This document shows, in pieces, positions 1 to 64,000 of a stretch of DNA of 64,000 nt. Under the pieces are notes generated by a model, which was not told the origin of the DNA, did not search any database, and worked only from the letters and a program-made list of their open reading frames with translations. Numbering within the stretch: the stretch's first letter is position 1; the number at the start of each line of letters is the position of its first letter. Position numbers and translations under genes: made by a program. The stretch comes from Escherichia coli. Lineage in GTDB: Bacteria; Pseudomonadota; Gammaproteobacteria; Enterobacterales; Enterobacteriaceae. Location of the stretch: NCBI RefSeq assembly GCF_003018115.1, contig NZ_CP027457.1; one strand, given 5' to 3'.

Positions 1-2796
1 ATAACCATTAGGGAAAATGCTCGTGTTCGTGCCACCAAATGCACCGGAACTCTTGTGTTGGTGCGCACCGGCACTATTTGCGGTCCCGCTAATACTATGG
101 GTATGCGCCCCGGTGTTATTCGTGGATTTGGTTCCGTAATCAAACGACGATGTGGTTTTCGTCCCCAAATCCGTACTGGATGCGCTGGCGCTGTGGGTGT
201 GCGATTTAATGCCGTCCTGTTCCTGAGATAATACGGCCCGACCACTGGCGGGCTTGCCCTTAATCGTCCAGCCACGCATATCAGGGATCACGCCTGACGG
301 ATAAGCAACTGCAAGTTTCGGGTATGCAGATTTGTCAAAAGTCTGCCCCTGCATCAGGGCATAACCAGACGGAACGGTATCTGATGGCCACGGGATTGGT
401 GCACCGACTGGATAAAACTCTGCAGGAGGATGAGCCGAGGTGTAAAGCTGCGCCCACGGCGACCAGTTTGCGTCGGTCGTATCCCGTCGTGAACGAATAA
501 ATGCCGGAGCATGAGCACCGCTTGTACCACTCCAGCCGATGAGTAACTCACCTTCGCCAACGGCTGTCATCCCTTTCAGGTGAATGATATTTCCATACGC
601 TGTTGGATATCCGTTGTTATACACCTCGTATAACTCAAGACCTGCTGCCCCCTGCGTATTGTCTGTCAGCGCGGTTACCCGACCTTTTGAAGCCAGATTA
701 ACTGATGATACTGCTGTTCCACCTGACGGTAACGCCCCGATCTCTGATGCCGTTGGCTTATTTCTGGAGTTATAGTCCCTTCGCCAGCCAGGTGAATAAT
801 CTGTTCCGTGATTAATATAGGTAAACTGGGCGTTAGTTGTTCCACCACCAGTGGAGGTGGTCGGTGTGGTAATGCGGATCGTCATCGCTGACTTTATCCC
901 CATTACTTCAATGACAGCTCCGGCGAGATGAATATTACCGCAGTCAGTATCAGTAATGATTTTATTATTGCCATAAGACCAGGAACCCTTGCACATCCAG
1001 TATGGATGGTTAAATGCTCCCTGAGAATCCAGCCACTCGATAAACTGTGCAGTCGTCCAGTTTCCTGTTGTTGTGCTTACTGACCCACCGAAGGCACGGC
1101 AGGCACCAATATTTTTCGTAAAGGTATCTTTGCCAGGGATATCCGCACCGTTCTGATCTTTCTGCAGACGTTTCTCAGCATTGTCATTGGCTGCTTTTAC
1201 TGCCTTTGGTGTCGCGGCAAGCGTTTCAGACGTGCTGTTGGTCGCGCTGCTTAGCTGGATTATCCCTTTCTGTGCTGTCGTTGCATCCTGTGCGGTGTAT
1301 TTCCCGTTAGCCAGGTCATACGCGGCCTTAACGGCTTTTGGTGTTGCCGCCAGTGACTCGGAAGTGCTGTTAGTCGCACTACTGAGCTGTACTATCCCCT
1401 TTTTCGTCGTGCTCGCATCCTCAAGCGCCACGGCGGATGCAATATCCTCTGCCCGTTTTGCTGCTGTCTCGGCGCGCGTTGCTGCGGATTCTGCCGTACT
1501 TTTGCTCTGAGCTGCCGCCGTCGCACTGCCAGCAGCCTCTGTCGCCTTCGTGGATGCCGTCGTGGCGCTGCTCTTCGCTGCTGACGCTTGTCTGGTCGCC
1601 TCATCTTTTGAAGCAGACGCCGATGATGCCGATGACGCCGCCGAACTGGCTGACGATGCGGCAGCCGTTTTTGAGGATTCTGCGCTGGTTTCCGACGCTT
1701 TCGCGTTCGTTTCGGATGTCTTCGCTGCGGAAGCAGACCTCGCTGCTGCGCTGGCCTGTTCAGTGGCTTCGCCAGCCTTCGTTGTGGCTGTTGAAGCAGA
1801 CGATGCGGCGCTTTCTGCCGATTTTCCGGCGGCGGTGGCACTGGCTGAGGCCTGCCCGGCACTTGTTGACGCTGCACTGGCAGACGACGCAGCCGCTGTT
1901 TTTGAGCCTGCCGCAGCCGAGGCGCTCTGTCCCGCTGCCGTTTCAGAAGACCTGGCGTTCGTCTCTGACGTTTTTGCCGCCTTCGCGGAATTTCCTGCCG
2001 CTGTTGCCGAGGAAGCTGCGCTACTGGCGCTCGAGGATGCGTTCGTTTCTGATGATTTTGCCGCCTCTTTTGAAGCCGACGCATCCCGGGCTGAGGTGGC
2101 AGCTTCTGACGCTTTCGTGGTCGCGGTGGATGCAGAAGTGGCTGCTGATTGTTGTGACGCTGCAGCATTCGTTTCTGACGTTTTCGCGGCACTGGCACTG
2201 GTAGCTGCCGCGCTTTTTGAGGACTCTGCAGCGGCAGCACTTTTTGATGCTTCAGTGGCCTTTGTTGATGCCGTTCCTGCGCTGGAAGACGCTGACTGAG
2301 CCGACGAAGCGGCCTGTCCGGCTGACGTGCTGGCTGCGCGTGCTGAGCCTGCAGCATCAGTCGCATGGGTTGCCGCCTCACGGGCAGATGTGCCGGCATC
2401 GCCGGCTGACTTCTTCGCGGCTGCCGTGTTCTGTGCCACCGCGGACGCGTTACGCGCCACCTCTTCCACCATCAGTTCAAAACGGCGCAGAGCCTCCGGA
2501 CGGGCATCATCCTCCGTCATGGCACCGAGAAAATCATTCAGCGTACCGGGTCGGGAATCTTCATACACGGTGATGGTCCCGGCATGTGACGGCGGGAATC
2601 CTTCCACCAACAGAATAACGCTGTACTGACCGTACTCAACGTCCATGCTGTAACGCCCGGCTTCATCCGGATTTTCTGAGGCCAGCGTGTTCACCACCAC
2701 CGCGGTGCTGTTACGTTTTGCTTTCAGCTGGATTGTGCAGTTCTGTACCGGTTTTCCTGTGCCGTCTTTCAGTACACCTGAAATCTTTACTGCCAT
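1..2796 (-). CDS. stf: Side tail fibre protein Stf, partial (C-terminal part beyond window start)
   Basis: Minus-strand frame open from ATG near 2796 to window edge; N-terminus [31 protein letters not shown] matches lambda Stf; long Ala/Ser-rich repeats; not in ORF track because no stop inside window. Confidence 0.8.
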
Positions 2797-2805
2797 ATTC
2801 ACCCC

Positions 2806-2832
2806 ACAAAAAAGCCCGCCTGAACAGGCGGG
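2806..2832 (-). terminator. Rho-independent terminator downstream of lom
   Basis: Inverted repeat GCCCGCCTG-loop-CAGGCGGGC followed by T-run on minus strand. Confidence 0.5.
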
Positions 2833-2860
2833 CTGTCATAACACTGTGTTACCTGGCTAA

Positions 2861-3460
2861 TCAGAACTTATAACCGACACCCACGATGAAACCGTCAGTG
2901 CGCCAGTCGCCACTGCCGGAGCCTTCATAAGCAATATCAATGGCCACGGATTCGGTCGGGTTAAACTGCACGCCAGCTCCCCACGCCAGAGACGTGTTGC
3001 TGTGGCGACCGTCATCACTTCCGGTCAGCACGTCGTGCGTTTTCCCCTTGTTGTCAGTTACGCGGAGATAATCCCCGGAGAAAGTCGACACACGGCTGTA
3101 AGCCATACCCGCCATCGCATACGCGCTGAACCATTCATTCACGCGCACAGACGGCCCCACCATCACGCTGAACCAGCGGTTACGCACGGAATCTTCATGC
3201 CAGCGGGTATCGCTGTAACGGGTAAGCTGGCGATTCTTGTCTCCTGCATAGCTGAATGACGTCACCAGCCCCAGTGTGTCCGTAAACTCATAACGGTATT
3301 TCACGTTAATCCCGTTAAGATCATCGCTGCCGGGAACGTTCGTCGAGGCATGAAGATACCCCGCGCTCAGCGTGGACTGATGTTCAGATGCCCATGCAGG
3401 CGCACCGGATACGGCCAGACAAATGGCTGCGGACAAAATGGCGGCATAAAGTTTACGCAT
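2861..3460 (-). CDS. lom: Outer membrane protein Lom (Ail/Lom family)
   Basis: 199 aa, signal peptide, beta-barrel-like sequence recognised as lambda Lom; position after J. Confidence 0.9.
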
Positions 3461-3482
3461 AATTACCTCTCGCTTTTCTGCA

Positions 3483-3512
3483 ATAAAAAAGGCACCATTT
3501 CTGGTGCCCTTA
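3483..3512 (-). terminator. Hairpin plus T-tract between J and lom (candidate terminator)
   Basis: GGCACC-AGAAAT-GGTGCC stem followed by TTTTTT on minus strand. Confidence 0.45.
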
Positions 3513-3529
3513 TATGGGTTATAACAATT

Positions 3530-6500
3530 TCAACGAATACTGATGCCGGAAGCGGCTTTTTTGGTCACAATCACCGTACAGTCGGTGATATTGCCTGCCC
3601 CCTGATTGCCTTTCTGGAAAATCTTAAACTCCAGAGTGACGCTACCACCACCACTAGGCATATCAATAACTGCACTGTAACTACCGGGAATGGCCCCTTT
3701 AGTTTCTCTGGATGCGATTAATACGCCGTTTTTGCGAACTTCAAAACCATAACCCGTGTATCGCGTGCCTCCTGGGTTATTTCCGCTCCCCGGATCGTCA
3801 TACGCTATACCGTTAAAAATAATGGGCGGAATAATAATCTGGCGGTCAAAGTTATGATCATCGCTGATGGTGACTGTAACCGTACCGTTTGGTGTTTCCG
3901 TGTTACCCCACGTACCGACTTTTTTCGGGAAGGCTTTTGATACAGCTTTAACGAAATCCCCTCTGACCTGGGTCGCCTCCAGCATGCCCTTAATCGTACA
4001 GTTCTGGTTAATCGTGACATTGTTGAGCGTTCCTGAGTTCGCATTCACACTACCACTGATATCCGCATTTTTAGCGGTCAGCTTTCCGTCTGATGTCAGG
4101 GAAAATACCGGAGGACTGCCACCGCTGGTAATGGTGGGGGCCGTCAGGCGTTTCAGGAACACTTCATTCATGAATATCTGATCGCCCTGACCAACAAACA
4201 TCGGCTTTGTGTTGCCATTCGCAGGATTAATCATCGCAATCCTGTCTGCTGCCAGCAGCACCTGACTCTGCATGCCGTCAGGGGTGTTCTCAATACCGGC
4301 ACCGATACCCGCAATATAAAGGCGTCCGTCCTGCATCTGCTGCAGCTTCACTGCCCACATGCTGTTCAGGTTATTATTTGTATCAACCTGAACCTTCTGT
4401 ATCTGCTGGATTGCCGCACTCTGGTCTTCCAGTTTCTTATTGACGGTCTGTGTTATTTCATTGCTGACATCCGTTATGGACGTCCTGATTTCAGTCAGGT
4501 CAGGCGCAAGCTGACCGTTATCAATCTGCGTCCACAGCTCCTGAGCCAGATGGGTTTTCCCTATCTCGCCTTTGAAAAAATCCAGATAGCCTGATGCATC
4601 ATCACTCGGCTGACCGACAGCCTCCACGAATGCCGATTTGCCAACGGTGTTCACACTGCGAACGTAAAAATAATAATCATGGCCCGGTTTGATATTGATA
4701 CTGGCGGCTATCCAGTACAGTGCCGTACCAAGATAACGCGCGCTGGTTTCAACCTGCCTGATATCCGCAATCCGTTTTTCCGAGAACCAGAACTCAAACT
4801 GTACCGTCGGGTCATAAACCGCAAGATGCGGCGTGGCGGTTATCTGAAAATAGCCCGGCGTCAGCTCAATCCGCGACGGCGCTGCCGGTGCGGCAATCCG
4901 GAACGATACCGACGCCGGATCGCCCTGCTGCCCCCACGCATTTACTGCCCGGACTGTCAGCCTGTAGTTCCCCAGAGCCAGTTGTGTGAAGCGGTAAGTG
5001 GTTTCCGTCGTCCGGGCCGTGCTGACCAGCCGCTCACGGCCGTCATCCGCTGCCACGGTCAGGCGAAGCAGGAAGCTCACGCCCTTCACCACCTTCGGCG
5101 TGTCCCAGCGCGCCAGCACCTGGTATTCCCCGCTGTCTGCGGTGACTTCTGCGGTCAGGTGCTGCACCGCTGGCGGCGTGACACCATTTACCGTGCCGCT
5201 CTGGTCGCCGTCAAAGTGCGCCCCGTTATCCACGATGGCCTCTTTTTCCGGTACATGCTGCACGGCGGTGATGGCATACGTGCCGTCGTCGTTCTCACGG
5301 ATACTCACGCAGCGGAACAGGCGCTGGCGCAACGTCGACAGCTTCAGCCCCCATACGCTGTATTCAGCAACGCCGTCAGGAACACGGCTCACTTTCACCT
5401 TCACGCCGTCGGTGACGGACTGAACCTCCACGCTGACCGGACTCCCCTGCCCGTCAACCAGGCTTATCAGCGTGGTGCCGGAAGATGGCAGCGTGATTTC
5501 ACGGTCGAGCGTCAGCGTCCGGGTCTGGCTGTTTACCGCCAGCACGCGCCCGCCGGTGCGGATACCGGCATAGTCATCATCGCAGATTTCAATGACATCG
5601 CCCGGTACATGGCGAAGCCCTTCGGCACCCACGCTGAAGTCCACGGTCTGCGTTTCCAGCAGTTCTGTTTTAATCAGCCACAGCCCGGCGCGGTGTGCCT
5701 GCCCCCGGCTGGTACAGCCAAAAGCATCCATCTTCGTGACGTTACGACCGTAACGGGCAATGGCCTGCGTGTCCTCCACAAGCTCTGTCGCCGTCTCCCA
5801 GCCGTTATTCGGGTCAATCCAGTTCACCTCAACGGCATTATGGCGGTCCTTCAGGGCGCTGAAGCTGTAGCGGAACGGCGCACCATCATCCGGCATCACC
5901 ACATTACTGCGGTTATAGGTCCACACCTTATCCGACGGTCGGTCCTGCACGAACGTCAGCGTCTGCCCGTTCCATACCGGCATACAGCGCATCGCAGAGC
6001 AGAAATCACTGAGCACATCCCACGCCTTGCGCTGTGTGGTCAGGTACGCATTACAGGTGATGCGCGGCTCTGTGCCGCCAAAACCGTCCGGCACCGACTG
6101 ATCGCAATGCTGGCCGATGACATACAGCGCCCATTTGTCCACATCCGCCGCACCAAGACGTTTCCCCATGCCGTAGCGCGGATGGGTCAGCATATCCCAC
6201 AGACACCAGGCCATGTTGTTGCTGTATGCTGGCTTAAACGTTCCGTCCCAGATACCGCTGTATTGCCGCGTCTGCGGGTTATAGTTCGACGGCACCTGCA
6301 GAATGCGCCCGCGCAGATGATAATTACGGCTCACCTGCTGGCTGCCGAACTGCTCCGAATCCACCTGCACGCCGACCAGTGCCGTGTTCGGGTAGCACTG
6401 TTTCACATCGATGATTTCGGTGTATGACGACCAGAGCGTTTTGTTCTGCAGCTGGTCTGTGGTGCTGTCCGGCGTCATCCTGCGCATCCGTATATTGAAC

Positions 6501-7027
6501 GGGCGCGGCGGCAGGTTACCCACCACCACCGAGGCCAGATACTGCGAGGTGGTTTTGCCCTTAATGGTGATGTCTTTTTCCGTCACCCAGCCACCATTAC
6601 GCTGGATCTGAACCAGCAGGCGGACTTCCGACGGATTCCGGTCCCCCTTTGAGGTGGTTTCCACCAGTGCCTGCACGCCGAAGGTAAAGCGCAGACGGTC
6701 GATGTTTGCAGACGTAATGGTGCGGGTGATCGGCGTGTCATATTTCACTTCCGTACCCAGCACCGTCTCGGAGCCGGAGGATTCAAACCCCTCCGGCGGT
6801 GTCTGCTCCTGCTCACCGGCACGGAACACCACCGTGACACCGGAGATGTTGGTATTCCCCTCAGTGTCCAGCACCGGCGTACTGTTCAGCAGCACGCTTT
6901 TTAATCCATCCACCGGACCTTCAACCGGCCCTTCGCTGATGGCATCGATCACACTCAGCAGCTGCGTGGACTTCAGGTTGTCCTTCGCTTCGCGCGGGGT
7001 ATGCCCCTTACTGCTGCCTTTACCCAT
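3530..7027 (-). CDS. J: Tail tip / host specificity protein J (central tail fibre), C-terminal domain divergent from lambda
   Basis: 1165 aa; N-terminal ~840 aa recognised as lambda J; last ~320 aa differ. Confidence 0.95.
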
Positions 7028-7087
7028 TCCTCACGCTCCATAAATGACAAAACCGCCCGCAGGCGGTTTCACATAAAACATTTTGCA

Positions 7088-7759
7088 TCAGCGACCAATC
7101 ACCACAACCTGACCACCGTCCCCTTCGTCTGCCGTGCTGATCTCCTGAGAAACCACGCGAGACCCCACGCGCATTTCCCCGTACAGAACAGGCAGAACAT
7201 TGCCCTGGGCAACCATGTTATCCAGTGAGGAGAAATAGGTGTTCTGCTTACCGTTATCCGTTGTCTGTGTACGGGGAGTTCTGGCTTTCGGTGCCAGCAT
7301 CTGCGCCACACCACCGAGCACCATACTGGCACCGAGAGAAAACAGGATGCCGGTCATACCACCGGTCCCAATGGCTGCCCCCCATGCTGCAAGGGTGGCT
7401 CCGGCGGTAAAGAATGATCCGGCAATGGCGGCAGCCCCCAGGACAATCTGGAATACGCCACCTGACTTGGCCCCGGCGACTCTGGGAACAATATGAATCA
7501 CAGCGCCATCAGGCAGAGTCTCATGTAACTGCGCCGTTAACCCGGACGTGCTGACGTCCCGCCCGGCAATCCGTACCTGATACCAGCCGTCGCTCAGTTT
7601 CTGACGAAACGCCGGGAGCTGTGTGGCCAGTGCCCGGATGGCTTCAGCCCCCGTTTTCACACGAAGGTCGATGCGGCGACCAAATCGTTGTAAATCCCCG
7701 TAAAGGCAGATGCGCGCCATGCCCGGTGACGCCAGAGGGAGTGTGTGCGTCGCTGCCAT
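7088..7759 (-). CDS. I: Tail assembly protein I
   Basis: 223 aa, lambda I sequence; overlaps K as in lambda. Confidence 0.9.
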   Translation of the reverse strand: MAATHTLPLASPGMARICLYGDLQRFGRRIDLRVKTGAEAIRALATQLPAFRQKLSDGWYQVRIAGRDVSTSGLTAQLHETLPDGAVIHIVPRVAGAKSGGVFQIVLGAAAIAGSFFTAGATLAAWGAAIGTGGMTGILFSLGASMVLGGVAQMLAPKARTPRTQTTDNGKQNTYFSSLDNMVAQGNVLPVLYGEMRVGSRVVSQEISTADEGDGGQVVVIGR

Positions 7760-8400
7760 TTGTCGGTGTACCTCTCTCGTTTGCTCAGTTGTTCAGGAAT
7801 ATGGTGCAGCAGCTCGCCGTCGCCGCAGTAAATTGCGGCGTGATTCGGCACTGATGAACCAAAACAGCACAGCAGCACATCGCCCGGCTGTGCCGCTGAC
7901 AACGGCACCTGATACAGCCCCGTCGCCTCCAGATTATCCAGATAGAGATTCTGGCCGTTACGCCACCAGTCATCCTCACGATAAAAGTCCGGCATCTCAA
8001 TCCCCGCCAGATGATAAGCATCCCGGAACAGTGTGTAACAGTCCGTCACACCGTGCTCAAAGCGCCGCCCGGTGAGATGCGGCACACAGCGGAACTTATG
8101 AATCGTCCCCCGGCAGACCAGCCACCACGGCAAATCACTCTGCACCTGCAGCCGCCGGTCGGCCTCACTCAGCCAGGGCAGACCACCGGGGTGGCTGTGG
8201 ACCAGCGCCACAATCTCACCCTGCATTTCTGCCTGCAGCCAGTCTTCCGGCGACATACGGAAATACGCCTCCGGCTCACCGGAGATATTCACGCAGGGAA
8301 AATATCTTTCCCCCTCCGGCGTGCTTACCACGAAGCCGCACGACTCCGCTGGCGCACATCGCCGGGCGTGCGCCAGAATCGCTGATTCTGTCTGTGTCAT
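7657..8400 (-). CDS. K: Tail assembly protein K (MPN/JAB plus NlpC/P60-like)
   Basis: 247 aa ORF with HSHPGG motif; lambda K sequence (lambda annotation may use internal start). Confidence 0.9.
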   Translation of the reverse strand: MTQTESAILAHARRCAPAESCGFVVSTPEGERYFPCVNISGEPEAYFRMSPEDWLQAEMQGEIVALVHSHPGGLPWLSEADRRLQVQSDLPWWLVCRGTIHKFRCVPHLTGRRFEHGVTDCYTLFRDAYHLAGIEMPDFYREDDWWRNGQNLYLDNLEATGLYQVPLSAAQPGDVLLCCFGSSVPNHAAIYCGDGELLHHIPEQLSKRERYTDKWQRRTHSLWRHRAWRASAFTGIYNDLVAASTFV

Positions 8401-8405
8401 GGGAT

Positions 8406-9104
8406 TTACTGCGAAAGTTTGTTAATGGAAAGGAAGCTGCCAAAGTTGCCGACATTATTGCGAAACTTACAGCCACTCAGGCATTTGCTGCATTTATCCT
8501 TCGTGATATCGGACGTCGGCTGGTCATATTCATCCGCGACCGCCGGACCGCTATAACCGCACTCATCGCCGCGATAGGTCCAGGTGCAGGTGTTGGCCAG
8601 CATGATACGTCCCGGAAAAACAGCGCCATCCGTTTCCGTCGGCGTGGACAGTACAAAGGAGGCACTCACCGCGCTCAGTTCGCTGCACTGCTCAATGCGC
8701 CAGCGGCTGATCACCTCCTGCTCCGGATCGGCGTAACTGTTTCCGTTGACGAAGTTCACCGCATCCAGAAAACGGGCGTAAACCTTACGCCGGACCACCG
8801 TTCCGCCGACCAGACTCTGCATATCTTCCGCCATCCCGGTGACCATACCGTACAGGTTAGAAACCGTCAGCGTGGGGCGCGTACTGGTGCCTTTGCCATT
8901 CAGTTCAAAACCGCTCCCCTGAATGGGATACGGCTGATACTGTCGCCCCTGCCAGGTGACCGGCTCACCTTTTTCGTTCTGCTCATTACAGAAAAAATAA
9001 CGTTCTCCACCGACCTCTGTCAGGTCGATTTCCCAGAGCACCACGCTGGCCGACTGCTCCGCACGGGTGCATTCATTCAGTGTTTCCTGCCGGATATCCT
9101 GCAT
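8406..9104 (-). CDS. L: Minor tail protein L
   Basis: 232 aa, lambda L sequence. Confidence 0.9.
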   Translation of the reverse strand: MQDIRQETLNECTRAEQSASVVLWEIDLTEVGGERYFFCNEQNEKGEPVTWQGRQYQPYPIQGSGFELNGKGTSTRPTLTVSNLYGMVTGMAEDMQSLVGGTVVRRKVYARFLDAVNFVNGNSYADPEQEVISRWRIEQCSELSAVSASFVLSTPTETDGAVFPGRIMLANTCTWTYRGDECGYSGPAVADEYDQPTSDITKDKCSKCLSGCKFRNNVGNFGSFLSINKLSQ

Positions 9105-9433
9105 CAGTTCACCACCTGTTCAAACTCTGCGCTGAACTCAACACGCAACATACTGACCCGCGACGACCATTTTGCGCAGGTCACCTTTATCTGCCGCCAC
9201 TCATAAGGCGGCGTCCACAGAAAGGATTTCCAGCCCCCGTGCTCTTCCAGAAACGACTCCAGTACCGTGGCCTCCTCACGGGGGACAGAAAGCGTCACGC
9301 TGTACGTTTTCAGGTTGGCATTCAGCCCGGCAGGCGCTCGCTGAGAATAGCCATCACCAAAGCGCACCTTTCTTACAGAAGGGACCGAAGCCACATCCAT
9401 ACCGGGTTTCACTTTCCAGCGGAAGGTCTTCAT
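9104..9433 (-). CDS. M: Minor tail protein M
   Basis: 109 aa, lambda M sequence. Confidence 0.9.
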   Translation of the reverse strand: MKTFRWKVKPGMDVASVPSVRKVRFGDGYSQRAPAGLNANLKTYSVTLSVPREEATVLESFLEEHGGWKSFLWTPPYEWRQIKVTCAKWSSRVSMLRVEFSAEFEQVVN

Positions 9434-11991
9434 CGTCCACCTCCGGAGAACAGGCCACCATCACGCATCTGTGTCTGAATTTCATCACGGGCACCCTTGC
9501 GGGCCATGTCATACACCGCCTTCAGAGCAGCCGGACCTATCTGCCCGTTCGTGCCGTCGTTGTTAATCACCACATGGTTATTCTGCTCAAACGTCCCGGA
9601 CGCCTGCGACCGGCTGTCTGCCATGCTGCCCGGTGTACCGACATAACCGCCGGTGGCATAGCCGCGCATCAGCCGGTAAAGATTCCCCACGCCAATCCGG
9701 CTGGTTGCCTCCTTCGTGAAGACAAATTCACCACGGTGAACAATCCCCGCTGGCTCATATTTGCCGCCGGTTCCCGTAAATCCTCCGGTTGCAAAATGGA
9801 ATTTCGCCGCAGCGGCCTGAATGGCTGTACCGCCTGACGCGGATGCGCCGCCACCAACAGCCCCGCCAATGGCGCTGCCGATACTCCCGACAATCCCCAC
9901 CATTGCCTGCTTAAGCAGAATTTCTGTCATCATGGACAGCACGGAACGGGTGAAGCTGCGCCAGTTCTGCTCACTGCCGGTCAGCATCGCCGCCATATTC
10001 TGTGCAATACCATCAAAGGTCTGCGTGGCTGCACTTTTTACCTGCGACATACTGTCCGTGGCGCTCTCTTCCCACTCACTCCAGCCGGACTTCAGGCCTG
10101 CCATCCAGCTCCCGCGAAGCTGGTCTTCAGCCGCCCAGGTCTTTTTCTGCTCTGACATGACGTTATTCAGCGCCAGCGGATTATCGCCATACTGTTCCTT
10201 CAGGCGCTGTTCCGTGGCTTCCCGTTCTGCCTGCCGGTCAGTCAGCCCCCGGCTTTTCGCATCAATGGCGGCCCGTTTTGCCCGTTGCTGCTGTGCGAAT
10301 TTATCCGCCTGCTGCGCCAGCGCGTTCAGGCGCTCCTGATACGTAACCTTGTCGCCAAGTGCAGCCAGCTGGCGTTTGTACTCCAGCGTCTCATCTTTAT
10401 GCGCCAGCAGGGATTTCTCCTGTGCAGACAGCTGGCGACGTTGCGCCGCCTCCTCCAGTACCGCGAACTGACTCTCCGCCTTCCACAAATCCCGGCGCTG
10501 CTGGCTGATTTTCTCATTTGCTCCGGCATGCTTCTCCAGCGTCCGGAGTTCTGCCTGAAGCGTCAGCAGGGCAGCATGAGCACTGTCTTCCTGACGATCG
10601 CCCGCAGACACCTTCACGCCGGACTGTTTCGGCTTTTTCAGCGTCGCTTCATAATCCTTTTTCGCCGCCGCCATCAGCGTGTTGTAATCCGCCTGCAGGA
10701 TTTTCCCGTCTTTCAGTGCCTTGTTCAGTTCTTCCTGACGGGCGGTATATTTCTCCAGCGGCGTCTGCAGGCGTTCATAAGCCTTCTGCGCCTCTTCGGT
10801 ATATTTCAGCCGTGACGCTTCGGTATCGCTCTGCTGCTGCGCATTTTTGTCCTGTTGACTCTGCTGCTCAGCCTTCTTTCGGGCGGCTTCAAGCGCAAGA
10901 CGGGCCTTTTCACGATCATCCCAGTAACGCGCCCGCGCTTCATCGTTAACAAAATAATCATCCTTGCGCAGATTCCAGATATCGTCCGCTTTCTTAAACG
11001 CGGCCTCTGCCTTAATCAGCATCTCCTGCGCGGTATCAGGACGACCAATATCCAGCACCGCATCCCACATGGATTTGAATGCCCGTGCTGTCCTGTCTGC
11101 CCAGGTTTCCAGCGTGCCCATGTTCTCTTTCAGGCGGCGGGTCTGGTCATCAAACCCTTTCGTTGCGGCCTCGTTCGCCGCCTGCAATGCCCCGGCTTCA
11201 TCGCCGGAACGCTGCAACTGAGCAACATACGCAATCTGCTCCGCCGTCACGTTATGGAACTGGCGTGCCATCGCCGTCAGCCCCGACGTCGGGTCTGTGG
11301 TCAGCTTCCCGAAGGCTTCAGCGACCTTGTCCACCTCCACGCCGGATGCAGAGGAGAAACGCGCCACACTCTGGCTGATGGACGCAATCTGAGCCTCACC
11401 GCTTACCCCCGCCTTAACCAGTGCGCTGAGTGACTCGCTGGTCTGGTTAAACGTCAGCCCTGCCGCCTGCCCGGCTCTGGACAGGACCAGCATACGATCT
11501 GCCGTCAGTCCCGCCTGATTGCCGGAAAGGACCAGCGTTTTGTTGAAATCGGACAGGGTTGAGTTGCCCTGATACCAGGCATACGCCAGCGCTCCGGTCG
11601 CCACCGCCAGCGAGGTAGCCCCCACCATCGGCAGGGTGATCGCACCGGCAAGCCCCCGGAACATGGGGATCATCCCGCCGAAGGAGTCCTTCACCTGACC
11701 CCCCTGTTGCAGCAGGATCAGCCACGGACTTTGCCCGCCTGCAAGCTGCGTGGCCACGTCGGTGAACTGTGCAGGCAGCATACGCATGGCGGCTTTATAC
11801 TGCCCGACGGAAATCCCCGCTTTCTGTGCAGCCAGCGCCTGTCGGCTCAGCGACTGTTCAACGACTGCCGCTGTTTTTTTCGCATCAGTTTCCGTACCGG
11901 AAAAATGACGCCTGACTCTGGCCATCTGCTCGTCAAATCTGGCCGCATCCAGACTTAAATCAACGACCAGATCGCCTACCGGTTCAGCCAT
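9430..11991 (-). CDS. H: Tail tape measure protein H
   Basis: 853 aa, lambda H sequence, coiled-coil rich. Confidence 0.95.
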   Translation of the reverse strand: MAEPVGDLVVDLSLDAARFDEQMARVRRHFSGTETDAKKTAAVVEQSLSRQALAAQKAGISVGQYKAAMRMLPAQFTDVATQLAGGQSPWLILLQQGGQVKDSFGGMIPMFRGLAGAITLPMVGATSLAVATGALAYAWYQGNSTLSDFNKTLVLSGNQAGLTADRMLVLSRAGQAAGLTFNQTSESLSALVKAGVSGEAQIASISQSVARFSSASGVEVDKVAEAFGKLTTDPTSGLTAMARQFHNVTAEQIAYVAQLQRSGDEAGALQAANEAATKGFDDQTRRLKENMGTLETWADRTARAFKSMWDAVLDIGRPDTAQEMLIKAEAAFKKADDIWNLRKDDYFVNDEARARYWDDREKARLALEAARKKAEQQSQQDKNAQQQSDTEASRLKYTEEAQKAYERLQTPLEKYTARQEELNKALKDGKILQADYNTLMAAAKKDYEATLKKPKQSGVKVSAGDRQEDSAHAALLTLQAELRTLEKHAGANEKISQQRRDLWKAESQFAVLEEAAQRRQLSAQEKSLLAHKDETLEYKRQLAALGDKVTYQERLNALAQQADKFAQQQRAKRAAIDAKSRGLTDRQAEREATEQRLKEQYGDNPLALNNVMSEQKKTWAAEDQLRGSWMAGLKSGWSEWEESATDSMSQVKSAATQTFDGIAQNMAAMLTGSEQNWRSFTRSVLSMMTEILLKQAMVGIVGSIGSAIGGAVGGGASASGGTAIQAAAAKFHFATGGFTGTGGKYEPAGIVHRGEFVFTKEATSRIGVGNLYRLMRGYATGGYVGTPGSMADSRSQASGTFEQNNHVVINNDGTNGQIGPAALKAVYDMARKGARDEIQTQMRDGGLFSGGGR

Positions 11992-12418
11992 ACCGGACTC
12001 CTCCTGCGATCCCTTCTGATACTGTCATCAGCATTACGTCATCCTCCGTCATGTCCGCCACATCCGGGGAAGCGGGGATAACTTCATTCCCTTCCGGGCC
12101 AAAGCGGACGCCTCCGGCAAGCCCTGCCGCTTTCTGCATCAGCACATCATCTTCAGGCTCTTCGTCAGCCTCACGCCGGTTCAGCAGACTGAAATCCAGC
12201 GGATGCATATCCGGATCGCTGAAAAACAGGCTGAGCACGGTGTACGTCAGCCCGGAAAAGTGCATATCCAGCAGAACATCATGAAAATAATGGGTACTGT
12301 AAAAGCGGTGCCAGTCGGCATACTCCGTGGATGACATCCCGGCAAGCATGGCACGCCAGTCGGGTCGCCCCATCTCTCGCGCCAGTTTCAGGGCAAAACT
12401 CAGCTCACCATCGAACAC
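11984..12418 (-). CDS. T: Tail assembly chaperone T (expressed as G-T fusion by -1 frameshift)
   Basis: 144 aa ORF in -1 frame overlapping 3' end of G; lambda T sequence. Confidence 0.8.
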   Translation of the reverse strand: MFDGELSFALKLAREMGRPDWRAMLAGMSSTEYADWHRFYSTHYFHDVLLDMHFSGLTYTVLSLFFSDPDMHPLDFSLLNRREADEEPEDDVLMQKAAGLAGGVRFGPEGNEVIPASPDVADMTEDDVMLMTVSEGIAGGVRYG

Positions 12419-12822
12419 TTTCCCGCAGAAACAGGCTCTGCAGGCCCGGCGTCCTCTGTCTGTTCAGGAGCATCATTCACCACAAACTCATACATACCGG
12501 ACAGCCGGTACACCACGTTTTCAGCATGAGAAATTGCCTCCGTGGGCCAGGTGGTAAGCACTTCCTGCTCAATCTGTTTAACGGCTTCATTCATGGAAGG
12601 CAGCTTTGTCTTCTTCGGATGGTTATGCCACAGGGACATCGCCACCAGAAACGCGCCGGTTCTGATGGCGTCTTCCACAGTAAACTTCCGGTTGCTGTCT
12701 GACTCCGCCTGTTCTGCCTGCCGTTTCATCAGGGCGAGATGCTCAATACGCTGCAGGGCTGACAGTTCAGAAAGCGTGACGGTCACACCGTTATGTTCAA
12801 ATGATTCGGTTTTCAGGAACAT
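12400..12822 (-). CDS. G: Tail assembly chaperone G
   Basis: 140 aa, lambda G sequence. Confidence 0.9.
   Translation of the reverse strand: MFLKTESFEHNGVTVTLSELSALQRIEHLALMKRQAEQAESDSNRKFTVEDAIRTGAFLVAMSLWHNHPKKTKLPSMNEAVKQIEQEVLTTWPTEAISHAENVVYRLSGMYEFVVNDAPEQTEDAGPAEPVSAGKCSMVS
12418..12424 (-). other. Programmed -1 ribosomal frameshift slippery heptamer G GGA AAG (G to G-T fusion)
   Basis: GCGGGAAAG read on minus strand 3 codons before end of G; T frame opens here. Confidence 0.7.
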
Positions 12823-12837
12823 CTCTGACTCCCCGGA

Positions 12838-13578
12838 TTAACTGGCGGTGACGGTGATTTCTGCAACCGCAGCAAACTCACCATTACCGGATACAACCGG
12901 AATGTTGACCTTGCCTGCAGCAACGCCGTTCACGGTGATGGTCATACCACTGACCGACACGGTGGCTTTTGTTTTATCCGCAGACACCGCACGAAAGCTC
13001 TTGTCGGTTACGCCCTCCGGCTGGAAGGCCACGGTCAGCGTGGTGCTCTGCCCTTTCACCACCGAGGTGCTGGCAGGCGTCACGGTCATGCCGGTTGCCG
13101 CTGTTACCGTGCTGCGATCTTCTGCCATCGACGGACGTCCCACATTGGTGACTTTCACCGTGCGGGTGATCACTTCCTTCGCCGTCACCGCCTTACCGAT
13201 ACTGCTGACCCAGCCACGGAACACATCGACCGTGCCGTTCGGGAAGCGGATTTTATAGGCACGGGTATCGCCTTCATTAAACCACGCCAGCAGCGCCTGC
13301 TGCCCCTGCTCTCCGGGCATCCACGCCAGCGTGAAGCTGGTATCTCCGGCAGATTTCTGCCCCTGCCCGGTCGCAGTCCAGTCTGCATCTTCATCATCGA
13401 GATAGCTGTCGTCATAGGACTCAGCGGTCAGTTCGCCGGGCGTCAGGTCTTTAACTTTTGCCAGACGCGACCAGTCAACGTCTGAAAGCGGATTCGCATA
13501 AGGGTCACCGCTCCCCTTATAAACCCACAGGGTGGTCCCGGCACCTTTCACCGGCATTGTAGGATTTGGTACAGGCAT
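12838..13578 (-). CDS. V: Major tail protein V (with C-terminal Ig-like domain)
   Basis: ORF track 12838-13608; start trimmed to Met11 to give the 246 aa lambda V. Confidence 0.9.
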
Positions 13579-13585
13579 AGCGTCC

Positions 13586-13981
13586 TCACATTTCATAGGT
13601 AATGACATAAGTCAGATCGGCTGAACTCCACAGGCCCGCATCATCGTCGCGCCGGTAGTCATAGCCGCTGGCCACCATACTGGTGATCAAATCTGACAGT
13701 GCCGGGATATCGCTCATCACCGGATAAATCCGGGACTCCATCCACGCATCCAGCTCTGAATCCGGCACCTGAGCAGGCAGGAAAACTTCGATATGCAGCT
13801 CCGCCTGCCAGGTATCGCTGTCCAGCTCTTCGCCCGTGTATTCAGCGCCGGTGAGATAAACGGCAACTGCCGGAAAATCCGCCTCATCAAAAACAGCGGG
13901 GCGACCATCAAAAAACGTCGCCCCGGTGTCATGCTTCTCCAGTGCATCCAGTACGGCTGCACGGAGTTCAGTATGTTTCAT
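13586..13981 (-). CDS. U: Tail terminator protein U
   Basis: 131 aa, lambda U sequence. Confidence 0.9.
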
Positions 13982-14556
13982 CGCTTTATTACCATCCTCA
14001 GTTGATGCTGCAGCGCATAGCCCAGCTCTTTCGGAAGACGTTCACGCCGTATCCGCTCAATATTCTGTTTAAACGCCGTGGTCAGCGGCACCGCCATCGG
14101 GATTTTCACCACATCAATGGGGTAACGGTTTTTCCCGGCCACACGCTGCATGACATGCCACCGGCCATTTTTCAGTTGCTGAATAAACGCGCCGGGAATA
14201 CGACGGTTACCCACCACAAGCACGCTGCCGCCACCTTTCAGGGATGAACGCTGCCCCTTTTTACGACGCCTGCGGCGCGAAAGGACAACCCGCGCATTAC
14301 CCAGCTTGATTACGGGCAAATCCCCCCGGTTAACTTTGATTCTGGCCTGCGGATTTTTGACCGTGGCCCTTTTCAGCCTGGCCCTTTCCTTTACCAGTTT
14401 CCGGCGTACCTTTGTCTCACGGGCAACTTGTGACGCCGACTGCGATATCGCGGATGAAGCAACGCGGTTAATGGCCATTGCGGCGGCACCAGGCACCGCC
14501 GTTTTGCTGATACGGCTGAGGTTTTCAACGGCCTGCTCAAGACCTTTTATGGCCAT
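13978..14556 (-). CDS. Z: Tail completion protein Z
   Basis: 192 aa, lambda Z sequence. Confidence 0.9.
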   Translation of the reverse strand: MAIKGLEQAVENLSRISKTAVPGAAAMAINRVASSAISQSASQVARETKVRRKLVKERARLKRATVKNPQARIKVNRGDLPVIKLGNARVVLSRRRRRKKGQRSSLKGGGSVLVVGNRRIPGAFIQQLKNGRWHVMQRVAGKNRYPIDVVKIPMAVPLTTAFKQNIERIRRERLPKELGYALQHQLRMVIKR

Positions 14557-14567
14557 ACATCCCCCTT

Positions 14568-14921
14568 TCAGCGGCGACGGTTAACGGCAGGCGGTACGCC
14601 CCGTCCAAGCCAGAGATGACAACTTCCGCCATCATCCGGCGAAACCCGATCTACCCAGAAATTTTCCTCACCGATGGTCAGCGTGTCTCCACGCCGCAGC
14701 TGCCGCACCTCATCAGTCCGGACAAACAGGGACGGGCTGGAGCCTTCAACGCGCACGCCCTGTCCGGCATAGCTGATATTTTCAGGGTCATCAAAAACAC
14801 CACGTATCACCGCACCTGACTGCTCACCGGATGTCATGGTGGCTGACGTTCCCATGTACCCGCGTATCGTTTCATCGGCGCGGGCAATGGCAGCATCGAA
14901 CAGGTTATCGAAATCAGCCAC
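14568..14921 (-). CDS. FII: Head-tail connector protein FII
   Basis: 117 aa, lambda FII sequence. Confidence 0.9.
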   Translation of the reverse strand: MADFDNLFDAAIARADETIRGYMGTSATMTSGEQSGAVIRGVFDDPENISYAGQGVRVEGSSPSLFVRTDEVRQLRRGDTLTIGEENFWVDRVSPDDGGSCHLWLGRGVPPAVNRRR

Positions 14922-14932
14922 AGCGCCTCCCG

Positions 14933-15331
14933 TTATTGCATTCTGGCCAGGCCGCGCTCTGTCATTTCGGCTGCCACACCGGCAGAGACACGAAACGCCG
15001 TTCCCGGCAGCACAAATGCCACAGGTTCATCCCGCGTGGCGTGAAGTGCATCAGTATGCAGCTTCACCAGTGCCACGACCGTGACCAGTTCAGACGTATC
15101 CAGAATCACGGTATCCGGCTGCGCTGATCCCACCTCATTTTCATGTCCGGTCAGCACATTTTCCCGGCTGAGAGGGGTGTCCTGACCGGCAGTTTCATCC
15201 GTGTCATCAAGCTCCTCTTCCAGCTCTGCCACACGGAGCGCCAGTTCTTCTTTCGTCCCCGTCAGGCTGACATCACGGTTCAGTTGTTCACCCAGCGAGC
15301 GGAGACGGGCAATCAGTTCATCTTTCGTCAT
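14933..15331 (-). CDS. FI: DNA packaging protein FI
   Basis: ORF track 14933-15370; trimmed to MTKDELIARL start, 132 aa as lambda FI. Confidence 0.85.
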   Translation of the reverse strand: MTKDELIARLRSLGEQLNRDVSLTGTKEELALRVAELEEELDDTDETAGQDTPLSRENVLTGHENEVGSAQPDTVILDTSELVTVVALVKLHTDALHATRDEPVAFVLPGTAFRVSAGVAAEMTERGLARMQ

Positions 15332-15372
15332 GGACTCCTCCACAGAGAAACAATGGCCCCGAAGGGCCATGA

Positions 15373-16398
15373 TTACGCCAGTTGTACGGACACGAACTCA
15401 TCAGGGTCAGCCAGCAGCATCAGCGGTGCTGACTGAATCATGGTGAACTCACGCGCCGGATCGCCGGTGGTCACCCAGTTTTTCGGGTAACGGGCAGAGG
15501 CGTTAATGCCTTCGCGCTGTGCGTCCGCATCCTGAATGCAGCCATAGGTGCGCAGACCGCGTGCCTGAGTGTTCCCCAGCACCATCGTGTTGTCCGGCAG
15601 GAAGTTCTTTTTGACGCCGTTTTCCACGTACTGTCCGGAATACACGACGATGGCCACATCGCCATACATCCCCTTATAGGACACCGCTTTGCCCAGGTCT
15701 TTCACCGCTGTCTCCAGCTCGGAATGAGAGCCACGACGGGTATCCAGCTTCTCCTTGACGGCTTTGAAGGAACGGAACAGCGCCCAGCCTTTCGGATCGA
15801 ACACGATGATATTCACCACACCGCTGGCGTTCAGCGCGTAGGCTTCGATATCGTCGGTCGGGTCATACGTGGACTTGTCACGCTTGCTCCACTCCGTGCC
15901 GCCGGACTGCGTGATGTTATTCTCCTCACTGCGGCCCATATCCACCTCAACCGGATCGAAGGCTTCACCGGTCATGGTGTATTTGCCCTTAAGCACGGCA
16001 GAAACTGCCTGCATCTCTTCGACCTGAGCAATGGCCAGCTCTTCGTCACGCATGTTCTGCATGATGATGCGACGGCGGCGGTAAGCCGGGTCCGCCAGAT
16101 TCTGCGGATCTTCATCCGGCAGGCGACGCAGGGTCATCTGCGGATTCACTTCATGCTTCGGCTTGACATATCCCGGCGTAAATTCAGAGGTGGAGCCGCC
16201 ACGGGAACGGATAACCTCACCGGAAACAATCGGCGAAACGTACAGCGCCATGTTTACCAGTCCCGGAATTTGTGAGAGATAGACTTTCTCCGTGGTGAAG
16301 GGATAGCTCTCACGGAAAAAGAGACGCAGAAACAGCGGATCAAACTTAAATTTCTGCTCATTTGCCGCCAGCAGTTGGGCGGTTGTGTACATCGACAT
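15373..16398 (-). CDS. E: Major capsid protein E
   Basis: 341 aa, lambda E sequence. Confidence 0.95.
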   Translation of the reverse strand: MSMYTTAQLLAANEQKFKFDPLFLRLFFRESYPFTTEKVYLSQIPGLVNMALYVSPIVSGEVIRSRGGSTSEFTPGYVKPKHEVNPQMTLRRLPDEDPQNLADPAYRRRRIIMQNMRDEELAIAQVEEMQAVSAVLKGKYTMTGEAFDPVEVDMGRSEENNITQSGGTEWSKRDKSTYDPTDDIEAYALNASGVVNIIVFDPKGWALFRSFKAVKEKLDTRRGSHSELETAVKDLGKAVSYKGMYGDVAIVVYSGQYVENGVKKNFLPDNTMVLGNTQARGLRTYGCIQDADAQREGINASARYPKNWVTTGDPAREFTMIQSAPLMLLADPDEFVSVQLA

Positions 16399-16454
16399 AA
16401 AAAAATCCCGTAAAAAAAAGCCGCACAGGCGGCCTTTAGTGATGAAGGGTAAAG

Positions 16455-16787
16455 TTAAACGATGCTGATTGCCGTTCCGGCAAACGCGGTCCGTTTTTTC
16501 GTCTCGTCGCTGGCAGCCTCCGGCCAGAGCACATCCTCATAACGGAACGTGCCGGACTTGTAGAACGTCAGCGTGGTGCTGGTCTGGTCAGCAGCAACCG
16601 CAAGAATGCCAACGGCAGCACCGTCGGTGGTGCCATCCCACGCAACCAGCTTACGGCTGGAGGTGTCCAGCATCAGCGGGGTCATTGCAGGCGCTTTCGC
16701 ACTCAATCCGCCGGGCGCGGTTGCGGTATGAGCCGGGTCACTGTTGCCCAGCGGCTGGTAATGGGTAAAGGTTTCTTTGCTCGTCAT
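16455..16787 (-). CDS. D: Capsid decoration protein D
   Basis: ORF track 16455-16793; trimmed to MTSKETF start, 110 aa as lambda D. Confidence 0.9.
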
Positions 16788-16796
16788 AAACATCCC

Positions 16797-17402
16797 TTAC
16801 ACTGGTGTGTTCAGCAAATCGTTAACGGCATCAGATGCCGGGTTACCTGCAGCCAGCGGTGCCGGTGCCCCCTGCATCAGACGATCCAGCGCAGTGTCAC
16901 TGCGCGCCTGTGCACTCTGTGGTGCTGCGGCCAGAATGCGGCGGGCCGTTTCCACGGTCATACCGGGGGTTTCTGCCAGCACGCGTGCCTGTTCTTCGCG
17001 TCCGTGAGCCTCCTCACAGTTGAGGATCCCCATAATGCGGCTGTTTTCTGCCGCAACCGCTGCGGTGATCTGCGCGTTCACGTCCGGCTGCGCCGCGCTG
17101 GCGTTTTCGCCCTCCGTCGCTGGCACCACGTCAGTAACGTCAGCCTGCGAAGCAGTGGCTGAAACAGTTGTTGATTGAGTCTCTTTGGTCATTCGCCCTC
17201 CTGAGAGACGGGATTTACGTGCATCCAGTGCATCACGCATGACGGTGATCGCATCGGTGCTGTTAACAAGTTCATCAGCCAGTCCGGCATCAATGGCCTC
17301 CTGACCGCTGTACACTGCAGCCTCGGTATCCAGCACAGCCTGCACGGACAGGCCGGTATATGCCGACACCTTCTGCGCAAACATCTGGCGGGTTGCGTCC
17401 AT
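16797..17402 (-). CDS. nu3: Scaffolding protein Nu3 (in-frame internal start within C)
   Basis: C-terminal 201 codons of C beginning MDATRQMFAQK, by analogy with lambda. Confidence 0.65.
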   Translation of the reverse strand: MDATRQMFAQKVSAYTGLSVQAVLDTEAAVYSGQEAIDAGLADELVNSTDAITVMRDALDARKSRLSGGRMTKETQSTTVSATASQADVTDVVPATEGENASAAQPDVNAQITAAVAAENSRIMGILNCEEAHGREEQARVLAETPGMTVETARRILAAAPQSAQARSDTALDRLMQGAPAPLAAGNPASDAVNDLLNTPV

Positions 17403-18096
17403 CCGGGACTGCAGTGTCTCCCGGACGTCATCCGGAAGATGGCTGTAGGGGTTGCCATCCACCTTATGGCTGCCGCTGTAAATCAGAGTGATTTCCACAC
17501 CCTGTTTCTCCAGCGCAGCACCGTAATTACTGTGAGCCATCATGACGCCGATGGAGCCTGTCCGGGCGGTCTGCGTGACCAGACGCCGGGAGGCGGCACT
17601 GGCAAGCAGCTGACCTGCACTGCAGTTCATGTCGTTGGCCAGCGCCCATACCGGTTTTATGTCACGCACACGGGCGATGATGTCAGCGCAGTCAAATGCC
17701 CCCGCCACCATCCCGCCGGGCGTGTCCATATCGAGCAGAATGCCGTCCACCATCGGATCGCTGGCAGCCTGTTGCAGACGGGCGATAATGCCGTTGTAAC
17801 CGGTCATCCCCGAGTACGGCTGCAGCGCCCGCGTCCGGCTGACCAGCGTGCCGGACACCGGCAGCACGGCGATGCCGTTCATGACCTGATAACTGCGGGC
17901 CTGTCGTGGTCCGTCATCATCACCGGATAATGCCAGCGTCGCGAGTGCCTCCTGGGCAGTCAGGCTGTCGCCGGACACCGCATCCATCAGGCGGCTGATC
18001 CCAAGCTGGCCTGCAAGCGCACAAAAGAAAACCCGCGCATAGGCGGGTTCAAGCATCAGCGGCTCATTAAAAGCCATGCTGGCAATATGCGGGAGA

Positions 18097-18116
<20 letters not shown>
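16797..18116 (-). CDS. C: Capsid assembly protease C
   Basis: 439 aa from GTG (CAC on plus strand at 18114-18116); 20-nt overlap with B as in lambda. Confidence 0.9.
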
Positions 18117-21797
<3,681 letters not shown>

Positions 21798-21823
<26 letters not shown>

Positions 21824-22343
21824 TCAGCAACCCCGGTATCAGTTCATCCAGCGCGGCTGCTTTGTTCATGGCTTTGATGATATCCCGTTTCAGGAAATCA
21901 ACATGTCGGTTTTCCAGTTCCGGAAAACGCCGCTGCACCGACAGGGGGATCCCGTCGAGAATACTGGCAATTTCACCTGCGATCCGCGACAGCACGAAAG
22001 TACAGAATGCGGTTTCCACCACTTCAGCGGAGTCTCTGGCATTTTTCAGCTCCTGTGCGTCGGCCTGCGCACGCGTAAGTCGATGGCGTTCGTACTCAAT
22101 AGTCCCTGGCTGGAGATCTGTCTCGCTGGCCTGCCGCAGTTCTTCAACTTCCCGGCGCAGCTTTTCGTTCTCAATTTCAGCATCCCTTTCGGCATACCAT
22201 CTTATAACGGCGGCAGAGTCATAAAGCACCTCATTACCCTTGCCACCGCCTCGCAGAACGGGCATTCCCTGTTCCTGCCAGTTCTGAATGGTACGGATAC
22301 TCGCACCGAAAATGTCAGCCAGCTGCTTTTTGTTGACTTCCAT
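21798..22343 (-). CDS. nu1: Terminase small subunit Nu1
   Basis: 181 aa, lambda Nu1 sequence with N-terminal HTH. Confidence 0.9.
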
Positions 22344-22344
22344 T

Positions 22345-22600
22345 GTTCATTCCACGGCCAAAAACAGAGAAAGGAAACGACAGAGGCCCAAAAGCTCGTT
22401 TTCAGCACCTGTCGTTTCCTTTCTTTTCAGGGGGTATTTTAAATAAAAACATTAAGTTACGACGAAGAAGAACGGAAATGCCTTAAACCGGAAAATTTTC
22501 ATAAATAGCGAAAACCCGCGAGGTCGCCGCCCCGTAACCTGTCGGATCGCCGGAAAGGACCCGCAAAATGATAATAATTATCATCTGCATGTCACAACGT
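22345..22600. other. cos packaging site (cosB / cosN / cosQ); cosN 12-nt cohesive end near 22521-22532
   Basis: Reverse complement of AGGTCGCCGCCC = GGGCGGCGACCT with lambda left-end and right-end flanking sequence on either side. Confidence 0.85.
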
Positions 22601-22731
22601 GCATCTACGCCATCAAACCACGTCAAATAATCAATTATGACGCAGGTATCATATTAATTGATCTGCATCAACTTAACGTAAAAACAACTTCAGACAATAC
22701 AAATCAGCGACACTGAATACGGGGCAACCTC

Positions 22732-22965
22732 ATGTCAACGAAGAACAGAACCCGCAGAACAACAACCCGCAACATCCGCTTTCCTAACCAAATGATTGAA
22801 CAAATTAACATCGCTCTTGAGCAAAAAGGGTCCGGGAATTTCTCAGCCTGGGTCATTGAAGCCTGCCGCCGGAGACTGTGCTCAGAAAAAAGAGTTTCTT
22901 CTGAAGCAAACAAAGAAAAGAGTGACATTACTGAATTGCTCAGAAAACAGGTCAGACCAGATTGA
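22732..22965 (+). CDS. Small prophage protein, YlcI/YnfO-like (DUF3950-type)
   Basis: 77 aa ORF just beyond cos; family assignment from memory only. Confidence 0.45.
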   Translation: MSTKNRTRRTTTRNIRFPNQMIEQINIALEQKGSGNFSAWVIEACRRRLCSEKRVSSEANKEKSDITELLRKQVRPD

Positions 22966-23007
22966 AGCAATTTAGATAATCGTGCAGACTACGCCCCCTC
23001 ATATCAC

Positions 23008-23433
23008 ATGGAAGGTTTATCTATGGATCAGGTAGTCATTTTTAAACAAATATTTGATAAAGTTCGAAACGATTTAAACTATCAATGGTTTTATTCTGAG
23101 CTAAAACGTCACAATGTCTCACATTACATTTACTATTTAGCCACAGAGAATGTTCATATTGTATTAAAAAATGATAATACAGTGTTATTAAAGGGCCTAA
23201 AAAACATTGTGTCTGTCAAATTTTCAAAGGATAGGCATCTTATAGAAACGACCTCTAATAAGCTGAAATCCAGAGAGATCACATTTCAGGAATACAGAAG
23301 AAACCTTGCTAAAGCAGGAGTTTTTCGGTGGGTTACAAATATCCACGAACAAAAAAGATATTACTATACCTTTGATAATTCATTACTATTTACTGAAAGC
23401 ATCCAGAAAACTACACAGATCTTACCACGCTAA
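23008..23433 (+). CDS. ydfO: YdfO/YbcV-like prophage protein (DUF1398-type)
   Basis: 141 aa, position between cos and gnsB as in K-12 Qin. Confidence 0.55.
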
Positions 23434-23584
23434 ACCATAACGTCCGGCTTCTCTCACTCCTGAGCCGGACTGCATTGGTTTAATAAAAACCATCAACAAT
23501 TGTGATTTAGATATTCGGAACCATTCAAATATAACAAAACCCCGTAAAAACGAGGTTTATGGATAAATTTTATTATTGAATACA

Positions 23585-23761
23585 TCAGATTAAATTAATC
23601 TTGACATCATAGCTTTCAAGACCCGTCATTTTTTCCCGTGCGGTAAACTGAATACTGGTAACTTCTTTCCCGGTCTTTTTCTTAAGTTCAATAATTTTTT
23701 TTGTTATATATTCAGAAATATCTGCTTCTGCTTTTGTTTTTAAGTTTTCAATATTCATCAT
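23585..23761 (-). CDS. gnsB: GnsB (GnsA/GnsB family)
   Basis: Hand-translated 58 aa MMNIENLKTKAEADISEYITKKIIELKKKTGKEVTSIQFTAREKMTGLESYDVKINLI; below ORF-track length cutoff. Confidence 0.7.
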   Translation of the reverse strand: MMNIENLKTKAEADISEYITKKIIELKKKTGKEVTSIQFTAREKMTGLESYDVKINLI

Positions 23762-23929
23762 TTCCTCTTTTAGTCTGTTATGACTTTCCAGTTACACAGT
23801 AAGTCGATTATATGGTGCAAACGTGTAAAAGATAAGATGAAACATCGCAATAATCAACATACGATAGTCTAAATTTTACACAAACAGACAAAGAGAATTT
23901 TCCTGAATTATCAATGCAATAGCATCAAA

Positions 23930-24202
23930 TCAACTCAAGAGCCTTATTGCTGCTTCCAGAATTTCTTCTGAAGTAACATGTCGATCCGCGGCTACATAAA
24001 TGACTTTATGATCTCCGGTCAGAGATGGAAACCCTGCGGCCATTACAGTAAGGTGTGTTTTTTCGCCATTTGGATATTCACGCATGATGGTGTTAACTCC
24101 AGTCATCGCTGGCACTACCACTGCTGGTTCAGAGTTAAAAAAAACTATGATTTTTTTCATGATGTTACCGTAGTATGTGAGTATCCATCGAATAGACACC
24201 AA
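23930..24202 (-). CDS. Hypothetical small protein at the ynfN position
   Basis: 90 aa ORF between gnsB and cspI; true start may be internal. Confidence 0.4.
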   Translation of the reverse strand: MVSIRWILTYYGNIMKKIIVFFNSEPAVVVPAMTGVNTIMREYPNGEKTHLTVMAAGFPSLTGDHKVIYVAADRHVTSEEILEAAIRLLS

Positions 24203-24431
24203 GCAAAAAAGCTCCCGAAGGAGCCTTCATTTTCACTTTTTTAAATCCAACGACAGACGGCTGGCATTTAAGTATTGTGAAATATTATCAAATGTAATCA
24301 TCATTGATTTACAAAAGATACATTTTGCCCCGAAAGGATTCATGTCAGAAACATCAAAAGATGATGTTCTATACTGGGAACCATGACAACACGGGCATCT
24401 AAAGTGAATATGGTTTGTAATATTGTCTACC

Positions 24432-24644
24432 TCAAAGCGCCACTACATGAACAGCGGCAGGACCTTTAGGTCCGTTCTCAATACCAAATTCAACTTCCTG
24501 ATTCTCAGTTAATGTTTTGAAATCGTTGCTCTGAATTGCTGAGAAATGGACAAACACATCTTTGCTGCCATCTTTCGGCGTGATGAAACCAAAACCTTTT
24601 TCAGGGTTAAACCATTTCACTAAACCAGTCATTTTGTTAGACAT
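24432..24644 (-). CDS. cspI: Cold shock protein CspI
   Basis: 70 aa CspA-family sequence [23 protein letters not shown]. Confidence 0.9.
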
Positions 24645-25006
24645 AATTATTACCTTTTGAAGAAATTAGCCCTTGGGCAGAATGGTCCGAAAAAAAATAT
24701 CAGAGAGAAAAACCAACAAGGAAATCTCAAGAGGTACAAATAATAAAATTATAACAATGACTGCTTCAGATAAATTTGTAACAAACCAGAACACCATTAA
24801 CGCATGATTAACCACCCATAGCAAGGATTACTTTTGTAAAGAAAAACACAGCAATGAAAGAATAGCTTTATTTATTAATAAAACGTGTCATTCTGATTAA
24901 GACCTTTTATCTTACCCTTAAGATTTCAGGAATTTTGGCTCATGGAAGAGTCCTTTTTATTTAAATTTTACATTCCGCGATGTAAATGTTCCGATTTAAT
25001 ATTACC

Positions 25007-26030
<1,024 letters not shown>

Positions 26031-26034
<4 letters not shown>

Positions 26035-26342
26035 AGATATTTATGATGAGGACGCTCGTGCTTATTGGCAGGATTTTCAATCTTAAAGGAGTACTGATGC
26101 TGCAGATAAGACTCAACTTTTTCTGACAATTTTTCTGCTACTTCCAGGAAGACTTGCCGGACGCTCCTTCTGGCTGCTGCCTCATAAAACTCCAGCGCAG
26201 CTCCTTCAACACGGTCCATGGCGACATCCAGGTCAAAAATTTCACCGTCAAAGCGTTCTTTGTCCTGTAAGGCTACAGTTACCGTAACTTTATTCTCAAA
26301 ATTACGGACTCCTTTCACAACCAGTTCATAGTCTTGAGTCAT
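26031..26342 (-). CDS. ydfR: YdfR-like protein of unknown function between holin and endolysin
   Basis: 103 aa, no TM segment; 4-nt overlap with endolysin start. Confidence 0.75.
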
Positions 26343-26346
26343 TGGA

Positions 26347-26562
26347 TTACTCTCCTCTCGCAGCCTTACGCCTGTCTTCTTTAATCTTGAAATAAAGATT
26401 TGTCAGATACGTCAGCAGGCCAAAAACCAGGCTACCCAGCACACCGATTGCAGCCCACTGTGACGGAGTTACTTTATCGAGTAACTGCAATGCCCAGAAA
26501 CCAGCATTACCCGCCGATGTGCCATAGGCAACACCTGTTGTTAACTTATCCATTGATTTCAT
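26347..26562 (-). CDS. essQ: Holin (S21-type pinholin family)
   Basis: ORF track 26347-26637; trimmed to [18 protein letters not shown] start with GAGGA Shine-Dalgarno, 71 aa, two TM segments. Confidence 0.85.
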
Positions 26563-26781
26563 ATCCTCACCCCGATGTACACGGATGGTGCAATATGTTT
26601 GAAAAGATCGGAGTCTACGGGGTAGTTTTGACAGCACACGTTGTTCTCAACGGCGCTAAAAAAACATACACATTAAAAATGTGGGTAATTATTTTGAAAG
26701 AAAGTCATATATAAAATAATAATACGAGAAATGTTTTCATATTTAGTGTACTGTATACGGCCATTTATACAGGAAAAGCCT

Positions 26782-26952
26782 ATGTCAGAACGTAAAAACT
26801 CAAAATCACGCCGTAATTATCTCGTTAAATGTTCCTGCCCAAACTGCACCCAAGAGTCAGAACACAGTTTTTCAAGAGTACAAAAAGGTGCCCTTTTGAT
26901 CTGCCCTCATTGCAACAAAGTATTCCAGACAAATCTTAAAGCTGTAGCCTGA
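26782..26952 (+). CDS. Small zinc-ribbon protein (C-x2-C ... C-x2-C)
   Basis: 56 aa from ATG after AGGAAAA; CPNC ... CPHC motifs. Confidence 0.5.
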   Translation: MSERKNSKSRRNYLVKCSCPNCTQESEHSFSRVQKGALLICPHCNKVFQTNLKAVA

Positions 26953-27017
26953 TTGATTTTATTAGTAACAAGTATTTTTTATATTTTAATAATATATTTA
27001 AAGCAGATAATAAAAAA

Positions 27018-27045
27018 CCCGCCTGAGCGGGTTTGAGATTGTGGT
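27018..27045 (-). terminator. Rho-independent terminator downstream of cspB
   Basis: GCGGG-loop-CCCGC stem followed by TTTTTT on minus strand. Confidence 0.5.
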
Positions 27046-27315
27046 GCTTTTTGTGGGAGTCATCCACTTACGCACTTTGTTTTGCCATGCCAGCAGTTAG
27101 CTTCTGCTGTAAAACTATTCATGCAGCAAACCTGCACTTCACCACAATGGTTAGCATACTTTTCCTGATTAAGATTTTGCCAAATATGCTAGCCATTGTT
27201 TCATGTATTGGACCTCCTTACTTTTTATTAAAGAGATCCAATATTCACTACTCTGTCCGTATCTCTACTCAGGCATCAGCCTTCTTCGTTATCGTATACA
27301 GACGAGCGATGAATT

Positions 27316-27531
27316 TTAATCAGTAATGATGACATTTGCTGCTGCAGGACCTTTAGCACCACTCTCTATAGAGAAGGTAACCTTTTGACCTTCAAATAAG
27401 GTTCGATAATTATCATTCTGAATCGCAGAAAAATGCACAAACACATCTTTACTACCATCAACAGGAGAAATAAAGCCGAAACCTTTATCAGCGTTAAACC
27501 ATTTTACTAAACCAGTCATTTTATTTGACAT
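27316..27531 (-). CDS. cspB: Cold shock protein CspB
   Basis: 71 aa CspA-family sequence [23 protein letters not shown]. Confidence 0.9.
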
Positions 27532-27831
27532 TCTACATTCCTTAACTTGAGCCTTTCGGCATAAATGGTTTGCATAACAGAAACGACTTCGTACTTAATT
27601 GGAGAGACTCAAAGAAGGAATAAGTGAATAACACCTGAAATGAGAACTGCTTTAGTAAACTACTTCGTATATCGTCTGTTCTTCAAACCGACGCAATCAT
27701 TAACGCATAGTTGAACATATGAAGCAATGTTTATTTTAGACATCCAGCCATCTTCAACCCCATCAAAAAACTATAGCTTTCTTCAGGAACGTGTGTATAG
27801 TGCGCCAAGTTATCAGTATTAAGGAATTTTT

Positions 27832-28044
27832 TTGTCCCGTAAAATGACAGGAATTGTCAAAACCTTTGACGGCAAAAGCGGCAAGGGTCTTATCACCCCA
27901 TCCGATGGTCGTATCGATGTCCAGCTTCATGTTTCAGCGCTCAATCTCCGCGATGCAGAAGAAATTACCACCGGATTACGCGTGGAATTTTGCCGGATAA
28001 ATGGTCTGCGTGGCCCTTCAGCTGCCAATGTTTACCTTTCATGA
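27832..28044 (+). CDS. cspF: Cold shock-like protein CspF
   Basis: 70 aa, [23 protein letters not shown], CspF/CspH subfamily. Confidence 0.85.
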
Positions 28045-28339
28045 GCTATATTAAAGCTTTAATTTCAGGCCCCATCGGATCACACATGGAGAGTTTTTAT
28101 GAATAACCCCGTCTGTCTTGATGACTGGTTGATTGGCTTTAAAAGCTTATGCTGTACTTTGGCCGTAATAGCTCTGCTAATAATATAATAAGCAGACTCA
28201 TTGTGTTTAGGGACATTGTACTGGAAGAAAACATTTTAAACATCAGGCAAATAACCAAGTCACCAGCTAAATAATAAGTTAACAGACATGAGTCCCGGGA
28301 TGAGATTCAACATTACCATTGCCCCATTTAAAGCACAAA

Positions 28340-28368
28340 ACCCGCTCATCAGCGGGTTTTCTACTTTT
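28340..28368. terminator. Bidirectional hairpin terminator between convergent cspF and Q gene
   Basis: CCCGCT-CATC-AGCGGG stem flanked by A-run and T-run. Confidence 0.45.
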
Positions 28369-28465
28369 TCTTAACGTCGGGTATACAAAGCCCATCGTTG
28401 AAAAAATTTTATCCATATTTTTTGAAAAATGCAAACATCATGTCGCCATCTTCAGCAAAAATCAT

Positions 28466-29248
28466 TTATCTCGTCACCTTCCTCAATTGCGCTTCCGCGT
28501 ATGCTTCTTCCTGCCAGCACTTTGTTACCAGTTTACCAATGACGTCCGCATACCCCTTATACCACTGATAATCGGTCAGGTCTGGTACCAGCTTCTGGAC
28601 ATGACGTCGTGCCAGCGTGGTCGGTAAACGACTAAACCGGTTTCCATTACAACGCCCACAAATCTTATATACCGGTACGCCATGAAACCGGGTTCTTTTT
28701 TCATCCAGAACAATCCCTTTACCCTTACACCCTCTGCACGCTGTGCTGGCTTCGCCCTTACCATGGCAATGCTGACATAGTTCCTTCACCCATTCTTCCT
28801 TGATTACAGATTCCCCGCGTCTGTAGTGTTTCACCACTTCGCGCAATACATTATAAAATCCCGTACCTGAACAATGCTCACAGCGAGCCTTACTTGCCGC
28901 AGACCTGGAGTAATCAGCAAAGGCAAAACTCACGAGGTAAGGAATAATCTGTAACCGGATTTCTTCACTCAATTTGTTCAATGTCGGGTTATCCAGTGCC
29001 ATCGCGTAATTTAGCAGGCCTTCAATCGCAAACTGAGGGTCCTGAACACCAACTTTTGCCAGAAATAAGGCCAACCCAAGTGGTGCTTTCGACTGCACCA
29101 TCCCCTGCGCTGCCATTACATCCGTAATTGTTAAACAACCGGTGCCTGTCGCTGGAGCGTCATCGCTCAATTTTGGAGATTTTGGGGAGTAATATTTTGG
29201 TAAGGCTTCAAGGTTCATGCTCGTTCTCCACTTACGCCAGTACGCCAA
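28466..29248 (-). CDS. quuQ: Late-gene antiterminator Q (phage 82/21-type Q family)
   Basis: 260 aa ORF with Cys-rich zinc-binding region; start may be internal Met at about 29218. Confidence 0.85.
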   Translation of the reverse strand: MAYWRKWRTSMNLEALPKYYSPKSPKLSDDAPATGTGCLTITDVMAAQGMVQSKAPLGLALFLAKVGVQDPQFAIEGLLNYAMALDNPTLNKLSEEIRLQIIPYLVSFAFADYSRSAASKARCEHCSGTGFYNVLREVVKHYRRGESVIKEEWVKELCQHCHGKGEASTACRGCKGKGIVLDEKRTRFHGVPVYKICGRCNGNRFSRLPTTLARRHVQKLVPDLTDYQWYKGYADVIGKLVTKCWQEEAYAEAQLRKVTR

Positions 29249-30281
29249 TTGTCAGCGCGCGATCGATAAAACGAAATATCAGCTCCAGTTGGGAGCCATA
29301 CTTATCTTCAAATGCCACTGTATCCGTATGCAGCTCGTTGTGATGCTTTCTGCACAAAGGCAACACAAAGAGATCATGTGCTTTTGTTCCCATTCCGCCC
29401 TGCCCGTGACCAATCAGATGATGCGGATCGTCGGCTGGCATACCGCAGCAAGCACACGGCTGTGTCTTAACCCAACGTGTGTATTTCTCCTTAACCCAGC
29501 GGCGACGTTTAGGCAGCTTCATGAAAGATTCCGGAGACTCTGGATCAACGGTGATGCTTACCACCGTCTTTTCCTGTGGTGATTTTTGTTGCTGGTGGGC
29601 GTAAGGCAACGGTGCAAGATTTTTTGTGCGTTGTTTCAATATGCTGGTGGCGGTCTGCTCTCCCGGTACGATGTCGCTTTCGCGGTACACCGAGCAGATT
29701 TTTTCCGCTGGTAATCCCAGCGAACGACGCGATACAGCCTCAGGTAGTGCATCCACCACCTGATTGCAGACCGCCCACCAGGATAATTCAGCCAAAGATA
29801 ATTCCCGCTCCTGCGTACCGCTTATTGCGTGACGGATGACGTCAATCACCCATGCTGTCAGATTTTGTTGAGCAAGCAGCTCCAGTGATTCCGATGTCTG
29901 GTCACGCAGTTGGTTGTCGCAGTGCCAGCACAACACCATTGCGCCGGTACCATAACGGTGAATGACTGTTTCAGTGTGATGGTAATCGCCATTAGGCCAC
30001 TGGCAGGATGTAACATGACGTAATAGCCAGTCGGACAATGCGCCAACGCCGCCAGCAGCACGAATCACCCGTTCGTTACTAAAAAACGGCAGCAATGTTT
30101 TGTCTTCCGCCAGCGGCTGGCGAACGGCAGGAACGACTCCGGATGGCAGATTACGCATGCTTTTTGGTTCCGGTTCCACCAGCACTCGAGGATTATGAAA
30201 TATCTGTATGGATTCACGGCCCGGCTTAAGGACCACCAGCCCAAGCTCAGGCACCAGAACAGGTCTAAGTAATACCCGCAC
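29232..30281 (-). CDS. ydfU: YdfU-like DUF968 protein with C-terminal HNH-like Cys/His motif
   Basis: ORF track 29232-30320; trimmed to GTG with GGAGG Shine-Dalgarno, giving 349 aa. Confidence 0.75.
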   Translation of the reverse strand: MRVLLRPVLVPELGLVVLKPGRESIQIFHNPRVLVEPEPKSMRNLPSGVVPAVRQPLAEDKTLLPFFSNERVIRAAGGVGALSDWLLRHVTSCQWPNGDYHHTETVIHRYGTGAMVLCWHCDNQLRDQTSESLELLAQQNLTAWVIDVIRHAISGTQERELSLAELSWWAVCNQVVDALPEAVSRRSLGLPAEKICSVYRESDIVPGEQTATSILKQRTKNLAPLPYAHQQQKSPQEKTVVSITVDPESPESFMKLPKRRRWVKEKYTRWVKTQPCACCGMPADDPHHLIGHGQGGMGTKAHDLFVLPLCRKHHNELHTDTVAFEDKYGSQLELIFRFIDRALTIGVLA

Positions 30282-30282
30282 G

Positions 30283-30561
30283 TTACCTCCAGATCCGTTG
30301 CTGGAAAGTGCGGGACGCACGTGGTGGGCGTTCGGAATAAGGCAGCCTGACAGAGATTATCCAGTGCCGATAGTCGAGACTGAGAGCTTTCTTAACCTCG
30401 AACCCGCGCCTGCGGTAAGAATGAATCAGCCATTCGGCCTGTTCTGCAGTGCATGGAGGGTGCTGGAACCATTCAGACTTGAATGCGTGAGAATACCGCC
30501 CGTGCGTGCAGGCAAGAACGGGCGAATTATCAGAATTGTAATATTTTGCGTTGCGTGCCAT
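30283..30561 (-). CDS. Hypothetical 92-aa protein, translationally coupled to ydfU
   Basis: ORF stop lies 1 nt from ydfU GTG start; no family recognised. Confidence 0.4.
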   Translation of the reverse strand: MARNAKYYNSDNSPVLACTHGRYSHAFKSEWFQHPPCTAEQAEWLIHSYRRRGFEVKKALSLDYRHWIISVRLPYSERPPRASRTFQQRIWR

Positions 30562-30627
30562 CGGTTTTCTCCGGTGGCACGGTGTTACTCAGCGGGAGTT
30601 CAGCCCCGCGCAAGATTGTAGATGAGT

Positions 30628-30879
30628 TTATTCTCCTGAAAAAGCAGAAAAGCCAGCTTTTATTCCGATCTCTTTCAATGCCTGTAATGAAGTGACAAAC
30701 TCACCTTCGCGCAAGATAAATCCGTCCGTGACCCGAGCATCCACAAAATTAATTAACGCAGCCCCATTCTTTCGCAAACACATAATGCGGTAATGACTAA
30801 CAAGATTTCCATTTTCAACGCACACAGCATAGAGGCCATCTTCACAAAAAATTTTACGCAGTTCTTCGATGTTCATCAT
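30628..30879 (-). CDS. Small prophage protein, possibly Rem
   Basis: 83 aa MMNIEELRKIFCEDGLYAV; position between ydfU and hokD; identity recalled with low certainty. Confidence 0.45.
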   Translation of the reverse strand: MMNIEELRKIFCEDGLYAVCVENGNLVSHYRIMCLRKNGAALINFVDARVTDGFILREGEFVTSLQALKEIGIKAGFSAFSGE

Positions 30880-31095
30880 CAGAATCCTTCCGGATAATTA
30901 GCTCTCCCCTTTAAGGGACCATCCCTCTTATCCCTGCGCGCTACTTAAGTATTTTTGATTCTATTCCGGCACCGTCCAGAACTTCAAACGCGTTGAAAAT
31001 AAAAACAAAAACCCGCCGAAGCGGGTTAAGTGCGGGTGCGTTGAGGATGCCTGCCACATCAGAGGTGGCGAGGGATTTCTCCCCCGCCGGGTCTC

Positions 31096-31251
31096 TTACT
31101 CCTCAGGTTCGTAAGCTGTGAAGACAGCGACCTCCGTCTGGCCGGTTCGGATTCGTACCTCGCAGAGGTCTTTCCTCGTTACCAGTGCCGTCACTATGAC
31201 GGTTAAACAGATGACGATCAGGGCGATTAACATCGCCTTTTGCTGCTTCAT
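31096..31251 (-). CDS. hokD: Hok-family type I toxin HokD (RelF)
   Basis: Hand-translated 51 aa MKQQKAMLIALIVICLTVIVTALVTRKDLCEVRIRTGQTEVAVFTAYEPEE; antisense Sok RNA expected just upstream on plus strand. Confidence 0.85.
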   Translation of the reverse strand: MKQQKAMLIALIVICLTVIVTALVTRKDLCEVRIRTGQTEVAVFTAYEPEE

Positions 31252-31322
31252 AGCCTGCTTCTCCTGTCAACGCAAAGCAGAAGTGTCACCTTCGGTGCGA
31301 AACAGAGATGTCATGCTTTGGT

Positions 31323-31610
31323 TCAGAGAATGCGTTTGACCGCCTCGCTATATACTTCCGAGCGTTCTCTTTTCCCAACAGAAATCACGAAAACGACAAC
31401 TTTCTCGTCTATAACCTGGTATACAAGGCGATAGCCTGAAGACCGGAGCTTAATCTTGTAACAATCAGGCATACCACGGAGCTTGTTTGCTTCAATCCGG
31501 GGTGACTCAAGTACTTCAACCAGCTTCTTTTTCAACTGTTCACGTACCGTCGAGCCCAGCTTTCGCCATTCCTTTAGTGCCCGCTCGTCAAAATCCAGAA
31601 AATACGCCAT
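31323..31610 (-). CDS. relE: RelE mRNA interferase toxin
   Basis: 95 aa, RelE sequence. Confidence 0.9.
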   Translation of the reverse strand: MAYFLDFDERALKEWRKLGSTVREQLKKKLVEVLESPRIEANKLRGMPDCYKIKLRSSGYRLVYQVIDEKVVVFVISVGKRERSEVYSEAVKRIL

Positions 31611-31849
31611 CAGAGTTCATCCAGCGTCACACGTACTGGCTTAGGATTACGAAGCCGTTCTTTCACTATCTCCACAAGTTCAGCATCTTCATCACTCAGG
31701 AGTGTCTGTTTGAACGGCAAGCGTTCATTGTCAGCGATATACTCGAGCATGAGACGAAGCGCTTCAGAAGGAGTTACACCCATTTTTTCAAGCGCGGCGT
31801 AAGAACGCGCTTTAAGTTCATCGTCAATACGCAGGTTAATGCTACCCAT
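31610..31849 (-). CDS. relB: RelB antitoxin
   Basis: 79 aa, RelB sequence; 1-nt overlap with relE. Confidence 0.9.
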   Translation of the reverse strand: MGSINLRIDDELKARSYAALEKMGVTPSEALRLMLEYIADNERLPFKQTLLSDEDAELVEIVKERLRNPKPVRVTLDEL

Positions 31850-31873
31850 GTCTTACACCTCTTGTAATTACAA

Positions 31874-32179
31874 ATGTCATTACAAGTATCGCACTACAAC
31901 ATGCTTAGGGCAAGTCACGAAGGAAGTCAGAAAGTAGTCGTAAGAACGGTGATCACTGTCCGCTTTGTGCCAGGAGCAGCCATTGCTAAGTCCATCCTGT
32001 ATTGTGCAGGTCAGCTCGTTTTTAAAGAGTCCGGCCATCATCTTACTGGTACAGACACCATATACTTTGTGACGGTCAGGCTACATATGCACAACTCAAC
32101 TTATTCATCTATTTTTTGCTTTAGCATGTCAGTGTTGCTTTCTCGTCGGCGGGTGAGCGGTGACCTGACCTGTCGATAA
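31874..32179 (+). CDS. Hypothetical protein at the ydfV position
   Basis: 101 aa ORF, low-complexity, weak coding appearance. Confidence 0.35.
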   Translation: MSLQVSHYNMLRASHEGSQKVVVRTVITVRFVPGAAIAKSILYCAGQLVFKESGHHLTGTDTIYFVTVRLHMHNSTYSSIFCFSMSVLLSRRRVSGDLTCR

Positions 32180-32381
32180 AGGAACGTAACACGTTTTATG
32201 CAACACCCGCATGCGGCAGAAAATTATTGCCGAACGTTTACCCCTGTCAACAAGCTTTACTTTCTGAGGCGCGCCAGCCCGCGAGGAAAACAATCTGAAC
32301 ATCAAACAATTAATGACACAAGAAATACGATTAAAGATTTTTTTGTGCATGCCGATAGTGCTTTTTTAAAAGGAGAAATCT

Positions 32382-32714
32382 ATGTCTGTCACAATTCAGG
32401 GAAATACCTCAACCGTTATTTCAAACAACTCCGCCCCGGAAGGAACATCAGAAATAGCCAAAATCACAAGACAAATTCAGGTGCTGACTGAAAAGCTTGG
32501 GAAAATCTCATCGGAAGAGGGGATGACGACACAGCAGAAAAAAGAAATGGCTGCATTGGTACAGAAGCAAATTGAAAGCCTCTGGGCTCAACTGGAGCAG
32601 TTGTTAAGGCAGCAGGCAGAGAAAAAGAATGAAGACGCGACAGTTCAGCCTGATAAAAAAGAAGAGAAAAAAGACGATACAAATACCGCTGGCACCATTG
32701 ATATTTACGTCTAA
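32382..32714 (+). CDS. flxA: FlxA (FliA-regulated protein)
   Basis: 110 aa MSVTIQGNTSTVISNNSAPEGTSEIAKITRQIQVLTEKL. Confidence 0.85.
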   Translation: MSVTIQGNTSTVISNNSAPEGTSEIAKITRQIQVLTEKLGKISSEEGMTTQQKKEMAALVQKQIESLWAQLEQLLRQQAEKKNEDATVQPDKKEEKKDDTNTAGTIDIYV

Positions 32715-32724
32715 GTGACAGCCG

Positions 32725-32752
32725 TATTGTGGCCCTCATCGGGCCACTTTTC
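32725..32752 (+). terminator. Rho-independent terminator after flxA
   Basis: TGGCCC-TCATC-GGGCCA stem followed by T-rich run. Confidence 0.5.
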
Positions 32753-32899
32753 GCCATCAGCCTTTTCTTTAAAGACATATTATCTTTGTATCATTTCTGA
32801 TAGTTAACATTACAAGATATAAGTAATGGACGCACTCCCAATTAGTCTATTTAAATCGCCACGAGTTTAACTGACAACCCATGATCAATTATGAATTGC

Positions 32900-34600
32900 A
32901 ACTATTTCTGTAGTCACTTTTGTGGGGACAGTCCACAAAACTGCCAACTTCCGCTTCTTGCTCTTAGCGGACATTAGCATAGGCTATTTACCATAACGCC
33001 TCATTACGCGCACCGCCCAGACTGACTCAGCGCGTTTCTGGCATATCCCCGGTAAAACAAGTAACAAACCACCCGAAAATGAACACCAGAAACGCGACTT
33101 AAGAATCTACCCTATGAATGGATATGCACTCAACCGAATCGATCTTGGTTTCAATCTTTTTTATCGGGATCAGGCTTCTTTTTAGGTAACTTCGGGGGCT
33201 TAACTTGCTGATGACTTTGCGTTCGGCGCGTAAGCCAGGGATGGTCAGCTTTAGGTTTAACATAGTATTTTGAGCGTAAATCAATACGGGCATTATCCAC
33301 TCGTTCATGGACACTCTTTTCATCATCCAGTGGTATAGGCTCCGGGCCATCAACATACTTTTCCCAGCCCAGCGCTTTCCCGTCATACAGAACGTTAATT
33401 TCACCGTCAAAGTTCTCGCATACAGTAACAACCGAATGCCTAAGTCGATATCCCCGGCCCTCACTGCGTACCTGAAACGCACTGCTTTTGTACTGGAAAG
33501 TGAGATTTTTAGACAGAACGCGCTTCGCCTGTAGGCTGAAGATATAACCCAGTTCCTCTTCAGAATGGTGCACATCAAGATGAGCATTATCAGTAGTACG
33601 AGGCGACGTAGCGAACCGGTTGTTATAGGCTTCAATAAAGGTCGGCAACCATGCATTTGCTGTTTCAATATCACTGATATTCTGAAGCCGCATTTCTTTG
33701 ACCAGCCTGTCCTGTAGTGTCTGATTGGCGCGCTCTACCCGCCCTTTTGCCTGCGGGCTGTTGGCATGGATTGGCTCGATGCCCAGTGTCTTTATCGCAC
33801 GAGTGAACTGGGTCAGCTCACCTTCCCGCTCTGGGTTATTTACCCTGAATATACTGTGTCTATCAGAGTAGAGAGCGAGCGGTACGCCATGATCATTAAG
33901 GTAACCCCGGAGGGTTTCCATGTAAGCCCGGGTTGTTTCAGCAGGCACAAAACGCAACGCCATCAACGCACTGGTGGCATCATCAATGAAAACGATCAGT
34001 GTACATCTGGGGCCTCGATTTTCAAACCAGTCATGAGGTGAGCCATCAATCTGGATCAGTTCACCGTAAGATGGTCGTCGCATGCGGCGTTGATATATAC
34101 GGGCAATTTTACGACGGCGTTCACGCCATAACCCCTCTTCTATCATCCACTTTCTGAGAGTTTCAACGGATAAAGATAAACCGTGTATCTCGCGCAATTT
34201 TTCGCACGCAAACGTAGGTCCAAAATCAGCGTAACGGCCTTTGAGGAGTGAAATTACTGTTGCTCTGAATTCAGTAGAAAAGGAATTATTAGGACGCTTT
34301 CCACGTCGGTGGGAAACCAGACCAGAAGGCCCTTCATTTCTATACCGTTGCACCAGACGTTTAACCTGCCGAATAGAAATGCCAATGCGTGCCGCAGCTT
34401 GTTCCTGAATAATCTGAAGTCGGTGGAGTTCCTTATGACTCATCGTAACAGTCTCTTTGATCATGAAAAATCCCCCAGAGAATTGTCTGGGGACATTTTA
34501 GAATGGTTCAAAGGGGACATTACAGCTTGGTGTTAACAATAGCCTGCTTCTCCGTGCCTTTCGGCACGTAAGAGGCTAACCTACATGTGTCTAGCATGAA
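32900..34600 (-). mobile_element. Insertion sequence carrying a single DDE transposase (IS481/ISNCY-type); ends not resolved
   Basis: Single 437-aa transposase ORF; terminal inverted repeats could not be assigned by eye. Confidence 0.55.
33151..34464 (-). CDS. DDE transposase with N-terminal HTH and integrase-core (rve) catalytic domain
   Basis: 437 aa; D (IQIDGS), D (YSDRHS), E (GRVERANQ) triad spacing typical of rve. Confidence 0.85.
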   Translation of the reverse strand: MIKETVTMSHKELHRLQIIQEQAAARIGISIRQVKRLVQRYRNEGPSGLVSHRRGKRPNNSFSTEFRATVISLLKGRYADFGPTFACEKLREIHGLSLSVETLRKWMIEEGLWRERRRKIARIYQRRMRRPSYGELIQIDGSPHDWFENRGPRCTLIVFIDDATSALMALRFVPAETTRAYMETLRGYLNDHGVPLALYSDRHSIFRVNNPEREGELTQFTRAIKTLGIEPIHANSPQAKGRVERANQTLQDRLVKEMRLQNISDIETANAWLPTFIEAYNNRFATSPRTTDNAHLDVHHSEEELGYIFSLQAKRVLSKNLTFQYKSSAFQVRSEGRGYRLRHSVVTVCENFDGEINVLYDGKALGWEKYVDGPEPIPLDDEKSVHERVDNARIDLRSKYYVKPKADHPWLTRRTQSHQQVKPPKLPKKKPDPDKKD

Positions 34601-34798
34601 ATTGGCCTCAGATTAATGTTAAGCGTCTTGCAGGACGCGTAATGTTAACTGGGGCTTTTCTCTATCTGCCGTTGGTGTCCATGCCCGAGGCAGATAGCCT
34701 CAAGCACCCGCAGTCATTCTACTTAACTAAGATTTCCCCGCAAACCGTTTTTGTCCAGCACAGTAAATATCCAACTAAACCAATGGAGTTCGCTGTAT

Positions 34799-34978
34799 TT
34801 ACCGCCAGTATTCAATGCACATGACCGCCATGAACACCCCTAAAAAAAGGGCATTTATATATCCAAATATTAATATCAAAACATCAACTTTTTCCATATA
34901 CCTTGCTGTGAAGATGATGGGCATACATGATGCGAACAACCAGAACGCAACAAACAAAAACTGCAATGCGTTTTTCAT
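34799..34978 (-). CDS. Candidate small two-TM membrane protein (59 aa)
   Basis: AGGAGG Shine-Dalgarno 4 nt before ATG; MKNALQFLFVAFWLFASCMPIIF...; no homolog recognised. Confidence 0.35.
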   Translation of the reverse strand: MKNALQFLFVAFWLFASCMPIIFTARYMEKVDVLILIFGYINALFLGVFMAVMCIEYWR

Positions 34979-35652
34979 TATTCCTCCTACAATCAATGTG
35001 CAATTACATTTAAACACACCTCAATTTGGCCGGACATATAAATATCTAAACCAGAAAAAATCACTTACATAGCGTTACAAACTCTTTAGTCTAAAGGTTC
35101 ATCGTAAAACATTCCCCATACTTATCAGTCCGTTCCGCGCCAGGTAGCTCATTGCCTTATCTGGCAACCTGTAATCAGGTTTCCGCTTTTTCAGTTGGCT
35201 GGTCGTTTAACCGACATAGTTAATCCATTAATCTAGTTGCCGGATGTTGGTGGATTTTCGCGTTTTAGTTGTTCATAAAAGTGCACAGCTTTAACCAGTT
35301 CTTCTGATGTAACTGGGACTGGTGAGGCAGTGAATAAGGCCTGAATTTGATAGTTCGGCCTGTCGTTACAATCCTCTTTTTTCGGTACATATTTCCAGTC
35401 ACCAGACCACTACTTCCCCTGAAAGTCCGTAACGCCTTTTTTCACGTAGCGATATCGCCATGCCACTGGTTTTGCTTGCCCCGCCGTTTCATGCCCTTCC
35501 TGATAATTAATCTCGCTCATTCATCGCCCCACTCATCACAATATGCTTCGACCGGAGTTTTTCCCGCTTCATAGTCATCACGCTAGGATTCGACATCAGC
35601 AGCACTTCCACCGCGTAACTCACCATAGTCCATTAATAGTTCATCCCGCTCT

Positions 35653-35660
35653 TCAAAACT
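35653..35660. repeat. 8-bp target site duplication TCAAAACT (left copy) of IS66-family element
   Basis: Identical 8-mer immediately outside both inverted repeats. Confidence 0.7.
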
Positions 35661-35741
35661 GTAAGCGTCGTCTCAGCACCGTCTGGCAGATCCTGAAATT
35701 CCTGAGAGAATAGTGGACACCAAATATGGTGGACGCAATCC

Positions 35742-36146
35742 ATGAAATCATTAACCGCAGTGCGTAAAAAAAGCCCTAATTATCCCGTTGAGTTCAAAAT
35801 CAAAATGGTTGAACTCTCGCATCGACCAGAGATCTCCGTAGCGCAACTCGCTCGTGAGCATGGGATCAACGATAATTTGCTGTTCAAGTGGCGCCAGTAC
35901 TGGCGCGAAGGAAAACTACGTCCTCCTTCAACAACAGAAAACAACGTGCCTGAGCTGCTCCCGATAACACTTGATGCCGAAGATGTTGTCCCTACAACCT
36001 CCCCCCGGTCACAACCTGTAGCTGCTGCGACACCTGAATCACTCAATATCAGCTGTGAAGTGACGTTCCGGCACGGATCACTCCGTCTGAATGGTGCCAT
36101 CAGCGAAAATATCCTGAACCTGCTGATACGGGAGCTCAAACGTTGA
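35742..36146 (+). CDS. IS66-family accessory protein TnpA (orf1)
   Basis: 134 aa, HTH-like N-terminus, first ORF of element. Confidence 0.85.
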   Translation: MKSLTAVRKKSPNYPVEFKIKMVELSHRPEISVAQLAREHGINDNLLFKWRQYWREGKLRPPSTTENNVPELLPITLDAEDVVPTTSPRSQPVAAATPESLNISCEVTFRHGSLRLNGAISENILNLLIRELKR

Positions 36147-36490
36147 TCCCATTACCATCAGGGACAAAGATCTGGCTGGTCGCTGGCATCACCGATATGA
36201 GAAACGGCTTCAACGGCCTGGCGGCAAAGGTGCAGACGACGCTGAAAGACGATCCGATGTCAGGTCACGTTTTTATCTTCCGTGGGCGTAATGGCAGTCA
36301 GGTAAAGCTCCTCTGGTCTACCGGCGATGGACTGTGTCTGCTGACCAAACGGCTGGAGCGCGGCCGCTTCGCCTGGCCGTCAGCCCGGGATGGCAAAGTG
36401 TTCCTCACACCGGCACAGCTGGCGATGCTGCTGGAAGGTATCGACTGGCGGCAGCCTAAAAGACTGCTTACGTCCCTGACTATGTTGTAA
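36143..36490 (+). CDS. IS66-family TnpB (orf2)
   Basis: 115 aa, 4-nt overlap with tnpA. Confidence 0.85.
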   Translation: MIPLPSGTKIWLVAGITDMRNGFNGLAAKVQTTLKDDPMSGHVFIFRGRNGSQVKLLWSTGDGLCLLTKRLERGRFAWPSARDGKVFLTPAQLAMLLEGIDWRQPKRLLTSLTML

Positions 36491-36538
36491 GCCTCTTTAT
36501 CCTGGTCGACGCTGAATGAGCCTGGTAATATACCCGGT

Positions 36539-38074
36539 ATGAGCAGCTCACTTCCTGACGATATCAATGCACTGAAACGTCTCCTTGCCGAACAGGAGGC
36601 GCTGAACCGTGCCCTGCAGGAAAAGCTGAACGAGCGTGAACGCGAAATAGACCATCTGCAGGCACAGCTGGATAAGCTGCGCCGGATGAACTTCGGCAGC
36701 CGCTCGGAAAAAGTCTCCCGTCGTATCGCACAGATGGAAGCTGACCTGAAGGCACTTCAGAAAGAAAGTGATACCCTTACCGGTCGGGTTGACGACCCGG
36801 CCGTGCAGCGCCCGCTGCGTCAAACCCGCACCCGCAAACCGTTCCCCGAATCACTCCCCCGCGATGAAAAACGGCTGCTGCCGGCAGCGTCATGCTGCCC
36901 GGAATGTGGAGGCTCGCTGAGCTATCTGGGTGAGGATGCCGCCGAACAGCTGGAGCTGATGCGCAGCGCCTTCCGGGTTATCCGGACTGTACGTGAAAAG
37001 CATGCCTGTACTCAGTGCGATGCCATCGTGCAGGCCCCCGCGCCTTCACGGCCCATCGAGCGGGGTATCGCAGGACCGGGGCTGCTGGCCCGCGTGCTGA
37101 TCTCAAAGTATGCAGAGCACACCCCGCTGTACCGCCAGTCTGAAATGTACGGCCGCCAGGGCGTGGAGCTGAGTCGTTCACTGCTGTCGGGCTGGGTGGA
37201 TGCATGCTGCCGGCTACTGTCACCGCTGGAAGAAGCGCTTCAGGACTATGTGCTGACTGACGGTAAGCTCCATGCTGATGACACGCCTGTCCCGGTGCTG
37301 TTGCCAGGCAATAAGAAAACGAAGACCGGGCGGTTATGGACCTACGTTCGTGACGACCGTAACGCCGGGTCAACGCTGGCGCCGGCGGTGTGGTTCGCTT
37401 ACAGCCCGGACAGAAAAGGCATCCATCCGCAGACCCATCTTGCGGGGTTCAGTGGTGTACTGCAGGCGGATGCATACGCCGGGTTCAACGAGCTGTACCG
37501 GGATGGCCGGATAACGGAAGCCGCCTGTTGGGCTCACGCCCGCCGTAAAATCCACGATGTGCACGTTCGCACCCCGTCAGCCCTGACGGAGGAAGCGCTG
37601 AAACGGATCGGCGAACTGTACGCCATCGAGGCAGAGATAAGGGGAATGACGGCGGAGCAGCGCCTTGCCGAACGTCAGTTGAAAACGAAACCGCTGCTGA
37701 AATCCCTGGAAAGCTGGCTGCGTGAAAAGATGAAAACCCTGTCGCGACACTCAGAACTGGCGAAAGCGTTCGCATACGCCCTGAACCAGTGGCCGGCGCT
37801 GACGTACTATGCAGATGATGGCTGGGCTGAGGCGGACAATAACATCGCTGAAAATGCGTTGCGGATGGTCAGTCTGGGCCGCAAAAACTACCTGTTCTTC
37901 GGTTCGGATCATGGAGGAGAGCGGGGAGCGCTGCTGTACAGCCTGATCGGGACGTGCAAACTGAACGGAGTGGAGCCAGAAAGCTACCTCCGCTATGTCC
38001 TTGACGTCATAGCCGACTGGCCGATAAACCGGGTCGGCGAACTGCTCCCCCTGGCGCGTAGCACTGCCGACTGA
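36539..38074 (+). CDS. IS66-family transposase TnpC (orf3)
   Basis: 511 aa, N-terminal leucine zipper, Cys-x2-C zinc motif, DDE core. Confidence 0.9.
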
Positions 38075-38115
38075 ATAACACATCCCCGTCAATACGGTTC
38101 TTGCTGCACGCTTAC

Positions 38116-38123
38116 TCAAAACT
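38116..38123. repeat. 8-bp target site duplication TCAAAACT (right copy)
   Basis: Matches left copy at 35653-35660. Confidence 0.7.
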
Positions 38124-38593
38124 GATGTTATATTTAGCTGAACAAAAATCAGCCACTTTGTTCTTCCTCATCGTCTTTTATTTCGTGGTATGAGTAATTG
38201 CAGTAGTTAAAGAAAATTTCTTATGCTCCGTCATGAATTTCCTCAGGTGTTGCGTCATCGTCCACTTCGAATACATCCTCAAAATCTCCACCAGCTATTC
38301 CCGTTTCAATAATAATTTTGAACTTTCGCATTTCACTACCGCCCTTTCGGGCGGCCTCCTGATGTTCTGAGGGTGCAGAAATCCATCCGGTTAAGGATTA
38401 AATTTTATTTACAGAACTGAATTTAATTATTCAGATATACGTATCTGTAGCCTTACGAATCTACTCACTGGATGCCTCTTTCATAAAAATAATCCAGTGG
38501 GTTTTATCGTTTTTTCCCTGTTCGTTGACAGATAACAGGTTTTCTGTCTGTCAGTGCCAGAATCTGGCTTACCGGTATTTGCGTTTCATTCCA

Positions 38594-38950
38594 TTAAAAA
38601 ATCAGAACGCCGTGCGGCCTCAACACCCGAAAGGCTTCTTTAAATCTCTGTCGCGAATCATCACGCCAGGCATCTTTATTCAGCCGTCCATATTTCTTTC
38701 CCATCCAGGCGTTATCACCAACACTCTCAAGATGCGGAGGGTCTAATACAACCATCGAAAAAGATGCGTCTGCAAATGATAATGCACGAAAATCTGCGAT
38801 AATGTCAGGGCTGATAATCAAGCGTCTCCCATTGCGTAATGTGTATCCTTCTTTTCTGATATCGCTGAATATCGCCCGTTCGTCAGACTTATCGAACCAG
38901 AACATGCGGCTGCCACAGCACATATCAAGAATGGTTGCCGGTGCACTCAC
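38594..38950 (-). pseudogene. Truncated SAM-dependent methyltransferase-like ORF (motif I then DPPH)
   Basis: 118 aa is too short for a full Rossmann MTase; in-frame TAA followed by about 32 further sense codons. Confidence 0.4.
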
Positions 38951-39369
38951 TGCGCCACGTCCTGAAAATTACCCTGATAGAAAGCCAGTATGCGCTGCAT
39001 AACTTCGCTCTTCCGGCACTCGCGACAGATTATGTTTAGGCGACTGTCGTAGCGACGTATTTCTCCGTCAGGTGATGACCAGATAAGGTCCGGATCAACC
39101 ACAGCAGGTTTCTTCACCTTTGCCCTCGAGAGTTTTTTGCGGGCGTTTTGCCAGTCCTTACGCGCCTGTTCAGAGGGGAATAACCCGTAGCCGGAGTTGT
39201 ATACATCGCCACTGGCTACCAGCTCTCTGGCAAGAACGCTCATCAGATATCTAGTCGCACCTGTTTTAGCTTCCAGTTGCCGTAACGTCTCACGGCCGCT
39301 CTGGCGCACGAGTTCCACCACCTGCCATTTAATTTTTTCCCGCTCTTCTTGTGTAAAAACTTTTGCCAC
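38947..39369 (-). CDS. Hypothetical 140-aa prophage early-operon protein
   Basis: Translationally coupled (4-nt overlap) to downstream MTase-like ORF; no family recognised. Confidence 0.45.
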   Translation of the reverse strand: MAKVFTQEEREKIKWQVVELVRQSGRETLRQLEAKTGATRYLMSVLARELVASGDVYNSGYGLFPSEQARKDWQNARKKLSRAKVKKPAVVDPDLIWSSPDGEIRRYDSRLNIICRECRKSEVMQRILAFYQGNFQDVAQ

Positions 39370-39409
39370 AAGTCCCCCTTAAAATTACCTCATGACCTGA
39401 AATCAACAC

Positions 39410-40429
39410 TTATCCTCTGAAACCAGGCGGAATTTCTGTATCCGGTTCAGAAATATGATTAACACAACGCTGTACAGGTGAACGTCCCAGGCGGATGACC
39501 AGTTCGTCCCATTTTTCGCGGAGCTTTGACGGGCTCATGATGTTTTTTACCCAGAATGGATCTCGCTGAACCCGACCAAACATTTCGCAAATTTGTCTGT
39601 GGCTTCTGCCATCCAGCATCCGCATTGTGCGCACGTCATTGGCCCAGGCAGTCCAGTTAGGCTCTTTTGGTCGCATGATCTCGCCATCATCACTGGCTGC
39701 CTGTTCGTAGAGACCCACGATCCGCCCCCAGATCCACTGCGCACACGCCAAATCCTCCCTGCTACCCCACTGGCGTTTTTTCGCACTAAACACAACCGCG
39801 TCGGAGTTCCGGGTTAAAAAATCCTGTTCAGTCGTCTGCGGGTCCGGTTGCGAAGCTTCCGGACGAAAAGTGTTTTTATTCTCTGTAGTAATCTCTGTTG
39901 TATTCTCTGTAAGATCATCAGGCCATTTTGACCCGATGACATTGGGTCGTTTTGAACCAATGGAGCGTTTCATTTTGACCTCTTCCATCGTGTCATTTTG
40001 ACCTGATGGAGCGGCGCATTTTGAACCGATGGATTCGCTCAATTTGCCACCATCTAAAAGCTCGCTCCCATAGTTGATCGTGTAGAAATTGGTCATATCG
40101 CGCTTTGATTTATTGAGCTTTTCACAACGCAAAAGCCCCAGCGTTTTCAGACTTGCAAACGCGCGCTTTAACGTTGACTCTGACCAGAATGGGAACTGTT
40201 CCAGCCATTGTTCCGTTGTGTTATAAATCCAGCGAACACCATCACATTCCATGCCGGAGTTGGTATCTCTCAACCAGTAGTGCAGTTGTTGCAAAACAAT
40301 GGCTTCGTTTAAGCCAATTTTCATTGCCAGCTGCGTGTTTATAACCAGTGGACGTTCAGCAAAAAGAAGGCTCATAATTCCATCCAGCTTTTTGTTGGTA
40401 TTGCTGTCGATACGCAAGTTTGAAAGCAA
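39410..40429 (-). CDS. Replication initiator / replisome organiser (lambda O-like), start uncertain
   Basis: N-terminal HTH-like domain; gene contains five direct iteron repeats encoding (S/V)IGSK repeats; sits in early-right operon after the cro-like dicC. Confidence 0.65.
   Translation of the reverse strand: MLSNLRIDSNTNKKLDGIMSLLFAERPLVINTQLAMKIGLNEAIVLQQLHYWLRDTNSGMECDGVRWIYNTTEQWLEQFPFWSESTLKRAFASLKTLGLLRCEKLNKSKRDMTNFYTINYGSELLDGGKLSESIGSKCAAPSGQNDTMEEVKMKRSIGSKRPNVIGSKWPDDLTENTTEITTENKNTFRPEASQPDPQTTEQDFLTRNSDAVVFSAKKRQWGSREDLACAQWIWGRIVGLYEQAASDDGEIMRPKEPNWTAWANDVRTMRMLDGRSHRQICEMFGRVQRDPFWVKNIMSPSKLREKWDELVIRLGRSPVQRCVNHISEPDTEIPPGFRG
39920..40035. repeat. Candidate replication origin iterons: five direct repeats of about 19 bp (consensus CATTTTGAMCNGATGG) at about 23-bp spacing, AT-rich region adjacent
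   Basis: Repeats read directly in sequence inside the O-like gene, as for lambda ori. Confidence 0.6.
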
Positions 40430-40877
40430 TTGCTTTTTCTATAAGTTCGTCAGTTTCACGATCCACTACGGCAGGATCAGCAAAAAGCAGTCCGGACTCC
40501 ACCACATCGCCATATTCTTTGTTTAACCCGGCGATCATGCACGTGATGCTTTTTCCGTCAGTAATTTCACGATACAACCTGAAATCATTAATCCGGATAG
40601 CCTCCATAATTGCAGGCACTAGCGCCGTGAACTTTTCACGCTTATCCCTGGTGTCGATAGCCTTCCAGCGTTCAAATATCTTCACTCGATTAACGCCAAG
40701 CGCTCGCTGATCAATCGCGCCACCTTCATATGTGACACGCTGAACATCGATGTTCGGGCGCTCTTTCAAAGCCCAGAATGCTTCAGTGATTAATATCGTC
40801 GCCTGCTCCTGTGTCATTCCTGGTCGACATATCCAGGCATCCAGAGCCTCACGAGCCTGTTCAGGAGTGATTTTCAT
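40356..40877 (-). CDS. Hypothetical 173-aa protein directly downstream of dicC (possibly YdaT-like)
   Basis: Position equivalent to ydaT/cII in lambdoid early-right operons; family call from memory only. Confidence 0.45.
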   Translation of the reverse strand: MKITPEQAREALDAWICRPGMTQEQATILITEAFWALKERPNIDVQRVTYEGGAIDQRALGVNRVKIFERWKAIDTRDKREKFTALVPAIMEAIRINDFRLYREITDGKSITCMIAGLNKEYGDVVESGLLFADPAVVDRETDELIEKAIAFKLAYRQQYQQKAGWNYEPSFC

Positions 40878-41091
40878 TGTTCAACCGCCCCGCCCGCTTC
40901 GTCTTACGATATTCATCATAAACTTTGGGATCATACTGAAGCTCCCCGCCAGATGCCTCCTGTAGACGCATCGCGCGACCTTCGGGAACTAAATCCCCTT
41001 TCCAGCTATAAAGCGAAGCCAAACGAATACCTGCTGCTTGTGCAAGTTTTGTTTTTGAACCGAAATACAAAAGAGCGTCAGTTTTAAGCAT
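40861..41091 (-). CDS. dicC: Cro-like repressor DicC
   Basis: 76 aa MLKTDALLYFGSKTKLAQAAGIRLASLYSW. Confidence 0.9.
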   Translation of the reverse strand: MLKTDALLYFGSKTKLAQAAGIRLASLYSWKGDLVPEGRAMRLQEASGGELQYDPKVYDEYRKTKRAGRLNNENHS

Positions 41092-41106
41092 TTAAAACAC
41101 CTTTAT

Positions 41107-41126
41107 TGTTAGTCATAACTAACAAG
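41107..41126. promoter_or_regulatory. Candidate DicA/DicC operator (imperfect palindrome TGTTAGTCATAACTAACA) in the dicC-dicA divergent promoter region
   Basis: Near-palindrome; related motif recurs at 41653-41670 and at the dicA start. Confidence 0.45.
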
Positions 41127-41174
41127 ATAGATGTTAACAAAAACATAGTCAATACGATTTAGCATTAGCTAACT

Positions 41175-41582
41175 ATGGAAACAAAAAATTTAACTATCGG
41201 CGAACGCATCAGGTATCGTCGGAAAAACCTCAAACACACCCAAAGGTCTCTTGCTAAAGCCCTGAAAATCTCCCATGTGTCTGTATCACAATGGGAACGG
41301 GGTGATAGTGAACCTACAGGGAAGAACCTTTTTGCCCTCAGCAAAGTATTGCAATGCTCACCAACATGGATTCTATTTGGCGATGAAGACAAGCAACCAA
41401 CACCACCTGTTGAGAAGCCAGTTGCCTTATCCCCCAAAGAACTAGAGCTCCTTGAGCTGTTTAATGCACTGCCAGAATCAGAACAGGATACCCAGCTCGC
41501 CGAAATGCGAGCTCGAGTAAAAAACTTCAATAAACTCTTTGAAGAATTACTAAAAGCCCGTCAGCGGACAAATAAAAGATAA
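41175..41582 (+). CDS. dicA: Repressor DicA (HTH_XRE, cI-like)
   Basis: 135 aa METKNLTIGERIRYRRKNLKHTQRSLAKALKISHVSVSQWERGD. Confidence 0.95.
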   Translation: METKNLTIGERIRYRRKNLKHTQRSLAKALKISHVSVSQWERGDSEPTGKNLFALSKVLQCSPTWILFGDEDKQPTPPVEKPVALSPKELELLELFNALPESEQDTQLAEMRARVKNFNKLFEELLKARQRTNKR

Positions 41583-41652
41583 CATCATCAATGAGTTATC
41601 TTTTACCACATCAATTATGTTAGCTATAGCATACAAAATCACTTGACCGATA

Positions 41653-41670
41653 TGTTAGTCATGGCTAATC
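41653..41670. promoter_or_regulatory. Second operator-like palindrome (TGTTAGTCATGGCTAATC) upstream of the ydfA-dicB operon
   Basis: Same half-site motif as 41107-41126; lies between dicA stop and ydfA. Confidence 0.4.
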
Positions 41671-41748
41671 TTGTTTGCATCAACACACCGCACGGTGTTC
41701 TCAGCAAACAGTTCCGCTACCCCAGCGTTAAGGGGAAATGAGGTCAGC

Positions 41749-41904
41749 ATGGATACTATCGATCTTGGCAACAACGAATCTCTGGTGTACGGCGTGTTTC
41801 CAAACCAGGACGGCACGTTCACCGCAATGACGTATACCAAAAGCAAAACGTTTAAAACCGAAAATGGTGCCCGTCGCTGGCTGGAAAGAAACTCAGGTGA
41901 GTGA
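41749..41904 (+). CDS. ydfA: YdfA
   Basis: ORF track 41671-41904 trimmed to MDTIDLGNNESLVYGVF, 51 aa. Confidence 0.75.
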   Translation: MDTIDLGNNESLVYGVFPNQDGTFTAMTYTKSKTFKTENGARRWLERNSGE

Positions 41905-41905
41905 T

Positions 41906-42034
41906 ATGGATTTCGACACAATCATGGAAAAGGCTTACGAAGAATACTTCGAAGGCCTTGCCGAAGGCGAAGAAGCTCTCAGCTTCAGTGAGTTTAAACA
42001 GGCGCTTTCCAGTTCGGCAAAATCTAACGGCTGA
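41906..42034 (+). CDS. ydfB: YdfB
   Basis: Hand-translated 42 aa MDFDTIMEKAYEEYFEGLAEGEEALSFSEFKQALSSSAKSNG. Confidence 0.7.
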   Translation: MDFDTIMEKAYEEYFEGLAEGEEALSFSEFKQALSSSAKSNG

Positions 42035-42063
42035 TAAGCGAAACAGCACCGCGAGGAATCAGT

Positions 42064-42282
42064 ATGCAGAAACGAGAACCCGTCATCATCGCGCCAGACT
42101 ATACCGATGATGAACTTTATGAGTGGATGCGCCAGAAAATTAATGCAGCGCAGGATCTGAAATGGGCTAATGAAGCCAGGGCTAAGCAGGCTGAAAATCT
42201 GTCCGCTCTGGAGCAGGATATCACCAATCTGGAAAAAGCAGCGGCATTAAGCATTGCCAGAATGATTACATACCCGCGTTAG
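42064..42282 (+). CDS. ydfC: YdfC
   Basis: 72 aa MQKREPVIIAPDYTDDELYEWMRQKINAAQDLKWANEARAKQAENL. Confidence 0.85.
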   Translation: MQKREPVIIAPDYTDDELYEWMRQKINAAQDLKWANEARAKQAENLSALEQDITNLEKAAALSIARMITYPR

Positions 42283-42620
42283 TAGCTAATCAACAAAGCT
42301 AAGGTTAGTAATTAAGGAGTTCTCCACGGGTGAGGTGGAGTGCGTGCGCCGGACACGGGTGCGCATCCGGAACTGACAGTTTACTGAAAGGATATTTCCC
42401 TGAAAAGTCAGACCATAACGCGAAAGCGCACGGCGAGGTAGCTGGTTCATAGATAGCCTGTCGTTAAATTTTCGTCGACCGTGCGCTTCCGGTTGTGGCA
42501 ACCCGCGAAATGGCGCGGCGGTAAGTATGGCGGGGTTATTCCTTCCCCGTTGAGGACACCGGGTTGTCAGGTTGACCATACGCTTAAGTGACAACCCCGC
42601 TGCAACGCCCTCTGTTATCA

Positions 42621-42679
42621 ATTTTCTGGTGACGTTTGGCGGTATCAGTTTTACTCCGTGACTGCTCTGCCGCCCTTTT
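42621..42679 (+). ncRNA. dicF: DicF small regulatory RNA (antisense inhibitor of ftsZ translation)
   Basis: Sequence TTTCTGGTGACGTTTGGCGGTATCAGTTTTACTCCGTGACTGCTCTGCCGCCCTTTTT with 3' terminator hairpin, between ydfC and dicB. Confidence 0.75.
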
Positions 42680-42849
42680 TAAAGTGAATTTTGTGATGTG
42701 GTGAATGCGGCTGAGCGCACGCGGAACAGTTAAAACCAAAAACAGTGTTATGGGTGGATTCTCTGTATCCGGCGTTAATTGTTAACTAGTTAACGTCACC
42801 TGGAGGCACCAGGCACTGCATCACAAAATTCATTGTTGAGGACGCGATA

Positions 42850-43038
42850 ATGAAAACGTTATTACCAAACGTTAATACGTCTGAAGGTTGTTTTGAAATT
42901 GGTGTCACTATCAGTAACCCAGTATTTACTGAAGATGCCATTAACAAGAGAAAACAAGAACGGGAGCTATTAAATAAAATATGCATTGTTTCAATGCTGG
43001 CTCGTTTACGTCTGATGCCAAAAGGATGTGCACAATGA
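42850..43038 (+). CDS. dicB: Cell division inhibitor DicB
   Basis: 62 aa MKTLLPNVNTSEGCFEIGVTISNPVFTEDAINKRKQERELLNK. Confidence 0.9.
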   Translation: MKTLLPNVNTSEGCFEIGVTISNPVFTEDAINKRKQERELLNKICIVSMLARLRLMPKGCAQ

Positions 43039-43226
43039 ATTCAGCATTTGTGCTTGTTCTGACAGTTTTTCTTGTTTCCGGAGAGCCAGTTGATATTGCA
43101 GTCAGTGTTCACAGGACAATGCAGGAGTGTATGACTGCAGCAACCGAACAGAAAATTCCCGGTAACTGTTACCCGGTCGATAAAGTTATTCACCAGGATA
43201 ATATCGAAATCCCGGCAGGTCTTTAA
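43035..43226 (+). CDS. ydfD: YdfD (small membrane-anchored lysis-type protein)
   Basis: ORF track 42981-43226 trimmed to MNSAFVLVLTVFLVSG, 63 aa; ATGA overlap with dicB stop. Confidence 0.75.
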   Translation: MNSAFVLVLTVFLVSGEPVDIAVSVHRTMQECMTAATEQKIPGNCYPVDKVIHQDNIEIPAGL

Positions 43227-43318
43227 AACAGTTCCGTAATAAATATCCGGTTTCATTCTTATATGCCAGCAATGGCAGGGATTTGTTCATCCTTAAATCT
43301 GTCATGAGGTTAAAACAA

Positions 43319-45790
43319 ATGAGTAAAGTCTTTATTTGCGCCGCTATTCCTGACGAACTGGCAACAAGGGAAGAAGGCGCTGTGGCTGTAGCCACAGCCA
43401 TTGAAGCTGGCGACGAACGCCGTGCTCGAGCAAAATTTCACTGGCAATTCCTGGAACATTATCCGGCTGCTCAGGACTGCGCTTATAAATTTATTGTCTG
43501 CGAGGATAAACCTGGCATACCCCGCCCTGCCCTCGATTCATGGGATGCTGAATATATGCAGGAAAACCGCTGGGATGAGGAGTCTGCTTCTTTTGTCCCG
43601 GTTGAGACTGAATCCGATCCGATGAACGTCACTTTTGACAAGCTGGCCCCTGAAGTACAGAACGCTGTCATGGTTAAGTTCGACACATGTGAAAACATCA
43701 CCGTTGATATGGTTATTAGCGCACAGGAATTGTTGCAGGAAGACATGGCAACATTCGACGGACATATCGTTGAAGCGTTGATGAAAATGCCAGAAGTTAA
43801 CGCCATGTATCCGGAGCTTAAGTTGCACGCCATTGGGTGGGTTAAGCATAAATGTATTCCTGGTGCTAAATGGCCCGAAATTCAGGCAGAGATGCGCATC
43901 TGGAAAAAACGTCGCGAAGGTGAACGCAAGGAAACCGGAAAATACACGTCTGTTGTTGATCTCGCCCGCGCCAGAGCCAATCAACAGTACACTGAAAATT
44001 CAACAGGAAAAATCAGCCCGGTCATTGCTGCCATTCATCGCGAATACAAGCAGACATGGAAAACACTGGATGACGAACTGGCCTACGCTCTCTGGCCTAG
44101 TGATGTGGATGCCGGAAACATTGACGGCAGCATCCATCGCTGGGCAAAAAAAGAAGTTATCGACAACGACCGCGAAGACTGGAAGCGTATCTCGGCATCA
44201 ATGCGCAAACAGCCTGATGCCCTTCGCTACGACCGCCAAACTATTTTTGGCCTTGTCCGTGAGCGTCCGATCGACATTCACAAAGATCCCGTAGCACTGA
44301 ACAAATATATCTGCGAATACCTGACGACAAAGGGCGTGTTTGAGAATGAAGAAACAGACCTGGGCACTGTTGATGTTCTCCAGTCATCAGAAACACAAAC
44401 TGATGCAGTGGAAACTGAGGTATCTGATATCCCAAAAAATGAAACCGCGCCGGAAGCTGAACCATCTGTAGAGCGTGAGGGGCCGTTCTATTTCCTCTTC
44501 GCAGATAAGGACGGAGAAAAATACGGTCGCGCAAACAAACTCTCTGGTCTGGATAAGGCACTGGCTGCTGGCGCCACTGAAATCACAAAAGAAGAATATT
44601 TTGCCCGAAAAAATGGCACATACACGGGCTTACCGCAAAATGTAGATACCGCTGAAGATTCAGAACAACCAGAGCCGATAAAAGTTACCGCTGACGAAGT
44701 AAACAAAATTATGCAGGCAGCCAATATCAGCCAGCCTGACGCCGATAAGTTGCTTGCTGCATCACGTGGTGAATTTGTTGAAGGGATTAGTGACCCGAAT
44801 GATCCGAAATGGGTTAAGGGGCTCCAGACCCGCGATTCTGTGAACCAGAACCAGCATGAATCGGAACGGAACTACCAAAAAGCGGAACAAAACAGTCCAA
44901 ATGCGTTACAAAACGAGCCAGAAACGAAACAGCCTGAACCAGTAGCGCAACAGGAAGTGGAAAAAGTCTGCACCGCCTGCGGTCAGACCGGCGGCGGCAA
45001 CTGCCCTGATTGTGGCGCGGTGATGGGCGACGCAACATACCAAGAAACATTCGATGAAGAGTATCAGGTTGAAGTTCAGGAAGATGATCCGGAGGAAATG
45101 GAAGGCGCTGAACATCCACACAAGGAGAACACTGGCGGCAATCAGCATCACAATAGCGATAATGAAACTGGCGAGACGGCAGATCACCCAATTAAGGTGA
45201 ACGGTCATCACGAAATCACATCCACCAGCAGGACGTGTGACCATCTAATGATCGACCTTGAAACCATGGGAAAAAATCCTGATGCCCCGATCATCTCAAT
45301 AGGTGCAATATTTTTCGATCCGCAAACCGGAGATATGGGACCGGAATTTAGTAAGACTATCGATCTGGAAACTGCTGGCGGAGTCATTGATCGGGACACC
45401 ATTAAATGGTGGCTTAAGCAATCACGCGAAGCGCAATCTGCCATTATGACCGATGAAATCCCGTTAGATGATGCACTGTTACAATTGCGAGAATTTATCG
45501 ACGAAAACTCCGGTGAATTTTTTGTTCAGGTTTGGGGAAATGGAGCCAACTTCGACAACACGATTTTGCGCCGTTCATACGAACGGCAGGGGATCCCCTG
45601 CCCGTGGCGTTACTACAACGATCGCGATGTACGCACAATCGTTGAGCTGGGGAAAGCCATAGACTTCGATGCCAGAACGGCTATTCCATTCGAAGGTGAG
45701 CGCCATAATGCACTTGATGACGCCCGTTACCAGGCAAAATACGTTTCAGTTATCTGGCAAAAACTGATCCCGAGTCAGGCTGATTCTTAA
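43319..45790 (+). CDS. ydfE: Full-length YdfE-type protein: large N-terminal region, acidic linker, Cys4 zinc ribbon, C-terminal DEDDh 3'-5' exonuclease domain
   Basis: ORF track 43283-45790; start chosen at MSKVFICAAIPDEL after GAGG; Exo I DLE, Exo II GNGANFD, Exo III HNALDDARY motifs in the last ~190 aa. Confidence 0.7.
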   Translation: MSKVFICAAIPDELATREEGAVAVATAIEAGDERRARAKFHWQFLEHYPAAQDCAYKFIVCEDKPGIPRPALDSWDAEYMQENRWDEESASFVPVETESDPMNVTFDKLAPEVQNAVMVKFDTCENITVDMVISAQELLQEDMATFDGHIVEALMKMPEVNAMYPELKLHAIGWVKHKCIPGAKWPEIQAEMRIWKKRREGERKETGKYTSVVDLARARANQQYTENSTGKISPVIAAIHREYKQTWKTLDDELAYALWPSDVDAGNIDGSIHRWAKKEVIDNDREDWKRISASMRKQPDALRYDRQTIFGLVRERPIDIHKDPVALNKYICEYLTTKGVFENEETDLGTVDVLQSSETQTDAVETEVSDIPKNETAPEAEPSVEREGPFYFLFADKDGEKYGRANKLSGLDKALAAGATEITKEEYFARKNGTYTGLPQNVDTAEDSEQPEPIKVTADEVNKIMQAANISQPDADKLLAASRGEFVEGISDPNDPKWVKGLQTRDSVNQNQHESERNYQKAEQNSPNALQNEPETKQPEPVAQQEVEKVCTACGQTGGGNCPDCGAVMGDATYQETFDEEYQVEVQEDDPEEMEGAEHPHKENTGGNQHHNSDNETGETADHPIKVNGHHEITSTSRTCDHLMIDLETMGKNPDAPIISIGAIFFDPQTGDMGPEFSKTIDLETAGGVIDRDTIKWWLKQSREAQSAIMTDEIPLDDALLQLREFIDENSGEFFVQVWGNGANFDNTILRRSYERQGIPCPWRYYNDRDVRTIVELGKAIDFDARTAIPFEGERHNALDDARYQAKYVSVIWQKLIPSQADS

Positions 45791-45862
45791 TGTTCAACTG
45801 TCGCCGGTTGTGACTGGTATTCTGCAACCGGCGCTCGTCTGATGTAAGAGATAAAGAAATCG

Positions 45863-46114
45863 ATGAGCGAAGTAATCATGATTGTCTCTCCCGGCAAATG
45901 GGTATCCGAAGAGCAGTTAATTGCGCTGAAAGGAATAAAAAAAGGTACGTTAAAAAAGGCCCGGGAAAAATCGTTTATGGAAGGAAGGGAATATAAGCAT
46001 GTCGCTCATGACGGTATGCCATGGGATAACAGTCCATGCTTTTACAACCTGGAAGAAATTGATCGCTGGATTGAGCGCCAGGCATCAGCGAGACCAAGAC
46101 GTCATCTTACTTGA
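45863..46114 (+). CDS. Excisionase-like protein
   Basis: 83 aa small basic protein immediately upstream of integrase. Confidence 0.55.
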   Translation: MSEVIMIVSPGKWVSEEQLIALKGIKKGTLKKAREKSFMEGREYKHVAHDGMPWDNSPCFYNLEEIDRWIERQASARPRRHLT

Positions 46115-46148
46115 CTAAAAGCCACACTAACTAATGAGAGAAGTTGAA

Positions 46149-47429
46149 ATGAAATATCCGACAGGCGTGGAAAACCATGGAGGGAAATTACGTATCTGGT
46201 TTGTTTATAAAGACGTAAGAGTCAGGGAAAATCTGGGGGTTCCTGACACAGCAAAAAACAGGCGCGTTGCAGGTGAACTACGCTCCTCTGTTTGTTACGC
46301 AATAAAAACTGGTGTTTTCGACTATGCAAAACAGTTTCCCTCCTCACGCAATCTGGAAAAATTTGGTGAGGCCCGACAAGATTTAACCATAAAAGAACTG
46401 GCTGAAAAATTTCTGGCACTGAAAGAAACTGAAGTCGCCAAAACATCACTCAACACATACCGTGCCGTCATCAAAAATATCCTGAGCATAATCGGTGAAA
46501 AAAATCTTGCCTCATCGATTAATAAAGAAAAATTACTGGAGGTTCGTAAAGAGTTACTGACTGGATACCAGATCCCCAAAAGTAACTATATTGTTACACA
46601 ACCAGGGAGATCGGCTGTAACTGTAAATAATTACATGACAAATCTTAACGCCGTGTTCCAGTTTGGTGTTGATAACGGTTACCTGGCAGATAATCCGTTT
46701 AAGGGGATCTCGCCATTAAAGGAATCAAGAACCATTCCGGATCCTCTTTCGCGGGAAGAATTTATCCGTCTTATCGATGCGTGCAGAAATCAGCAAGCAA
46801 AAAATTTATGGTGTGTTTCTGTTTATACTGGAGTTCGCCCTGGTGAGCTGTGTGCACTTGGATGGGAGGACATAGATCTGAAAAATGGAACAATGATGAT
46901 CAGGAGAAATTTAGCAAAAGACCGTTTCACGGTACCAAAAACACAGGCGGGAACCAATCGGGTCATTCATCTTATTAAGCCAGCAATCGACGCTCTCCGG
47001 AGTCAGATGACATTAACGAGACTGAGCAAAGAGCATATCATTGATGTTCACCTCAGAGAGTATGGCAGAACAGAAAAACAAAAATGCACCTTTGTTTTTC
47101 AACCTGAAGTGTCAGCGAGAGTAAAAAATTATGGTGACCATTTTACCGTTGACTCAATAAGGCAGATGTGGGACGCAGCGATAAAACGTGCCGGACTCCG
47201 CCATCGAAAATCATATCAGTCGAGACATACTTATGCCTGCTGGTCGCTGACAGCTGGTGCTAACCCGGCATTTATAGCAAACCAGATGGGCCATGCAGAT
47301 GCGCAAATGGTATTTCAGGTATACGGAAAATGGATGTCTGAAAACAATAATGCACAGGTAGCTTTGTTAAATACACAGTTAAGCGAGTTTGCCCCAACCA
47401 TGCCCCATAACGAAGCAATGAAAAATTAA
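46149..47429 (+). CDS. intQ: Tyrosine recombinase / phage integrase (full-length)
   Basis: ORF track 46134-47429; C-terminal catalytic region with R...HxxR...Y pattern (ending HTYACW). Confidence 0.85.
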   Translation: MKYPTGVENHGGKLRIWFVYKDVRVRENLGVPDTAKNRRVAGELRSSVCYAIKTGVFDYAKQFPSSRNLEKFGEARQDLTIKELAEKFLALKETEVAKTSLNTYRAVIKNILSIIGEKNLASSINKEKLLEVRKELLTGYQIPKSNYIVTQPGRSAVTVNNYMTNLNAVFQFGVDNGYLADNPFKGISPLKESRTIPDPLSREEFIRLIDACRNQQAKNLWCVSVYTGVRPGELCALGWEDIDLKNGTMMIRRNLAKDRFTVPKTQAGTNRVIHLIKPAIDALRSQMTLTRLSKEHIIDVHLREYGRTEKQKCTFVFQPEVSARVKNYGDHFTVDSIRQMWDAAIKRAGLRHRKSYQSRHTYACWSLTAGANPAFIANQMGHADAQMVFQVYGKWMSENNNAQVALLNTQLSEFAPTMPHNEAMKN

Positions 47430-47616
47430 TTTAATATTTATCAAATAGTTAACACGCATGACTCTTGAAATCCATAAATTCAAGCGCAGTGCCCAGCCAT
47501 CCCGATACCGCTGCTTTCACCAAATCCTTAGTGCTTCTTTCGTGTTTTTCTATTGTCATAATGGTTATCTCTAAAAAAGAGGTAAGATGCGTACTACTTA
47601 CTCGCCGTTATTGGTA

Positions 47617-48636
47617 TTATTCAGAAAAAGTGAGTAAGACTTTGCAGCAATGTTTTTGATCCTGTTCAAATAAACTAATGGCATCAGCAACATGCTGGAA
47701 ATCAAACGTATGGGTAATTAATTTTTCTGGTTTAATTAACCCTTTACTTAACCAGTCGATAACGACCGGAAATTTATTTGCATTTAAGCGTGAAGAGAAA
47801 ATAGAGAGTTCTTTTCCGGTAATTCCTTGCTGAATCACTTCAGACGGTTCACTGGAGAACCCCATCAATACAATACGTGCCGCTGGAGAAGCCAGCGTTA
47901 CGGCCTCTTTCAAGATAGAAGGATGACAAGCCGCATCGATAATTAATGTCGGCTTGATGCCTTTTTCAGTGAAAATCTCGCCAAGCGGTGTCTGGCTGTT
48001 ATTAATCGCCCAGTCAGCCCCGCTCTCTTTCGCTTTTTCCAGTCGTTCATCAATGCGATCGGCAACAATCACATTTTTAACGTTATAGACGCCTTTTAAT
48101 ACCTGAACGATCGTCAGGCCGATTGGACCGGCACCATAAACCAGAACGGTATCATTTTCTGTCGGTTGACCATGTCCGGTTACGTTAGCCGCAATGGTAA
48201 AAGGTTCGATCATTACCGCATATTGATCGGCCACTGCTTCAGGAATTTTCCACGCATTTTTTGCCGGAACCACGGCATATTCACTGAAACCACCGTCAGC
48301 GTGCACACCTAATACAGCCAGTGTCATACAAACGTTCGGTTTACCTATAGAGCACGGATAGCAATGCCCACAGCTGACCACCGGATCGACAGCAACACGT
48401 TCACCGACTCTGGCGCTTTCCACGCCGTCACCCACTGCATCAATGACGCCAAAGAATTCATGACCAATGACGCGCGGATATTTCGCAAAAGGATTATGCC
48501 CACGATAAATATGGCTATCTGAACCACAAATTCCGGCAAGTTTCACTTTTACTCGTACTTCACCCGCTGACGGGGTGGGTATTTCACGTTCGACAATCGC
48601 CAGTTGATTCGGTTTTTCAATTAATATGCTTTTCAT
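47617..48636 (-). CDS. rspB: Zn-dependent alcohol dehydrogenase family protein RspB
   Basis: ORF track 47617-48660 trimmed to MKSILIEKPN, 339 aa; GHEFFG and Cys zinc ligands. Confidence 0.9.
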   Translation of the reverse strand: MKSILIEKPNQLAIVEREIPTPSAGEVRVKVKLAGICGSDSHIYRGHNPFAKYPRVIGHEFFGVIDAVGDGVESARVGERVAVDPVVSCGHCYPCSIGKPNVCMTLAVLGVHADGGFSEYAVVPAKNAWKIPEAVADQYAVMIEPFTIAANVTGHGQPTENDTVLVYGAGPIGLTIVQVLKGVYNVKNVIVADRIDERLEKAKESGADWAINNSQTPLGEIFTEKGIKPTLIIDAACHPSILKEAVTLASPAARIVLMGFSSEPSEVIQQGITGKELSIFSSRLNANKFPVVIDWLSKGLIKPEKLITHTFDFQHVADAISLFEQDQKHCCKVLLTFSE

Positions 48637-48647
48637 TATCTTACTCC

Positions 48648-49862
48648 TTACCAGTTCCACAGCGTGCCATCTTCCAGACGTGCGACTGGTAGATAAGCAG
48701 GTTCATAGGGATATTTCGCCGCCAGCTTTTCATCGAATTCGATACCAAGACCCGGTTTGTCTCCCGGATGCATATAGCCGTTATCGAAAGTCCAGTTGTG
48801 CGGGAAGACTTCGAGCATTTGTTCGGAATAACCCATGTATTCCTGGACACCGAAATTGGGGACCCACAGATCAAAATGCAGCGCCGCAGCCATGCAGACT
48901 GGTGACAAATCGGAAGGACCGTGTGAGCCAGTACGTACCTGATACAGCGAAGCAAAATCGGCAATCCGGCGCATACCGGTAATTCCGCCTGTATGGGTCA
49001 GCGTGGTGCGGATATAATCGATAAGTTGCTCTTCAATCAGTTGCTTGCAGTCCCAGATGCTGTTGAAGACTTCACCCACTGCGATGGGTGTGACGGTATG
49101 TTGGCGAATGAGACGGAAGCATTCCTGGTTTTCCGCAGGCGTCGGGTCTTCCATCCAGAACATGCGATAATCTTCAATGCTTTTACCAAAGCGCGCCGCT
49201 TCAATAGGCGTTAAGCGATGGTGCATGTCATGCAGCAAATGTTCATTAAAACCAAACTTGTTACGTACCGCGTCAAACAATTTCGGCATGAAATCGAGGT
49301 ATTTCTCCGTCGACCACAGCTGCTCTTCCGGCCACTGTCCTTTGGTTGCGGGTTCATAAGCCAGACCTTTACCTTTCGACATGCCGTAGGTGGTTTTCAT
49401 ACCAGGGATTCCGCACTGCACGCGGATGGCTTTGAATCCCAGCTCCTGATGACGGGCATAATCATCCAGAGCTTCATCAATACTGTGACCGGTGGTATGG
49501 CAATAAACCATCACCCCTTCACGAGACGCGCCGCCGAGTAACTGGTAAAGCGGCATGTTGGCAGCTTTGGCTTTAATATCCCACAGCGCCATATCAACCG
49601 CTGAAATGGCCGACATCGTAACCGGACCGCGACGCCAGTAAGCACCTTTATAGAAAAACTGCCAGATATCTTCGATACGGTGCGCATCGCGACCAATAAG
49701 CTGCGGACAAAGGTGATCCTGCAAATAAGAGGCCACGGAAAGCTCACGTCCATTGAGGGTGGCATCCCCAAGGCCCGTAATACCGTCCTCAGTGGTGATT
49801 TTTAATGTGACGAAATTACGCCCCGGACAGGTAACAAAAACTTCAGCCTTTACGATCTTCAT
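48648..49862 (-). CDS. rspA: Starvation-sensing protein RspA (enolase superfamily, mannonate dehydratase-like)
   Basis: ORF track 48648-49895 trimmed to [10 protein letters not shown], 404 aa. Confidence 0.9.
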
Positions 49863-50067
49863 GTTCGATTCCTTGCATCGCTTGTCGTGATGCATGAAAT
49901 CTACGCAACTGAGCTACTACCATACAAGTATGAAGATCAAAAAAAGCCGGAGTGATCACAAAAAAAGGCGTATATTTTCGCCATGAATGGTTGACAAAAG
50001 ATGAAATAGAGTACCTTTTATCAGCTGACGCTTCCTCGTATCTTATTGATAAAATGGATTTATGTTC

Positions 50068-50394
50068 CTACGTGCGCCCCCAGCCCGCAACAATGATCAA
50101 CATGCCGCAAAGCGCAATCAACGCACCCATCCAGTCATAAAGAGTCAGTTTCACGCCATCCACAACGCGCAGCCACATCAACGCCGTGCAGACATAAACG
50201 CCACCATAAGCCGCGTAAACACGCCCACTCGCCGCAGGATGCAACGTTAACAACCAGACAAACAGCGCCAGTGAAATCCCCGCCGGAAGCAACAGCCAGA
50301 TACTGGCGTTTCGTTTTAACCACAACCAGGGCAGAAAGCATCCAATAATTTCACACAGCGCAGTAGCAAAAAATAGTAACGTTGTTTTAATCAT
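50068..50394 (-). CDS. ynfA: UPF0060 inner membrane protein YnfA
   Basis: 108 aa, four TM segments. Confidence 0.85.
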
Positions 50395-50528
50395 CTTTGT
50401 CACTTATTGACATCATGTATAGTTATAGGGCCACATAATATCATCAATATAAACACCCTCCTGGTACGTTTTGCGTTCGCAGTGGATGGTGTAGAATCAC
50501 CTTTAATCATTCATACAGGGAATGAATT

Positions 50529-50870
50529 ATGAAAATCACTCTCAGCAAACGAATCGGCCTGCTCGCTTTTCTGCTGCCTTGCGCACTGGCATTGAGCACA
50601 ACTGTTCATGCCGAAACTAACAAACTGGTGATTGAGTCTGGCGACAGTGCACAAAGCCGCCAGCACGCCGCTATGGAAAAAGAGCAATGGAATGACACGC
50701 GCAATCTGCGTCAGAAAGTGAATAAACGCACTGAAAAAGAGTGGGATAAAGCCGACGCCGCTTTTGATAACCGCGATAAATGTGAGCAAAGCGCCAACAT
50801 CAATGCCTACTGGGAGCCCAATACTTTGCGCTGCCTGGACCGTCGAACTGGCCGCGTTATTACCCCCTAA
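50529..50870 (+). CDS. ynfB: Secreted protein YnfB
   Basis: 113 aa with signal peptide. Confidence 0.85.
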
Positions 50871-50904
50871 CCTGTTATTGATTTAAGGAATGTAAGGACA
50901 CGTT

Positions 50905-51465
50905 ATGCCAAGCGCCCACAGTGTTAAGCTACGCCCGCTGGAGCGTGAAGATTTACGCTATGTACATCAACTCGACAATAACGCCAGTGTGATGCGTTAC
51001 TGGTTTGAGGAACCCTACGAAGCCTTTGTTGAACTCTCTGATCTGTATGATAAGCATATTCACGATCAGAGCGAACGGCGCTTTGTGGTGGAATGTGACG
51101 GCGAAAAAGCCGGTCTGGTGGAGCTGGTGGAAATTAACCATGTTCATCGCCGCGCAGAATTTCAGATAATTATCTCCCCGGAGTATCAGGGGAAAGGTCT
51201 GGCAACCCGTGCCGCCAAATTAGCAATGGACTATGGCTTCACCGTTCTCAATCTCTATAAGCTGTATCTGATCGTCGATAAAGAGAATGAAAAAGCGATT
51301 CACATTTACCGCAAGCTTGGCTTTACGGTTGAAGGTGAATTGATGCATGAGTTCTTTATTAATGGTCAATATCGTAATGCCATTCGCATGTGTATATTCC
51401 AGCATCAGTATCTGGCAGAGCACAAAACACCGGGTCAGACTCTCCTGAAGCCGACCGCACAATAG
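50905..51465 (+). CDS. speG: Spermidine N1-acetyltransferase SpeG (GNAT)
   Basis: 186 aa, SpeG sequence. Confidence 0.95.
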
Positions 51466-51467
51466 CA

Positions 51468-52178
51468 TTAATAATAATCGATCGTATTTTTGATGGTGTA
51501 AACCCGTTCGACGGCGGGTTTTACTCCTTCATCAACAATGATCAGCTGACAGTCCACCGGATTGGCGTGACTGTCATATTCACAGCTCTGTTTTACATTA
51601 CCAACTCGTTGATTATTCAGTAAAGTAACCGCTGTGTAATCTAATTTTTTGATCGGGTCCGTTGATGGCGTGGCGCTGACAGATAATGTTTTGTCGTTAC
51701 TTTTCGTGGTTTTACCCAGTGGATAACCCTGATCATCATAGCGATATTCCATCTGCATTTGTTTGCTGCTGGCTTTAATCACGAAGCCATTATCATCGGT
51801 TTCCCAACTCACCCCGGCGGAAGGTAATTCCGCTAGCTGGCATTTTCCCTGTAAACGTACTCTCTTCTCCAGCGTCTCGGCATCACGGTAATAATTGGCG
51901 TCCAGTACCAGAGCGACCACGGTATTATTTTCCAGATCCAGTAATTCGAGTGAATCAAAACAGCCTTCTTCCGACAAAGTCCCCGAAACACGTTTCGTCA
52001 CTTCACCTTGCTCATCCATTAATGTCTGAGTGAAATCTTTTACCGGACCACGCAGCGGATCAAAATCGAATTCATTAGAGAAACTGGCCATCTCAGGAGT
52101 AAATGAAAGTGTTACCTCTGTGCGGTCACATCCTGTGAGGAATATCGCGAGTAAGCATGGTAGTAATTTGTATTTCAC
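51468..52178 (-). CDS. ynfC: Lipoprotein YnfC
   Basis: ORF track 51468-52214; lipobox LTGC; start probably the alternative codon at V13 giving 236 aa. Confidence 0.8.
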   Translation of the reverse strand: MKYKLLPCLLAIFLTGCDRTEVTLSFTPEMASFSNEFDFDPLRGPVKDFTQTLMDEQGEVTKRVSGTLSEEGCFDSLELLDLENNTVVALVLDANYYRDAETLEKRVRLQGKCQLAELPSAGVSWETDDNGFVIKASSKQMQMEYRYDDQGYPLGKTTKSNDKTLSVSATPSTDPIKKLDYTAVTLLNNQRVGNVKQSCEYDSHANPVDCQLIIVDEGVKPAVERVYTIKNTIDYY

Positions 52179-52285
52179 AACAGTCACCAGAGAGTAGAGA
52201 TGATTCTCAATCATAGTAGCAAATACAGTACTTTACACGTTAAATGCTATGCTTAAAGAAGTTATCTTCGCGTAAGGAGCTTATG

Positions 52286-52591
52286 ATGAAACTCTCAACC
52301 TGCTGTGCCGCGCTTCTGCTCGCCCTCGCCTCACCCGCGGTACTTGCCGCGCCGGGATCCTGTGAGCGCATACAGAGCGATATATCACAGCGCATTATCA
52401 ATAATGGCGTACCCGAAAGCAGCTTCACGTTAAGTATTGTACCCAATGACCAGGTTGATCAGCCTGATTCCCAGGTCGTCGGGCATTGTGCTAATGATAC
52501 GCATAAAATTCTCTACACCCGCACCACCAGCGGTAACGTCTCTGCTCCCGCGCAGTCTACCCAGGATGGCGCGCCTGCCGAACCGCAGTAA
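52286..52591 (+). CDS. ynfD: Secreted protein YnfD
   Basis: ORF track 52244-52591 trimmed to MKLSTCCAALLLALASPAVLA, 101 aa. Confidence 0.8.
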   Translation: MKLSTCCAALLLALASPAVLAAPGSCERIQSDISQRIINNGVPESSFTLSIVPNDQVDQPDSQVVGHCANDTHKILYTRTTSGNVSAPAQSTQDGAPAEPQ

Positions 52592-52789
52592 CACATTATC
52601 GACTGAACGCCGGATATGACACATCCGGCGATTTGAACATACAACATAATCCCACCATATTACTCATACCCTTCTATTGATGTGGATTAATAATTCTTAA
52701 CCCAAAATGGGTAGACTTCCTCTATTGTTAGCGCGCTAAATATTCAATATATAAACATTTATATAACGATAAAGAACAGGGAGTGAGTT

Positions 52790-55216
52790 ATGTCAAAAAA
52801 TGACCGAATGGTGGGCATCAGCCGCAGAACACTCGTTAAATCTACCGCGATAGGTTCTCTGGCGCTGGCTGCAGGCGGTTTTTCTTTGCCGTTTACCCTG
52901 CGCAGTGCAGCAGCAGCGGTACAACAGGCCCGCGAAAAAGTGGTCTGGGGTGCCTGTTCCGTCAACTGTGGTAGCCGCTGTGCACTTCGTCTACATGTTA
53001 AAGATAATGAAGTGACCTGGGTGGAAACTGACAATACCGGCAGCGATGAGTACGGCAACCATCAGGTACGCGCCTGTTTGCGCGGTCGCTCCATCCGCCG
53101 GCGTATTAATCATCCCGATCGCTTGAATTACCCAATGAAACGCGTGGGTAAACGCGGTGAAGGCAAATTCGAACGGATTAGCTGGGATGAAGCCCTGGAT
53201 ACTATCGCCAGTAGCCTGAAGAAAACCGTCGAACAATATGGCAATGAGGCTGTATATATTCAGTACTCTTCGGGGATCGTTGGCGGCAATATGACCCGCT
53301 CTTCGCCATCAGCCTCGGCGGTCAAACGCCTGATGAACTGCTACGGCGGTTCACTCAATCAGTATGGCTCCTACAGCACCGCACAAATTTCCTGTGCCAT
53401 GCCCTACACCTACGGCAGTAATGATGGCAACAGCACCACGGATATTGAAAACAGCAAGCTGGTCGTGATGTTTGGTAACAACCCGGCAGAAACCCGCATG
53501 AGCGGCGGTGGCATCACTTATCTTCTTGAAAAAGCGCGCGAGAAATCGAACGCCAAAATGATTGTTATCGATCCGCGATATACCGATACGGCTGCTGGTC
53601 GTGAAGATGAATGGCTTCCTATTCGCCCGGGCACCGATGCCGCGCTGGTTGCGGGGATTGCCTGGGTATTGATTAACGAAAATCTCGTTGATCAACCTTT
53701 TCTCGATAAATACTGCGTCGGCTATGACGAAAATACCTTACCCGCAGATGCACCCAAAAATGGTCACTATAAAGCCTATATTCTTGGTGAAGGAAACGAT
53801 AAAACAGCGAAAACGCCGCAGTGGGCTTCGCAAATTACCGGTATCCCGGTGGACCGTATCATCAAACTGGCGCGTGAAATTGGCACAGCAAAACCCGCTT
53901 ATATCTGCCAGGGCTGGGGGCCACAACGCCAGGCAAACGGCGAGCTGACCGCACGCGCTATTGCTATGTTGCCTATTCTGACGGGCAATGTCGGCATCAG
54001 CGGCGGAAATAGTGGCGCGCGTGAATCGACCTATACCATTACCATAGAACGCCTGCCGGTGCTGGATAATCCGGTCAAAACGTCAATCTCCTGCTTCAGC
54101 TGGACAGATGCTATCGATCATGGCCCGCAAATGACGGCAATCCGCGACGGCGTCCGGGGCAAAGATAAACTGGATGTGCCCATTAAGTTCATCTGGAACT
54201 ACGCGGGAAATACCCTGGTTAATCAGCATTCTGACATCAACAAAACGCATGAAATTCTGCAGGACGAATCGAAATGCGAAATGATTGTGGTCATCGAAAA
54301 CTTTATGACCTCATCGGCAAAATATGCCGACATTCTGCTGCCAGACCTGATGACCGTTGAGCAGGAAGATATTATTCCTAACGACTACGCCGGTAACATG
54401 GGATATCTCATTTTCCTCCAGCCAGTCACCAGCGAAAAATTCGAACGTAAACCGATTTACTGGATCCTGAGTGAAGTCGCGAAACGTCTTGGACCTGACG
54501 TCTATCAAAAGTTCACTGAAGGTCGCACGCAGGAACAATGGTTACAACATCTGTACGCCAAAATGCTTGCCAAAGATCCGGCGTTACCGTCTTACGACGA
54601 ACTGAAAAAAATGGGTATCTATAAGCGTAAAGATCCCAATGGTCATTTTGTCGCCTACAAAGCATTTCGTGACGACCCCGAGGCAAATCCACTTAAAACA
54701 CCTTCCGGTAAGATTGAAATTTATTCCAGCAAGCTGGCTGAAATTGCCCGTACCTGGGAACTGGAAAAAGATGAAGTGATAAGCCCACTGCCAGTTTATG
54801 CCTCTACCTTTGAAGGCTGGGACTCACCTGAACGTAGAACCTTCCCACTGCAACTGTTTGGTTTCCATTACAAATCCCGTACTCACTCGACCTACGGCAA
54901 TATTGATCTCCTGAAGGCTGCCTGCCGTCAGGAGGTGTGGATCAACCCTATAGATGCGCAGAAACGTGGGATTGCCAACGGCGATATGGTGCGGGTGTTT
55001 AACAATCGTGGCGAAGTTCGGCTACCAGCCAAAGTGACACCACGTATTCTCCCTGGAGTTAGCGCTATGGGCCAGGGAGCCTGGCACGAGGCCAATATGT
55101 CTGGCGATAAAATCGACCATGGAGGCTGTGTGAATACGCTAACCACTCTGCGCCCTTCACCACTGGCGAAGGGAAACCCGCAGCATACGAATCTGGTCGA
55201 GATCGAAAAAATATAA
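52790..55216 (+). CDS. ynfE: Molybdopterin oxidoreductase, DMSO/selenate reductase-type catalytic subunit YnfE (Tat signal)
   Basis: 808 aa, twin-arginine motif SRRTLVK, Cys cluster CSVNCGSRC. Confidence 0.9.
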   Translation: MSKNDRMVGISRRTLVKSTAIGSLALAAGGFSLPFTLRSAAAAVQQAREKVVWGACSVNCGSRCALRLHVKDNEVTWVETDNTGSDEYGNHQVRACLRGRSIRRRINHPDRLNYPMKRVGKRGEGKFERISWDEALDTIASSLKKTVEQYGNEAVYIQYSSGIVGGNMTRSSPSASAVKRLMNCYGGSLNQYGSYSTAQISCAMPYTYGSNDGNSTTDIENSKLVVMFGNNPAETRMSGGGITYLLEKAREKSNAKMIVIDPRYTDTAAGREDEWLPIRPGTDAALVAGIAWVLINENLVDQPFLDKYCVGYDENTLPADAPKNGHYKAYILGEGNDKTAKTPQWASQITGIPVDRIIKLAREIGTAKPAYICQGWGPQRQANGELTARAIAMLPILTGNVGISGGNSGARESTYTITIERLPVLDNPVKTSISCFSWTDAIDHGPQMTAIRDGVRGKDKLDVPIKFIWNYAGNTLVNQHSDINKTHEILQDESKCEMIVVIENFMTSSAKYADILLPDLMTVEQEDIIPNDYAGNMGYLIFLQPVTSEKFERKPIYWILSEVAKRLGPDVYQKFTEGRTQEQWLQHLYAKMLAKDPALPSYDELKKMGIYKRKDPNGHFVAYKAFRDDPEANPLKTPSGKIEIYSSKLAEIARTWELEKDEVISPLPVYASTFEGWDSPERRTFPLQLFGFHYKSRTHSTYGNIDLLKAACRQEVWINPIDAQKRGIANGDMVRVFNNRGEVRLPAKVTPRILPGVSAMGQGAWHEANMSGDKIDHGGCVNTLTTLRPSPLAKGNPQHTNLVEIEKI

Positions 55217-55273
55217 CCCACTACAACCATAAATTCTGGCATGACATTTTGTTTGAAAAGCAATAAGTGAGTA

Positions 55274-57700
55274 ATGATGAAAATCCATACCACAGAGGCG
55301 CTCATGAAGGCTGAAATCAGCCGTAGAAGTCTGATGAAAACCTCCGCACTTGGCAGTCTTGCGCTGGCAAGCAGTGCTTTCACTCTGCCATTTTCCCAAA
55401 TGGTCCGAGCGGCAGAGGCACCGGTAGAAGAGAAAGCGGTCTGGAGTTCCTGCACCGTTAACTGCGGGAGCCGCTGTCTGTTACGTTTGCATGTGAAAGA
55501 TGACACCGTGTACTGGGTGGAGTCTGATACGACAGGTGACGACGTCTACGGTAATCATCAGGTTCGTGCGTGTTTACGCGGGCGCTCTATCCGCCGACGG
55601 ATGAATCATCCTGATAGGTTGAAATATCCCATGAAGCGCGTCGGCAAGCGCGGTGAAGGTAAATTTGAACGGATAAGTTGGGACGAAGCCCTGGATACCA
55701 TCAGTGATAATCTTCGGCGGATCCTGAAAGATTACGGCAATGAGGCTGTACATGTCCTGTACGGAACAGGCGTAGATGGCGGAAACATCACCAACTCAAA
55801 CGTCCCGTACCGTCTGATGAACTCATGTGGTGGTTTTCTCAGTCGCTATGGCAGCTACAGTACCGCACAGATCAGTGCCGCAATGAGTTATATGTTCGGT
55901 GCCAATGATGGCAACAGCCCGGATGATATCGCCAATACGAAACTGGTCGTTATGTTCGGAAATAACCCGGCAGAAACACGGATGAGCGGCGGTGGTGTCA
56001 CTTACTACGTCGAGCAAGCCCGCGAACGTTCAAACGCACGCATGATCGTCATCGATCCACGTTATAACGACACAGCTGCCGGGCGTGAAGATGAATGGCT
56101 GCCCATTCGCCCTGGCACCGATGGCGCACTGGCCTGTGCGATTGCCTGGGTACTGATTACTGAAAACATGGTCGATCAGCCATTTCTCGACAAATATTGT
56201 GTTGGTTACGATGAAAAAACGCTGCCCGCCAACGCACCACGTAACGCGCATTATAAAGCCTATATTCTGGGCGAAGGGCCTGACGGCATAGCTAAAACGC
56301 CGGAATGGGCAGCAAAAATCACCAGCATCCCGGCAGAAAAAATTATCCAGTTGGCACGAGAGATCGGTTCAGCAAAACCTGCTTATATTTGTCAGGGTTG
56401 GGGGCCACAACGACACTCCAACGGCGAACAAACATCCCGCGCTATTGCCATGCTTTCCGTTCTCACCGGTAACGTCGGCATAAACGGCGGCAACTCAGGC
56501 GTACGCGAAGGTAGCTGGGATCTGGGGGTAGAATGGTTCCCGATGCTCGAGAATCCTGTTAAAACGCAGATTTCCGTCTTTACATGGACAGATGCCATCG
56601 ACCATGGTACGGAAATGACCGCGACCCGTGATGGTGTTCGTGGAAAAGAAAAACTGGATGTCCCCATCAAGTTTTTATGGTGCTACGCCAGTAACACATT
56701 GATCAATCAACATGGCGACATCAATCACACCCATGAGGTGCTTCAGGATGACAGCAAGTGCGAGATGATTGTTGGCATTGACCACTTCATGACTGCCTCG
56801 GCTAAGTATTGCGATATCCTGTTGCCCGACCTGATGCCAACAGAGCAAGAAGACCTTATCTCTCATGAATCTGCAGGGAATATGGGCTATGTGATCCTCG
56901 CCCAACCCGCAACCTCAGCAAAATTTGAACGCAAACCCATCTACTGGATGCTGAGTGAAGTCGCCAAACGCTTAGGACCAGACGTTTATCAAACCTTTAC
57001 TGAAGGTCGCAGTCAGCATGAATGGATCAAATATCTCCATGCGAAAACGAAGGAACGTAACCCTGAGATGCCCGACTACGAGGAGATGAAAACGACCGGG
57101 ATCTTTAAGAAAAAATGCCCGGAAGAACACTACGTCGCTTTCCGCGCATTCCGTGAAGATCCACAGGCAAACCCGTTGAAAACACCTTCGGGGAAAATCG
57201 AAATTTATTCTGAACGACTGGCGAAGATTGCAGATACCTGGGAATTGAAAAAAGATGAAGTTATTCATCCCCTTCCAGCTTATACGCCAGGTTTTGATGG
57301 CTGGGACGATCCCCTGCGGAAAACCTATCCACTGCAGTTAACGGGCTTCCACTACAAAGCGCGTACCCACTCCAGCTACGGCAATATTGATGTGTTACAG
57401 CAGGCCTGCCCACAAGAGGTGTGGATCAACCCCATTGATGCTCAGGCACGCGGTATCCGTCATGGCGATACCGTGCGGGTATTTAACAATAATGGAGAAA
57501 TGCTGATTGCCGCAAAAGTGACTCCGCGTATTCTGCCTGGCGTTACCGCCATCGGGCAAGGTGCGTGGCTTAAAGCGGATATGTTTGGTGACCGGGTCGA
57601 TCACGGCGGCAGTATTAATATTCTGACCTCTCACCGCCCTTCACCGCTGGCAAAGGGAAACCCGTCGCACAGCAATCTTGTCCAGATCGAAAAGGTTTAA
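55274..57700 (+). CDS. ynfF: DMSO reductase-type catalytic subunit paralog YnfF (Tat signal)
   Basis: 808 aa, tandem paralog of ynfE. Confidence 0.9.
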   Translation: MMKIHTTEALMKAEISRRSLMKTSALGSLALASSAFTLPFSQMVRAAEAPVEEKAVWSSCTVNCGSRCLLRLHVKDDTVYWVESDTTGDDVYGNHQVRACLRGRSIRRRMNHPDRLKYPMKRVGKRGEGKFERISWDEALDTISDNLRRILKDYGNEAVHVLYGTGVDGGNITNSNVPYRLMNSCGGFLSRYGSYSTAQISAAMSYMFGANDGNSPDDIANTKLVVMFGNNPAETRMSGGGVTYYVEQARERSNARMIVIDPRYNDTAAGREDEWLPIRPGTDGALACAIAWVLITENMVDQPFLDKYCVGYDEKTLPANAPRNAHYKAYILGEGPDGIAKTPEWAAKITSIPAEKIIQLAREIGSAKPAYICQGWGPQRHSNGEQTSRAIAMLSVLTGNVGINGGNSGVREGSWDLGVEWFPMLENPVKTQISVFTWTDAIDHGTEMTATRDGVRGKEKLDVPIKFLWCYASNTLINQHGDINHTHEVLQDDSKCEMIVGIDHFMTASAKYCDILLPDLMPTEQEDLISHESAGNMGYVILAQPATSAKFERKPIYWMLSEVAKRLGPDVYQTFTEGRSQHEWIKYLHAKTKERNPEMPDYEEMKTTGIFKKKCPEEHYVAFRAFREDPQANPLKTPSGKIEIYSERLAKIADTWELKKDEVIHPLPAYTPGFDGWDDPLRKTYPLQLTGFHYKARTHSSYGNIDVLQQACPQEVWINPIDAQARGIRHGDTVRVFNNNGEMLIAAKVTPRILPGVTAIGQGAWLKADMFGDRVDHGGSINILTSHRPSPLAKGNPSHSNLVQIEKV

Positions 57701-57710
57701 GGAGTAGCCC

Positions 57711-58328
57711 ATGACCACACAATATGGATTTTTTATCGATTCCAGCCGCTGTACTGGCTGTAAAACCTGCGAACTGGCGTGCAAAGATTTTAAAGATCTT
57801 GGCCCGGAAGTCAGTTTCCGCCGTATTTATGAATATGCTGGCGGCGACTGGCAGGAAGATAATGGCGTCTGGCACCAGAACGTGTTCGCTTATTATCTCT
57901 CCATCTCCTGTAACCATTGCGATGACCCCGCATGTACAAAAGTCTGCCCCAGCGGCGCAATGCATAAGCGTGAAGATGGCTTTGTGGTGGTTGATGAAGA
58001 TGTTTGTATCGGCTGCCGCTACTGCCACATGGCTTGTCCGTACGGCGCGCCACAGTACAATGCTGAAAAAGGACACATGACGAAGTGCGATGGTTGTTAT
58101 TCGCGCGTCGCCGAGGGGAAACAACCCATATGTGTCGAATCCTGCCCACTGCGTGCACTTGAGTTCGGTCCAATTGAAGAGCTGCGCCAGAAGCACGGCA
58201 CTCTTGCTGCCGTCGCGCCACTGCCGCGCGCGCATTTCACAAAACCCAATATCGTTATCAAACCTAACGCCAACAGCCGCCCGACCGGCGATACCACTGG
58301 TTATCTGGCTAATCCGGAGGAAGTGTAA
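57711..58328 (+). CDS. ynfG: 4Fe-4S ferredoxin-type electron transfer subunit YnfG (DmsB-like)
   Basis: 205 aa with four CxxCxxCxxxCP clusters. Confidence 0.9.
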   Translation: MTTQYGFFIDSSRCTGCKTCELACKDFKDLGPEVSFRRIYEYAGGDWQEDNGVWHQNVFAYYLSISCNHCDDPACTKVCPSGAMHKREDGFVVVDEDVCIGCRYCHMACPYGAPQYNAEKGHMTKCDGCYSRVAEGKQPICVESCPLRALEFGPIEELRQKHGTLAAVAPLPRAHFTKPNIVIKPNANSRPTGDTTGYLANPEEV

Positions 58329-58329
58329 A

Positions 58330-59184
58330 ATGGGAAATGGATGGCATGAATGGCCACTGGTTATCTTTACCGTATTGGGTCAATGCGTAGTAGGCGCGCT
58401 GATTGTTAGCGGAATTGGCTGGTTCGCCGCCAAAAATGACGCAGACCGTCAGCGTATTGTCCGTGGCATGTTTTTCCTCTGGCTGTTGATGGGCATCGGG
58501 TTTATTGCCTCTGTCATGCACCTGGGATCGCCACTGCGAGCGTTTAACTCGCTGAATCGAATCGGAGCTTCTGGTCTGAGTAACGAGATTGCTGCCGGTT
58601 CCATATTTTTTGCCGTTGGCGGACTATGGTGGCTGGTGGCGGTCATCGGTAAAATGCCGCAAGCGTTGGGGAAACTCTGGTTACTTGTCAGCATGGCGCT
58701 CGGCGTCATTTTCGTCTGGATGATGACCTGCGTGTATCAAATCGACACCGTGCCAACCTGGCATAACGGTTACACTACGCTGGCTTTCTTCCTGACGGTA
58801 TTGTTGAGCGGTCCAATACTTGCTGCCGCAATTCTACGGGCAGCTCGCGTTACATTTAATACCACACCATTTACCATCATTAGCGTTCTGGCGCTGATCG
58901 CTTGTGCCGGGGTGATTGTGCTGCAAGGTTTGTCTCTGGCGTCTATTCACTCATCCGTGCAACAAGCCAGCGCACTGGTACCAGATTACGCCTCCTTACA
59001 GGTCTGGCGTGTGGTATTGTTATGCGCAGGTCTTGGATGCTGGCTTTGCCCGCTCATTCGTCGCCGTGAACCTCACGTTGCCGGACTTATTCTGGGGCTA
59101 ATCCTCATACTTGGCGGTGAGATGATCGGGCGTGTGCTCTTTTATGGCCTGCACATGACAGTAGGAATGGCTATTGCAGGTTAA
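58330..59184 (+). CDS. ynfH: Membrane anchor subunit YnfH (DmsC-like)
   Basis: ORF track 58090-59184 trimmed to MGNGWHEWPLVIF start 1 nt after ynfG stop, 284 aa polytopic. Confidence 0.85.
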   Translation: MGNGWHEWPLVIFTVLGQCVVGALIVSGIGWFAAKNDADRQRIVRGMFFLWLLMGIGFIASVMHLGSPLRAFNSLNRIGASGLSNEIAAGSIFFAVGGLWWLVAVIGKMPQALGKLWLLVSMALGVIFVWMMTCVYQIDTVPTWHNGYTTLAFFLTVLLSGPILAAAILRAARVTFNTTPFTIISVLALIACAGVIVLQGLSLASIHSSVQQASALVPDYASLQVWRVVLLCAGLGCWLCPLIRRREPHVAGLILGLILILGGEMIGRVLFYGLHMTVGMAIAG

Positions 59185-59226
59185 CAAATTGGTGCGGGGC
59201 AACCCGCACATTTCAGGATGTTAGGA

Positions 59227-59841
59227 ATGACCCATTTTTCACAGCAAGATAATTTTTCTGTCGCGGCGCGCGTGTTGGGCGCGCTGTTTTATTACGCTCC
59301 AGAGAGTGCGGAAGCCGCACCTCTGGTTGCGGTACTCACCCGTGACGGCTGGGAAACTCAGTGGCCTCTACCAGAAGCGTCATTAGCGCCGCTGGTGACG
59401 GCTTTTCAGACACAGTGTGAAGAGACTCACGCCCAGGCCTGGCAGCGTTTGTTTGTCGGCCCGTGGGCACTGCCGTCTCCGCCGTGGGGGTCGGTCTGGC
59501 TGGATCGCGAATCTGTGCTGTTTGGCGATTCAACATTGGCACTTCGTCAGTGGATGCGCGAGAAAGGCATTCAGTTTGAAATGAAGCAAAACGAACCGGA
59601 AGATCATTTTGGTTCACTGCTGTTGATGGCTGCGTGGTTGGCGGAGAATGGTCGCCAGACAGAATGCGAAGAATTGCTGGCATGGCACCTTTTTCCCTGG
59701 TCAACACGTTTTCTTGACGTTTTTATCGAAAAAGCAGAACACCCTTTCTACCGTGCACTGGGTGAACTGGCTCGCTTAACGCTGGCGCAATGGCAATCAC
59801 AACTGTTGATTCCTGTCGCGGTTAAACCACTCTTTCGATAG
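59227..59841 (+). CDS. dmsD: Tat proofreading chaperone DmsD
   Basis: ORF track 59218-59841 trimmed to MTHFSQQDNFS, 204 aa. Confidence 0.9.
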   Translation: MTHFSQQDNFSVAARVLGALFYYAPESAEAAPLVAVLTRDGWETQWPLPEASLAPLVTAFQTQCEETHAQAWQRLFVGPWALPSPPWGSVWLDRESVLFGDSTLALRQWMREKGIQFEMKQNEPEDHFGSLLLMAAWLAENGRQTECEELLAWHLFPWSTRFLDVFIEKAEHPFYRALGELARLTLAQWQSQLLIPVAVKPLFR

Positions 59842-60034
59842 GATGACCGTAATATTGCCGGATAGTGGCGATTACGCGCAATTCGGCAATAATAGGTTAC
59901 AGTGTCACGTTTTTTGTCTCTTAAAGCACGCACTGCTTTTGCAGCTGGCCTCTTTTGCCGCAAAATAGTCGCCCGTGTTTCATTGCCCATTTCTGCTCAT
60001 GCATCATCTACACACCTATCCGGATCTGCGCACT

Positions 60035-61291
60035 ATGTTCCGCCGTCTGCTTATCGCAACAGTCGTCGGTATTCTCGCGGCCTTTGCCGTTGCCGGGTTT
60101 CGTCATGCGATGCTGCTACTGGAGTGGTTGTTCCTCAATAATGACTCCGGCAGTCTGGTCAATGCAGCGACAAACCTTTCCCCCTGGCGACGGCTGCTAA
60201 CTCCGGCGCTCGGCGGACTGGCGGCGGGTTTGTTGCTGATGGGCTGGCAGAAATTTACCCAGCAACGCCCTCATGCGCCGACCGATTACATGGAAGCGTT
60301 GCAAACCGATGTGCAGTTTGATTACGCAGCAAGCCTGGTTAAATCGCTTGCCTCTCTGCTGGTAGTAACCAGCGGCAGTGCAATTGGTCGCGAAGGTGCG
60401 ATGATTCTTTTAGCTGCCCTTGCCGCCTCCTGTTTTGCCCAACGTTTTACGCCACGCCAGGAGTGGAAATTATGGATCGCCTGTGGGGCCGCGGCGGGAA
60501 TGGCTGCGGCCTATCGTGCCCCGCTTGCTGGCAGTTTATTTATAGCCGAAGTGCTGTTTGGCACTATGATGTTGGCCTCTCTCGGCCCGGTGATTATTTC
60601 CGCCGTCGTGGCATTGCTGGTTAGCAATCTGATTAATCATAGCGACGCGTTACTCTACAGCGTACAACTCTCAGTGACGGTTCAGGCTCGTGACTATGCG
60701 CTGATTATCAGTACAGGTGTGCTGGCAGGTCTGTGCGGACCACTGTTGTTAACGTTAATGAACGCCTGTCATCGTGGATTTGTGAGTCTCAAACTTGCGC
60801 CGCCCTGGCAACTGGCACTGGGCGGGTTGATCGTGGGTCTGCTTTCCCTGTTCACACCTGCAGTGTGGGGCAACGGCTATAGCACCGTACAATCCTTTTT
60901 AACCGCCCCGCCACTGTTAATGATCATTGCCGGGATCTTCCTTTGTAAACTGTGTGCCGTGCTGGCGAGTAGCGGTTCCGGCGCACCCGGTGGTGTCTTT
61001 ACACCGACGCTATTTATCGGTCTTGCCATTGGCATGTTGTATGGTCGTAGCCTGGGATTATGGTTCCCTGATGGCGAAGAAATTACGCTTTTACTCGGAT
61101 TGACCGGGATGGCGACACTGTTGGCGGCGACCACGCACGCGCCGATTATGTCGACGTTGATGATATGTGAAATGACCGGGGAGTATCAGCTACTCCCCGG
61201 TTTATTGATTGCCTGCGTAATTGCGTCGGTAATCTCGCGGACGTTACACCGTGAGTCTATCTACCGCCAGCACACTGCGCAGCATAGCTAA
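60035..61291 (+). CDS. clcB: Voltage-gated ClC-type chloride channel ClcB
   Basis: ORF track 59975-61291 trimmed to [14 protein letters not shown], 418 aa; GSGAPGG-type selectivity motifs. Confidence 0.9.
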
Positions 61292-61939
61292 GCGGATGTA
61301 TTGCCCCAGTTCACGCTGTTCGGCGCGCGGCAGATAAGGCAGTTCACCAATGAGCGGTGCCGGAAGTTTTTTACCGAGCACATCAATGATTTCCGCATAA
61401 TGCGCCAGTCCTGGGTTGATTCGGTTAGCCACCCAGCCAATGAGCGGCAGCCCGTCGTTGGCAATCGCCTGAGCTGTTAGCAGCGCATGGTTAATGCAAC
61501 CTTCCTGAATACCGACAACCATCAACACCGGCAGTTGTTCCTGCACCACCCATTCAGAGAGTGGACGCAAATCATTCATCAGACTGCGCCAGCCGCCAGT
61601 CCCTTCTACCACGACATGATCGACTTTATCGGTCAGGTTTGCCAGGCCGTTTGAAATGAGGGTGTAATTGATTGGGCAACTGTGCGCCACGCTACTTTCT
61701 TCTTCGCTTAACGCGATAGGATTAACTGCTTCATAAGGCAGTTCGATGGTTGAAACACTCTGCAACACCAGGGCATCTTTATTACGCAGCCCTTCGGGTG
61801 TCTCTTTGCTCCCCTTCGCTACGGGTTTATATCCCGCAACCGTTTTTCCCTGGGAGGCTAACGCTTGTAGCAATGCGCGGGAAACCACCGTTTTCCCTAC
61901 AGAAGTGTCTGTACCGGTAATAAAGAAACGCTTCAGCAT
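61244..61939 (-). CDS. ynfK: Dethiobiotin synthetase paralog YnfK (BioD-like)
   Basis: ORF track 61244-61951 trimmed to [17 protein letters not shown], 231 aa. Confidence 0.85.
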
Positions 61940-62063
61940 CACTAACTCCACCGTTATGCTTCACAAATATAAACCAGGAAAATAATTAACCTTGAAAGTC
62001 TAAGTTATGCTTTCCTGGCCCAAATTGAGATAGCGCAAATTTTGGTAGAACAGTTAAAAAATG

Positions 62064-63284
62064 TTAACCCTGCAACAGACGAATCAACAAAGAACCGTTA
62101 TACATCGCGTCTTTTACCAGCGCAGCGCCTGCCATCGTGCCCTGGTTAGAGAACTGAGTACTCTCAACGCTAATGTGCTGACTATACGCAGGAAGGGCCT
62201 GCTGACGGATGCTGTCTGAGATCACCGGGAAGAGGATATCTGCCGCTTTACTTAACGGTGAGCCAATCAGTATTTTTTGTGGGTTAAATAAATTCACCAT
62301 GATGGCAAGAATGCGCCCTACATGCGCGCCCACCCCGGTAATGATGTCTTTTGCCAGCAGATCGCCGCGCAATGCCGCCTGACACAATGAGTCCACGGTT
62401 AACGGTTGCCCATGTAACATCGAGCTCATGGATTGATTGAGACGCAGCTGTGCCAGCTCAAGAATACTGTCCACACTGGCGATGGTTTCGAGGCAGCCGT
62501 GGTTCCCGCAATAACAACGTTTCCCATACGGGTCGACCTGTGTGTGGCCTATTTCCACGAGGCTACTGCTGCCTGCGTGTAGCAGATGACCATCGGTAAT
62601 GACGCCCGCCCCCACGTTGTGATCGATAACCACCTGAATCACATCGCGCGCCCCGCGTGAGGCACCAAACAAGGCCTCTGCCATCGTCCATGCGCTGATA
62701 TCATGCTGAATATAAACCGGAACGCCGGTATGCTGCTCCAGAGCCTCGCCGAGCGGCATCTCTTTTACATCCTCGTAGAACGGCATGCGATGTACAATGC
62801 CATTTTCCGTATCAATAATTCCCGGCAGGGTTATGGCAATCGAAGTTAGACGCTCAAGTTTTTTCTGGTGGCGGATAAAAAACTGATCGATATGGGAAAT
62901 GATACGATCCAGCAATGGCGAGTCATCTTTTAACGCCAGTTCCTGCGACTCTTCCACCACCAGTTTGCTGCTCAGATCGCGCAGAGCAAGGAAAATCTCC
63001 CCGCGACTAATGCGCAGAGAAAGATAGTGCCAGGCTTCAGTTTCAACCACCAGCCCCACCGCCGGACGGCCACGGTTCCCCGCTTCTTTGATTTCCAGCT
63101 CTTGCACCAGGTGTGCTTCGAGCATCTCACGGACAATTTTAGTGATACTGGCAGGAGCCAGCTGCGCCAGACGGGAAAGATCGATACGCGAGACTGGACC
63201 AAGCTGATCAATCAGGCGATAAACCGCGCCCGCGTTGGTCTGCTTTATTTGATCAATGTGCCCAGGCTGGTTTTCAGCAACCAC
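62064..63284 (-). CDS. mlc: ROK-family global repressor Mlc (DgsA)
   Basis: 406 aa; N-terminal HTH and ROK sugar-kinase fold with Cys zinc motif; non-ATG start. Confidence 0.9.
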   Translation of the reverse strand: MVAENQPGHIDQIKQTNAGAVYRLIDQLGPVSRIDLSRLAQLAPASITKIVREMLEAHLVQELEIKEAGNRGRPAVGLVVETEAWHYLSLRISRGEIFLALRDLSSKLVVEESQELALKDDSPLLDRIISHIDQFFIRHQKKLERLTSIAITLPGIIDTENGIVHRMPFYEDVKEMPLGEALEQHTGVPVYIQHDISAWTMAEALFGASRGARDVIQVVIDHNVGAGVITDGHLLHAGSSSLVEIGHTQVDPYGKRCYCGNHGCLETIASVDSILELAQLRLNQSMSSMLHGQPLTVDSLCQAALRGDLLAKDIITGVGAHVGRILAIMVNLFNPQKILIGSPLSKAADILFPVISDSIRQQALPAYSQHISVESTQFSNQGTMAGAALVKDAMYNGSLLIRLLQG

Positions 63285-63295
63285 CGCATACTCCC

Positions 63296-63320
63296 TATAT
63301 TTTCGCGCTCCGAAATAATC
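63296..63320. promoter_or_regulatory. Mlc/NagC-type operator (TATTTT-N9-AAATAA) in the mlc promoter
   Basis: CTATATTTTCGCGCTCCGAAATAAT palindrome immediately upstream of mlc; fits known autoregulation. Confidence 0.5.
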
Positions 63321-63418
63321 TGTAGGCTATGGTGAAGCACTTCAATACGTGTCGTCAAATTTTTACTTAGGCATGTGATTAACAGCACATTTTTCGGGCT
63401 TTTTCGCTGAAATTTCCC

Positions 63419-64000
63419 TCACCTGAGAGCATTCAGCAGATGAATACGAAAGTTACGCGCAGCTGGACTTTGTTCATGATGTTTCGGCCAGACCAACCAC
63501 ATTTCAGAAACCGCATCCTCTTCAGCAATCGGCACCCAGCGCATTTCGTTGAGCTGAACACGTTTAAATGACGCAGGCAAAATTGAAACACCCAGACCGG
63601 CGGAAACCAGACCGATGATGGTCATTGCCTCGCCCACCTCCTGAGTGATGACGGGTGTCAAATGGTAACGTCGCATCAGTCCGAGAATATCGTCATACAG
63701 CCCTGTCCCGACGTGCGGATCAAAAAAGACAAAGGGTTCTTTCGCCAGTTCAGCCAGCGTTACATTCGGGTTATTTGCCAGGGGATGATCGTGCGGGATC
63801 ATCGCCATAAGCGGTTCATGGACGATGACTGCGTGTTCAAGCGTCTCCGGTAACGCTGTGTTACGCAGCAATCCCATATCCAGCGTTCCTTCAATGAGCG
63901 GAGCGATTTGCTCGCGAGTGTTCATTTCGCGGGTTTGTAAATGGACATCAGGATAATCTCGGCGAAACAGCGATAACGTATCAGACACCGCCCGAATAAA
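63419..64000 (-). CDS. ynfL: LysR-family transcriptional regulator, partial (N-terminus beyond window end)
   Basis: C-terminal substrate-binding domain sequence; ORF continues past position 64000. Confidence 0.6.
   Translation of the reverse strand, partial: FIRAVSDTLSLFRRDYPDVHLQTREMNTREQIAPLIEGTLDMGLLRNTALPETLEHAVIVHEPLMAMIPHDHPLANNPNVTLAELAKEPFVFFDPHVGTGLYDDILGLMRRYHLTPVITQEVGEAMTIIGLVSAGLGVSILPASFKRVQLNEMRWVPIAEEDAVSEMWLVWPKHHEQSPAARNFRIHLLNALR

Follow-up and report, generated by a model that had tools for sequence, protein, structure and literature searches.

A hok/sok locus in an Escherichia coli prophage probably split by a relBE-carrying IS1202-family transposon

We analysed a stretch of 64,000 nucleotides of Escherichia coli DNA, hereafter the window, in which hokD, relE and relB lie adjacent and intact on the minus strand, with 71 nt between relE and hokD (Table 1). 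Identical DNA in RefSeq carries annotated hokD, relE and relB within a lambdoid prophage (rem, ydfU, ydfT), and the prophage around the three genes is Qin-like. An earlier note on this DNA, made from the sequence alone, was right in placing an intact 51-aa hokD beside relE-relB on one strand within a prophage. The Hok/Gef open reading frame matches Pfam PF01848 (HOK_GEF) at 82.9 bits against a cutoff of 22 (E=1.2e-23), scores below the curated cutoff of the NCBIfam Hok family, and encodes a protein 42% identical to R1 Hok; in the identical or near-identical DNA of four comparison loci (L001, L002, L003 and L104) HokD bears the accession WP_000813254.1. At the other end of the cluster, the stop codon of relB overlaps the start codon of relE (TGATG at 31610), and the RelB/DinJ-family antitoxin gene directly 5' of a RelE-family toxin gene makes relBE a type II operon. 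RelE matches the RelE chains of PDB entries 4FXE (4FXE_D), 4V7J and 4V7K over its full length, and its translation contains K52, K54, R61, R81 and Y87, which we take to be the catalytic residues of the mRNA interferase described in the RelE literature. The palindrome cttgtaatgacatttgtaattacaag in the relBE promoter region is presumably the published K-12 relBE operator; K-12 has the identical sequence, for which the function is established (PMC3598666).

Table 1. Positions in the window of the genes, RNA elements and transposon parts discussed in the text
Feature	Position	Strand	Description	Basis
Intrinsic terminator 3' of hokD	31010..31027	-	Sole terminator-like site from relB promoter region to rem	Terminator scan
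hokD (relF) CDS	31096..31251	-	51 aa, intact	ORF list
Target-site duplication, copy 1	31250..31264		ATAGCCTGCTTCTCC on + strand, GGAGAAGCAGGCTAT in hok sense	Exact 15-nt direct repeat
Transposon right end	31265..31330		Terminal inverted repeat 31265-31290 (TGTCAACGCAAAGCAGAAGTGTCACC), then conserved subterminal segment to relE stop codon
Whole transposable unit	31265..34538	-	3,274 bp: IRL - tnp - flxA/ydfV - relB - relE - IRR	Bounded by terminal inverted repeats and 15-bp duplication
relE	31323..31610	-	95 aa, ribosome-dependent mRNA interferase toxin	Pfam PF05016 ParE_toxin; TIGR02385 RelE_StbE 54.7 bits
relB	31610..31849	-	79 aa, antitoxin	Pfam PF04221 112 bits, E=1e-32; NCBIfam NF008412 equivalog 133 bits
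relBE promoter/operator region	31850..31900	-	Inside transposon; palindrome cttgtaatgacatttgtaattacaag at 31860-31890	Read from sequence
ydfV	31874..32179	+	101 aa, variable cargo, function not assigned	ORF and annotation
flxA	32382..32714	+	110 aa, variable cargo	Pfam FlxA
Transposase	33151..34464	-	437 aa, ISNCY / IS1202-family (ISEsa1-like), same direction as hok
Left terminal inverted repeat (IRL)	34513..34538		TGTTAACACCAAGCTGTAATGTCCCC read on - strand; second GGGGACAT subterminal repeat at 34489-34507
Truncated mok-equivalent ORF	34520..34597	-	25 codons, ATG 34597, stop within IRL
Orphan hok mRNA leader	34538..34709	-	Tac-like 5' end GGGUGCUUGAGG, mok start region, Sok target	RF01794 104.1 bits vs gathering 59, model 1-157 complete
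Target-site duplication, copy 2	34539..34553			Exact 15-nt direct repeat
Orphan Sok antisense RNA gene	34554..34665	+	Boundaries approximate; RNA body from about 34589, terminator hairpin, T-run
Putative Sok promoter	34554-34582	+	GTGCCT-17-TAACCT	Placed by homology to R1 Sok promoter
Putative hok promoter	34716..34743	-	TTGCGG - 16 nt - TAGAAT; faces IRL and tnp	Read from sequence, placed by RF01794 start

The earlier note expected Sok and mok just upstream of hokD, at about 31250-31340, and proposed alignment to R1 hok/sok as a way of locating the sok promoter and mok. The Rfam model for sok and the hok leader, RF01794, gave no match in 29500-33500 even at E<=10, while a pair of intact loci of the hokD type scored 116 and 112 bits with the same model and an R1-type plasmid locus 87 bits; on the antisense strand, the promoter scan detected nothing resembling a promoter at about 31250-31340. 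Homology of hokD to intact loci ends 14 nt 5' of its ATG, and the expected Sok and mok interval is largely occupied by the right end of a transposon. Weak Rfam matches to isrK (25 bits), rsmX and P9 in the same 4-kb interval were sub-threshold, all fall on the hokD terminator hairpin and are attributable to chance. The only ORF overlapping hokD is a 55-aa alternate-frame ORF (31103-31270); it has the frame of R1 mok, but its TTG start is made by the right inverted repeat (IRR) and has no Shine–Dalgarno sequence, and we rejected it as mok. A cis-antisense Sok immediately upstream, an overlapping and translationally coupled mok frame, and an own promoter with a 5' tac able to pair with fbi in the same mRNA were all missing from hokD, of which the 3' region and terminator are kept, as judged by alignment to the intact locus and the terminator scan. 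RNA folding of the relE-hokD junction revealed no significant structure (z = +0.6), so that sequestration of the Shine–Dalgarno sequence cannot be assessed from it.

The sole RF01794 match in the window lies 3.3 kb upstream, where the hok promoter, leader, mok start and Sok all reside (leader and promoter together at 34538-34743). This orphan leader shares 97% identity with its counterpart in intact hokD loci and can be aligned with that of R1 hok. The putative hok promoter falls below the threshold of the generic consensus promoter scan, which was run at both junctions; the scan likewise left the Sok and relBE promoters unflagged, being too strict to call any of the three and thus uninformative for them. 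In intact hokD-type loci such as L001, the mok-equivalent ATG is, unlike that of R1, in frame with hokD (19+51 = 70 codons), in agreement with the ancestral hokD ORF of ~70 codons described previously (PMC6379469). The Sok body contains 77 nt (34574-34650) that are identical to an intact locus and fold into a pair of hairpins (z = -3.5), while the -35 element of its putative promoter carries a T->G change relative to intact loci; we infer that the orphan Sok is still expressed. Its pairing to the relBE-hokD transcript (-48) does not differ from that of shuffled Sok (-45.5 +/- 3.3), compared with -148 for its own leader, indicating no specific complementarity. Thus, the supposed pair of adjacent type I and type II loci stands as far as the genes are adjacent and relBE is complete, but fails for hokD, which is without promoter, leader, mok start and cis Sok.

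Alignment to an uninterrupted locus revealed what separates the two halves. The intact locus L001 aligns to 34729..34539 with 97% identity and to 31265..30879 with 99.5% identity, the same value as for hokD itself against its counterparts in uninterrupted loci, and 16 nt of the query (695-710) are common to both segments. The 15-nt repeat is present in exactly two copies in the window and in a single copy in uninterrupted loci; copy 1 provides the Shine–Dalgarno sequence of hokD and the AT of its ATG. The right-end inverted repeat matches IRL at 19/26 positions, the best match in the window on both strands, and the same right-end sequence also closes related elements at six other loci (L011, L051, L060, L061, L067 and L105). 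The inverted repeats are of the TGT type (TGTTAACACC... and TGTCAACGCA...), imperfect, ~24-26 bp long and accompanied by an internal repeat, as in the IS1202 family, and the 15/15 duplication falls within the lengths of that family (5-6, 15-17 or 27-28 bp). The transposase matches the NCBIfam equivalog NF033594 at 456 bits against a cutoff of 250 as well as Pfam HTH_32/HTH_29 and rve_3, is named 'IS1202-like element ISEsa1 family transposase' or 'ISNCY family transposase' in RefSeq, and has a length within the 394-507 aa of IS1202-family transposases (PMC10132070).

With relBE and variable cargo, the copies of the unit measure 3,274-4,600 bp and are thus not simple insertion sequences (1.3-2.0 kb, without passengers). 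In place of flxA, plasmid copies carry genes for a cytochrome b and a CDF transporter, and ydfV, which matches no family in Pfam or NCBIfam, is complete in prophage-type copies and reduced to a short piece in plasmid-type copies. ISfinder lists ISEsa1 as 1,609 bp with no target-site duplication (PMC10132070); the present copies suggest that the true right end of the ISEsa1-like element may lie beyond the cargo. We rejected L050 as a 1.63-kb core element ending in TTTGGTTGACG, since tnp in L058 is followed by this sequence as well, although the left flank there is different, which identifies the sequence as cargo rather than flank. Similarly, we discarded as spurious a 'TGTCAAC' candidate for IRR in L007 (at 5677), which falls within a fragment of an IS5-type transposase.

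The full unit was found in 759 E. coli genomes and the relB-relE-hokD junction in 1,161. Uninterrupted leader and hokD together are found in thousands of E. coli genomes, among them CFT073, EDL933 and S88, and make up most rows of a spread sample drawn from the other matching genomes. In L011, the whole unit (98.9% identical) resides at an unrelated non-hok site, and the homology extends precisely from IRL to IRR. In L061, L067 and L105, relBE encoding 100% identical RelB and RelE is followed by the same IRR and inserted in R1-like hok genes, the Hok proteins of which are 40% identical to HokD. Duplications, scored at these other loci by a flexible-length search given that a fixed 15-nt comparison mis-scores 16-bp cases, were 16/16, 16/16 and 15/16 at the three sites, respectively, and 16/16 at a hokD site in L060, while in L051 a 13/15 repeat flanks a non-autonomous element that shares these ends. 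Their length is not uniform, as L011 has a flanking repeat of 6 bp only and L039, probably a recombinant given that its left flank derives from a different hok leader, has none. Among plasmids, relB-relE-IRR-hok is present in 452; in about 1,800, hok is present by itself and the homology begins where IRR meets the duplication. At the sequence level, these comparisons demonstrate the anatomy of the element, its empty site, the mobility of the whole unit and its recurrence at other hok loci.

The collections contain 101 occurrences of the same IRL, and about 100 loci in all were sampled. Among the distinct 24-nt left flanks of IRL, 22/33 correspond to hok initiation regions with a single orientation (hok-sense toward IRL), and an RF01794 match directly adjoins IRL for 11 distinct leaders and for 0/7 non-hok controls. 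Since eight of the distinct left flanks are from outside hok, the targeting amounts to a preference rather than a strict rule. A candidate for the target sequence within the hok start region is GGAGAAGNAGGCYATG. One might argue that all hok-flanked copies descend from one ancient insertion and arose by co-divergence and recombination with their hok hosts, with no target preference; indeed, plasmid hok loci are related, some flank clusters may share descent from one event, and some of the leaders adjacent to the element are truncated or rearranged. This account, which bears on the targeting claim only, seems very unlikely to us. Identity breaks sharply at the boundary, from 100% in RelB and RelE and an essentially unchanged IRR to only about 40% in the adjacent Hok; the flanks in the window are 97-99.5% identical to empty sites, while the element shares only 89% identity with those on plasmids. 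Furthermore, each hok site has its own perfect or (L105) near-perfect duplication of local sequence, the insertion point differs by 1-3 nt (after AT, ATG or ATGATG), and L088 contains a tandem with a shared target repeat. Sequence comparison thus points to independent insertions at the same position and in the same orientation of a conserved target, and the transposase may actively recognise hok start regions.

We also considered that relBE, together with ydfV and flxA, entered by illegitimate or microhomology recombination, the 15-nt repeat being the microhomology and the insertion sequence an unrelated later arrival. Published work speaks of no more than an 'integration of relBE' into the longer ancestral hokD ORF, with no mechanism given (PMC6379469), and the 1.6-kb ISEsa1 of ISfinder has no cargo, both of which would fit. 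Nevertheless, this origin is highly improbable: the 15-nt repeat encloses the whole unit from tnp to relE and abuts TGT...ACA inverted repeats, the unit is intact at the non-hok site of L011, relBE adjoins the same IRR in elements that differ in their middle cargo and in the hok gene hit, where a separate 16-bp duplication marks each insertion, and the L051 element has the same ends with its own repeat. Least credible of all is a complete hok/sok module beside an independent relBE module, with Sok and mok just upstream of hokD (about 31250-31340): a Hok-family ORF with a good Shine–Dalgarno sequence does adjoin relE, and the canonical positive-control loci have Sok and mok within about 150 nt upstream of hok, but of the 71 nt available here 66 are conserved transposon end, homology to intact loci stops at the duplication, neither an RF01794 signal nor an antisense promoter-like site is present, and the leader is elsewhere in the window.

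The most likely explanation is that a hok/sok locus was cut in two by a relBE-carrying, ISEsa1-like transposon of the IS1202 family, and that hokD is now read from relBE. Initially, the element would have inserted in the translation-initiation region of hokD, duplicating 15 bp (GGAGAAGCAGGCTAT) that comprise the Shine–Dalgarno sequence and the AT of the ATG; hokD thus adjoins relBE because a relBE-bearing mobile element inserted on its start codon. After the insertion, the hok coding sequence retained its ribosome-binding site and lost its promoter, 5' leader (tac/ucb), mok start and Sok target. The terminator scan found no terminator between relB and hokD, and since relBE brings its own autoregulated promoter with no terminator before IRR, transcription is expected to read out into hokD and would stop at the hok terminator, yielding a tricistronic relB-relE-hokD (relBEF) mRNA. 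As a result, the decapitated hok gene, cut off from its leader by the element, would be the third cistron of the relBE operon, controlled through RelB/RelE autoregulation rather than by Sok. HokD is presumably translated from this mRNA, and we predict that no antisense transcript would be detected at hokD. The orphan half, consisting of the hok promoter, leader, 25-codon mok stub and Sok gene, is still found 3.3 kb upstream and now faces the transposase gene.

The arrangement corresponds to relBEF in the Qin cryptic prophage of K-12, with the same three proteins and RefSeq accessions (K-12-derived L104) and the same 71-nt spacer between relE and hokD. K-12 hokD is reportedly without its regulatory elements. 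In K-12, the 5' part of the transposase gene, IRL, the second duplication copy and the orphan leader are deleted, and ydfW remains as a fragment of tnp; in contrast, the window keeps an intact transposase, IRL, the second duplication copy and the orphan hok leader with Sok, and therefore shows how the K-12 arrangement arose. Northern blots in K-12 revealed a full-length relBEF mRNA dependent on PrelBEF, and deletion of the promoter abolished its induction (PMC3598666). relBEF is a textbook toxin–antitoxin locus and hokD is routinely listed among five hok/sok systems of K-12; the present reading would make their arrangement a relBE-transposon scar, in which hokD is under the regulation of a type II operon instead of Sok. 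Deletions of relBE in K-12 would then also affect a Hok toxin gene, which matters for the interpretation of multiple-TA deletion strains.

Compared with the hok/sok (parB) locus of plasmid R1, the window likewise contains a toxin of the Hok/Gef family and a leader matching the same Rfam model. However, toxin and regulator are here separate transcription units 3.3 kb apart, and the relBE-hokD mRNA carries no mok start, tac/ucb or Sok target. For comparison, the intact prophage locus hokW-sokW of EHEC prophage Sp5 works as a type I system dependent on RNase III and Hfq (PMC8621323). As summarized in PMC7232551 (citing Pedersen & Gerdes 1999), IS150 or IS186 near, and not in, the toxin frame uncouples the regulation of K-12 hokA, hokC and hokE; those elements differ from that of the window in having no cargo, in not being known as hok-specific and in creating no new operon that drives the toxin. 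For annotation, a Hok ORF is thus no proof of an adjacent functional type I module, and an orphan Sok may sit kilobases away.

Within the IS1202 family, the ISAjo2/ISAba32 subgroup targets dif/pdif (XerCD) sites, and a few members carry passenger genes as 'transporter IS' (PMC10132070; bioRxiv 10.1101/2022.12.17.520857), to which the unit in the window corresponds. It resembles ISAjo2/ISAba32 in its large HTH and DDE transposase, TGT...ACA ends and second internal binding-site-like repeat, as well as in inserting with a set orientation and spacing relative to a conserved plasmid site and in the occurrence of tandems. In contrast, its target is the hok Shine–Dalgarno/ATG region and not dif, its cargo is a toxin–antitoxin operon reading out through IRR, and the hok-targeting elements duplicate 15-16 bp, like the ISTde1 subgroup, compared with 5 bp in ISAjo2/ISAba32. 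For ISEsa1 itself neither a duplication nor a target has been reported (PMC10132070); its group would gain a likely target, the hok start regions, a 15-16-bp duplication and toxin–antitoxin cargo. In the open-access literature we found no link of ISEsa1 or IS1202 to hok and no report of a preference for hok start regions; the apparent targeting of hok and the origin of the hokD-relBE arrangement appear to be new, the genes themselves being already known.

More speculatively, the ISEsa1-like transposon might be an adaptive 'toxin-antitoxin hijacker', a possibility that we raise only tentatively, using the hok initiation region of conjugative plasmids and lambdoid prophages as its attachment site. 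Insertion would then disarm hok/sok, substitute relBE and put Hok under the control of RelB, and would place the transposase gene behind the hok promoter/Sok cassette. If so, this would be a competition between addiction modules mediated by a site-specific mobile element, and would resolve the status of ISEsa1 as an element with no duplication and no target. The same event on hundreds of large enterobacterial plasmids makes addiction-module interference directly testable. As a separate observation, an IS481-family element resides in the hok Shine–Dalgarno sequence of L007.

The hokD, relE and relB genes are adjacent on one strand, here the minus strand, as the earlier note had described; ORFs, Pfam and NCBIfam all bear out their identities, and solved E. 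coli RelE structures match the RelE of the window over its full length. The 1,051 bases around the three genes recur at 100% identity in RefSeq E. coli chromosomes, where the stretch is annotated with hokD, relE, relB and ydfV and belongs to a lambdoid prophage that also has rem, ydfU and ydfT, a Q-like antiterminator. The proposed prophage setting is right, and DicF and cold-shock leaders elsewhere in the window agree with a Qin-like prophage.

Annotated features of the window
Feature	Position	Strand	Evidence
cspA-type thermoregulator leaders (two; prophage cold-shock genes)	24405-24790, 27300-27692	-	Rfam gathering score
hokD	31096-31251	-	51 aa; Pfam HOK_GEF 82.9 bits; NCBIfam in agreement
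relE	31323-31610	-	95 aa; Pfam ParE_toxin/RelE; NCBIfam in agreement
relB	31610-31849	-	79 aa; Pfam RelB 112 bits; NCBIfam in agreement
transposase	33151-34464	-	437 aa; NF033594 'ISNCY family transposase' 456 bits vs cutoff 250; HTH + rve
DicF sRNA	42624-42675	+	Rfam gathering score

The Sok RNA and the mok leader ORF, expected by the same note at about 31250-31340, are not found there. The Rfam model of the sok/hok leader, RF01794, gave no match within 29500-33500 even at E<=10, though with it two hokD-type prophage loci that are uninterrupted, L001 and L002, scored 116 and 112 bits, and L004, a plasmid locus of R1 type, scored 87 bits. A megablast search of 5,426 complete E. coli genomes revealed that many match only as far as window 31265, 14 nt 5' of the hokD ATG, upstream of which they carry a classical hok leader. 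The leader absent there lies 3.3 kb from hokD, still within the window: the whole-window Rfam scan at the gathering threshold placed the full RF01794 model at 34538-34709(-) with 104 bits. Aligning L001 to the window by BLAST assigned its leader to 34729..34539 (97%) and its Shine-Dalgarno sequence, hokD and downstream region to 31265..30879 (99.5%), with 16 query bases (L001 695-710) common to both alignments.

A transposon splits the hok leader from hokD. It is flanked by an exact direct repeat of 15 nt, ATAGCCTGCTTCTCC (plus strand), at 31250-31264 and 34539-34553, with only these two copies in the window and one in uninterrupted loci. The 3,274-bp element itself begins with TGTCAACGCAAAGCAGAAGTGTCACC and ends with the reverse complement of TGTTAACACCAAGCTGTAATGTCCCC; the two ends match at 19/26, the best match to that end anywhere in the window on either strand, and extra subterminal GGGGACAT repeats lie within the element. 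In order, it contains a transposase gene (tnp), flxA, ydfV, relB and relE, and the transposase is listed in RefSeq as 'IS1202-like element ISEsa1 family'. The putative promoter of the orphan hok leader is now directed at tnp. A terminator-like hairpin with a T-run at 34493-34472 (-), between the left terminal inverted repeat (IRL) and the tnp ATG, could, speculatively, stop read-through from this promoter and insulate tnp.

Searching collections of viruses, genomes and metagenomes for IRL yielded 95 loci. The unit moves as a whole, with relBE at its right end. One locus (L011) holds the complete unit (window 34539 to 31265) at 98.9% identity in an unrelated flank, homology stopping exactly at both ends, with the exception that its flanking repeat is 6 bp. 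Three further copies (L061, L067 and L105, the last a finished IncFII plasmid) encode RelB and RelE 100% identical to those of the window with the same right inverted repeat (IRR) adjoining, but carry cytochrome b and CDF transporter genes in place of flxA/ydfV. Each has its own 16-bp duplication, GGAGAAGAAGGCCATG (16/16, 16/16 and 15/16, respectively), and adjoins a hok gene of R1 type (MKLPRSTLFW...) whose product shares about 40% identity with HokD. The hokD-site copy L060 has a 16/16 duplication; L039 has no flanking duplication and is probably a recombinant. Mangrovibacter phragmitis (L051:8180-10119) has a non-autonomous element of 1.94 kb that shares IRL and IRR and retains the final bases of relE. 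It carries ORFs of 206 and 129 aa as other cargo but no transposase, and a direct repeat matching at 13/15 brackets it at a site outside hok. In the plasmid collection, the order relB-relE-IRR-hok occurs in 452 records, and the same hok alone in about 1,800, where homology begins exactly at the IRR/duplication boundary. Copies split into different cargo from one common point 3' of tnp, which probably explains why the 1,609-bp ISEsa1 of ISfinder is listed with 'no TSD detected' (PMC10132070). A 79%-identical transposase in L007 (3001-4882) and L076 is followed by a different, convergent RelE/ParE toxin and antitoxin, the toxin being 57% identical to RelE, so toxin-antitoxin genes seem to be a repeated cargo of this IS lineage, in at least two arrangements.

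The left flanks suggest that the element prefers hok start regions. By their left flanks, the 101 occurrences of IRL form 25 clusters, or 33 distinct 24-nt flanks, 22 of which finish, immediately before the element, in the hok Shine-Dalgarno/start region (...GGAGAAGNAGGCYAT(G)); in four more, a hok leader carries a short remnant of IS481 type, and eight, the exceptions, are unrelated to hok. The orientation is invariably hok-sense, IRL, tnp. RF01794 adjoins IRL in 11 distinct leaders, at the gathering score in the window, L039, L057, L061 and L067 and at E<=0.002 in L005, L006, L055, L059, L062 and L101, and in 0/7 non-hok controls. To the left of IRL in L088, one element's IRR, the target repeat GGAGAAAAAGGCTAT (15 nt) and another element's IRL follow head to tail, so that two elements stand in tandem at the same hok target. 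One ancient insertion cannot account for the hok-flanked copies: precisely at the edge of the element, identity falls from about 100% for relBE to about 40% for Hok, and the window flanks are 97-99.5% identical to empty sites whereas its IS is 89% identical to the plasmid copies. The closest precedent for such a preference is the ISAjo2/ISAba32 subgroup of the same IS1202 family, which targets dif/pdif. In L007 (100-1350), L058 and L100, an IS481-family element (ISKpn28, end TGTATGGGTCC) sits in the same hok Shine-Dalgarno, directly after AAGGAGA and a few bases away from the ISEsa1-like insertion point. The start region of hok seems to be a hotspot for IS elements in general.

The orphan leader differs from that of L001 at 5/191 positions. 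The 77 nt that cover its Sok body are the same as in the intact locus and fold into two hairpins (z = -3.5). One difference, GGCA[A->C]GGAG, falls within the inferred Sok -35 (window 34554-34559, plus strand), which reads GTGCCT here and in most interrupted copies (41/60 hokD-type left flanks) and TTGCCT in intact loci and the remaining interrupted copies; either the promoter of the orphan Sok or the leftover Shine-Dalgarno context of hok may be decaying here. The mok-equivalent ATG at 34597 now opens a 25-codon ORF with its stop within the transposon end. In intact hokD-type loci it is in frame with hokD (70 codons), in agreement with the 'ancestral ~70-codon hokD' of Ramisetty and co-workers (PMC6379469).

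At the other end, the duplication restores a Shine-Dalgarno sequence and ATG before hokD, everything further upstream being transposon, and relBE supplies its own putative promoter/operator palindrome, as read from the sequence at 31850-31900. From the relB promoter region to rem, a terminator scan called just one site, the hok terminator at 31027-31010, and none that would separate relB from hokD. In K-12, where relB-relE-hokD is annotated alike and the protein accessions are those of the window, relB, relE and relF probes detect one full-length relBEF mRNA (relF being hokD); deletion of PrelBEF abolishes its induction, and after cleavage the relF portion accumulates (PMC3598666). The relBE-hokD mRNA offers the orphan Sok no specific complementarity. 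hokD is therefore coupled in its transcription to RelB/RelE autoregulation and free of Sok/mok control, and the same probably holds for its translation.

The whole unit is present in 759 E. coli genomes and the relB-relE-hokD junction in 1,161. The remaining matching genomes were sampled across their spread, and most of those sampled, including CFT073, EDL933 and S88, have a contiguous empty site. K-12 laboratory strains match only to window 33335, inside tnp, having lost by deletion IRL, the orphan leader and two-thirds of tnp from its 5' end. In the K-12 stretch compared (L104:4552-5014), ydfW sits at the position of the transposase 3' end and appears to be its remnant. Its neighbour ydfX is a pseudogene, and therefore a deletion took the tnp 5' part, IRL and the hok leader in K-12.

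The hokD, relE and relB genes and the relBEF operon were known before, and Pedersen and Gerdes reportedly described hokD without its regulators in 1999. Integration of relBE into hokD, probably from plasmids, has also been reported (PMC6379469). In the searchable literature we found no report of an IS1202-family transposon as the vehicle of relBE, of its ends and 15-16-bp duplication, of the surviving orphan leader and Sok, of the recurrence on hundreds of plasmids, or of the hok start region preference.

Codon 47 of HokD (Tyr47; window 31111-31113, minus strand) is UAC within UACG, the TadA A-to-I editing motif, and a preprint on Hok diversity describes recoding of hokD mRNA to Cys at the same C-terminal position. 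Directly upstream of the orphan leader, a strongly hydrophobic 72-aa ORF (34799-35017, minus strand) belongs to no Pfam family; L001 and L002 have other small hydrophobic ORFs at the same relative place. About 1 kb upstream of the leader, two overlapping ORFs (134 and 115 aa; 35742-36490, plus strand) presumably resemble small accessory proteins of an IS66-family element.

Follow-up and report, generated by a model that had tools for sequence, protein, structure and literature searches.

Organization of the locus

The segment at positions 34539-35660 of the window, a stretch of 64,000 nucleotides of Escherichia coli DNA (contig NZ_CP027457.1), is flanked by an ISEsa1-like (IS1202-family) element on the left and an IS66-family element on the right. 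It contains two pseudogenes and no long ORF; the longest open reading frames comprise 85 aa (+), 75 aa (+) and 72 aa (-). The features of the segment and its borders are as follows.

31096-31251, minus strand: hokD coding sequence, third gene behind relB-relE; its Shine-Dalgarno sequence is supplied by the duplicated 15 bp
31265-34538, minus strand: ISEsa1-like (IS1202-family) transposon, 3274 bp, with a 15-bp direct repeat, terminal inverted repeats and a transposase
34539-34553, no strand: hok-leader-side copy of the 15-bp target-site duplication ATAGCCTGCTTCTCC; the other copy (31250-31264) lies beside the hokD ATG
34538-34709, minus strand: orphaned hok mRNA 5' leader, from Rfam RF01794 and alignment to intact loci
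34580-34660, plus strand: putative Sok antisense RNA gene, with a strong stem-loop at 34604-34656 followed by UUUUC
34710-34752, minus strand: putative hok promoter, TTGCGG - 16 nt - TAGAAT, read from the sequence and abutting the leader 5' end
34799-34978, minus strand: 59-aa ORF (subfamily A), MKNALQFLFVAFWLFASCMPIIFTARYMEKVDVLILIFGYINALFLGVFMAVMCIEYWR, with an ATG start, encoding a predicted two-helix membrane protein
34983-34988, minus strand: Shine-Dalgarno sequence AGGAGG, spaced 4 nt from the ATG
35084-35096, no strand: palindrome CTTTAGaCTAAAG, about 105 nt upstream of the ATG
35102-35520, minus strand: pseudogene homologous to WP_001289994 (171 aa) and WP_001529162 (104 aa), found by tblastn
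35520-35660, minus strand: remnant of a 58-aa gene (WP_000753058 family), the C-terminal 47 codons with an in-frame stop
35661-38115, plus strand: IS66-family element (ISEc22-like), 2455 bp, with GTAAGCG...CGCTTAC ends

The original prediction described a decayed segment of about 1 kb between two IS elements, with frame-broken coding remnants on the minus strand and no intact long ORF. Both elements have now been identified, no ORF exceeds 85 aa, and tblastn assigned the remnants to the two pseudogenes. The 59-aa ORF and its AGGAGG are present where they had been placed. The ORF had been called the one well-formed feature. It is the sole intact protein-coding feature, but the hok leader/sok region (34538-34709) is intact as well. 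This regulatory region, the leftmost ~170 bp, is absent from the original prediction.

Compared with WP_001289994, the pseudogene at 35102-35520 lacks 30 codons, is interrupted by two in-frame stops and shifts frame near 35203. The identical W5-6 sequence carries the PGAP label 'frameshifted; internal stop'. The second pseudogene is split by the IS66-family element: the first 14 codons of the 58-aa gene are located at 38115-38156, on the far side of the element. The latter, named ISEc22 family in RefSeq, was assigned to IS66 by three ORFs (tnpA, tnpB and tnpC at 35742-36146, 36143-36490 and 36539-38074; PF01527 match), the GTAAGCG termini and an 8-bp duplication, TCAAAACT, at 35653-35660 and 38116-38123.

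Intact lambdoid prophages and phages match the region with 90-96% identity. The gene order in these relatives is DUF7167 - 58-aa gene - WP_001289994-like gene - [59-aa ORF] - hok leader - hokD. The segment is proposed to derive from a Qin-type lambdoid prophage of E. coli: it would be a leftover of the early-right ('nin-like') region, trapped between the two insertion elements. Its four parts would be the orphaned hokD control region, an AT-rich moron-like cassette of ~470 bp with the 59-aa gene, and the two pseudogenes of small phage genes.

The orphaned hok leader and a putative sok gene

The hok leader matches Rfam family RF01794 over the entire model (1-157 of 157) with 104.1 bits (gathering score 59, E 9e-24). 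Rfam gave no match outside the leader. It begins with a tac-like 5' end, GGGUGCUUGAGG, and retains the hok Shine-Dalgarno hairpin. The mok start is located at 34596-34594 (-), and Mok is cut to 25 aa. At the junction of leader and transposon tip (...GGCTAT / TGTTAACA), the hok start codon is lost by a change from ATG to ATT. Directly after the leader there is no Hok frame with an overlapping mok; the hokD coding sequence is 3.3 kb away.

The Sok-type stem-loop folds with -32.8 kcal/mol (z = -4.5). The plus strand at 34580-34660 presumably represents the sok gene, with its promoter region placed by position in hok/sok of plasmid R1, whose Sok layout we take as the guide. The -35 hexamer of sok reads CGTGCC in the window versus TTGACC in intact alleles. 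The putative hok promoter is invariant in 171 sequences except for 2 sites. A consensus promoter scan called no promoter on either strand and likewise missed the putative hok and sok promoters. The lone terminator-like hairpin in the scan (35166-35181, +) is not kept in intact homologues. The leader/sok remnant is a regulatory fossil that may still produce Sok. The annotation of 34538-34709 as hok leader/sok remnant is recommended.

A relBE-carrying transposon at the hok start codon

The 3274-bp unit carries the transposase gene (33151-34464), flxA (32382-32714, +), ydfV (31874-32179, +), relB (31610-31849) and relE (31323-31610). The transposase matches the NCBIfam equivalog model NF033594 with 456 bits (cut-off 250). 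The terminal inverted repeats agree in 22 of 30 positions, and the element tip reads ...CAGCTTGGTGTTAACA. The two copies of the 15 bp are 100% identical and 3289 bp apart. Transposase, inverted repeats and target duplication identify the left-border element as an ISEsa1-like member of the IS1202 family. Homology to intact hok loci stops within the hok ATG. As a check on the transposon account, empty-site hok loci (L003, L005-L008) were inspected; they hold a single copy of the 15 bp, which bears the account out.

The 3.27-kb ISEsa1-like transposon with relBE, ydfV and flxA inserted at the Shine-Dalgarno sequence and start codon of hok, producing the 15-bp duplication. The insertion severed the regulatory region from its toxin and turned hokD into the third gene of the relBE operon (relBEF). 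The integration of relBE into hokD has already been noted (Ramisetty and Santhosh, 2016, as cited in PMC6379469).

The same relBE unit is found in IncF hok, IncI pnd and IncK pnd loci, and every insertion has a separate duplication of 15-16 bp. Four insertion sites other than the present one show duplications of this length, and the unit length is 3274-3301 bp. One element in several unrelated plasmid hok/pnd loci suggests target-specific insertion, by which one toxin system is rewired under another. IS-only copies (Enterobacter sp. Ag1, a gut isolate) are located outside hok loci and have no duplication; the targeting of hok may thus be a property of the derivative with cargo, or a preference and not a rule. 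A search inside the 3274-bp unit for the low end of the 1.6-kb IS proper yielded no convincing inverted repeat.

The odds are about even that the relBE-carrying transposon homes to the initiation hairpin of hok-family genes (hokD, R1-type hok and pnd). A weaker addition is that the 59-aa protein, a neighbour of hok in two old lineages, could be a third component of the prophage hok module. If homing is true, the 15-16 bp with Shine-Dalgarno sequence and start codon are duplicated, the toxin is captured behind relBE, and promoter, mok and sok are orphaned. The left border would then record a conflict between toxin-antitoxin systems and explain the origin of the classical relBEF operon, and ISEsa1 would gain a duplication length and a target. 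Literature searches on ISEsa1, and on IS1202 together with hok, turned up no account of hok targeting. The transposon result is of interest for toxin-antitoxin systems, for the target choice of insertion sequences and for plasmid stability.

Distribution and coding capacity of the 59-aa ORF

Of 5,426 complete E. coli genomes, 1,568 contain DNA of subfamily A, which also occurs in induced phages. The ORF is unbroken in 167 sequences out of a set of 171; frameshifted and read-through variants are present in the protein database. A literature search with the peptide sequences found no description of the ORF. The ORF has a GC content of 37%, and the sequences on its two sides have 32% and 39%. The consensus scan, which misses the hok/sok promoters too, revealed neither a sigma-70-like promoter for the ORF nor a promoter or terminator of the cassette's own. 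In this genome, the IS66-family element 680 bp upstream cuts the gene off from the phage early promoter, so that expression is doubtful.

A 59-codon ORF in AT-rich DNA is by itself not beyond chance. The ORF could be a chance open frame in an AT-rich, T-rich non-coding spacer that separates the preceding phage gene from the hok promoter, hydrophobic through its T-rich codons and conserved by hitch-hiking with a young and widespread hok module. Several observations fit this explanation. None of the RefSeq records listed annotates the ORF, the encoded protein has no family match, and the Shine-Dalgarno sequence is polymorphic among the 171 sequences (AGGAGG in 87, AGGGGG in 84). Two pipelines for phage annotation placed their gene on the other strand. 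Among the sequences of subfamily A, the ORF changes at the same pace as the flanks: the density of polymorphic sites, 6.1% in the ORF versus 8.7% and 7.2% in the flanks, was read as not lower in the ORF. Every one of the 12 segregating substitutions is nonsynonymous, and 7 fall on codon position 2; about 3 synonymous changes are the neutral expectation, and the probability of none is 0.016-0.04. Site density and substitution pattern together give no sign of recent purifying selection. The polymorphism of subfamily B, a paralogue described below, comprises 2 sites, both nonsynonymous, and is too sparse for use.

The paralogue lifts the ORF above chance. It comprises 59 aa with 41% identity (E 1e-8) and was detected by an exhaustive HMMER phmmer search of 1.84 billion proteins; pairwise BLASTP aligned the subfamilies without gaps (1e-18). 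A word-indexed search, with relatives of at least 74% identity and many broken variants, had suggested a species-restricted orphan, which was overturned by subfamily B. Subfamily B is present in 1,045 of the 5,426 E. coli genomes within a Rac-type prophage remnant, including ST131 and other B2 pathogens. The family consists of two subfamilies, neither of which extends beyond E. coli and Shigella; a search with a profile of the two detected no third.

The ORFs of the two subfamilies share start, stop and 59 codons without any indel at 59% DNA identity, whereas the flanks are barely alignable (50% and 41% identity, 15 and 13 gap columns). Identity is highest at codon position 2 (70%), followed by positions 1 (58%) and 3 (48%), a periodicity that is not significant alone (chi-square ~3.4, 2 d.f.). 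The substitutions correspond to a pN of 0.35, a pS of 0.70 and a dN/dS of ~0.24. The BLOSUM62 score is 145 in frame versus -5 to 62 in the five other frames. With random mutation at an equal number of sites, start, stop and open frame survived in 0.15% of trials, and the observed BLOSUM score was reached in 0 of 100,000. These comparisons make a chance frame unlikely. A non-coding verdict derived from the within-subfamily dN/dS-type test was rejected on the deep comparison of A and B; the 12/12 pattern is still unexplained. The original prediction had named missing conservation in related prophages among the findings that would speak against the ORF. The ORF is found in over a thousand genomes and has a paralogue with coding-type substitutions. 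The 59-aa ORF is very probably a real gene.

The antisense 85-aa ORF (+) was rejected as a gene. It is unconserved in subfamily B, and most changes in its frame are nonsynonymous. Three phage records annotate it, two as 'hornerin' and one as 'hypothetical protein'; the removal of the 'hornerin' ORF from the two records is advised.

Relation to the neighbouring hok locus

The ORF is located just upstream of hok in both subfamilies, that is, in two lineages with ORFs differing at 41% of DNA sites. Subfamily A has an intact hok/sok locus. In subfamily B, hok promoter and leader are gone, and a hok 3' remnant starts ~55 nt past the ORF stop. Among metagenomic contigs with this hok promoter and enough upstream sequence, 50 of 54 contain the ORF. 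This proximity is what would be seen if the 59-aa protein were a partner in the hok module, either a second small toxin or a membrane factor modulating Hok, and not an independent moron. Such a partnership is improbable, as the ORF persists in subfamily B despite the destroyed hok, and two loci (L136, L152) share the hok promoter and the upstream gene family but lack the cassette. A neighbour of this kind is missing at most hok loci (plasmid R1, hokW, chromosomal hokA-E), and we know of no partner requirement for Hok. The cassette has the marks of a moron, a distinct composition and presence or absence among related phages. The rearranged ORF contexts L034 and L065 gave no information.

A function of the conserved unit as nucleic acid (hok regulation, operator/terminator region) or as an antisense-strand gene, with the ORF being incidental, is highly improbable: the upstream palindrome altered on both arms between the subfamilies (subfamily B has CTTCAGtCTGAAG at the aligned position), the constant adjacency of cassette and hok promoter and the uniform within-subfamily conservation across ORF and flanks count for it, but conservation between the subfamilies is limited to the ORF and does not extend to the flanks or to the hok promoter, promoter and leader of hok are both missing from subfamily B, conservation is frame-specific, the antisense ORF is unconserved, and Rfam matches nothing beyond the hok leader.

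Predicted protein and candidate functions

The hydropathy profile of the 59-aa protein has two peaks. AlphaFold2 modelled helices at residues 2-27 and 30-58 (mean pLDDT 73). Both results predict a two-helix membrane hairpin and support the two-TM protein that had been postulated from the ORF. Helix 2 contains a conserved GxxxAxxxG motif (G39xxxA43xxxG47). The protein is suggested to form an N-in/C-in helical hairpin in the inner membrane (helices ~2-27 and 30-58) and may self-associate via the G39xxxA43xxxG47 face of helix 2.

Scans of the protein and its paralogue with Pfam, NCBIfam, PHROG and PADLOC gave no family match; in PADLOC, 0 families were hit at E <= 10 by either subfamily. The Hok/Gef models of Pfam and NCBIfam did not match at E <= 1, and two helices are predicted, not one. 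The GhoT/OrtT model of Pfam did not match subfamily A. Subfamily B obtained a sub-threshold Pfam match to DUF4212 only. The family profile had 0 matches among PDB sequences. Foldseek of the AlphaFold2 model against BFVD returned 186 weak matches, all generic helical hairpins and none with E <= 0.001. For an antisense RNA to the ORF, neither an Rfam match nor a promoter call was obtained.

Toxin, exclusion factor and holin-like protein, the roles put forward in the original prediction, are guesses at the function. The protein would serve the prophage at the membrane, by blocking entry (exclusion) or as a small toxin that perturbs the membrane. A toxic or exclusion activity is rather less likely than not. 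Small membrane proteins are systematically missed by annotation, and the 59-aa gene is now a defined candidate with conserved residues and hok as its neighbour.

The best overall explanation of the segment, with a probability of about 0.7, is a Qin-type prophage remnant with a transposon-severed hok control region and a genuine gene for a 59-aa membrane protein acting for the prophage.

Comparison with known systems

Hok/sok loci. The full-length leader, the mok start, the Shine-Dalgarno hairpin and the Sok-type terminator stem-loop are common to the window and known hok/sok loci. The leader region is 91-93% identical to hokW/sokW of Stx phages. In contrast to these loci, the toxin frame is detached, ATG is changed to ATT, and hokD is located 3.3 kb away behind relBE.

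GhoT and OrtT. GhoT is a small two-helix membrane toxin. Like GhoT/OrtT (57 aa) and other small membrane toxins of E. coli, the 59-aa protein is short (57-59 aa), has two hydrophobic helices and is nearly devoid of soluble tails. Pfam, NCBIfam and PADLOC indicated no sequence relationship, and no antitoxin partner of the 59-aa protein was identified.

Class II holins. Pinholin S21 of phage 21 has a G40xxxS44xxxG48 zipper in helix 2. The 59-aa protein resembles class II holins such as S21 in its two TM helices, the predicted N-in/C-in topology and the small-xxx-small zipper in helix 2. It differs from S21 by ending in IEYWR without a charged C-terminal tail, by the lack of a dual start and by the lack of a PHROG holin match. 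Unlike holin genes, its gene is not part of the lysis cassette; it is located in the early region upstream of Q, between replication genes and hok.

Morons. With morons (e.g. HK97 gp15 and other superinfection-exclusion factors), the 59-aa cassette shares a low GC content between conserved phage genes, presence/absence polymorphism, carriage by temperate phages and the coding of a small membrane protein. It has no sequence or significant fold relationship to morons such as HK97 gp15, and the consensus scan identified no promoter or terminator of its own.

ISEsa1 and the IS1202 family. The transposon bears the RefSeq name 'IS1202-like element ISEsa1 family' and shares imperfect terminal repeats. 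Target-specific insertion is known in the IS1202 family, which includes the ISAjo2 group targeting dif sites. The entry for ISEsa1 gives 1609 bp and no detectable target duplication, whereas the unit of 3274-3301 bp carries relBE and other cargo and has 15-16-bp duplications within the translation-initiation regions of hok/pnd.

Qin prophage of K-12. The relBEF operon of K-12 Qin (relB, relE, relF = hokD) consists of the same genes, and positions 27977-33335 of the window are 99.96% identical to K-12. Positions 33336-40597 are deleted in K-12 and kept here. They comprise the intact transposase, the transposon end, the second 15-bp copy, the hok leader/sok region and the 59-aa gene. The segment preserves the 'missing half' of the K-12 hokD/relBEF locus and shows directly how relBE came to lie before hokD.

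Prophage setting and decay of the segment

The stretch 34480-35740 is 100% identical to many complete Escherichia coli genomes, and the window is E. coli chromosome. The neighbourhood in RefSeq records is a Qin-type lambdoid prophage with the order ydfT(Q)-ydfU-rem-hokD-relE-relB-ydfV-flxA, followed by an ISNCY transposase, the segment studied here, an IS66-family ISEc22-like element, and the DUF7167, methyltransferase and DUF977 genes. Alignment of K-12 MG1655 with the window, at 99.96%, runs as far as 33335 and resumes at 40598; the region from the interior of the ISNCY transposase ('ydfW') through ydfX, the segment included, has therefore been lost in K-12. This 7.3-kb Qin deletion (33336-40597, from the interior of the ISEsa1-like transposase, with 'ydfW' as remnant, to ydfX) explains why none of the hok leader, the 59-aa gene or the IS66-family element is known from that strain. 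An IS1 copy is also inserted within the 1.26-kb segment in some otherwise identical genomes (strains MB57, ETEC4089, ETEC1702).

The longest ORF between 34539 and 35660 has at most 85 aa. Frame-broken remnants on the minus strand, as originally predicted, are present and were named by translated comparison with intact relatives.

Features of the segment and its borders
34538-34709, minus strand: hok/sok leader
34799-34978, minus strand: 59-aa ORF preceded by AGGAGG, as in the original prediction; read from 34978 to 34799, the AGGAGG 4 bases 5' of the ATG
35102-35520, minus strand: pseudogene of the WP_001289994/WP_001529162 type; two in-frame stops, a frameshift near 35203 and a 30-codon deletion
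35520-35660, minus strand: last 47 codons of a 58-aa gene (WP_000753058 family); one in-frame stop
35661-38115: IS66-family element, 2455 bp; ends GTAAGCG...CGCTTAC, 8-bp duplication TCAAAACT
38115-38156: first 14 codons of the split 58-aa gene
38152-38331, minus strand: DUF7167 gene with an in-frame stop

The IS66-family element parts the two halves of the 58-aa gene. The stop in the DUF7167 gene means that decay reaches past the segment. The description as a decayed segment between two IS elements was correct, since the two broken genes are pseudogenes, one of them split by the IS66-family element, and an IS lies on either side. Overall the segment represents ordinary prophage decay, in which two features are of interest, a small membrane-protein gene and a preserved half of the hokD locus.

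The hok/sok leader at the left border

The second of these had been overlooked. An Rfam search gave a full-length match to RF01794 at 34538-34709 on the minus strand, scoring 104 bits where the gathering score is 59; the model spans 157 nt and ends at the hok AUG. The leader keeps the 5' end GGGUGCUUGAGG, the mok ATG (34596) and the SD hairpin. Its 3' end reads ...GGCUAU followed by UGUUAACA, in place of ...GGCUAUGAAG. Five relatives, one of them phage vB_EcoS-640R1 and the others E. coli prophages, have an intact locus; there the leader continues directly into a hokD identical to that of K-12. Homology to intact hok loci ends at 34539 and restarts at 31265, the BLAST alignments overlapping by 16 bases. 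A perfect 15-bp direct repeat, ATAGCCTGCTTCTCC, occupies 31250-31264 and 34539-34553. The 3274 bp between the repeats have terminal inverted repeats matching at 22 of 30 positions and carry an ISEsa1-like transposase of the IS1202 family (NF033594, 456 bits) together with flxA, ydfV, relB and relE. The leader break, direct repeat, inverted repeats and transposase thus identify the left border as the end of a cargo-carrying transposon inserted in the hok SD/start codon.

On the downstream side, hokD now comes after relE and is supplied with SD and ATG by the duplicated 15 bp; this arrangement is the known relBEF operon. On the upstream side the insertion orphaned the hok promoter, the sok region and the mok start, which has become a 25-codon stub. 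A Sok-type terminator hairpin with a trailing run of U's is predicted on the plus strand (-32.8 kcal/mol, z = -4.5). Integration of relBE into hokD was noted earlier (Ramisetty and Santhosh 2016, as cited in PMC6379469). The segment preserves the other half of the hokD locus, showing that relBE came to hokD via an ISEsa1-like transposon.

Insertions in other hok-family loci

Plasmid searches found the transposon unit at 99% identity in plasmids of Enterobacter, Citrobacter, Salmonella and E. coli. The hok-family insertion set comprised 31250-34553 of the window and the comparison loci L130, L131, L189, L190, L191, L200 and L201. Both flanks are readable at five sites, each with the element in a hok-family gene and its own duplication of local sequence.

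Targets and duplications at the five sites
Window, Qin hokD: GGAGAAGCAGGCTAT
L131, IncF hok: GGAGAAGAAGGCCAT
L189, Citrobacter IncFIB hok, different cargo: 16 bp
L130, IncI pnd: TGGAGGGGCTATGAT
L191, IncK pnd: 16 bp

The duplication in every hok or pnd case begins directly after the 3' arm of a conserved hairpin, GCC-GNAA-GGCA. The unit measures 3.27-3.30 kb, contains relBE with ydfV and flxA or other cargo, and lies at the SD/start codon of hok-family genes. Each insertion, with a duplication of 15-16 bp, orphans the hok promoter, mok start and sok and results in a relB-relE-hok operon. A species-level scan of genomes with the 22-nt tip of the element revealed two more transposase-side junctions in hok leaders, in Pseudocitrobacter and Kluyvera. 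The ISEsa1-like transposon appears to favour hok-family initiation regions.

The same scan returned two IS-only copies of the element (~1.6 kb) outside hok loci, L197 (Enterobacter sp. Ag1, 2267-3886, 99.7% identical) and L198 (MGYG-HGUT-00110); a target duplication was seen at neither. Preference for hok may therefore be a trait of the cargo-carrying derivative, or may not be absolute. On an Enterobacter hormaechei plasmid (L190, 3054-3128), 15 bp of hok-SD-like sequence (CAGGCCTTCTTCTCC) separate two opposed transposon tips, the arrangement predicted for insertion of a second copy into a target that the first had regenerated. ISEsa1 has been catalogued as a 1609-bp element without detectable duplication (PMC10132070). 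No description of the vehicle of relBE or of the hok targeting was found in the searchable literature.

The 59-aa ORF as a probable gene

An exhaustive HMMER search covering 1.84 billion representatives detected a second 59-aa protein, MRKIL(M/V)YLCISIWIVISCVPIILTSEYLTEAS(I/R)MALMFGHANALCIGVFISIIYIECWR (subfamily B), with 69% similarity over the full, gapless length to the group of the window's ORF (subfamily A). Lack of conservation of the ORF in related prophages, named in the original prediction as a point against it, was not borne out: the paralogue, at 41% identity, keeps the ORF frame. Subfamily B is present in 1,045 of 5,426 complete E. coli genomes, one per genome, among them ST131, APEC O2:K1 and strain 83972, and sits in a heavily degraded Rac-type prophage remnant adjoining ttcA. 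Its exact sequence occurs on at least 1,000 contigs and has the JGI label 'uncharacterized membrane protein'; annotation of it is absent from every RefSeq record listed, as is any annotation under the 661-bp match that spans paralogue and hok remnant. In B2-phylogroup E. coli, the remnant by ttcA, the Rac attachment site, comprises integrase and DUF1627 fragments (L195, an ST131 chromosome, 4173-6358; L192, 829-1130), the intact paralogue and a hok 3' remnant, then a frameshifted metal ABC permease gene.

Between the subfamilies, the 180 nt of the ORF align at 59% identity with no gap; in the flanks identity is 50% and 41%, and there are 15 and 13 gap columns. Identity is 70% at the second, 58% at the first and 48% at the third codon position. 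The Nei-Gojobori method yielded pN 0.35, pS 0.70 and dN/dS ~0.24. Translation of the aligned DNA in six frames gave a BLOSUM62 score of 145 for the ORF frame and -5 to 62 for the others, which hold 0-8 stops per sequence. After random mutation at 74 sites, start, stop and open frame were retained in 0.15% of trials, and the observed score was reached in none of 100,000. Several DNA-level tests thus concur in pointing to protein-level selection on the ORF frame.

An antisense ORF of 85 aa (34815-35072, plus strand), unconserved at the paralogous locus, is probably a mis-annotation. This opposite strand is annotated in three phage records, as 'hornerin' in two (ON470612, ON470619) and as 'hypothetical protein' in PV340562.

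Other results, like these opposite-strand annotations, speak against coding. Searches of Pfam, PHROG and NCBIfam gave no match, and the annotation beneath the ORF match is 'none' in every RefSeq genome listed. A word-indexed protein search found relatives from E. coli and Shigella only, at ≥74% identity, with many broken variants besides. IMG/VR, metagenomes and the window together supplied 171 copies, of which 167 have an intact ORF; the density of polymorphic sites, 6.1% in the ORF versus 8.7% and 7.2% in the non-coding flanks, was regarded as equal. No synonymous change occurs among the 12 substitutions within subfamily A, 7 of which fall at codon position 2; a neutral simulation predicts ~3 synonymous changes (P(0) = 0.016-0.04). 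The segregating changes are A16V, M28I, V31I, I37M, Y40H, A43V, L44I, V48G, F49S, V52G, M53T and Y57C. By this polymorphism alone the ORF looks unconstrained, which conflicts with the purifying selection evident over the long term. Relaxed selection in cryptic prophages combined with chance could produce the nonsynonymous excess, as could diversifying selection. Taken together, the 59-aa ORF is very probably a real protein-coding gene (probability about 0.85).

Genomic context of the gene

The gene is co-oriented with the phage early-right operon and occupies an AT-rich cassette of ~470 bp (GC 32-39%) from the stop of the upstream gene to the hok promoter. At two loci (L136, L152) this upstream gene family and this hok promoter occur with no cassette between them; the cassette is therefore a moron-like insertion. 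Its carriers include the induced temperate phages PhiR42_1, vB_EcoS-640R1 and vB_EcoS-813R8. In both subfamilies the gene lies directly upstream of hok, with an intact hok/sok locus in A and only a hok 3' remnant, ~55 nt past the stop, in B. A palindrome, CTTTAGaCTAAAG (35084-35096), lies ~105 nt before the ATG and may serve as operator or processing site; both arms are changed in the paralogous locus (CTTCAGtCTGAAG, L192 ~705-720). A promoter scan, which also misses the hok and sok promoters, detected no promoter of the gene's own. In the source genome the IS66-family element, 680 bp upstream, separates it from the early promoter.

Predicted protein and possible function

The two-TM protein of the original prediction is supported by hydropathy, with two hydrophobic stretches around a short polar loop (ARYMEKVD in A, SEYLTEAS in B), and by an AlphaFold2 model from a shallow alignment, with predicted helices 2-27 and 30-58 (mean pLDDT 73). 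Residues invariant between A and B are W13, S17, C18, P20, I21, I22, T24 and Y27 in the first half, and L36, F38, G39, N42, A43, L44, G47, V48, F49, I55, E56, W58 and R59 in the second. In predicted helix 2, G39xxxA43xxxG47 makes up a face of small residues. The topology may be N-in/C-in, judging by the basic N terminus and the acidic loop of subfamily B. No specific match was obtained among solved or predicted viral structures, nor with defence-system models.

The ORF is best classed as a phage moron for a predicted small membrane protein. The product would be an inner-membrane helical hairpin, self-associating via a helix-2 zipper and acting at the membrane for the benefit of the prophage. 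It might block the entry of other phages or, as a toxin, perturb the membrane; even combined, these two roles are proposed only tentatively. The holin-like role first considered is unlikely, as the gene is wrongly placed in the phage genome and the charged tail is missing. A specific partnership with Hok is improbable. The original observation was confirmed, and its interpretation holds in part. The first feature of interest in the segment is thus a widespread gene, very probably genuine, for a small membrane protein; it is unannotated and its function unassigned. Its product and GhoT/OrtT are alike in architecture only.

What the first reader, a model, noticed from the sequence alone, without database searches (positions are those of the whole stretch)
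32900..34600. Second insertion sequence with unresolved ends and same-orientation GGGGACA motifs on both flanks
The 437-aa HTH plus rve transposase is intact, but I could not find convincing terminal inverted repeats. Instead TGTGGGGACAGTCC (left) and TCTGGGGACATTTT / AAGGGGACATTAC (right) occur in direct orientation, which is atypical for a simple IS.
Basis: seen in the sequence. Interest (0 to 1): 0.3.

Follow-up and report, generated by a model that had tools for sequence, protein, structure and literature searches.

The report
Cargo transposon that targets hok genes
The "insertion sequence without ends" is the transposase half of a 3.3-kb transposon with normal inverted repeats and a 15-bp target duplication. 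It carries the relBE toxin-antitoxin genes and a host-recombinase (Xer) site, and it repeatedly inserts at the start codon of hok-type toxin genes.

Summary
The sequence observations are real, but the element was delimited wrongly. The transposase (33151-34464, minus strand) is ISEsa1-type and belongs to the IS1202 family. Its left end (IRL) lies at 34538. The matching right end (IRR) is not near 32900 but at 31265, beyond flxA, ydfV and relBE.

The mobile unit is 31265-34538 (3,274 bp). It has TGT...ACA termini, inverted repeats matching 19/26, and a second inner repeat at each end. A perfect 15-bp duplication (ATAGCCTGCTTCTCC) flanks it.

It splits a hok locus. The leader (Rfam sok, 104 bits) lies right of IRL, and the hokD coding sequence lies left of IRR.

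The same unit sits in two other hok-family loci on Salmonella and Enterobacter plasmids, each with its own 15-bp duplication. Larger versions (up to 12.8 kb, with Ni/Cr resistance genes) share both end modules.

The two right-hand GGGGACA motifs are the repeated inner parts of IRL. The left-hand motif lies in cargo and matches IRL no better than chance.

Next to the transposase gene is a cer-like XerC/XerD site, and cargo varies beyond it. E. coli K-12 carries a truncated copy, so its relBE-hokD operon arose from this insertion.

The transposon nature, the hok targeting and the Xer site were not described in any literature I could search.

The parts
31096..31251 (-). hokD coding sequence. This is the target gene, now separated from its own leader and lying downstream of relE.
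   Evidence: 51-aa ORF. Pfam HOK_GEF, 82.9 bits. Annotated hokD in identical RefSeq DNA.
31250..31264 (.). Target-site duplication, copy next to IRR (ATAGCCTGCTTCTCC). On the hok strand it reads GGAGAAGCAGGCTAT, i.e. the Shine-Dalgarno sequence through the AT of the hok ATG.
   Evidence: The undivided site is seen in L007 and in E. coli chromosomes.
31265..31290 (+). IRR, the true right end: TGTCAACGCAAAGCAGAAGTGTCACC. Its tip reads TTGACA outward.
   Evidence: 19/26 identity to IRL, the best inverted match in the 64-kb window. The same end abuts different duplications in L077, L078 and L079.
31308..31315 (+). Second, inner copy of the inner IR motif at the IRR end (ATGTCATG).
   Evidence: Alignment of the two ends. 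The family feature is described in PMC10132070.
31323..31610 (-). relE toxin gene (cargo, part of the conserved IRR-proximal module).
   Evidence: ParE_toxin, 51 bits. The module 31265-~31975 is conserved at 98-99% in L079, L087 and L114.
31610..31849 (-). relB antitoxin gene (cargo, part of the conserved IRR-proximal module).
   Evidence: Pfam RelB, 112 bits. Annotation.
31874..32179 (+). ydfV (variable cargo).
   Evidence: This region is replaced by other DNA in L079, L070, L087 and L114.
32382..32714 (+). flxA (variable cargo).
   Evidence: Pfam FlxA, 53.8 bits. Annotation.
32946..32985 (-). 40-bp stretch after the XerD arm. It marks the boundary between the variable cargo and the conserved transposase module, and it resembles the 3' end of a hok leader. 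Its function is unknown.
   Evidence: The boundary is seen against L003, L005, L006, L009 and L079. Similarity to a plasmid hok leader scores 33 against 13.9 +/- 2.9 for shuffles.
32986..33014 (-). cer-like Xer recombination core. On the minus strand it reads GGTGCGCGTAA (XerC arm) - TGAGGCG - TTATGGTAAAT (XerD arm).
   Evidence: The XerD arm is identical to that of ColE1 cer, and the XerC arm matches dif at 10/11 (reference sequences in PMC2410131).
33015..33137 (-). Accessory region of the cer-like site. It includes an ArgR-box-like TGCATATCCATTCA (33115-33128) and an 11-bp inverted repeat (33031-33041 / 33086-33096).
   Evidence: Homologous to the non-coding region beside the same core in ColE1-type small plasmids L075 and L076.
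33151..34464 (-). Transposase gene, ISEsa1-type of the IS1202 family (437 aa, with a 9-aa in-frame deletion in the N-terminal DNA-binding region).
   Evidence: Copies more than 99% identical are named 'IS1202-like element ISEsa1 family transposase'.
34472..34493 (-). Stem-loop followed by a T-run, directly upstream of the transposase start codon (terminator-like). It overlaps the inner IRL repeat.
34489..34496 (-). Inner copy of the IRL motif (ATGTCCCC on the minus strand).
34513..34538 (-). IRL, the true left end: TGTTAACACCAAGCTGTAATGTCCCC on the minus strand.
   Evidence: This end abuts 33 distinct flanking contexts among 112 copies.
34539..34553 (.). Target-site duplication, copy next to IRL (ATAGCCTGCTTCTCC).
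34539..34709 (-). hok leader with the Sok antisense region. This is the target, cut off from the hokD coding sequence by the insertion.
   Evidence: Rfam RF01794 (sok), 104.1 bits against a gathering score of 59, E = 1.2e-23, full model. The model's last positions (AUG) fall at the junction.

Best explanation
Window 31265-34538 is one unit transposon of the IS1202 family. The ISEsa1-type DDE (TnsB-like) transposase would bind a 26-bp terminal inverted repeat plus a second inner copy of its inner motif at each end. It would then join the TGT/ACA termini to a target cut with a 15-16-bp stagger.

The preferred target is the translation-initiation region of hok-family type I toxin genes. The duplication always starts at the Shine-Dalgarno GGAG, just 3' of the conserved leader hairpin, and ends at the AT or ATG of the start codon. 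The orientation is fixed: IRL and the transposase gene lie next to the leader, and IRR and relBE lie next to the toxin coding sequence. The insertion therefore cuts hok off from its Sok-controlled leader and places it, still with its Shine-Dalgarno sequence and ATG, behind relBE. This is the relB-relE-hokD arrangement known from E. coli K-12.

The element has two conserved modules, IRR-relE-relB and cer-like Xer site-tnp-IRL, with variable cargo between them (here ydfV and flxA).

Shown: the ends, the duplications, the empty site, the recurrent target and the modular structure. Inferred: the chemistry, from the family. The host XerCD site serves for cargo capture or exchange, and possibly for resolving cointegrates. 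The window copy is probably a fixed, poorly mobile or immobile resident of a Qin-like prophage, because of its 9-aa transposase deletion.
For: Ends and duplication: sequence; IRR is the best inverted match to IRL, 19/26; exact 15-bp repeat.

Empty site: the IS-free hok locus L007 overlaps both window flanks by 16 nt. The reconstructed empty site aligns in one piece at 98.5-99% in E. coli chromosomes.

Independent insertions of the same unit, each with its own duplication:
- Salmonella IncI plasmid, TSD ATCATAGCCCCTCCA in a pnd-type hok locus.
- Enterobacter IncF plasmid, TSD ATGGCCTTCTTCTCC.
- The 12,843-bp version in CP032294.1, 15/15.
- L087 and L114, with 16-bp duplications, and L025, a non-hok site with 13/15.

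Target: Rfam sok ends at IRL in the window, L004, L083, L126, L117, L087 and L018. Of 33 distinct IRL junctions, 18 have GGAG at the start of the duplication.

Family: NCBIfam, 456 bits. The family features (TGT/ACA termini, inner repeats, Q at E+7) are taken from PMC10132070.

Modules.

Xer site. L087 has a 1.25-kb cassette flanked by two such sites. L064 diverges exactly after the XerD arm. L114 has an IRR module 98.8% identical to the window but a tnp module only 89.7% identical.

K-12 truncation.
Against: No experiment supports any of this; everything is comparative. ISfinder, as quoted in PMC10132070, defines ISEsa1 as 1,609 bp with 15/22 inverted repeats and no duplication. I could not compare with that entry.

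Thirteen of 28 non-redundant junctions lack the GGAG and are not obvious hok sites, so the targeting is a preference, not an absolute rule. Some copies have unmatched flanks (L068, L094, L034), which requires later recombination between copies.

How the target is recognised is unknown. I found no similarity between the target and either end, and no Xer-like site in the hok leader. The Xer core has a 7-nt spacer, and activity was not tested. A scan of a natural IRR-15 bp-IRL junction found no promoter.
Confidence: 0.88

Rival explanations
1. A simple IS of about 1.6 kb (ISEsa1 as in ISfinder: 1,609 bp, weak 15/22 inverted repeats, no target duplication) spans about 32946-34538. On this view relBE, ydfV and flxA are merely neighbouring prophage genes.
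For: The block 32946-34538 is conserved at more than 99% next to different DNA in L003/L079, L005, L006 and L009. The literature gives that size and reports no duplication.
Against: The 32946 end has no TGT terminus and no inverted repeat with IRL. The DNA beyond it always leads, in every complete copy, to the same relBE-IRR module, with a duplication matching the IRL flank. L005 and L006 are IS26-truncated fragments. Boundaries near 32946 vary: L070 diverges at about 32960 and L064 at 32985.
Confidence: 0.05
2. The element has ends in direct orientation marked by GGGGACA motifs. On this view it moves by a non-canonical mechanism such as rolling-circle or one-ended transposition.
For: Three same-strand GGGGACA motifs lie within 1.6 kb. 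A further related motif, GCGGACATTAGC at 32966-32977, has the same orientation.
Against: The transposase is a DDE/rve enzyme, not an HUH or DEDD enzyme. Proper inverted ends and duplications exist. The context of the left motif matches IRL only at chance level, 15/26, and it is absent from versions with other cargo (L079, L087, L114).
Confidence: 0.02
3. relBE entered the hok locus by some other route, for example as a plasmid-derived cassette as proposed in the literature. An IS then landed next to it later, so the matching ends and repeats are coincidental.
For: PMC6379469, citing Ramisetty and Santhosh 2016, states that relBE integrated into hokD and came from plasmids, without mentioning a transposon.
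Against: The whole 3.27-kb unit, from IRR through relBE to tnp and IRL, recurs in three different hok-family loci. Each has its own perfect 15-bp duplication, at the same two termini. Two separate events would not produce one duplication spanning both.
Confidence: 0.04

Closest known systems
IS1202 family, ISAjo2/ISAba32 subgroup (Harmer, Pong and Hall 2023, PMC10132070; Siguier et al. 2022 preprint)
   Same: A TnsB-like DDE transposase with N-terminal HTH domains. TGT...ACA termini and imperfect inverted repeats of about 26 bp. A second inner transposase-binding repeat at each end. Orientation-specific insertion with IRL next to a recognised site. A link to XerC/XerD sites.
   Different: Those IS are about 1.5 kb, make 3-6-bp duplications and insert 5 bp from the XerC arm of dif-like sites. 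This element makes 15-16-bp duplications, targets hok-family start regions, and carries a cer-like site inside itself rather than landing beside one.
ISTde1 subgroup of the IS1202 family (15-17-bp duplications; Siguier et al. preprint)
   Same: The length of the duplication (15-16 bp).
   Different: By the identities in PMC10132070 Table 7, the ISEsa1 transposase is nearer to ISAjo2 (41%) than the ISTde1 transposase is (35%). No target or cargo has been reported for that subgroup.
ISEsa1 as recorded in ISfinder (quoted in PMC10132070 Table 7)
   Same: The transposase. Copies more than 99% identical are named ISEsa1 family by NCBI's annotation pipeline.
   Different: ISfinder lists 1,609 bp, 15/22 inverted repeats and no duplication, and no target has been found. 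Here the ends are 3.27-12.8 kb apart, the inverted repeats match 19/26, the duplication is 15-16 bp, and a target is defined.
Transporter IS (tISKpn21, tISKpn65, tISRel10) and ISEcp1-type capture of adjacent DNA
   Same: A single transposase whose ends enclose passenger genes.
   Different: Here the passenger region has a conserved toxin-antitoxin module at one end and a Xer site at the other, with exchangeable content in between.
Acinetobacter pdif modules / xrs cassettes
   Same: Gene cassettes bounded by XerC/XerD sites. L087 shows a cassette between two such sites inside the transposon.
   Different: Those modules are plasmid-borne and are not part of a transposon. Here a single cer-like site with ColE1-type accessory sequence sits inside a transposon of Enterobacteriaceae.
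Tn7 (TnsB with attTn7 homing) and Tn3-family res sites
   Same: A TnsB-like enzyme, multiple binding sites at each end and site-specific insertion. An internal recombination site could resolve cointegrates, as res does.
   Different: There is no TnsA, TnsC or TnsD and no resolvase gene. Any resolution would use host XerCD, which is inferred only.
Chromosomal hok loci inactivated by insertion sequences, and the relBEF operon of K-12 (Pedersen and Gerdes 1999; Gotfredsen and Gerdes 1998; from my own knowledge)
   Same: hokD lacks its own leader and is co-transcribed with relBE.
   Different: The cause is identified here as a single targeted transposon insertion. K-12 retains only its IRR-to-ydfW part.

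Membership tests
IS1202 family | Transposase homologous to the family's DDE enzyme | tested here: met
   NCBIfam NF033594 (ISNCY_2), 456.4 bits against a cutoff of 250. Copies more than 99% identical are annotated 'IS1202-like element ISEsa1 family transposase'.
IS1202 family | Outer termini 5'-TGT ... ACA-3' with imperfect terminal inverted repeats of about 24-26 bp | tested here: met
   TGTCAACGC... at 31265 and ...GTTAACA at 34538, matching 19/26. The feature is taken from PMC10132070.
IS1202 family | A second internal copy of the inner part of the inverted repeat near each end | tested here: met
   At IRL, ATGTCCCC lies at positions 19-26 and 43-50. At IRR, GTGTCACC lies at 19-26 and ATGTCATG at 44-51.
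IS1202 family | Q rather than K/R at the seventh residue after the catalytic E | tested here: met
   The translation reads GRVERANQTLQ. The feature is taken from PMC10132070.
IS1202 family, long-duplication group (ISTde1-like, 15-17 bp) | Target-site duplication of 15-17 bp | tested here: met
   A 15-bp duplication in the window, L077/L004, L078/L002, L079 and L070. A 16-bp duplication in L086, L087 and L114.
IS1202 family, ISAba32/ISAjo2 subgroup | 3-6-bp duplication, with IRL 3-6 bp from the XerC arm of a dif-like site | tested here: not met
   The duplication is 15-16 bp. The DNA next to IRL is a hok leader and not a Xer site.
ISEsa1 as defined in ISfinder | 1,609 bp, 15/22 inverted repeats, no duplication | tested here: not met
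   No end lying 1,609 bp (1,582 bp after the 27-bp deletion) from IRL shows an inverted repeat. I could not access the ISfinder sequence itself.
cer-like Xer recombination site | 11-bp XerC and XerD arms separated by 6-8 nt | tested here: met
   GGTGCGCGTAA-TGAGGCG-TTATGGTAAAT. The XerD arm equals that of ColE1 cer, and the XerC arm matches dif at 10/11.
cer-like Xer recombination site | Accessory sequence on the XerC side with an ArgR box | tested here: inconclusive
   The region 32985-33096 is 82% identical to the region beside the same core in a ColRNAI plasmid. The ArgR-box likeness was judged by eye against L075 and L076 only.
cer-like Xer recombination site | Recombination by XerCD | not testable with these tools
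   Indirect evidence only: a cassette between two sites in L087, divergence exactly at the XerD arm in L064, and variable central regions.
hok/sok locus (the target) | hok mRNA leader / Sok region, and a Hok peptide | tested here: met
   RF01794, 104.1 bits against 59. PF01848, 82.9 bits for 31096-31251.
Composite transposon | Two IS copies bracketing the cargo | tested here: not met
   There is only one transposase gene and one pair of ends between 31265 and 34538.
Tn7-like transposon | TnsA, TnsC and a target selector besides TnsB | tested here: not met
   The other ORFs of the 3.27-kb unit are relE, relB, ydfV and flxA.
Elements without inverted repeats (IS91, IS200/IS605, IS110) | An HUH or DEDD transposase | tested here: not met
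   The protein has an rve/DDE core with HTH domains.

The most novel reading that the evidence does not exclude
A single-protein, TnsB-like transposon lineage homes to the start region of type I toxin genes (hok/pnd; a relative sits at an ldr/rdl locus). It would do so by recognising the conserved leader hairpin and Shine-Dalgarno sequence. It replaces the toxin's antisense-RNA control with its own relBE addiction module. It also uses a built-in host-Xer (cer-like) site to swap cargo and perhaps to resolve cointegrates. On this reading ISEsa1 in ISfinder is mis-delimited, and the textbook relBE(F) locus of E. coli K-12 is the stump of this transposon. None of this is described in the literature I could search.
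Probability: 0.5. Interest if true: 0.75.

Novelty: new variant of a known kind. Interest (0 to 1): 0.62.

Why it matters
It supplies ends, a duplication and a target for the one IS1202-family subgroup for which the 2023 family survey (PMC10132070) found no duplication and no target. It adds a second kind of sequence-specific target to a family known for homing to Xer sites.

It shows how a paradigm toxin-antitoxin locus (relBE, with hokD/relF) was assembled, and how relBE spreads among plasmids of Klebsiella, Enterobacter, Citrobacter, Salmonella and E. coli. The relBE-IRR module is found on 672 plasmids at 80% coverage or more, and the transposase module on 849. The larger versions carry nickel and chromate resistance genes.

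An insertion that disables one plasmid-addiction system while installing another, and that also carries a multimer-resolution-type site, is relevant to plasmid stability and plasmid competition. It also matters for annotation: ydfW, the 'ISNCY pseudogene' and the DUF5431 ORFs are all pieces of one event.

Tried and rejected
1. I searched for inverted repeats between 32880-33160 and 34440-34760. Nothing longer than 9 bp was found.

2. I first took 34597 as the IS end, because BLAST extended to it in L002 and L003. I rejected this. The stretch 34539-34597 is hok leader, homologous at lower identity (94%) because those copies also sit in hok loci.

3. I suspected that 32946-33110 was a decayed hok coding sequence, because the translation ends in ...YGK*. 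I rejected this. The region is a cer-like Xer site homologous to sites in ColE1-type plasmids.

4. I tried to reproduce ISfinder's 1,609-bp length from either end. No plausible inverted repeat appears at the implied positions.

5. Both match IRL at 15/26, which is chance level. The 40 bp do resemble a hok leader end, but the spacing does not fit an insertion junction. This remains unexplained.

6. I looked by eye for XerC/XerD-like arms in the hok leader, and for similarity between the target hairpin and IRR or IRL. None was convincing.

7. I scanned a natural IRR-15 bp-IRL junction (L105) for a junction promoter and found none by the consensus rule. The IRR tip does read TTGACA.

8. I looked for multi-copy E. 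coli genomes to define the ends from recent transpositions. The element is single-copy, with a median of 1 and a maximum of 3.

9. The IRR of the relatives L009, L011, L012 and L013 was not found within the DNA fetched.

10. Ramisetty and Santhosh 2016 could not be read.
Full report
**1. The observation**

The region holds a 437-aa ORF on the minus strand (33151-34464). It has HTH domains and an rve-type core and scores 456 bits against NCBIfam ISNCY_2, whose cutoff is 250. The three GGGGACA-containing strings are at the stated places, all on the + strand. Aligning the two supposed end regions in inverted orientation gives nothing longer than 9 bp.

The ORF is open but not full-length. Compared with the 446-aa form, it lacks residues 22-30 because of a 27-bp in-frame deletion near 34403-34413. 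RefSeq annotates identical DNA as a partial ISNCY transposase pseudogene plus 'ydfW'.

**2. Identity of the transposase**

Copies more than 99% identical on plasmids are annotated 'IS1202-like element ISEsa1 family transposase'. The family paper lists ISEsa1 as 1,609 bp, with 15/22 inverted repeats and a 439-aa transposase. [quoted passage not shown] That paper also gives the family hallmarks:
- TGT...ACA termini
- imperfect inverted repeats of 24-26 bp
- a second inner copy of the inner repeat at each end
- Q at the seventh residue after the catalytic E

The last hallmark is visible here as GRVERANQTLQ.

**3. Finding the left end (IRL)**

I compared the window with independent copies: L003, L004 and L009, 41 viral contigs and 58 metagenome contigs. 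All place one boundary at 34538. On the transposase strand the element starts TGTTAACACCAAGCTGTAATGTCCCC. The motif ATGTCCCC recurs 24 bp further in. They are the inner part of IRL and its second copy, not flank motifs. The inner copy overlaps a terminator-like stem-loop just upstream of the transposase start codon.

**4. What lies outside IRL**

Window 34538-34709 (minus strand) is a complete match to Rfam RF01794, the hok leader/Sok region (104 bits, E = 1.2e-23). The model's final AUG falls on the junction. IS-free hok loci match 34539-34728. At first this looked like an IS whose other flank had lost the hok coding sequence.

**5. The other boundary, first impression**

The conserved block stops at 32946 in several contexts. 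That end has no TGT terminus, no inverted repeat and no duplication. Between the transposase stop codon and 32946 lies a cer-like Xer site:
- On the minus strand the core reads GGTGCGCGTAA-TGAGGCG-TTATGGTAAAT.
- The XerD arm is identical to that of ColE1 cer, and the XerC arm matches dif at 10/11 (reference sequences in PMC2410131).
- The XerC-side region is homologous to the same site in ColE1-type small plasmids (L075, L076). It includes an ArgR-box-like TGCATATCCATTCA.

**6. The true right end (IRR)**

The IS-free locus L007 aligns to the window twice: residues 2257-2516 to 31006-31265, and 2501-2691 to 34539-34728. The 16-nt overlap signals a duplication. The sequence shows ...CTTCAT AGCCTGCTTCTCC|TGTCAACGCAAAGCAGAAGTGTCACC... 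at 31250-31290, and ...GTTAACA|ATAGCCTGCTTCTCC at 34538-34553.

Three conclusions follow:
- The duplication is ATAGCCTGCTTCTCC (15 bp), present at 31250-31264 and at 34539-34553.
- The second end starts at 31265 with TGT. It matches IRL at 19/26, the best inverted match to IRL anywhere in the 64-kb window; chance hits reach 17.
- This end also has an inner second motif (ATGTCATG, positions 44-51).

The element is therefore 31265-34538, 3,274 bp. It contains relE, relB, ydfV, flxA, the Xer site and the transposase gene. A reconstructed empty site aligns in one piece at 98.5-99% to E. coli chromosomes.

**7. Independent insertions**

| Copy | Host and target | Element size | Duplication |
|---|---|---|---|
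| Window | Qin-like prophage hok | 3,274 bp | 15 bp, ATAGCCTGCTTCTCC |
| L004 + L077 | Salmonella IncI plasmid NZ_CP030003.1, pnd-type Hok gene | the 3.27-kb unit (ends fetched as two loci) | 15 bp, ATCATAGCCCCTCCA |
| L002 + L078 | Enterobacter IncF plasmid NZ_AP024282.1, hok | the 3.27-kb unit (ends fetched as two loci) | 15 bp, ATGGCCTTCTTCTCC |
| L079 | CP032294.1, the same IncF hok site | 12,843 bp | 15/15 |
| L070 | same site as the window | 4,655 bp | 15 bp |
| L087 | hok | 4,237 bp | 16 bp |
| L114 | hok | 4,600 bp | 16 bp |
| L086 | same hok site as the window | 3,304 bp | 16 bp |
| L025 | non-hok site | 2,575 bp | 13/15 |

The 12.8-kb version reads IRR-relE-relB-...chrBA...ncrABCY-Xer site-tnp-IRL. 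A few copies have unmatched flanks (L068, L094, L034). This is what recombination between copies at different sites would produce.

**8. Modular structure**

Against these versions the window shares 31265-~31975 (IRR plus relBE, 98-99% identical) and ~32950-34538 (Xer site, tnp and IRL). The DNA between them differs.

- In L114 the IRR module is 98.8% identical to the window, but the tnp module is only 89.7% identical.
- In L087 a 1.25-kb cassette lies between two Xer cores in direct orientation.
- L064 diverges exactly after the XerD arm.
- The central region of the core varies between copies.

I infer that host XerCD acts at this site to exchange or capture cargo. The transposase is TnsB-like and has no TnsA partner, so a cer-type site with accessory sequences could also resolve cointegrates. 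That step is speculation.

**9. Target specificity**

Among 112 copies I found 33 distinct IRL junction contexts. Eighteen have the Shine-Dalgarno GGAG at the position where the duplication starts. Most of these show the leader hairpin GCC-N4-GGCA just before it.

Rfam's sok model ends at the IRL junction in the window, L004, L083, L126, L117, L087 and L018. These leaders differ strongly from one another, while the elements are 99% identical. The association therefore reflects repeated insertion, not co-inheritance.

Other points:
- The orientation is always the same.
- A 72-79%-identity relative (L011) sits next to an rdlD/ldr locus, another type I toxin system.
- Sites lacking the GGAG keep a weak C(-25), G(-20), C(-18), A(-16) pattern.
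- How the site is recognised is unknown.

**10. Consequence for the host locus**

The duplication gives the hok coding sequence its own GGAG...ATG copy directly after IRR and relE. hokD thus becomes the third gene behind relBE and loses its Sok-regulated leader. E. coli K-12 MG1655 has hokD-relE-relB-ydfV-flxA-ydfW and then unrelated genes. That is the IRR part of the element up to window position 33335; the rest of tnp, IRL and the leader are deleted. A review states that relBE integrated into hokD and came from plasmids (PMC6379469, citing a 2016 paper I could not open). I found no mention of a transposon, its ends or hok targeting in seven literature searches.

**11. Distribution**

In E. 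coli the transposase module is single-copy, found in 1,165 of 5,426 genomes with a maximum of 3 copies. The window copy is therefore an old resident of a Qin-like prophage. On plasmids the transposase module occurs in 849 records and the relBE-IRR module in 672 at 80% coverage or more. These are mostly Klebsiella, Enterobacter, Escherichia, Citrobacter and Salmonella, and the module is often annotated next to a Hok family toxin.

**12. The left GGGGACA motif and what remains unexplained**

The left motif (32924) lies in the window-specific cargo, 17 bp beyond the 32946 module boundary. It is absent from versions with other cargo. Its 26-mer matches IRL only at chance level. GGGGACA as a word is not enriched in the window: 4 occurrences against 3.9 expected.

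One item stays open. The 40 bp between the XerD arm and 32946 resemble the 3' end of a hok leader more than shuffled sequence does (score 33 against 13.9 +/- 2.9).

**13. Verdict**

The finding is real but mis-delimited. It is not an atypical IS with direct-repeat ends. It is the transposase module of an IS1202-family cargo transposon with standard ends, a 15-bp duplication, a defined preferred target and an internal Xer site. It is a member of a known family, and a variant of it that appears undescribed.

Noticed in passing
window 35742-38074: Three intact ORFs (134, 115 and 511 aa) make an IS66-family element about 1.2 kb right of the transposon. The matching DNA in strain W5-6 is annotated ISEc22 family, with frameshifts. 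This is a separate element from the one studied here.
   Followed up: no
L084, L088, L101, L127, L082, L094 (metagenome contigs): A different element has ends TGTATGGGTCCACCACATATTGC... and ...GCAATATCTGTGTGAACTTACACA. In L088 it carries a 362-aa rve-type transposase that looks IS481-like to me. It abuts the same GGAG-plus-15-bp hok site, sometimes in tandem with the ISEsa1-type element. A second family may share this hotspot.
   Followed up: partly
L105 11687-11759; L116: A natural IRR - 15 bp (GGAGAAAAAGGCTAT) - IRL junction joins two related but different elements. It looks like a tandem insertion into the regenerated target. The consensus scan finds no promoter across it.
   Followed up: partly
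L013 4130-4552; L011 3926-5131: Relatives of the transposon at 72-78% nucleotide identity carry other passengers between tnp and the Xer module: a 140-aa FosA-like glyoxalase-family protein (L013) and a 401-aa protein that looks like a pentapeptide-repeat/glycosyltransferase (L011). Each also has a duplicated remnant of the transposase C-terminus. The protein assignments are by eye.
   Followed up: no
L011 2312-2375: The L011 relative's IRL lies about 50 bp from an Rfam rdlD antitoxin hit (52.4 bits), directly after a hairpin-SD-ATG arrangement. Targeting may extend to ldr/rdl type I toxin loci.
   Followed up: partly
window 32946-32985: The 40 bp after the XerD arm resemble the last 40 nt of a plasmid hok leader (score 33 against 13.9 +/- 2.9 for shuffles). 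They end where the cargo becomes variable. Neither the origin nor the role is explained.
   Followed up: partly
L008 (JAIJJM010000167.1): A contig 99.95% identical to this E. coli prophage region is binned in a 'Collinsella sp.' metagenome-assembled genome. This is probably a binning error.
   Followed up: no
window 31006-31087: A sub-threshold Rfam isrK hit (25 bits, E = 0.02) overlaps the terminator hairpin downstream of hokD. It is probably just the terminator.
   Followed up: no
L005, L006 (plasmids NZ_OP038298.1, NZ_CP084056.1): IS26 truncates the transposase module at window-equivalent 33109/33110. This leaves solitary Xer-site fragments next to mph(A) and other resistance regions.
   Followed up: partly
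window 34403-34413: Both the deleted (3,274 bp) and undeleted (3,301-3,302 bp) forms of the element occur at the same prophage site, in many viral and metagenome contigs. The 27-bp deletion is therefore a polymorphism within E. coli.
   Followed up: partly

Follow-up and report, generated by a model that had tools for sequence, protein, structure and literature searches.

An ISEc22 insertion in an already decayed region of the cryptic Qin prophage of Escherichia coli

Introduction

Insertion sequences of the IS66 family combine a tnpABC gene set with an 8-bp target duplication (PMC6778807) and possess terminal inverted repeats of 20-30 bp which begin with GTAAGCG (PMC11946415). The prototypes IS66 and IS679, from the Agrobacterium Ti plasmid and an EPEC plasmid, respectively, are distant members which have the family hallmarks in common with the element described below and which can be likened to it by description. 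Han et al. reportedly found in 2001 that transposition of IS679 needs all three ORFs. Another member of the family, ISEc22, has been catalogued with a length of 2454 bp (table, PMC5001619), and its 8-bp direct repeat has been reported in Klebsiella (PMC4048246). ISEc8, an IS66-family element of E. coli, also exhibits the tnpA-tnpB-tnpC organisation; it is a separate named IS, with a nucleotide divergence of ~15% from the element studied here.

This element was found in a 64-kb stretch of E. coli DNA (the window, which hereafter denotes the whole stretch analysed). It has the three-gene layout, the GTAAGCGT ends and the 8-bp duplication of ISEc22, and copies to which PGAP gives the ISEc22 name are 100% identical to it. 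Judged by these names and by its length, the window element is an ordinary copy of ISEc22. Almost certainly, it transposed once, in an ancestor, into an already dead ORF of the Qin prophage, and was then passed down within a lineage of about 89 strains. Such an event is ordinary and already known, ISEc22 being catalogued and the exact insertion being annotated in ~89 RefSeq complete genomes.

Boundaries and coding content of the element

The element and its borders comprise the following features:

35653-35660, no strand: left copy of the 8-bp target-site duplication, TCAAAACT, which is single-copy in the empty site of ATCC 8739
35661-35684, plus strand: left terminal inverted repeat (IRL), GTAAGCGTCGTCTCAGCACCGTCT, with the same end in three independent copies
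35742-36146, plus strand: tnpA, HTH accessory protein of 134 aa (Pfam HTH_Tnp_1, 9e-12; NCBIfam IS66_ISRel24_TnpA, 82.8 bits, cut-off 74)
36143-36490, plus strand: tnpB (IS66 Orf2), 115 aa (Pfam PF05717 TnpB_IS66, 1.6e-38; NCBIfam IS66_TnpB, 119.9 bits, cut-off 50)
36539-38074, plus strand: tnpC, DDE transposase, 511 aa in the window allele (Pfam domains; NCBIfam transpos_IS66, 467.8 bits, cut-off 180)
38047-38051, plus strand: C5 homopolymer which alters the last 8 codons of tnpC, most ISEc22 copies having C4
38092-38115, minus strand: right terminal inverted repeat (IRR), ending in ...ACGCTTAC, with a terminal match to IRL
38116-38123, no strand: right copy of the 8-bp target-site duplication, TCAAAACT

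The element measures 2455 bp (35661-38115) and is directly abutted on both sides by TCAAAACT, an octamer which occurs nowhere else on the plus strand of the 64-kb window. A first-pass annotation, made from the letters of the window, had described an IS66-family tnpA-tnpB-tnpC element whose inverted repeats begin with GTAAGCGT and which is bordered by a clean 8-bp duplication. This description was borne out to the base: the two octamers are identical, and the GTAAGCGT... and ...ACGCTTAC ends form an inverted match at 8/8 terminal positions and at 16/24 across the first 24 nt. Among random pairs of 24-mers from the window, a match of at least 16/24 has a frequency of ~2.5e-5, and both GTAAGCGT and its complement occur once in the window. 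With the boundaries fixed, the probability that the 8-bp flanks match by chance is 4^-8 (~1.5e-5). Since the bases beyond the octamers differ, the direct repeat is exactly 8 bp long. The octamers were also considered as a chance match or as a piece of a longer repeat; both were rejected in view of the differing outside bases (CCCGCTCT vs ACGCTTAC) and of the single copy in the empty site. The G+C content is 57% in the element vs 45-46% in the 2 kb on each side.

Four independent identical copies were compared with the window element. Three of the four, located at unrelated loci, share its boundaries, and each is enclosed by a perfect 8-bp duplication of its own (TACAAATC, CAACAAAT and CATCATAC), and the fourth, which adjoins an IS5 remnant, has no duplication. 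The shared ends confirm the boundaries of the element independently of the window.

All three genes are supported by family profiles. The tnpA product is annotated as WP_000839179.1 in the 100%-identical copies and in the near-identical occupied locus of strain 6409. The TTG start of tnpB overlaps the tnpA stop (TTGA), and its product, which matches the TnpB_IS66 profile at positions 2-100 of 101, is an IS66 Orf2-type TnpB unrelated to IS605 TnpB. Four Pfam domains were found in TnpC, namely LZ_Tnp_IS66, zf-IS66, DDE_Tnp_IS66 and IS66_C, the DDE domain being matched at profile positions 1-283 of 284 (5e-107, 357.9 bits). These four domains and TnpB_IS66 score above the curated Pfam gathering cut-offs. 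A search for solved structures related to TnpC or TnpB returned no PDB relatives at E <= 0.01. Collectively, the overlapping tnpAB, the tnpC gene with its DDE, zipper, zinc-finger and C-terminal domains, the type of TnpB, the inverted repeats and the 8-bp duplication are the hallmarks of IS66 elements.

A megablast search of 5426 complete E. coli genomes identified copies which are 100% identical across all 2455 bp, on chromosomes as well as on plasmids. These copies are named 'IS66-like element ISEc22 family transposase' by PGAP and are accompanied by tnpA and tnpB. In total, 2191 genomes contain one place which covers at least 80% of the IS. The window copy differs from catalogued ISEc22 in length (2455 vs 2454 bp), which is explained by an extra C at 38047-38051, a C5 run in place of the C4 found in most copies. 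The C4 frame encodes a TnpC of 512 aa with a different ending from the 511-aa protein of the C5 form. In every copy identical to that of the window, PGAP labels tnpC as 'frameshifted', with an end 4 nt past the ORF, a label which is due to the C5 run.

Empty and occupied sites

A 652-nt empty-site query, in which the flanks were fused around one TCAAAACT, matched 483 records with at least 99% identity, and ATCC 8739, W, IAI39, 042 and CE10 are among the genomes matched at 100%. At lower identity thresholds, 1539 genomes match at least 80% of the query at a single place. When ATCC 8739 is aligned to the window, the alignment is interrupted precisely at 35661 and 38116, and the flanks are free of mismatches for 1.6 kb on the left of the insertion and for 2.2 kb on its right. 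Empty sites with a single TCAAAACT prove that the element entered by simple insertion. The simple transposition proposed at first reading is thus upheld by empty sites identical over 652 nt and by mismatch-free nearby flanks in ATCC 8739; the search for the empty site in related strains, for which PCR had been suggested, succeeded in silico.

The occupied configuration, queried with window positions 35300-38500, was found in 88 records, corresponding to 89 genomes of human, bovine, turkey and environmental origin. Among the occupied genomes listed, identity is 100.0% through the IS and across the two junctions, and all of them share one orientation and the C5 allele; several occupied genomes are also 100% identical to the window along the left 25 kb of the prophage. 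In five occupied genomes, ISEc22 itself has been split by an IS3-family element. Only about 5% of Qin-bearing genomes are occupied, and the insertion is young on the scale of the species. The earlier wording 'probably recent' overstates the case for an insertion which is lineage-wide in ~89 genomes and which has been secondarily hit by an IS3-family element in five of them. An identical insertion common to ~89 complete genomes represents a lineage marker rather than a strain-specific event, and its stability makes it of practical use, as the occupied and empty Qin sites can be scored with a single PCR.

The Qin prophage and the target of the insertion

The element which hosts ISEc22 is the cryptic lambdoid prophage Qin, integrated in ydfJ. 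This context was derived from the annotations of the collinear genomes 6409, F41 and ATCC 8739, which are more than 99.6% identical, 6409 differing from the window by one mismatch in 18.7 kb. Qin genes lie on both sides of the insertion, including dicA, dicC, dicB, ydfA-D, relBE, hokD, rem, flxA, ydfV, ydfU, ydfT (Q), cspB/F/I, essD and rrrQ. The prophage also encodes an integrase, an excisionase, an exonuclease, lysis genes and a full lambda-like head and tail module. It is flanked by truncated ydfJ, with ynfE, ynfF and clcB to its right. The early-right genes, on the minus strand of the window, comprise a ydaT-like gene, an O-like gene, a DUF977 gene and a SAM-methyltransferase gene. The early-region position given by the first-pass annotation proved correct, the IS lying in the early-right part of Qin, downstream of the methyltransferase gene. 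The features relevant to the insertion are:

32382-32714, plus strand: flxA, on the strand opposite to the early-right operon and 2.9 kb from the IS
33421-34464: truncated ISNCY transposase gene, an older remnant between ISEc22 and flxA
35099-35520, minus strand: next downstream pseudogene (hypothetical; frameshifted, with an internal stop), annotated by PGAP in 6409, ATCC 8739 and F41 and mapped to the window
35517-35660, minus strand: 3' part of the split pseudogene, homologous to ArgO145 gp14, with an in-frame TAG at 35583-35585
38124-38156, minus strand: 5' part of the split pseudogene homologous to ArgO145 gp14, codons 1-11, with a GTG start
38149-38331, minus strand: DUF7167 pseudogene, interrupted by an internal stop and directly preceding the split ORF in the prophage operon; its intact counterpart is ArgO145 gp15
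38594-38950, minus strand: SAM-methyltransferase gene
46134-47429: integrase ORF

The IS splits a small minus-strand ORF between codons 11 and 12. Once reconstructed, this ORF is homologous to the 58-aa gp14 of phage ArgO145 (H116), with a match of 77.6% identity, and 163 phage records match it overall. It overlaps the stop of the DUF7167 gene by 8 nt, and gp14 and gp15 of ArgO145 overlap likewise. The TAG at 35583-35585 of the Qin ORF corresponds to Trp37 in ArgO145. Both this TAG and the internal stop of the DUF7167 gene are present, in identical sequence, in the genomes with an empty site, so that the IS landed in an already non-functional stretch. The notion that the insertion interrupts a working gene could therefore not be retained: the gp14 homologue had decayed through its TAG, and its DUF7167 neighbour carried an internal stop, before the IS arrived. 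The insertion illustrates how cryptic prophages gather insertion sequences in already decayed regions. For the pseudogene at 35099-35520, an origin as an Ea22-like remnant, comparable to ArgO145 gp13, was considered and rejected, as tblastn gave no match. The gene ydfW is also located downstream of the IS in the minus-strand operon.

Transposition would have followed the DDE-transposase route usual for the IS66 family, with the early-right region of Qin as its target. Staggered cuts 8 bp apart were likely repaired into the TCAAAACT duplication, leaving the IS genes antisense to the prophage operon and splitting a small gp14-like ORF which already carried a stop codon. One such event in an ancestor, followed by inheritance, would account for the lineage of ~89 sequenced strains.

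Alternative explanations

The uniform position, orientation, allele and flanks of the occupied genomes point to a single origin of the insertion. Alternatively, the site could be a hot spot struck several times independently by ISEc22 rather than inherited by descent. Some target preference is indeed possible, since all four duplications of the window allele are A/T-rich (25-37.5% G+C); however, independent strikes are hard to reconcile with the complete identity of the listed genomes over the IS and junctions, their common orientation and C5 allele, the identity of several of them with the window throughout the left 25 kb of Qin, and the 1539 genomes in which the site is still empty, which makes recurrent insertion extremely unlikely. 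Hardly more probable is a polar block of the Qin early-right transcript, by which the IS would silence downstream genes such as flxA, as the first-pass annotation had suggested. The insertion lengthens the minus-strand operon, past the methyltransferase gene, by 2.45 kb of antisense untranslated DNA, so that transcripts reading through from the dicC promoter could in principle be subject to polarity, and two terminator-like hairpins are found on the minus strand within the IS. However, the 8 terminator-like sites between 34400 and 39400 are within the expectation from shuffled sequences (4.7 +/- 2.1), and promoter-like sites in the same interval show no excess (4 vs 4.7 in shuffles); counts at the level of shuffles give no support either way for polarity or for outward promoters. 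Furthermore, the genes directly downstream are already pseudogenes and an ISNCY remnant in the empty-site strains, relBE-hokD have their own promoters, and the operon is repressed by DicA in the prophage state (DicA/DicC). As for flxA, it is encoded on the other strand, beyond the ISNCY remnant, and is preceded by its own sigma-28-type promoter, TAAAGATT-N11-GCCGATAG, which closely matches the sigma-28 consensus. Its expression has been reported to be sigma-F dependent (PMC1935009) and, given this dependence together with the strand, the promoter and the intervening remnant, flxA is not expected to undergo polar silencing. A polar effect, if there is one, would instead concern the pseudogenes, the ISNCY remnant and ydfW, and the insertion is probably without functional or phenotypic consequence.

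While these alternatives concern the history and effects of the insertion, the C5 run bears on the mobility of the element itself. The frameshift flagged by PGAP in tnpC means that the window copy may be non-autonomous, the additional C inactivating TnpC and restricting mobility to cells in which an intact TnpC from ISEc22 or ISEc8 acts in trans. PGAP applies this flag to all identical copies, and in the C4 frame the protein regains the conserved terminal Trp of the IS66 C-terminal element and matches IS66_C more fully (66.3 bits and 39/39 profile positions vs 61.4 bits and 38/39 for C5). The exact C4 form is also the commoner one, with 1934 records vs 370 for the exact C5 form (85/86-nt probe, counted on the best place per record). 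Helpers are plausible, since ISEc22 is frequent, with a median of 2 places per genome matching the 3'-end probe, and since 3553 records contain full-IS matches in the 80-90% identity range to which ISEc8 belongs. On the other hand, only the last 8 of the 511 residues are altered, and none of the four domains is damaged, the DDE core being complete. The exact C5 allele is present at at least four independent sites with perfect 8-bp duplications, and in 370 records; it has thus been mobile after the extra C was acquired, whether by itself or with the help of TnpC acting in trans. A defective copy is consequently possible, with the balance leaning against it. The broader reading, which falls just short of an even chance, is that the window ISEc22 belongs to a +1 C sub-lineage in which the TnpC tail has been replaced and which nevertheless occupies those sites and records in E. 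coli, whether self-moving or trans-mobilised. The C5 allele offers a small natural test of the need for the C-terminal tail of IS66 transposases: if the element moves alone, their extreme C-terminus would be dispensable, and if it does not, intact copies of ISEc22 or ISEc8 would be mobilising it in trans as a widespread 'parasite'.

Qin in related strains

Compared with the Qin remnant of K-12, which is presumably shorter, the window version keeps the O-like, DUF977 and methyltransferase genes and the full lambda-like head and tail module. The Qin prophage of F41 contains a copy of ISEc8 which is ~85% identical to the window IS over 2.1 kb; it occupies another Qin site, between flxA and ydfV, and the window is devoid of ISEc8. 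Additional insertions of IS1, IS3 and ISEc8 are present in the Qin prophages of related strains.

Decay of the Qin operon around the ISEc22 insertion

The prophage operon that received ISEc22 (window 35661-38115) also carries an older IS remnant, decayed small phage genes and a terminator-like hairpin, all on the minus strand.

33151-34464, minus: uninterrupted 437-aa ORF with HTH and rve_3 matches
33421-34464, minus: truncated ISNCY-family transposase, annotated by PGAP as one piece of this ORF
33151-33300, minus: ydfW, annotated by PGAP as its other piece
35517-35660 / 38124-38156, minus: gene similar to gp14 of phage ArgO145, one in-frame stop
38149-38331, minus: DUF7167 gene, one in-frame stop
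38605-38628, minus: terminator-like hairpin followed by TGATTTTTTA, overlapping the methyltransferase gene at its 3' end

The 437-aa ORF is the remnant of an older IS located in the same operon as the ISEc22 site, and it is also found in empty-site strains, which have the same Qin site without ISEc22. The DUF7167 and gp14-like genes are adjoining small phage genes which overlap by 8 nt. As both of their stops are common to hundreds of E. coli genomes, this 'nin-like' stretch of Qin represents conserved pseudogenisation. In the direction of transcription, the hairpin is located upstream of ISEc22 and, if functional, early-right transcripts would end before the insertion site.

On the opposite strand, a promoter motif directly precedes flxA.

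32331-32357, plus: sigma-28-type motif TAAAGATT-N11-GCCGATAG
32382-32714: flxA

This predicted promoter fits with the sigma-F dependence reported for flxA (PMC1935009).

Target duplications and tnpC allele of ISEc22

The tnpC gene of the window copy contains a C5 run (38047-38051), while most ISEc22 copies have C4 (1934 exact-sequence records for C4 vs 370 for C5). The C5 run alters the final eight TnpC residues, and PGAP labels all C5 copies as frameshifted. This allele is present at several loci at which the 8-bp duplications are intact.

Window, 35653-35660: TCAAAACT
L003, L005 and L006 (loci of three identical copies), 1493-1500: TACAAATC, CAACAAAT and CATCATAC

All four duplications are A/T-rich (25-37.5% G+C), which hints, in this small sample (n = 4), at a mild target preference.

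Comparison with complete genomes and related strains

Between window positions 28749 and 47500 (18.7 kb), strain 6409, which shares the ISEc22 insertion, differs by one base only, located in an exonuclease gene.

43283-45790, plus: intact exonuclease ORF (835 aa), G at 44459

Strain 6409 has a T at this position and an exonuclease gene whose annotation includes an internal stop. Because of this near identity, and because the best complete genomes are 100% identical to window 1-25000 vs only 99.3% to 39001-64000, the chromosomal flank at 47500-64000 (ynfE, ynfF and clcB side) seems, from sequence comparison, to contain a divergent and possibly recombinant segment, or else the genome from which the window comes is absent from the collection.

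Relatives sharing the ISEc22 insertion have accumulated extra IS insertions in Qin, at 7040-9352 and 10417-11630 of the F41 locus, at 1697-2394 of the 6409 locus and in the occupied-site matches H56-H60. In related strains, ISEc8 lies between flxA and ydfV, relE is struck by IS3, IS1 is accompanied by deletion of the cspB-cspF-ydfT region and, in some of them, ISEc22 itself holds an IS3-family element.

What the first reader, a model, noticed from the sequence alone, without database searches (positions are those of the whole stretch)
38480..38950. Methyltransferase-like ORF ending at a possible nonsense codon
The 118-aa product carries an AdoMet-binding motif I (ILDMCCGSRMF) and a DPPH amino-methyltransferase motif but stops at TAA after VLIF. 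By my reading the same frame continues for about 32 more sense codons, suggesting a point nonsense mutation (pseudogene) or stop-codon readthrough.
Basis: seen in the sequence. Interest (0 to 1): 0.3.

Follow-up and report, generated by a model that had tools for sequence, protein, structure and literature searches.

The report
Dead methyltransferase gene in Qin prophage
This is an ordinary broken gene: a small phage methyltransferase in the defective Qin prophage of E. coli, inactivated by a Lys-to-stop mutation and by a one-base insertion further on.

Summary
The ORF at 38594-38950 (minus strand) encodes 118 aa with ILDMCCGSRMF and DPPH, and ends at TAA after VLIF. The same frame then runs 29 more sense codons, not 32.

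The pseudogene reading is supported and the readthrough reading is not. Intact homologs are about 155-165 aa. Some are about 248 aa because of a C-terminal extension. They carry AAA (Lys) where the window has TAA, and Lys119 is present in 98 of 99 diverse family representatives.

A second lesion lies 78 nt downstream: a 1-bp insertion (GG to GGG, 38516-38518). It shifts the frame, so even readthrough would not restore the conserved C-terminus. Repairing both lesions gives a 162-aa ORF that matches its closest intact relative in length.

The gene sits in a Qin-type cryptic prophage, among other pseudogenes and an ISEc22 insertion. The TAA allele occurs in 474 of 5426 complete E. coli genomes, always as a single chromosomal copy, so it is not a sequencing error. 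Copies in this lineage have picked up further damage: substitutions at invariant residues, another stop codon, and an IS1 insertion.

A confident model of an intact homolog shows that the truncation cuts strand beta5 and removes the beta6-beta7 hairpin. Databases name the 118-aa product as a normal methyltransferase. Interest is low.

The parts
38594..38950 (-). Truncated methyltransferase ORF of 118 aa plus stop. PGAP names the identical protein WP_001310834.1 'class I SAM-dependent methyltransferase'. It carries motif I (ILDMCCGSRMF, residues 7-17) and motif IV (DPPH, residues 70-73).
38594..38596 (-). Nonsense codon TAA at codon 119. Intact homologs have AAA (Lys) here, so the change is an A-to-T transversion at the first codon position (window base 38596). 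The next base is T.
   Evidence: DNA alignments. Lys119 is invariant in 58 close homologs and present in 98 of 99 diverse representatives.
38516..38518 (-). Second lesion: a 1-bp insertion, GGG where intact homologs have GG. It shifts the frame relative to the ancestral C-terminus.
38504..38593 (-). The 29 sense codons after the TAA, then a second in-frame TAA at 38504-38506. The first 26 residues match the family sequence (WNETQIPVSQILALTDRKPVICQRTG). The last three (KKR) are out-of-frame product of the insertion.
38462..38503 (-). Remnant of the ancestral 3' end of the gene (NDKTHWIIFMKEASSE, then TAG). It is readable only after the inserted G is removed. The repaired ORF is 162 aa.
   Evidence: repair in silico; the closest intact relative, P0001, is 162 aa and ends ...KTHWIIFVKEATSE.
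38947..39369 (-). Upstream DUF977 gene (140 aa). Its stop overlaps the methyltransferase GTG start. The same gene pair is found in intact homologous loci.
35661..38115 (+). ISEc22 (IS66 family) inserted about 480 bp downstream of the TAA, with an 8-bp target duplication TCAAAACT. It is context only and does not cause the truncation.

Best explanation
The ORF is a pseudogene of a small (about 155-165 aa) single-domain phage SAM-dependent methyltransferase (PHROG 954). It lies in the early-right operon of a Qin-type cryptic prophage of E. coli, just after the replication-protein and DUF977 genes. Two mutations disable it. AAA to TAA at Lys119 ends translation inside strand beta5. A 1-bp G insertion 78 nt downstream destroys the frame of the last 16 or so codons. 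The 118-aa product keeps the SAM-binding loop and the DPPH motif. It lacks the conserved K119-W120, helix 127-131 and the beta6-beta7 hairpin that carries the conserved KTHW..F.K residues. I infer that it cannot fold into a complete class I methyltransferase domain and is inactive. The allele is old and inherited vertically with the prophage, and it keeps decaying. The two lesions, their distribution and the continuing decay are shown. The loss of activity is inferred from the model.
For: Both lesions are visible in DNA alignments against three intact homologs. Lys119 is invariant in 58 close homologs and is K in 98 of 99 representatives sharing 41-89% identity. W120 is W in 98 of 99. Repairing both lesions gives 162 aa, the same length as the closest intact relative P0001 at 88% identity. 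Homolog lengths are 155-170 aa or about 248 aa. In phages, 244 of 254 records cover at least 80% of the repaired protein. The exact 37-mer with TAA occurs in 474 of 5426 complete E. coli genomes, one chromosomal copy each. The AAA version occurs in 386 genomes at 426 places, including plasmids. The window is colinear at 99.9% with a Qin-type prophage carrying dicA, dicC, DicF, relBE, hokD and cspB. PGAP marks the neighbouring genes as pseudogenes with internal stops or frameshifts. Variants of the truncated allele carry D30G, R108W, W18R, L38F, C12Y and F54Y at invariant or nearly invariant residues. One variant has a further stop at codon 100 and one copy is split by IS1. In that IS1-split copy PGAP itself notes 'frameshifted; internal stop'. 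An AlphaFold2 model of intact P0004 has pLDDT 94.6 and places beta5 at 110-121, a helix at 127-131, beta6 at 138-144 and beta7 at 150-156.
Against: No expression or activity data were available, so a residual role for the 118-aa fragment is not formally excluded. The 118-codon ORF stays open in hundreds of genomes, but these copies are 98.5-100% identical, so this says little about selection. The nonsynonymous-to-synonymous count inside the lineage (5 to 1 in three sampled haplotypes) is too small to be a test. The order of the two lesions is unknown.
Confidence: 0.95

Rival explanations
1. Programmed stop-codon readthrough or suppression: the TAA is decoded at some frequency to give a longer, active enzyme.
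For: The frame stays open for 29 codons after the TAA, and the first 26 of them still match the family sequence.
Against: Homologs carry a sense codon (AAA) at this position, not a conserved stop. The 1-bp insertion at 38516-38518 means a readthrough product would end ...GKKR at 148 aa. It would lack the conserved KTHW..F.K strand beta7. The stop is UAA followed by U. From established knowledge (Poole, Brown and Tate 1995, cited from memory) this is the most efficient termination context in E. coli. The window has no tRNA gene and no Rfam recoding element.
Confidence: 0.01
2. A naturally short protein: the family normally ends here, or the 118-aa form is a functional short variant, for example a SAM-binding module.
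For: PGAP and UniRef list the 118-aa protein as an ordinary 'class I SAM-dependent methyltransferase'. It is seen on at least 1000 contigs.
Against: Every 118-aa member found belongs to this one E. coli Qin lineage. All other homologs extend through residue 157 or so. The cut falls inside a core beta strand. Variants in the lineage hit invariant residues, including D30 and R108, and one adds another stop.
Confidence: 0.03
3. A sequencing or assembly error at the TAA or in the G run.
For: Both lesions lie in or next to short homopolymer runs (T6, and G3 followed by A6).
Against: The exact TAA 37-mer is in 474 independent complete genomes. The whole 581-bp segment is at least 99% identical in 383 records.
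Confidence: 0.005
4. A split gene: the C-terminal part is translated separately by re-initiation and the two parts assemble.
For: None found, apart from TAATG overlapping the stop codon.
Against: The ATG in TAATG opens a 2-codon ORF in another frame. The ancestral frame has no ATG, GTG or TTG between the TAA and the next stop (read from the sequence). No minus-strand ORF of 30 aa or more lies downstream of 38594 in that frame. The frameshift also breaks the C-terminal part.
Confidence: 0.005

Closest known systems
PHROG 954 'DNA methyltransferase', the same family as NCBI 'class I SAM-dependent methyltransferase' or 'TRM11 family methyltransferase' of lambdoid prophages (for example WP_000145671.1 at 157 aa and WP_001275732.1 at 164 aa)
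   Same: The first 118 residues share 83-88% identity. The motifs are the same (LDMCCGS, DPPH). The GTG start overlaps the upstream gene in the same way, and the gene has the same position after DUF977 in the early operon.
   Different: The window copy carries a stop at Lys119 and a +1 insertion. It matches only profile positions 52-165 of 229, against 50-201 for an intact member.
Other decayed genes of E. coli cryptic prophages such as Qin, Rac, DLP12 and CPS-53
   Same: The gene sits in a DicA-controlled Qin-type element, beside genes that PGAP marks as pseudogenes and beside IS insertions. The allele is inherited vertically at one chromosomal locus.
   Different: Nothing of substance. K-12 lacks this segment of Qin altogether. 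That statement rests on my knowledge of the K-12 map and on the dicC-to-ydfW comparison. I did not check it directly.
Amino-methyltransferases with a (D/N/S)PP(Y/F/W/H) motif: Trm11 (m2G10 of tRNA), M.TaqI (N6-adenine of DNA), TrmM, and the archaeal m4(2)C synthase
   Same: The model of the intact homolog has a class I fold. Foldseek probability is 1.0 for these enzymes, with TM about 0.5-0.6. Motif I comes before the DPPH motif, as in the gamma-type order.
   Different: Sequence identity is only 17-22%. The family has no target-recognition domain. No solved close relative exists. The substrate of the family (DNA, RNA or other) is not established.

Membership tests
Class I SAM-dependent methyltransferase fold | Glycine-rich SAM-binding loop (motif I) after strand beta1 | tested here: met
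   LDMCCGS at residues 8-14. Weak Pfam hits to Methyltransf_11 (21.6 bits against a cut-off of 21.2) and Methyltransf_25. The model of an intact homolog matches class I methyltransferases.
Class I SAM-dependent methyltransferase fold | Complete seven-stranded sheet, including the beta6-beta7 hairpin | tested here: not met
   In the pLDDT 94.6 model of intact P0004, beta5 spans 110-121, beta6 138-144 and beta7 150-156. The window product ends at residue 118.
Exocyclic-amine methyltransferases (N6-adenine or N4-cytosine of DNA, m2G or m6A of RNA) | Catalytic (D/N/S)PP(Y/F/W/H) motif IV | tested here: met
   DPPH at residues 70-73. D70, P71, P72 and H73 are invariant or nearly invariant in the family.
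Exocyclic-amine methyltransferases (N6-adenine or N4-cytosine of DNA, m2G or m6A of RNA) | Demonstrated methyl transfer to a defined substrate | not testable with these tools
   Only annotation labels are available ('DNA methyltransferase', 'TRM11 family'). No characterised member turned up in PDB or paper searches.
PHROG 954 small phage methyltransferase | Significant match across the whole profile core | tested here: inconclusive
   The match is strong (E=6.7e-58) but stops at profile position 165. An intact homolog reaches position 201. The window copy is a member by descent, but truncated.
Programmed stop-codon readthrough or recoding | The stop codon is conserved among homologs and followed by a conserved in-frame extension | tested here: not met
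   Homologs have AAA. The downstream frame is broken by a 1-bp insertion.
Programmed stop-codon readthrough or recoding | A leaky stop context, a stimulatory RNA element or a suppressor tRNA | tested here: not met
   The context is UAA-U. The window gives no Rfam hit at the site and has no tRNA gene.
Pseudogene | A disabling lesion relative to intact homologs | tested here: met
   A nonsense codon at 119 and a +1 insertion at 38516-38518.
Pseudogene | Signs of relaxed constraint | tested here: met
   Seven deviations at 98 conserved columns. Lineage variants at invariant residues, an extra stop at codon 100 and an IS1 insertion. Sample sizes are small.

The most novel reading that the evidence does not exclude
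The 118-aa N-terminal fragment, which keeps the SAM-binding loop and DPPH, could be retained in the Qin prophage because it does something as a fragment. It might bind SAM, or interfere with an incoming phage's homologous methyltransferase. That would make it more than neutral debris.
Probability: 0.02. Interest if true: 0.45.

Novelty: already known. Interest (0 to 1): 0.07.

Why it matters
It matters little biologically. It is one more decayed gene in a cryptic prophage, and strains that carry it should show no methylation from this locus. The practical point concerns annotation. RefSeq and UniRef list the 118-aa fragment (WP_001310834.1, seen on at least 1000 contigs) as an ordinary 'class I SAM-dependent methyltransferase'. 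Methylome or defence-system surveys could therefore count it as an active orphan methyltransferase. The intact family is a side issue. It is about 155 aa, has no target-recognition domain and shares 45-59% identity across phages of several phyla. It appears to be uncharacterised and may deserve study in its own right.

Tried and rejected
1. The first AlphaFold2 run used only close homologs (alignment A2) and gave pLDDT 54, so I discarded it. A second run used 99 diverse representatives and gave pLDDT 94.6.
2. Sequence and profile searches of the PDB found only generic class I methyltransferases, the best being PH0226 at E=8e-6. Foldseek gave no specific family. The substrate of the intact family therefore stays unknown.
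3. Three paper searches returned nothing on this gene family. They covered Qin with methyltransferase and DUF977, PhiR42_1 with ECOR13, and orphan methyltransferase with DPPH.
4. NCBIfam has no specific model. All hits fall far below the cut-offs.
5. I considered and rejected four alternatives: readthrough, a naturally short protein, sequencing error, and a split gene with re-initiation. They are treated under the rival explanations.
6. I considered phase variation by homopolymer slippage. The runs are short (T6, G3, A6) and the allele is the same in 383 records that are at least 99% identical, so I rejected it.
7. The ISEc22 element is not the cause of the truncation. It lies about 480 bp downstream, and genomes without it have the same TAA.

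Full report
**Observation.** The minus strand of 38594-38950 holds a 118-codon ORF.
- Its GTG start at 38948-38950 overlaps the stop of the upstream DUF977 gene (38947-39369) as GTGA.
- It encodes MSAPATILDMCCGSRMF...VVLDPPH...GVLIF and ends at TAA (38594-38596).
- The frame then runs for 29 sense codons (WNETQIPVSQILALTDRKPVICQRTGKKR) to a second TAA at 38504-38506.
- The ORF is a true gene remnant. It matches phrog_954 'DNA methyltransferase' at E=6.7e-58, but only over profile positions 52-165 of 229. An intact homolog reaches position 201.
- Pfam gives only weak generic class I methyltransferase hits. NCBIfam gives nothing above its cut-offs.

**The stop replaces a sense codon, and there is a second lesion.** I aligned the DNA with intact homologs from other E. 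coli prophages (157, 162 and 164 aa).
- These homologs have GATTTTTAAATGG where the window has GATTTTTTAATGG. That is AAA (Lys) changed to TAA by a single A-to-T change.
- Seventy-eight nucleotides further on, the window has CAGGGAAAA where all intact copies have CAGGAAAA. This is a 1-bp insertion at 38516-38518.
- The insertion explains why the open frame after the TAA ends at GKKR and does not continue as GKNDKTHWIIFMK.
- Repairing both lesions in silico gives a 162-aa ORF ending ...KTHWIIFMKEASSE. The closest intact relative, P0001, is 88% identical, has the same length and has the same kind of end.

**Homologs do not end at this position.**
The best 120 are 155-170 aa, or about 248 aa with a C-terminal extension.
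- Lys119 is invariant in 58 close homologs. It is K in 98 of 99 diverse cluster representatives with 41-89% identity, and W120 is W in 98 of 99.
- Among phage genomes, 254 records encode the family and 244 of them cover at least 80% of the 162 residues.
- The only 118-aa members found belong to this single E. coli lineage.

**Genomic setting.**
- Window 25917-47482 is 99.9% identical and colinear with the left 20 kb of record PV340562 ('Escherichia phage PhiR42_1', from ECOR13) and with E. coli G8.
- The element is a Qin-type cryptic prophage. It carries dicA, dicC, a ydaT-like gene, an O-like replication gene, DUF977, the methyltransferase, then relBE, hokD, rem, ydfU, ydfT, cspB/F and essD/rrrQ. 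It lies next to rspAB and ynfA. Rfam finds DicF, sok and two cspA-type leaders.
- Just downstream of the methyltransferase, PGAP marks a DUF7167 gene ('internal stop'), a hypothetical gene ('frameshifted; internal stop') and a partial ISNCY transposase.
- The window also carries an ISEc22 element at 35661-38115 with an 8-bp target duplication. This insertion is shared by 90 complete genomes. It lies about 480 bp from the TAA and plays no part in the truncation.

**Distribution and continuing decay.**
- The exact 37-mer spanning the TAA occurs in 474 of 5426 complete E. coli genomes, always once and always on the chromosome. The AAA version occurs in 386 genomes at 426 places, including plasmids. 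Sequencing error is therefore excluded, and the allele is old and inherited vertically.
Intact homologs have a median of 1 such departure.
- A second very common truncated allele (P0271) still has the consensus R76 and L99. This suggests the window's R76S and L99S arose after the stop.
- Other variants of the truncated allele carry C12Y, W18R, D30G, L38F, F54Y and R108W at invariant or nearly invariant residues. One has a further stop at codon 100.
- One genome has IS1 inside the gene. There PGAP itself labels the 3' fragment 'frameshifted; internal stop'.
- A single metagenome scaffold carries GAA in place of TAA and keeps the frameshift.

**What the truncation removes.**
- An AlphaFold2 model of the intact homolog P0004, built on 99 diverse sequences, is confident (pLDDT 94.6, pTM 0.89).
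- It places beta5 at residues 110-121, a short helix at 127-131, beta6 at 138-144 and beta7 at 150-156.
- The window product ends at residue 118, inside beta5. It lacks K119, W120, P138 and the T150-H-W...F155-x-K157 strand, all of which are highly conserved.
- I infer that it cannot form a complete class I domain and is inactive. This step is inference and was not measured.

**Readthrough and the other rivals.**
- Homologs carry a sense codon at this position, not a conserved stop.
- The downstream frame is broken, so a readthrough product would be 148 aa with a wrong end and no beta7.
- The stop is UAA followed by U. From general knowledge this is the strongest E. coli termination context.
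- The window has no tRNA gene and no Rfam recoding element.
- Between the two TAAs there is no ATG, GTG or TTG in the ancestral frame, so re-initiation of a C-terminal piece is not available.

**Comparison with known families.**
- By descent, this is a truncated member of the small phage methyltransferase family PHROG 954. NCBI names the family 'class I SAM-dependent methyltransferase' or 'TRM11 family methyltransferase'.
- The intact fold is a generic class I methyltransferase. Foldseek places it nearest to nucleomethylin, Trm11, Bud23, M.TaqI, TrmM and an archaeal m4(2)C synthase, at TM 0.5-0.6 and 14-22% identity.
- PDB sequence searches find no close solved relative.
- DPPH fits the (D/N/S)PP(Y/F/W/H) motif of exocyclic-amine methyltransferases. 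The family has no target-recognition domain, and I found no characterised member. 'DNA methyltransferase' is therefore an annotation and not a demonstrated activity.

**Verdict.** The pseudogene reading is correct and is strengthened by the second lesion. The readthrough reading is rejected. This is an ordinary decayed gene in a well-known cryptic prophage. Its main practical value is to flag that databases list the 118-aa fragment as a normal protein.

Noticed in passing
window 35661-38115: A complete ISEc22 (IS66 family) element. Its ends are GTAAGCG.../...CGCTTAC and it has an 8-bp target duplication TCAAAACT (35653-35660 and 38116-38123). tnpA, tnpB and tnpC are all open. It interrupts the decayed region downstream of the methyltransferase. 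The same insertion site occurs in 90 of 5426 complete E. coli genomes.
   Followed up: partly
window 38178-38331 (minus strand): Remnant of a DUF7167 gene just downstream of the methyltransferase. PGAP marks the identical sequence 'internal stop' in other genomes, and the next gene along as 'frameshifted; internal stop'. The whole early-right segment of this prophage is decaying.
   Followed up: partly
window 42624-42675 (+), 34538-34709 (-), 24405-24790 (-), 27300-27692 (-): Rfam hits to the DicF sRNA, the sok antitoxin RNA (hokD locus) and two cspA-type thermoregulator leaders. They confirm that the window is a Qin-type prophage.
   Followed up: no
L011 (ENA ERZ28647137 scaffold_4000), 353-860: A metagenome scaffold identical to the window allele except for GAA (Glu) in place of TAA at codon 119. 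The +G frameshift is still present, so the ORF ends at GKKR. It could be a further mutation of the stop, an independent change of the ancestral AAA, or an assembly error.
   Followed up: partly
family of the intact gene (P0001-P0268; phage hits H70-H109): The intact family is a methyltransferase of about 155 aa with a single domain and no target-recognition domain. It shares 45-59% identity between phages of Proteobacteria, Firmicutes, Actinobacteria and Bacteroidetes, and 35% with a haloarchaeal virus. Many members have an N-terminal extension of 50-80 aa or a C-terminal extension of about 90 aa. I found no solved or characterised member, so its substrate appears to be unknown.
   Followed up: partly
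window 38594-38950; RefSeq WP_001310834.1: Public annotation treats the 118-aa fragment as a normal 'class I SAM-dependent methyltransferase'. The exact sequence is seen on at least 1000 contigs and its 90% cluster has 385 distinct members. PGAP flags the lesions only where IS1 splits the gene.
   Followed up: yes
L007 (PV340562.1, 'Escherichia phage PhiR42_1'): A record deposited as a complete 48.7-kb phage genome is 99.9% identical to this Qin-type element. It carries the same dead methyltransferase, transposase genes, relBE and hokD. I did not establish whether it is an induced, viable phage or a predicted prophage region.
   Followed up: no
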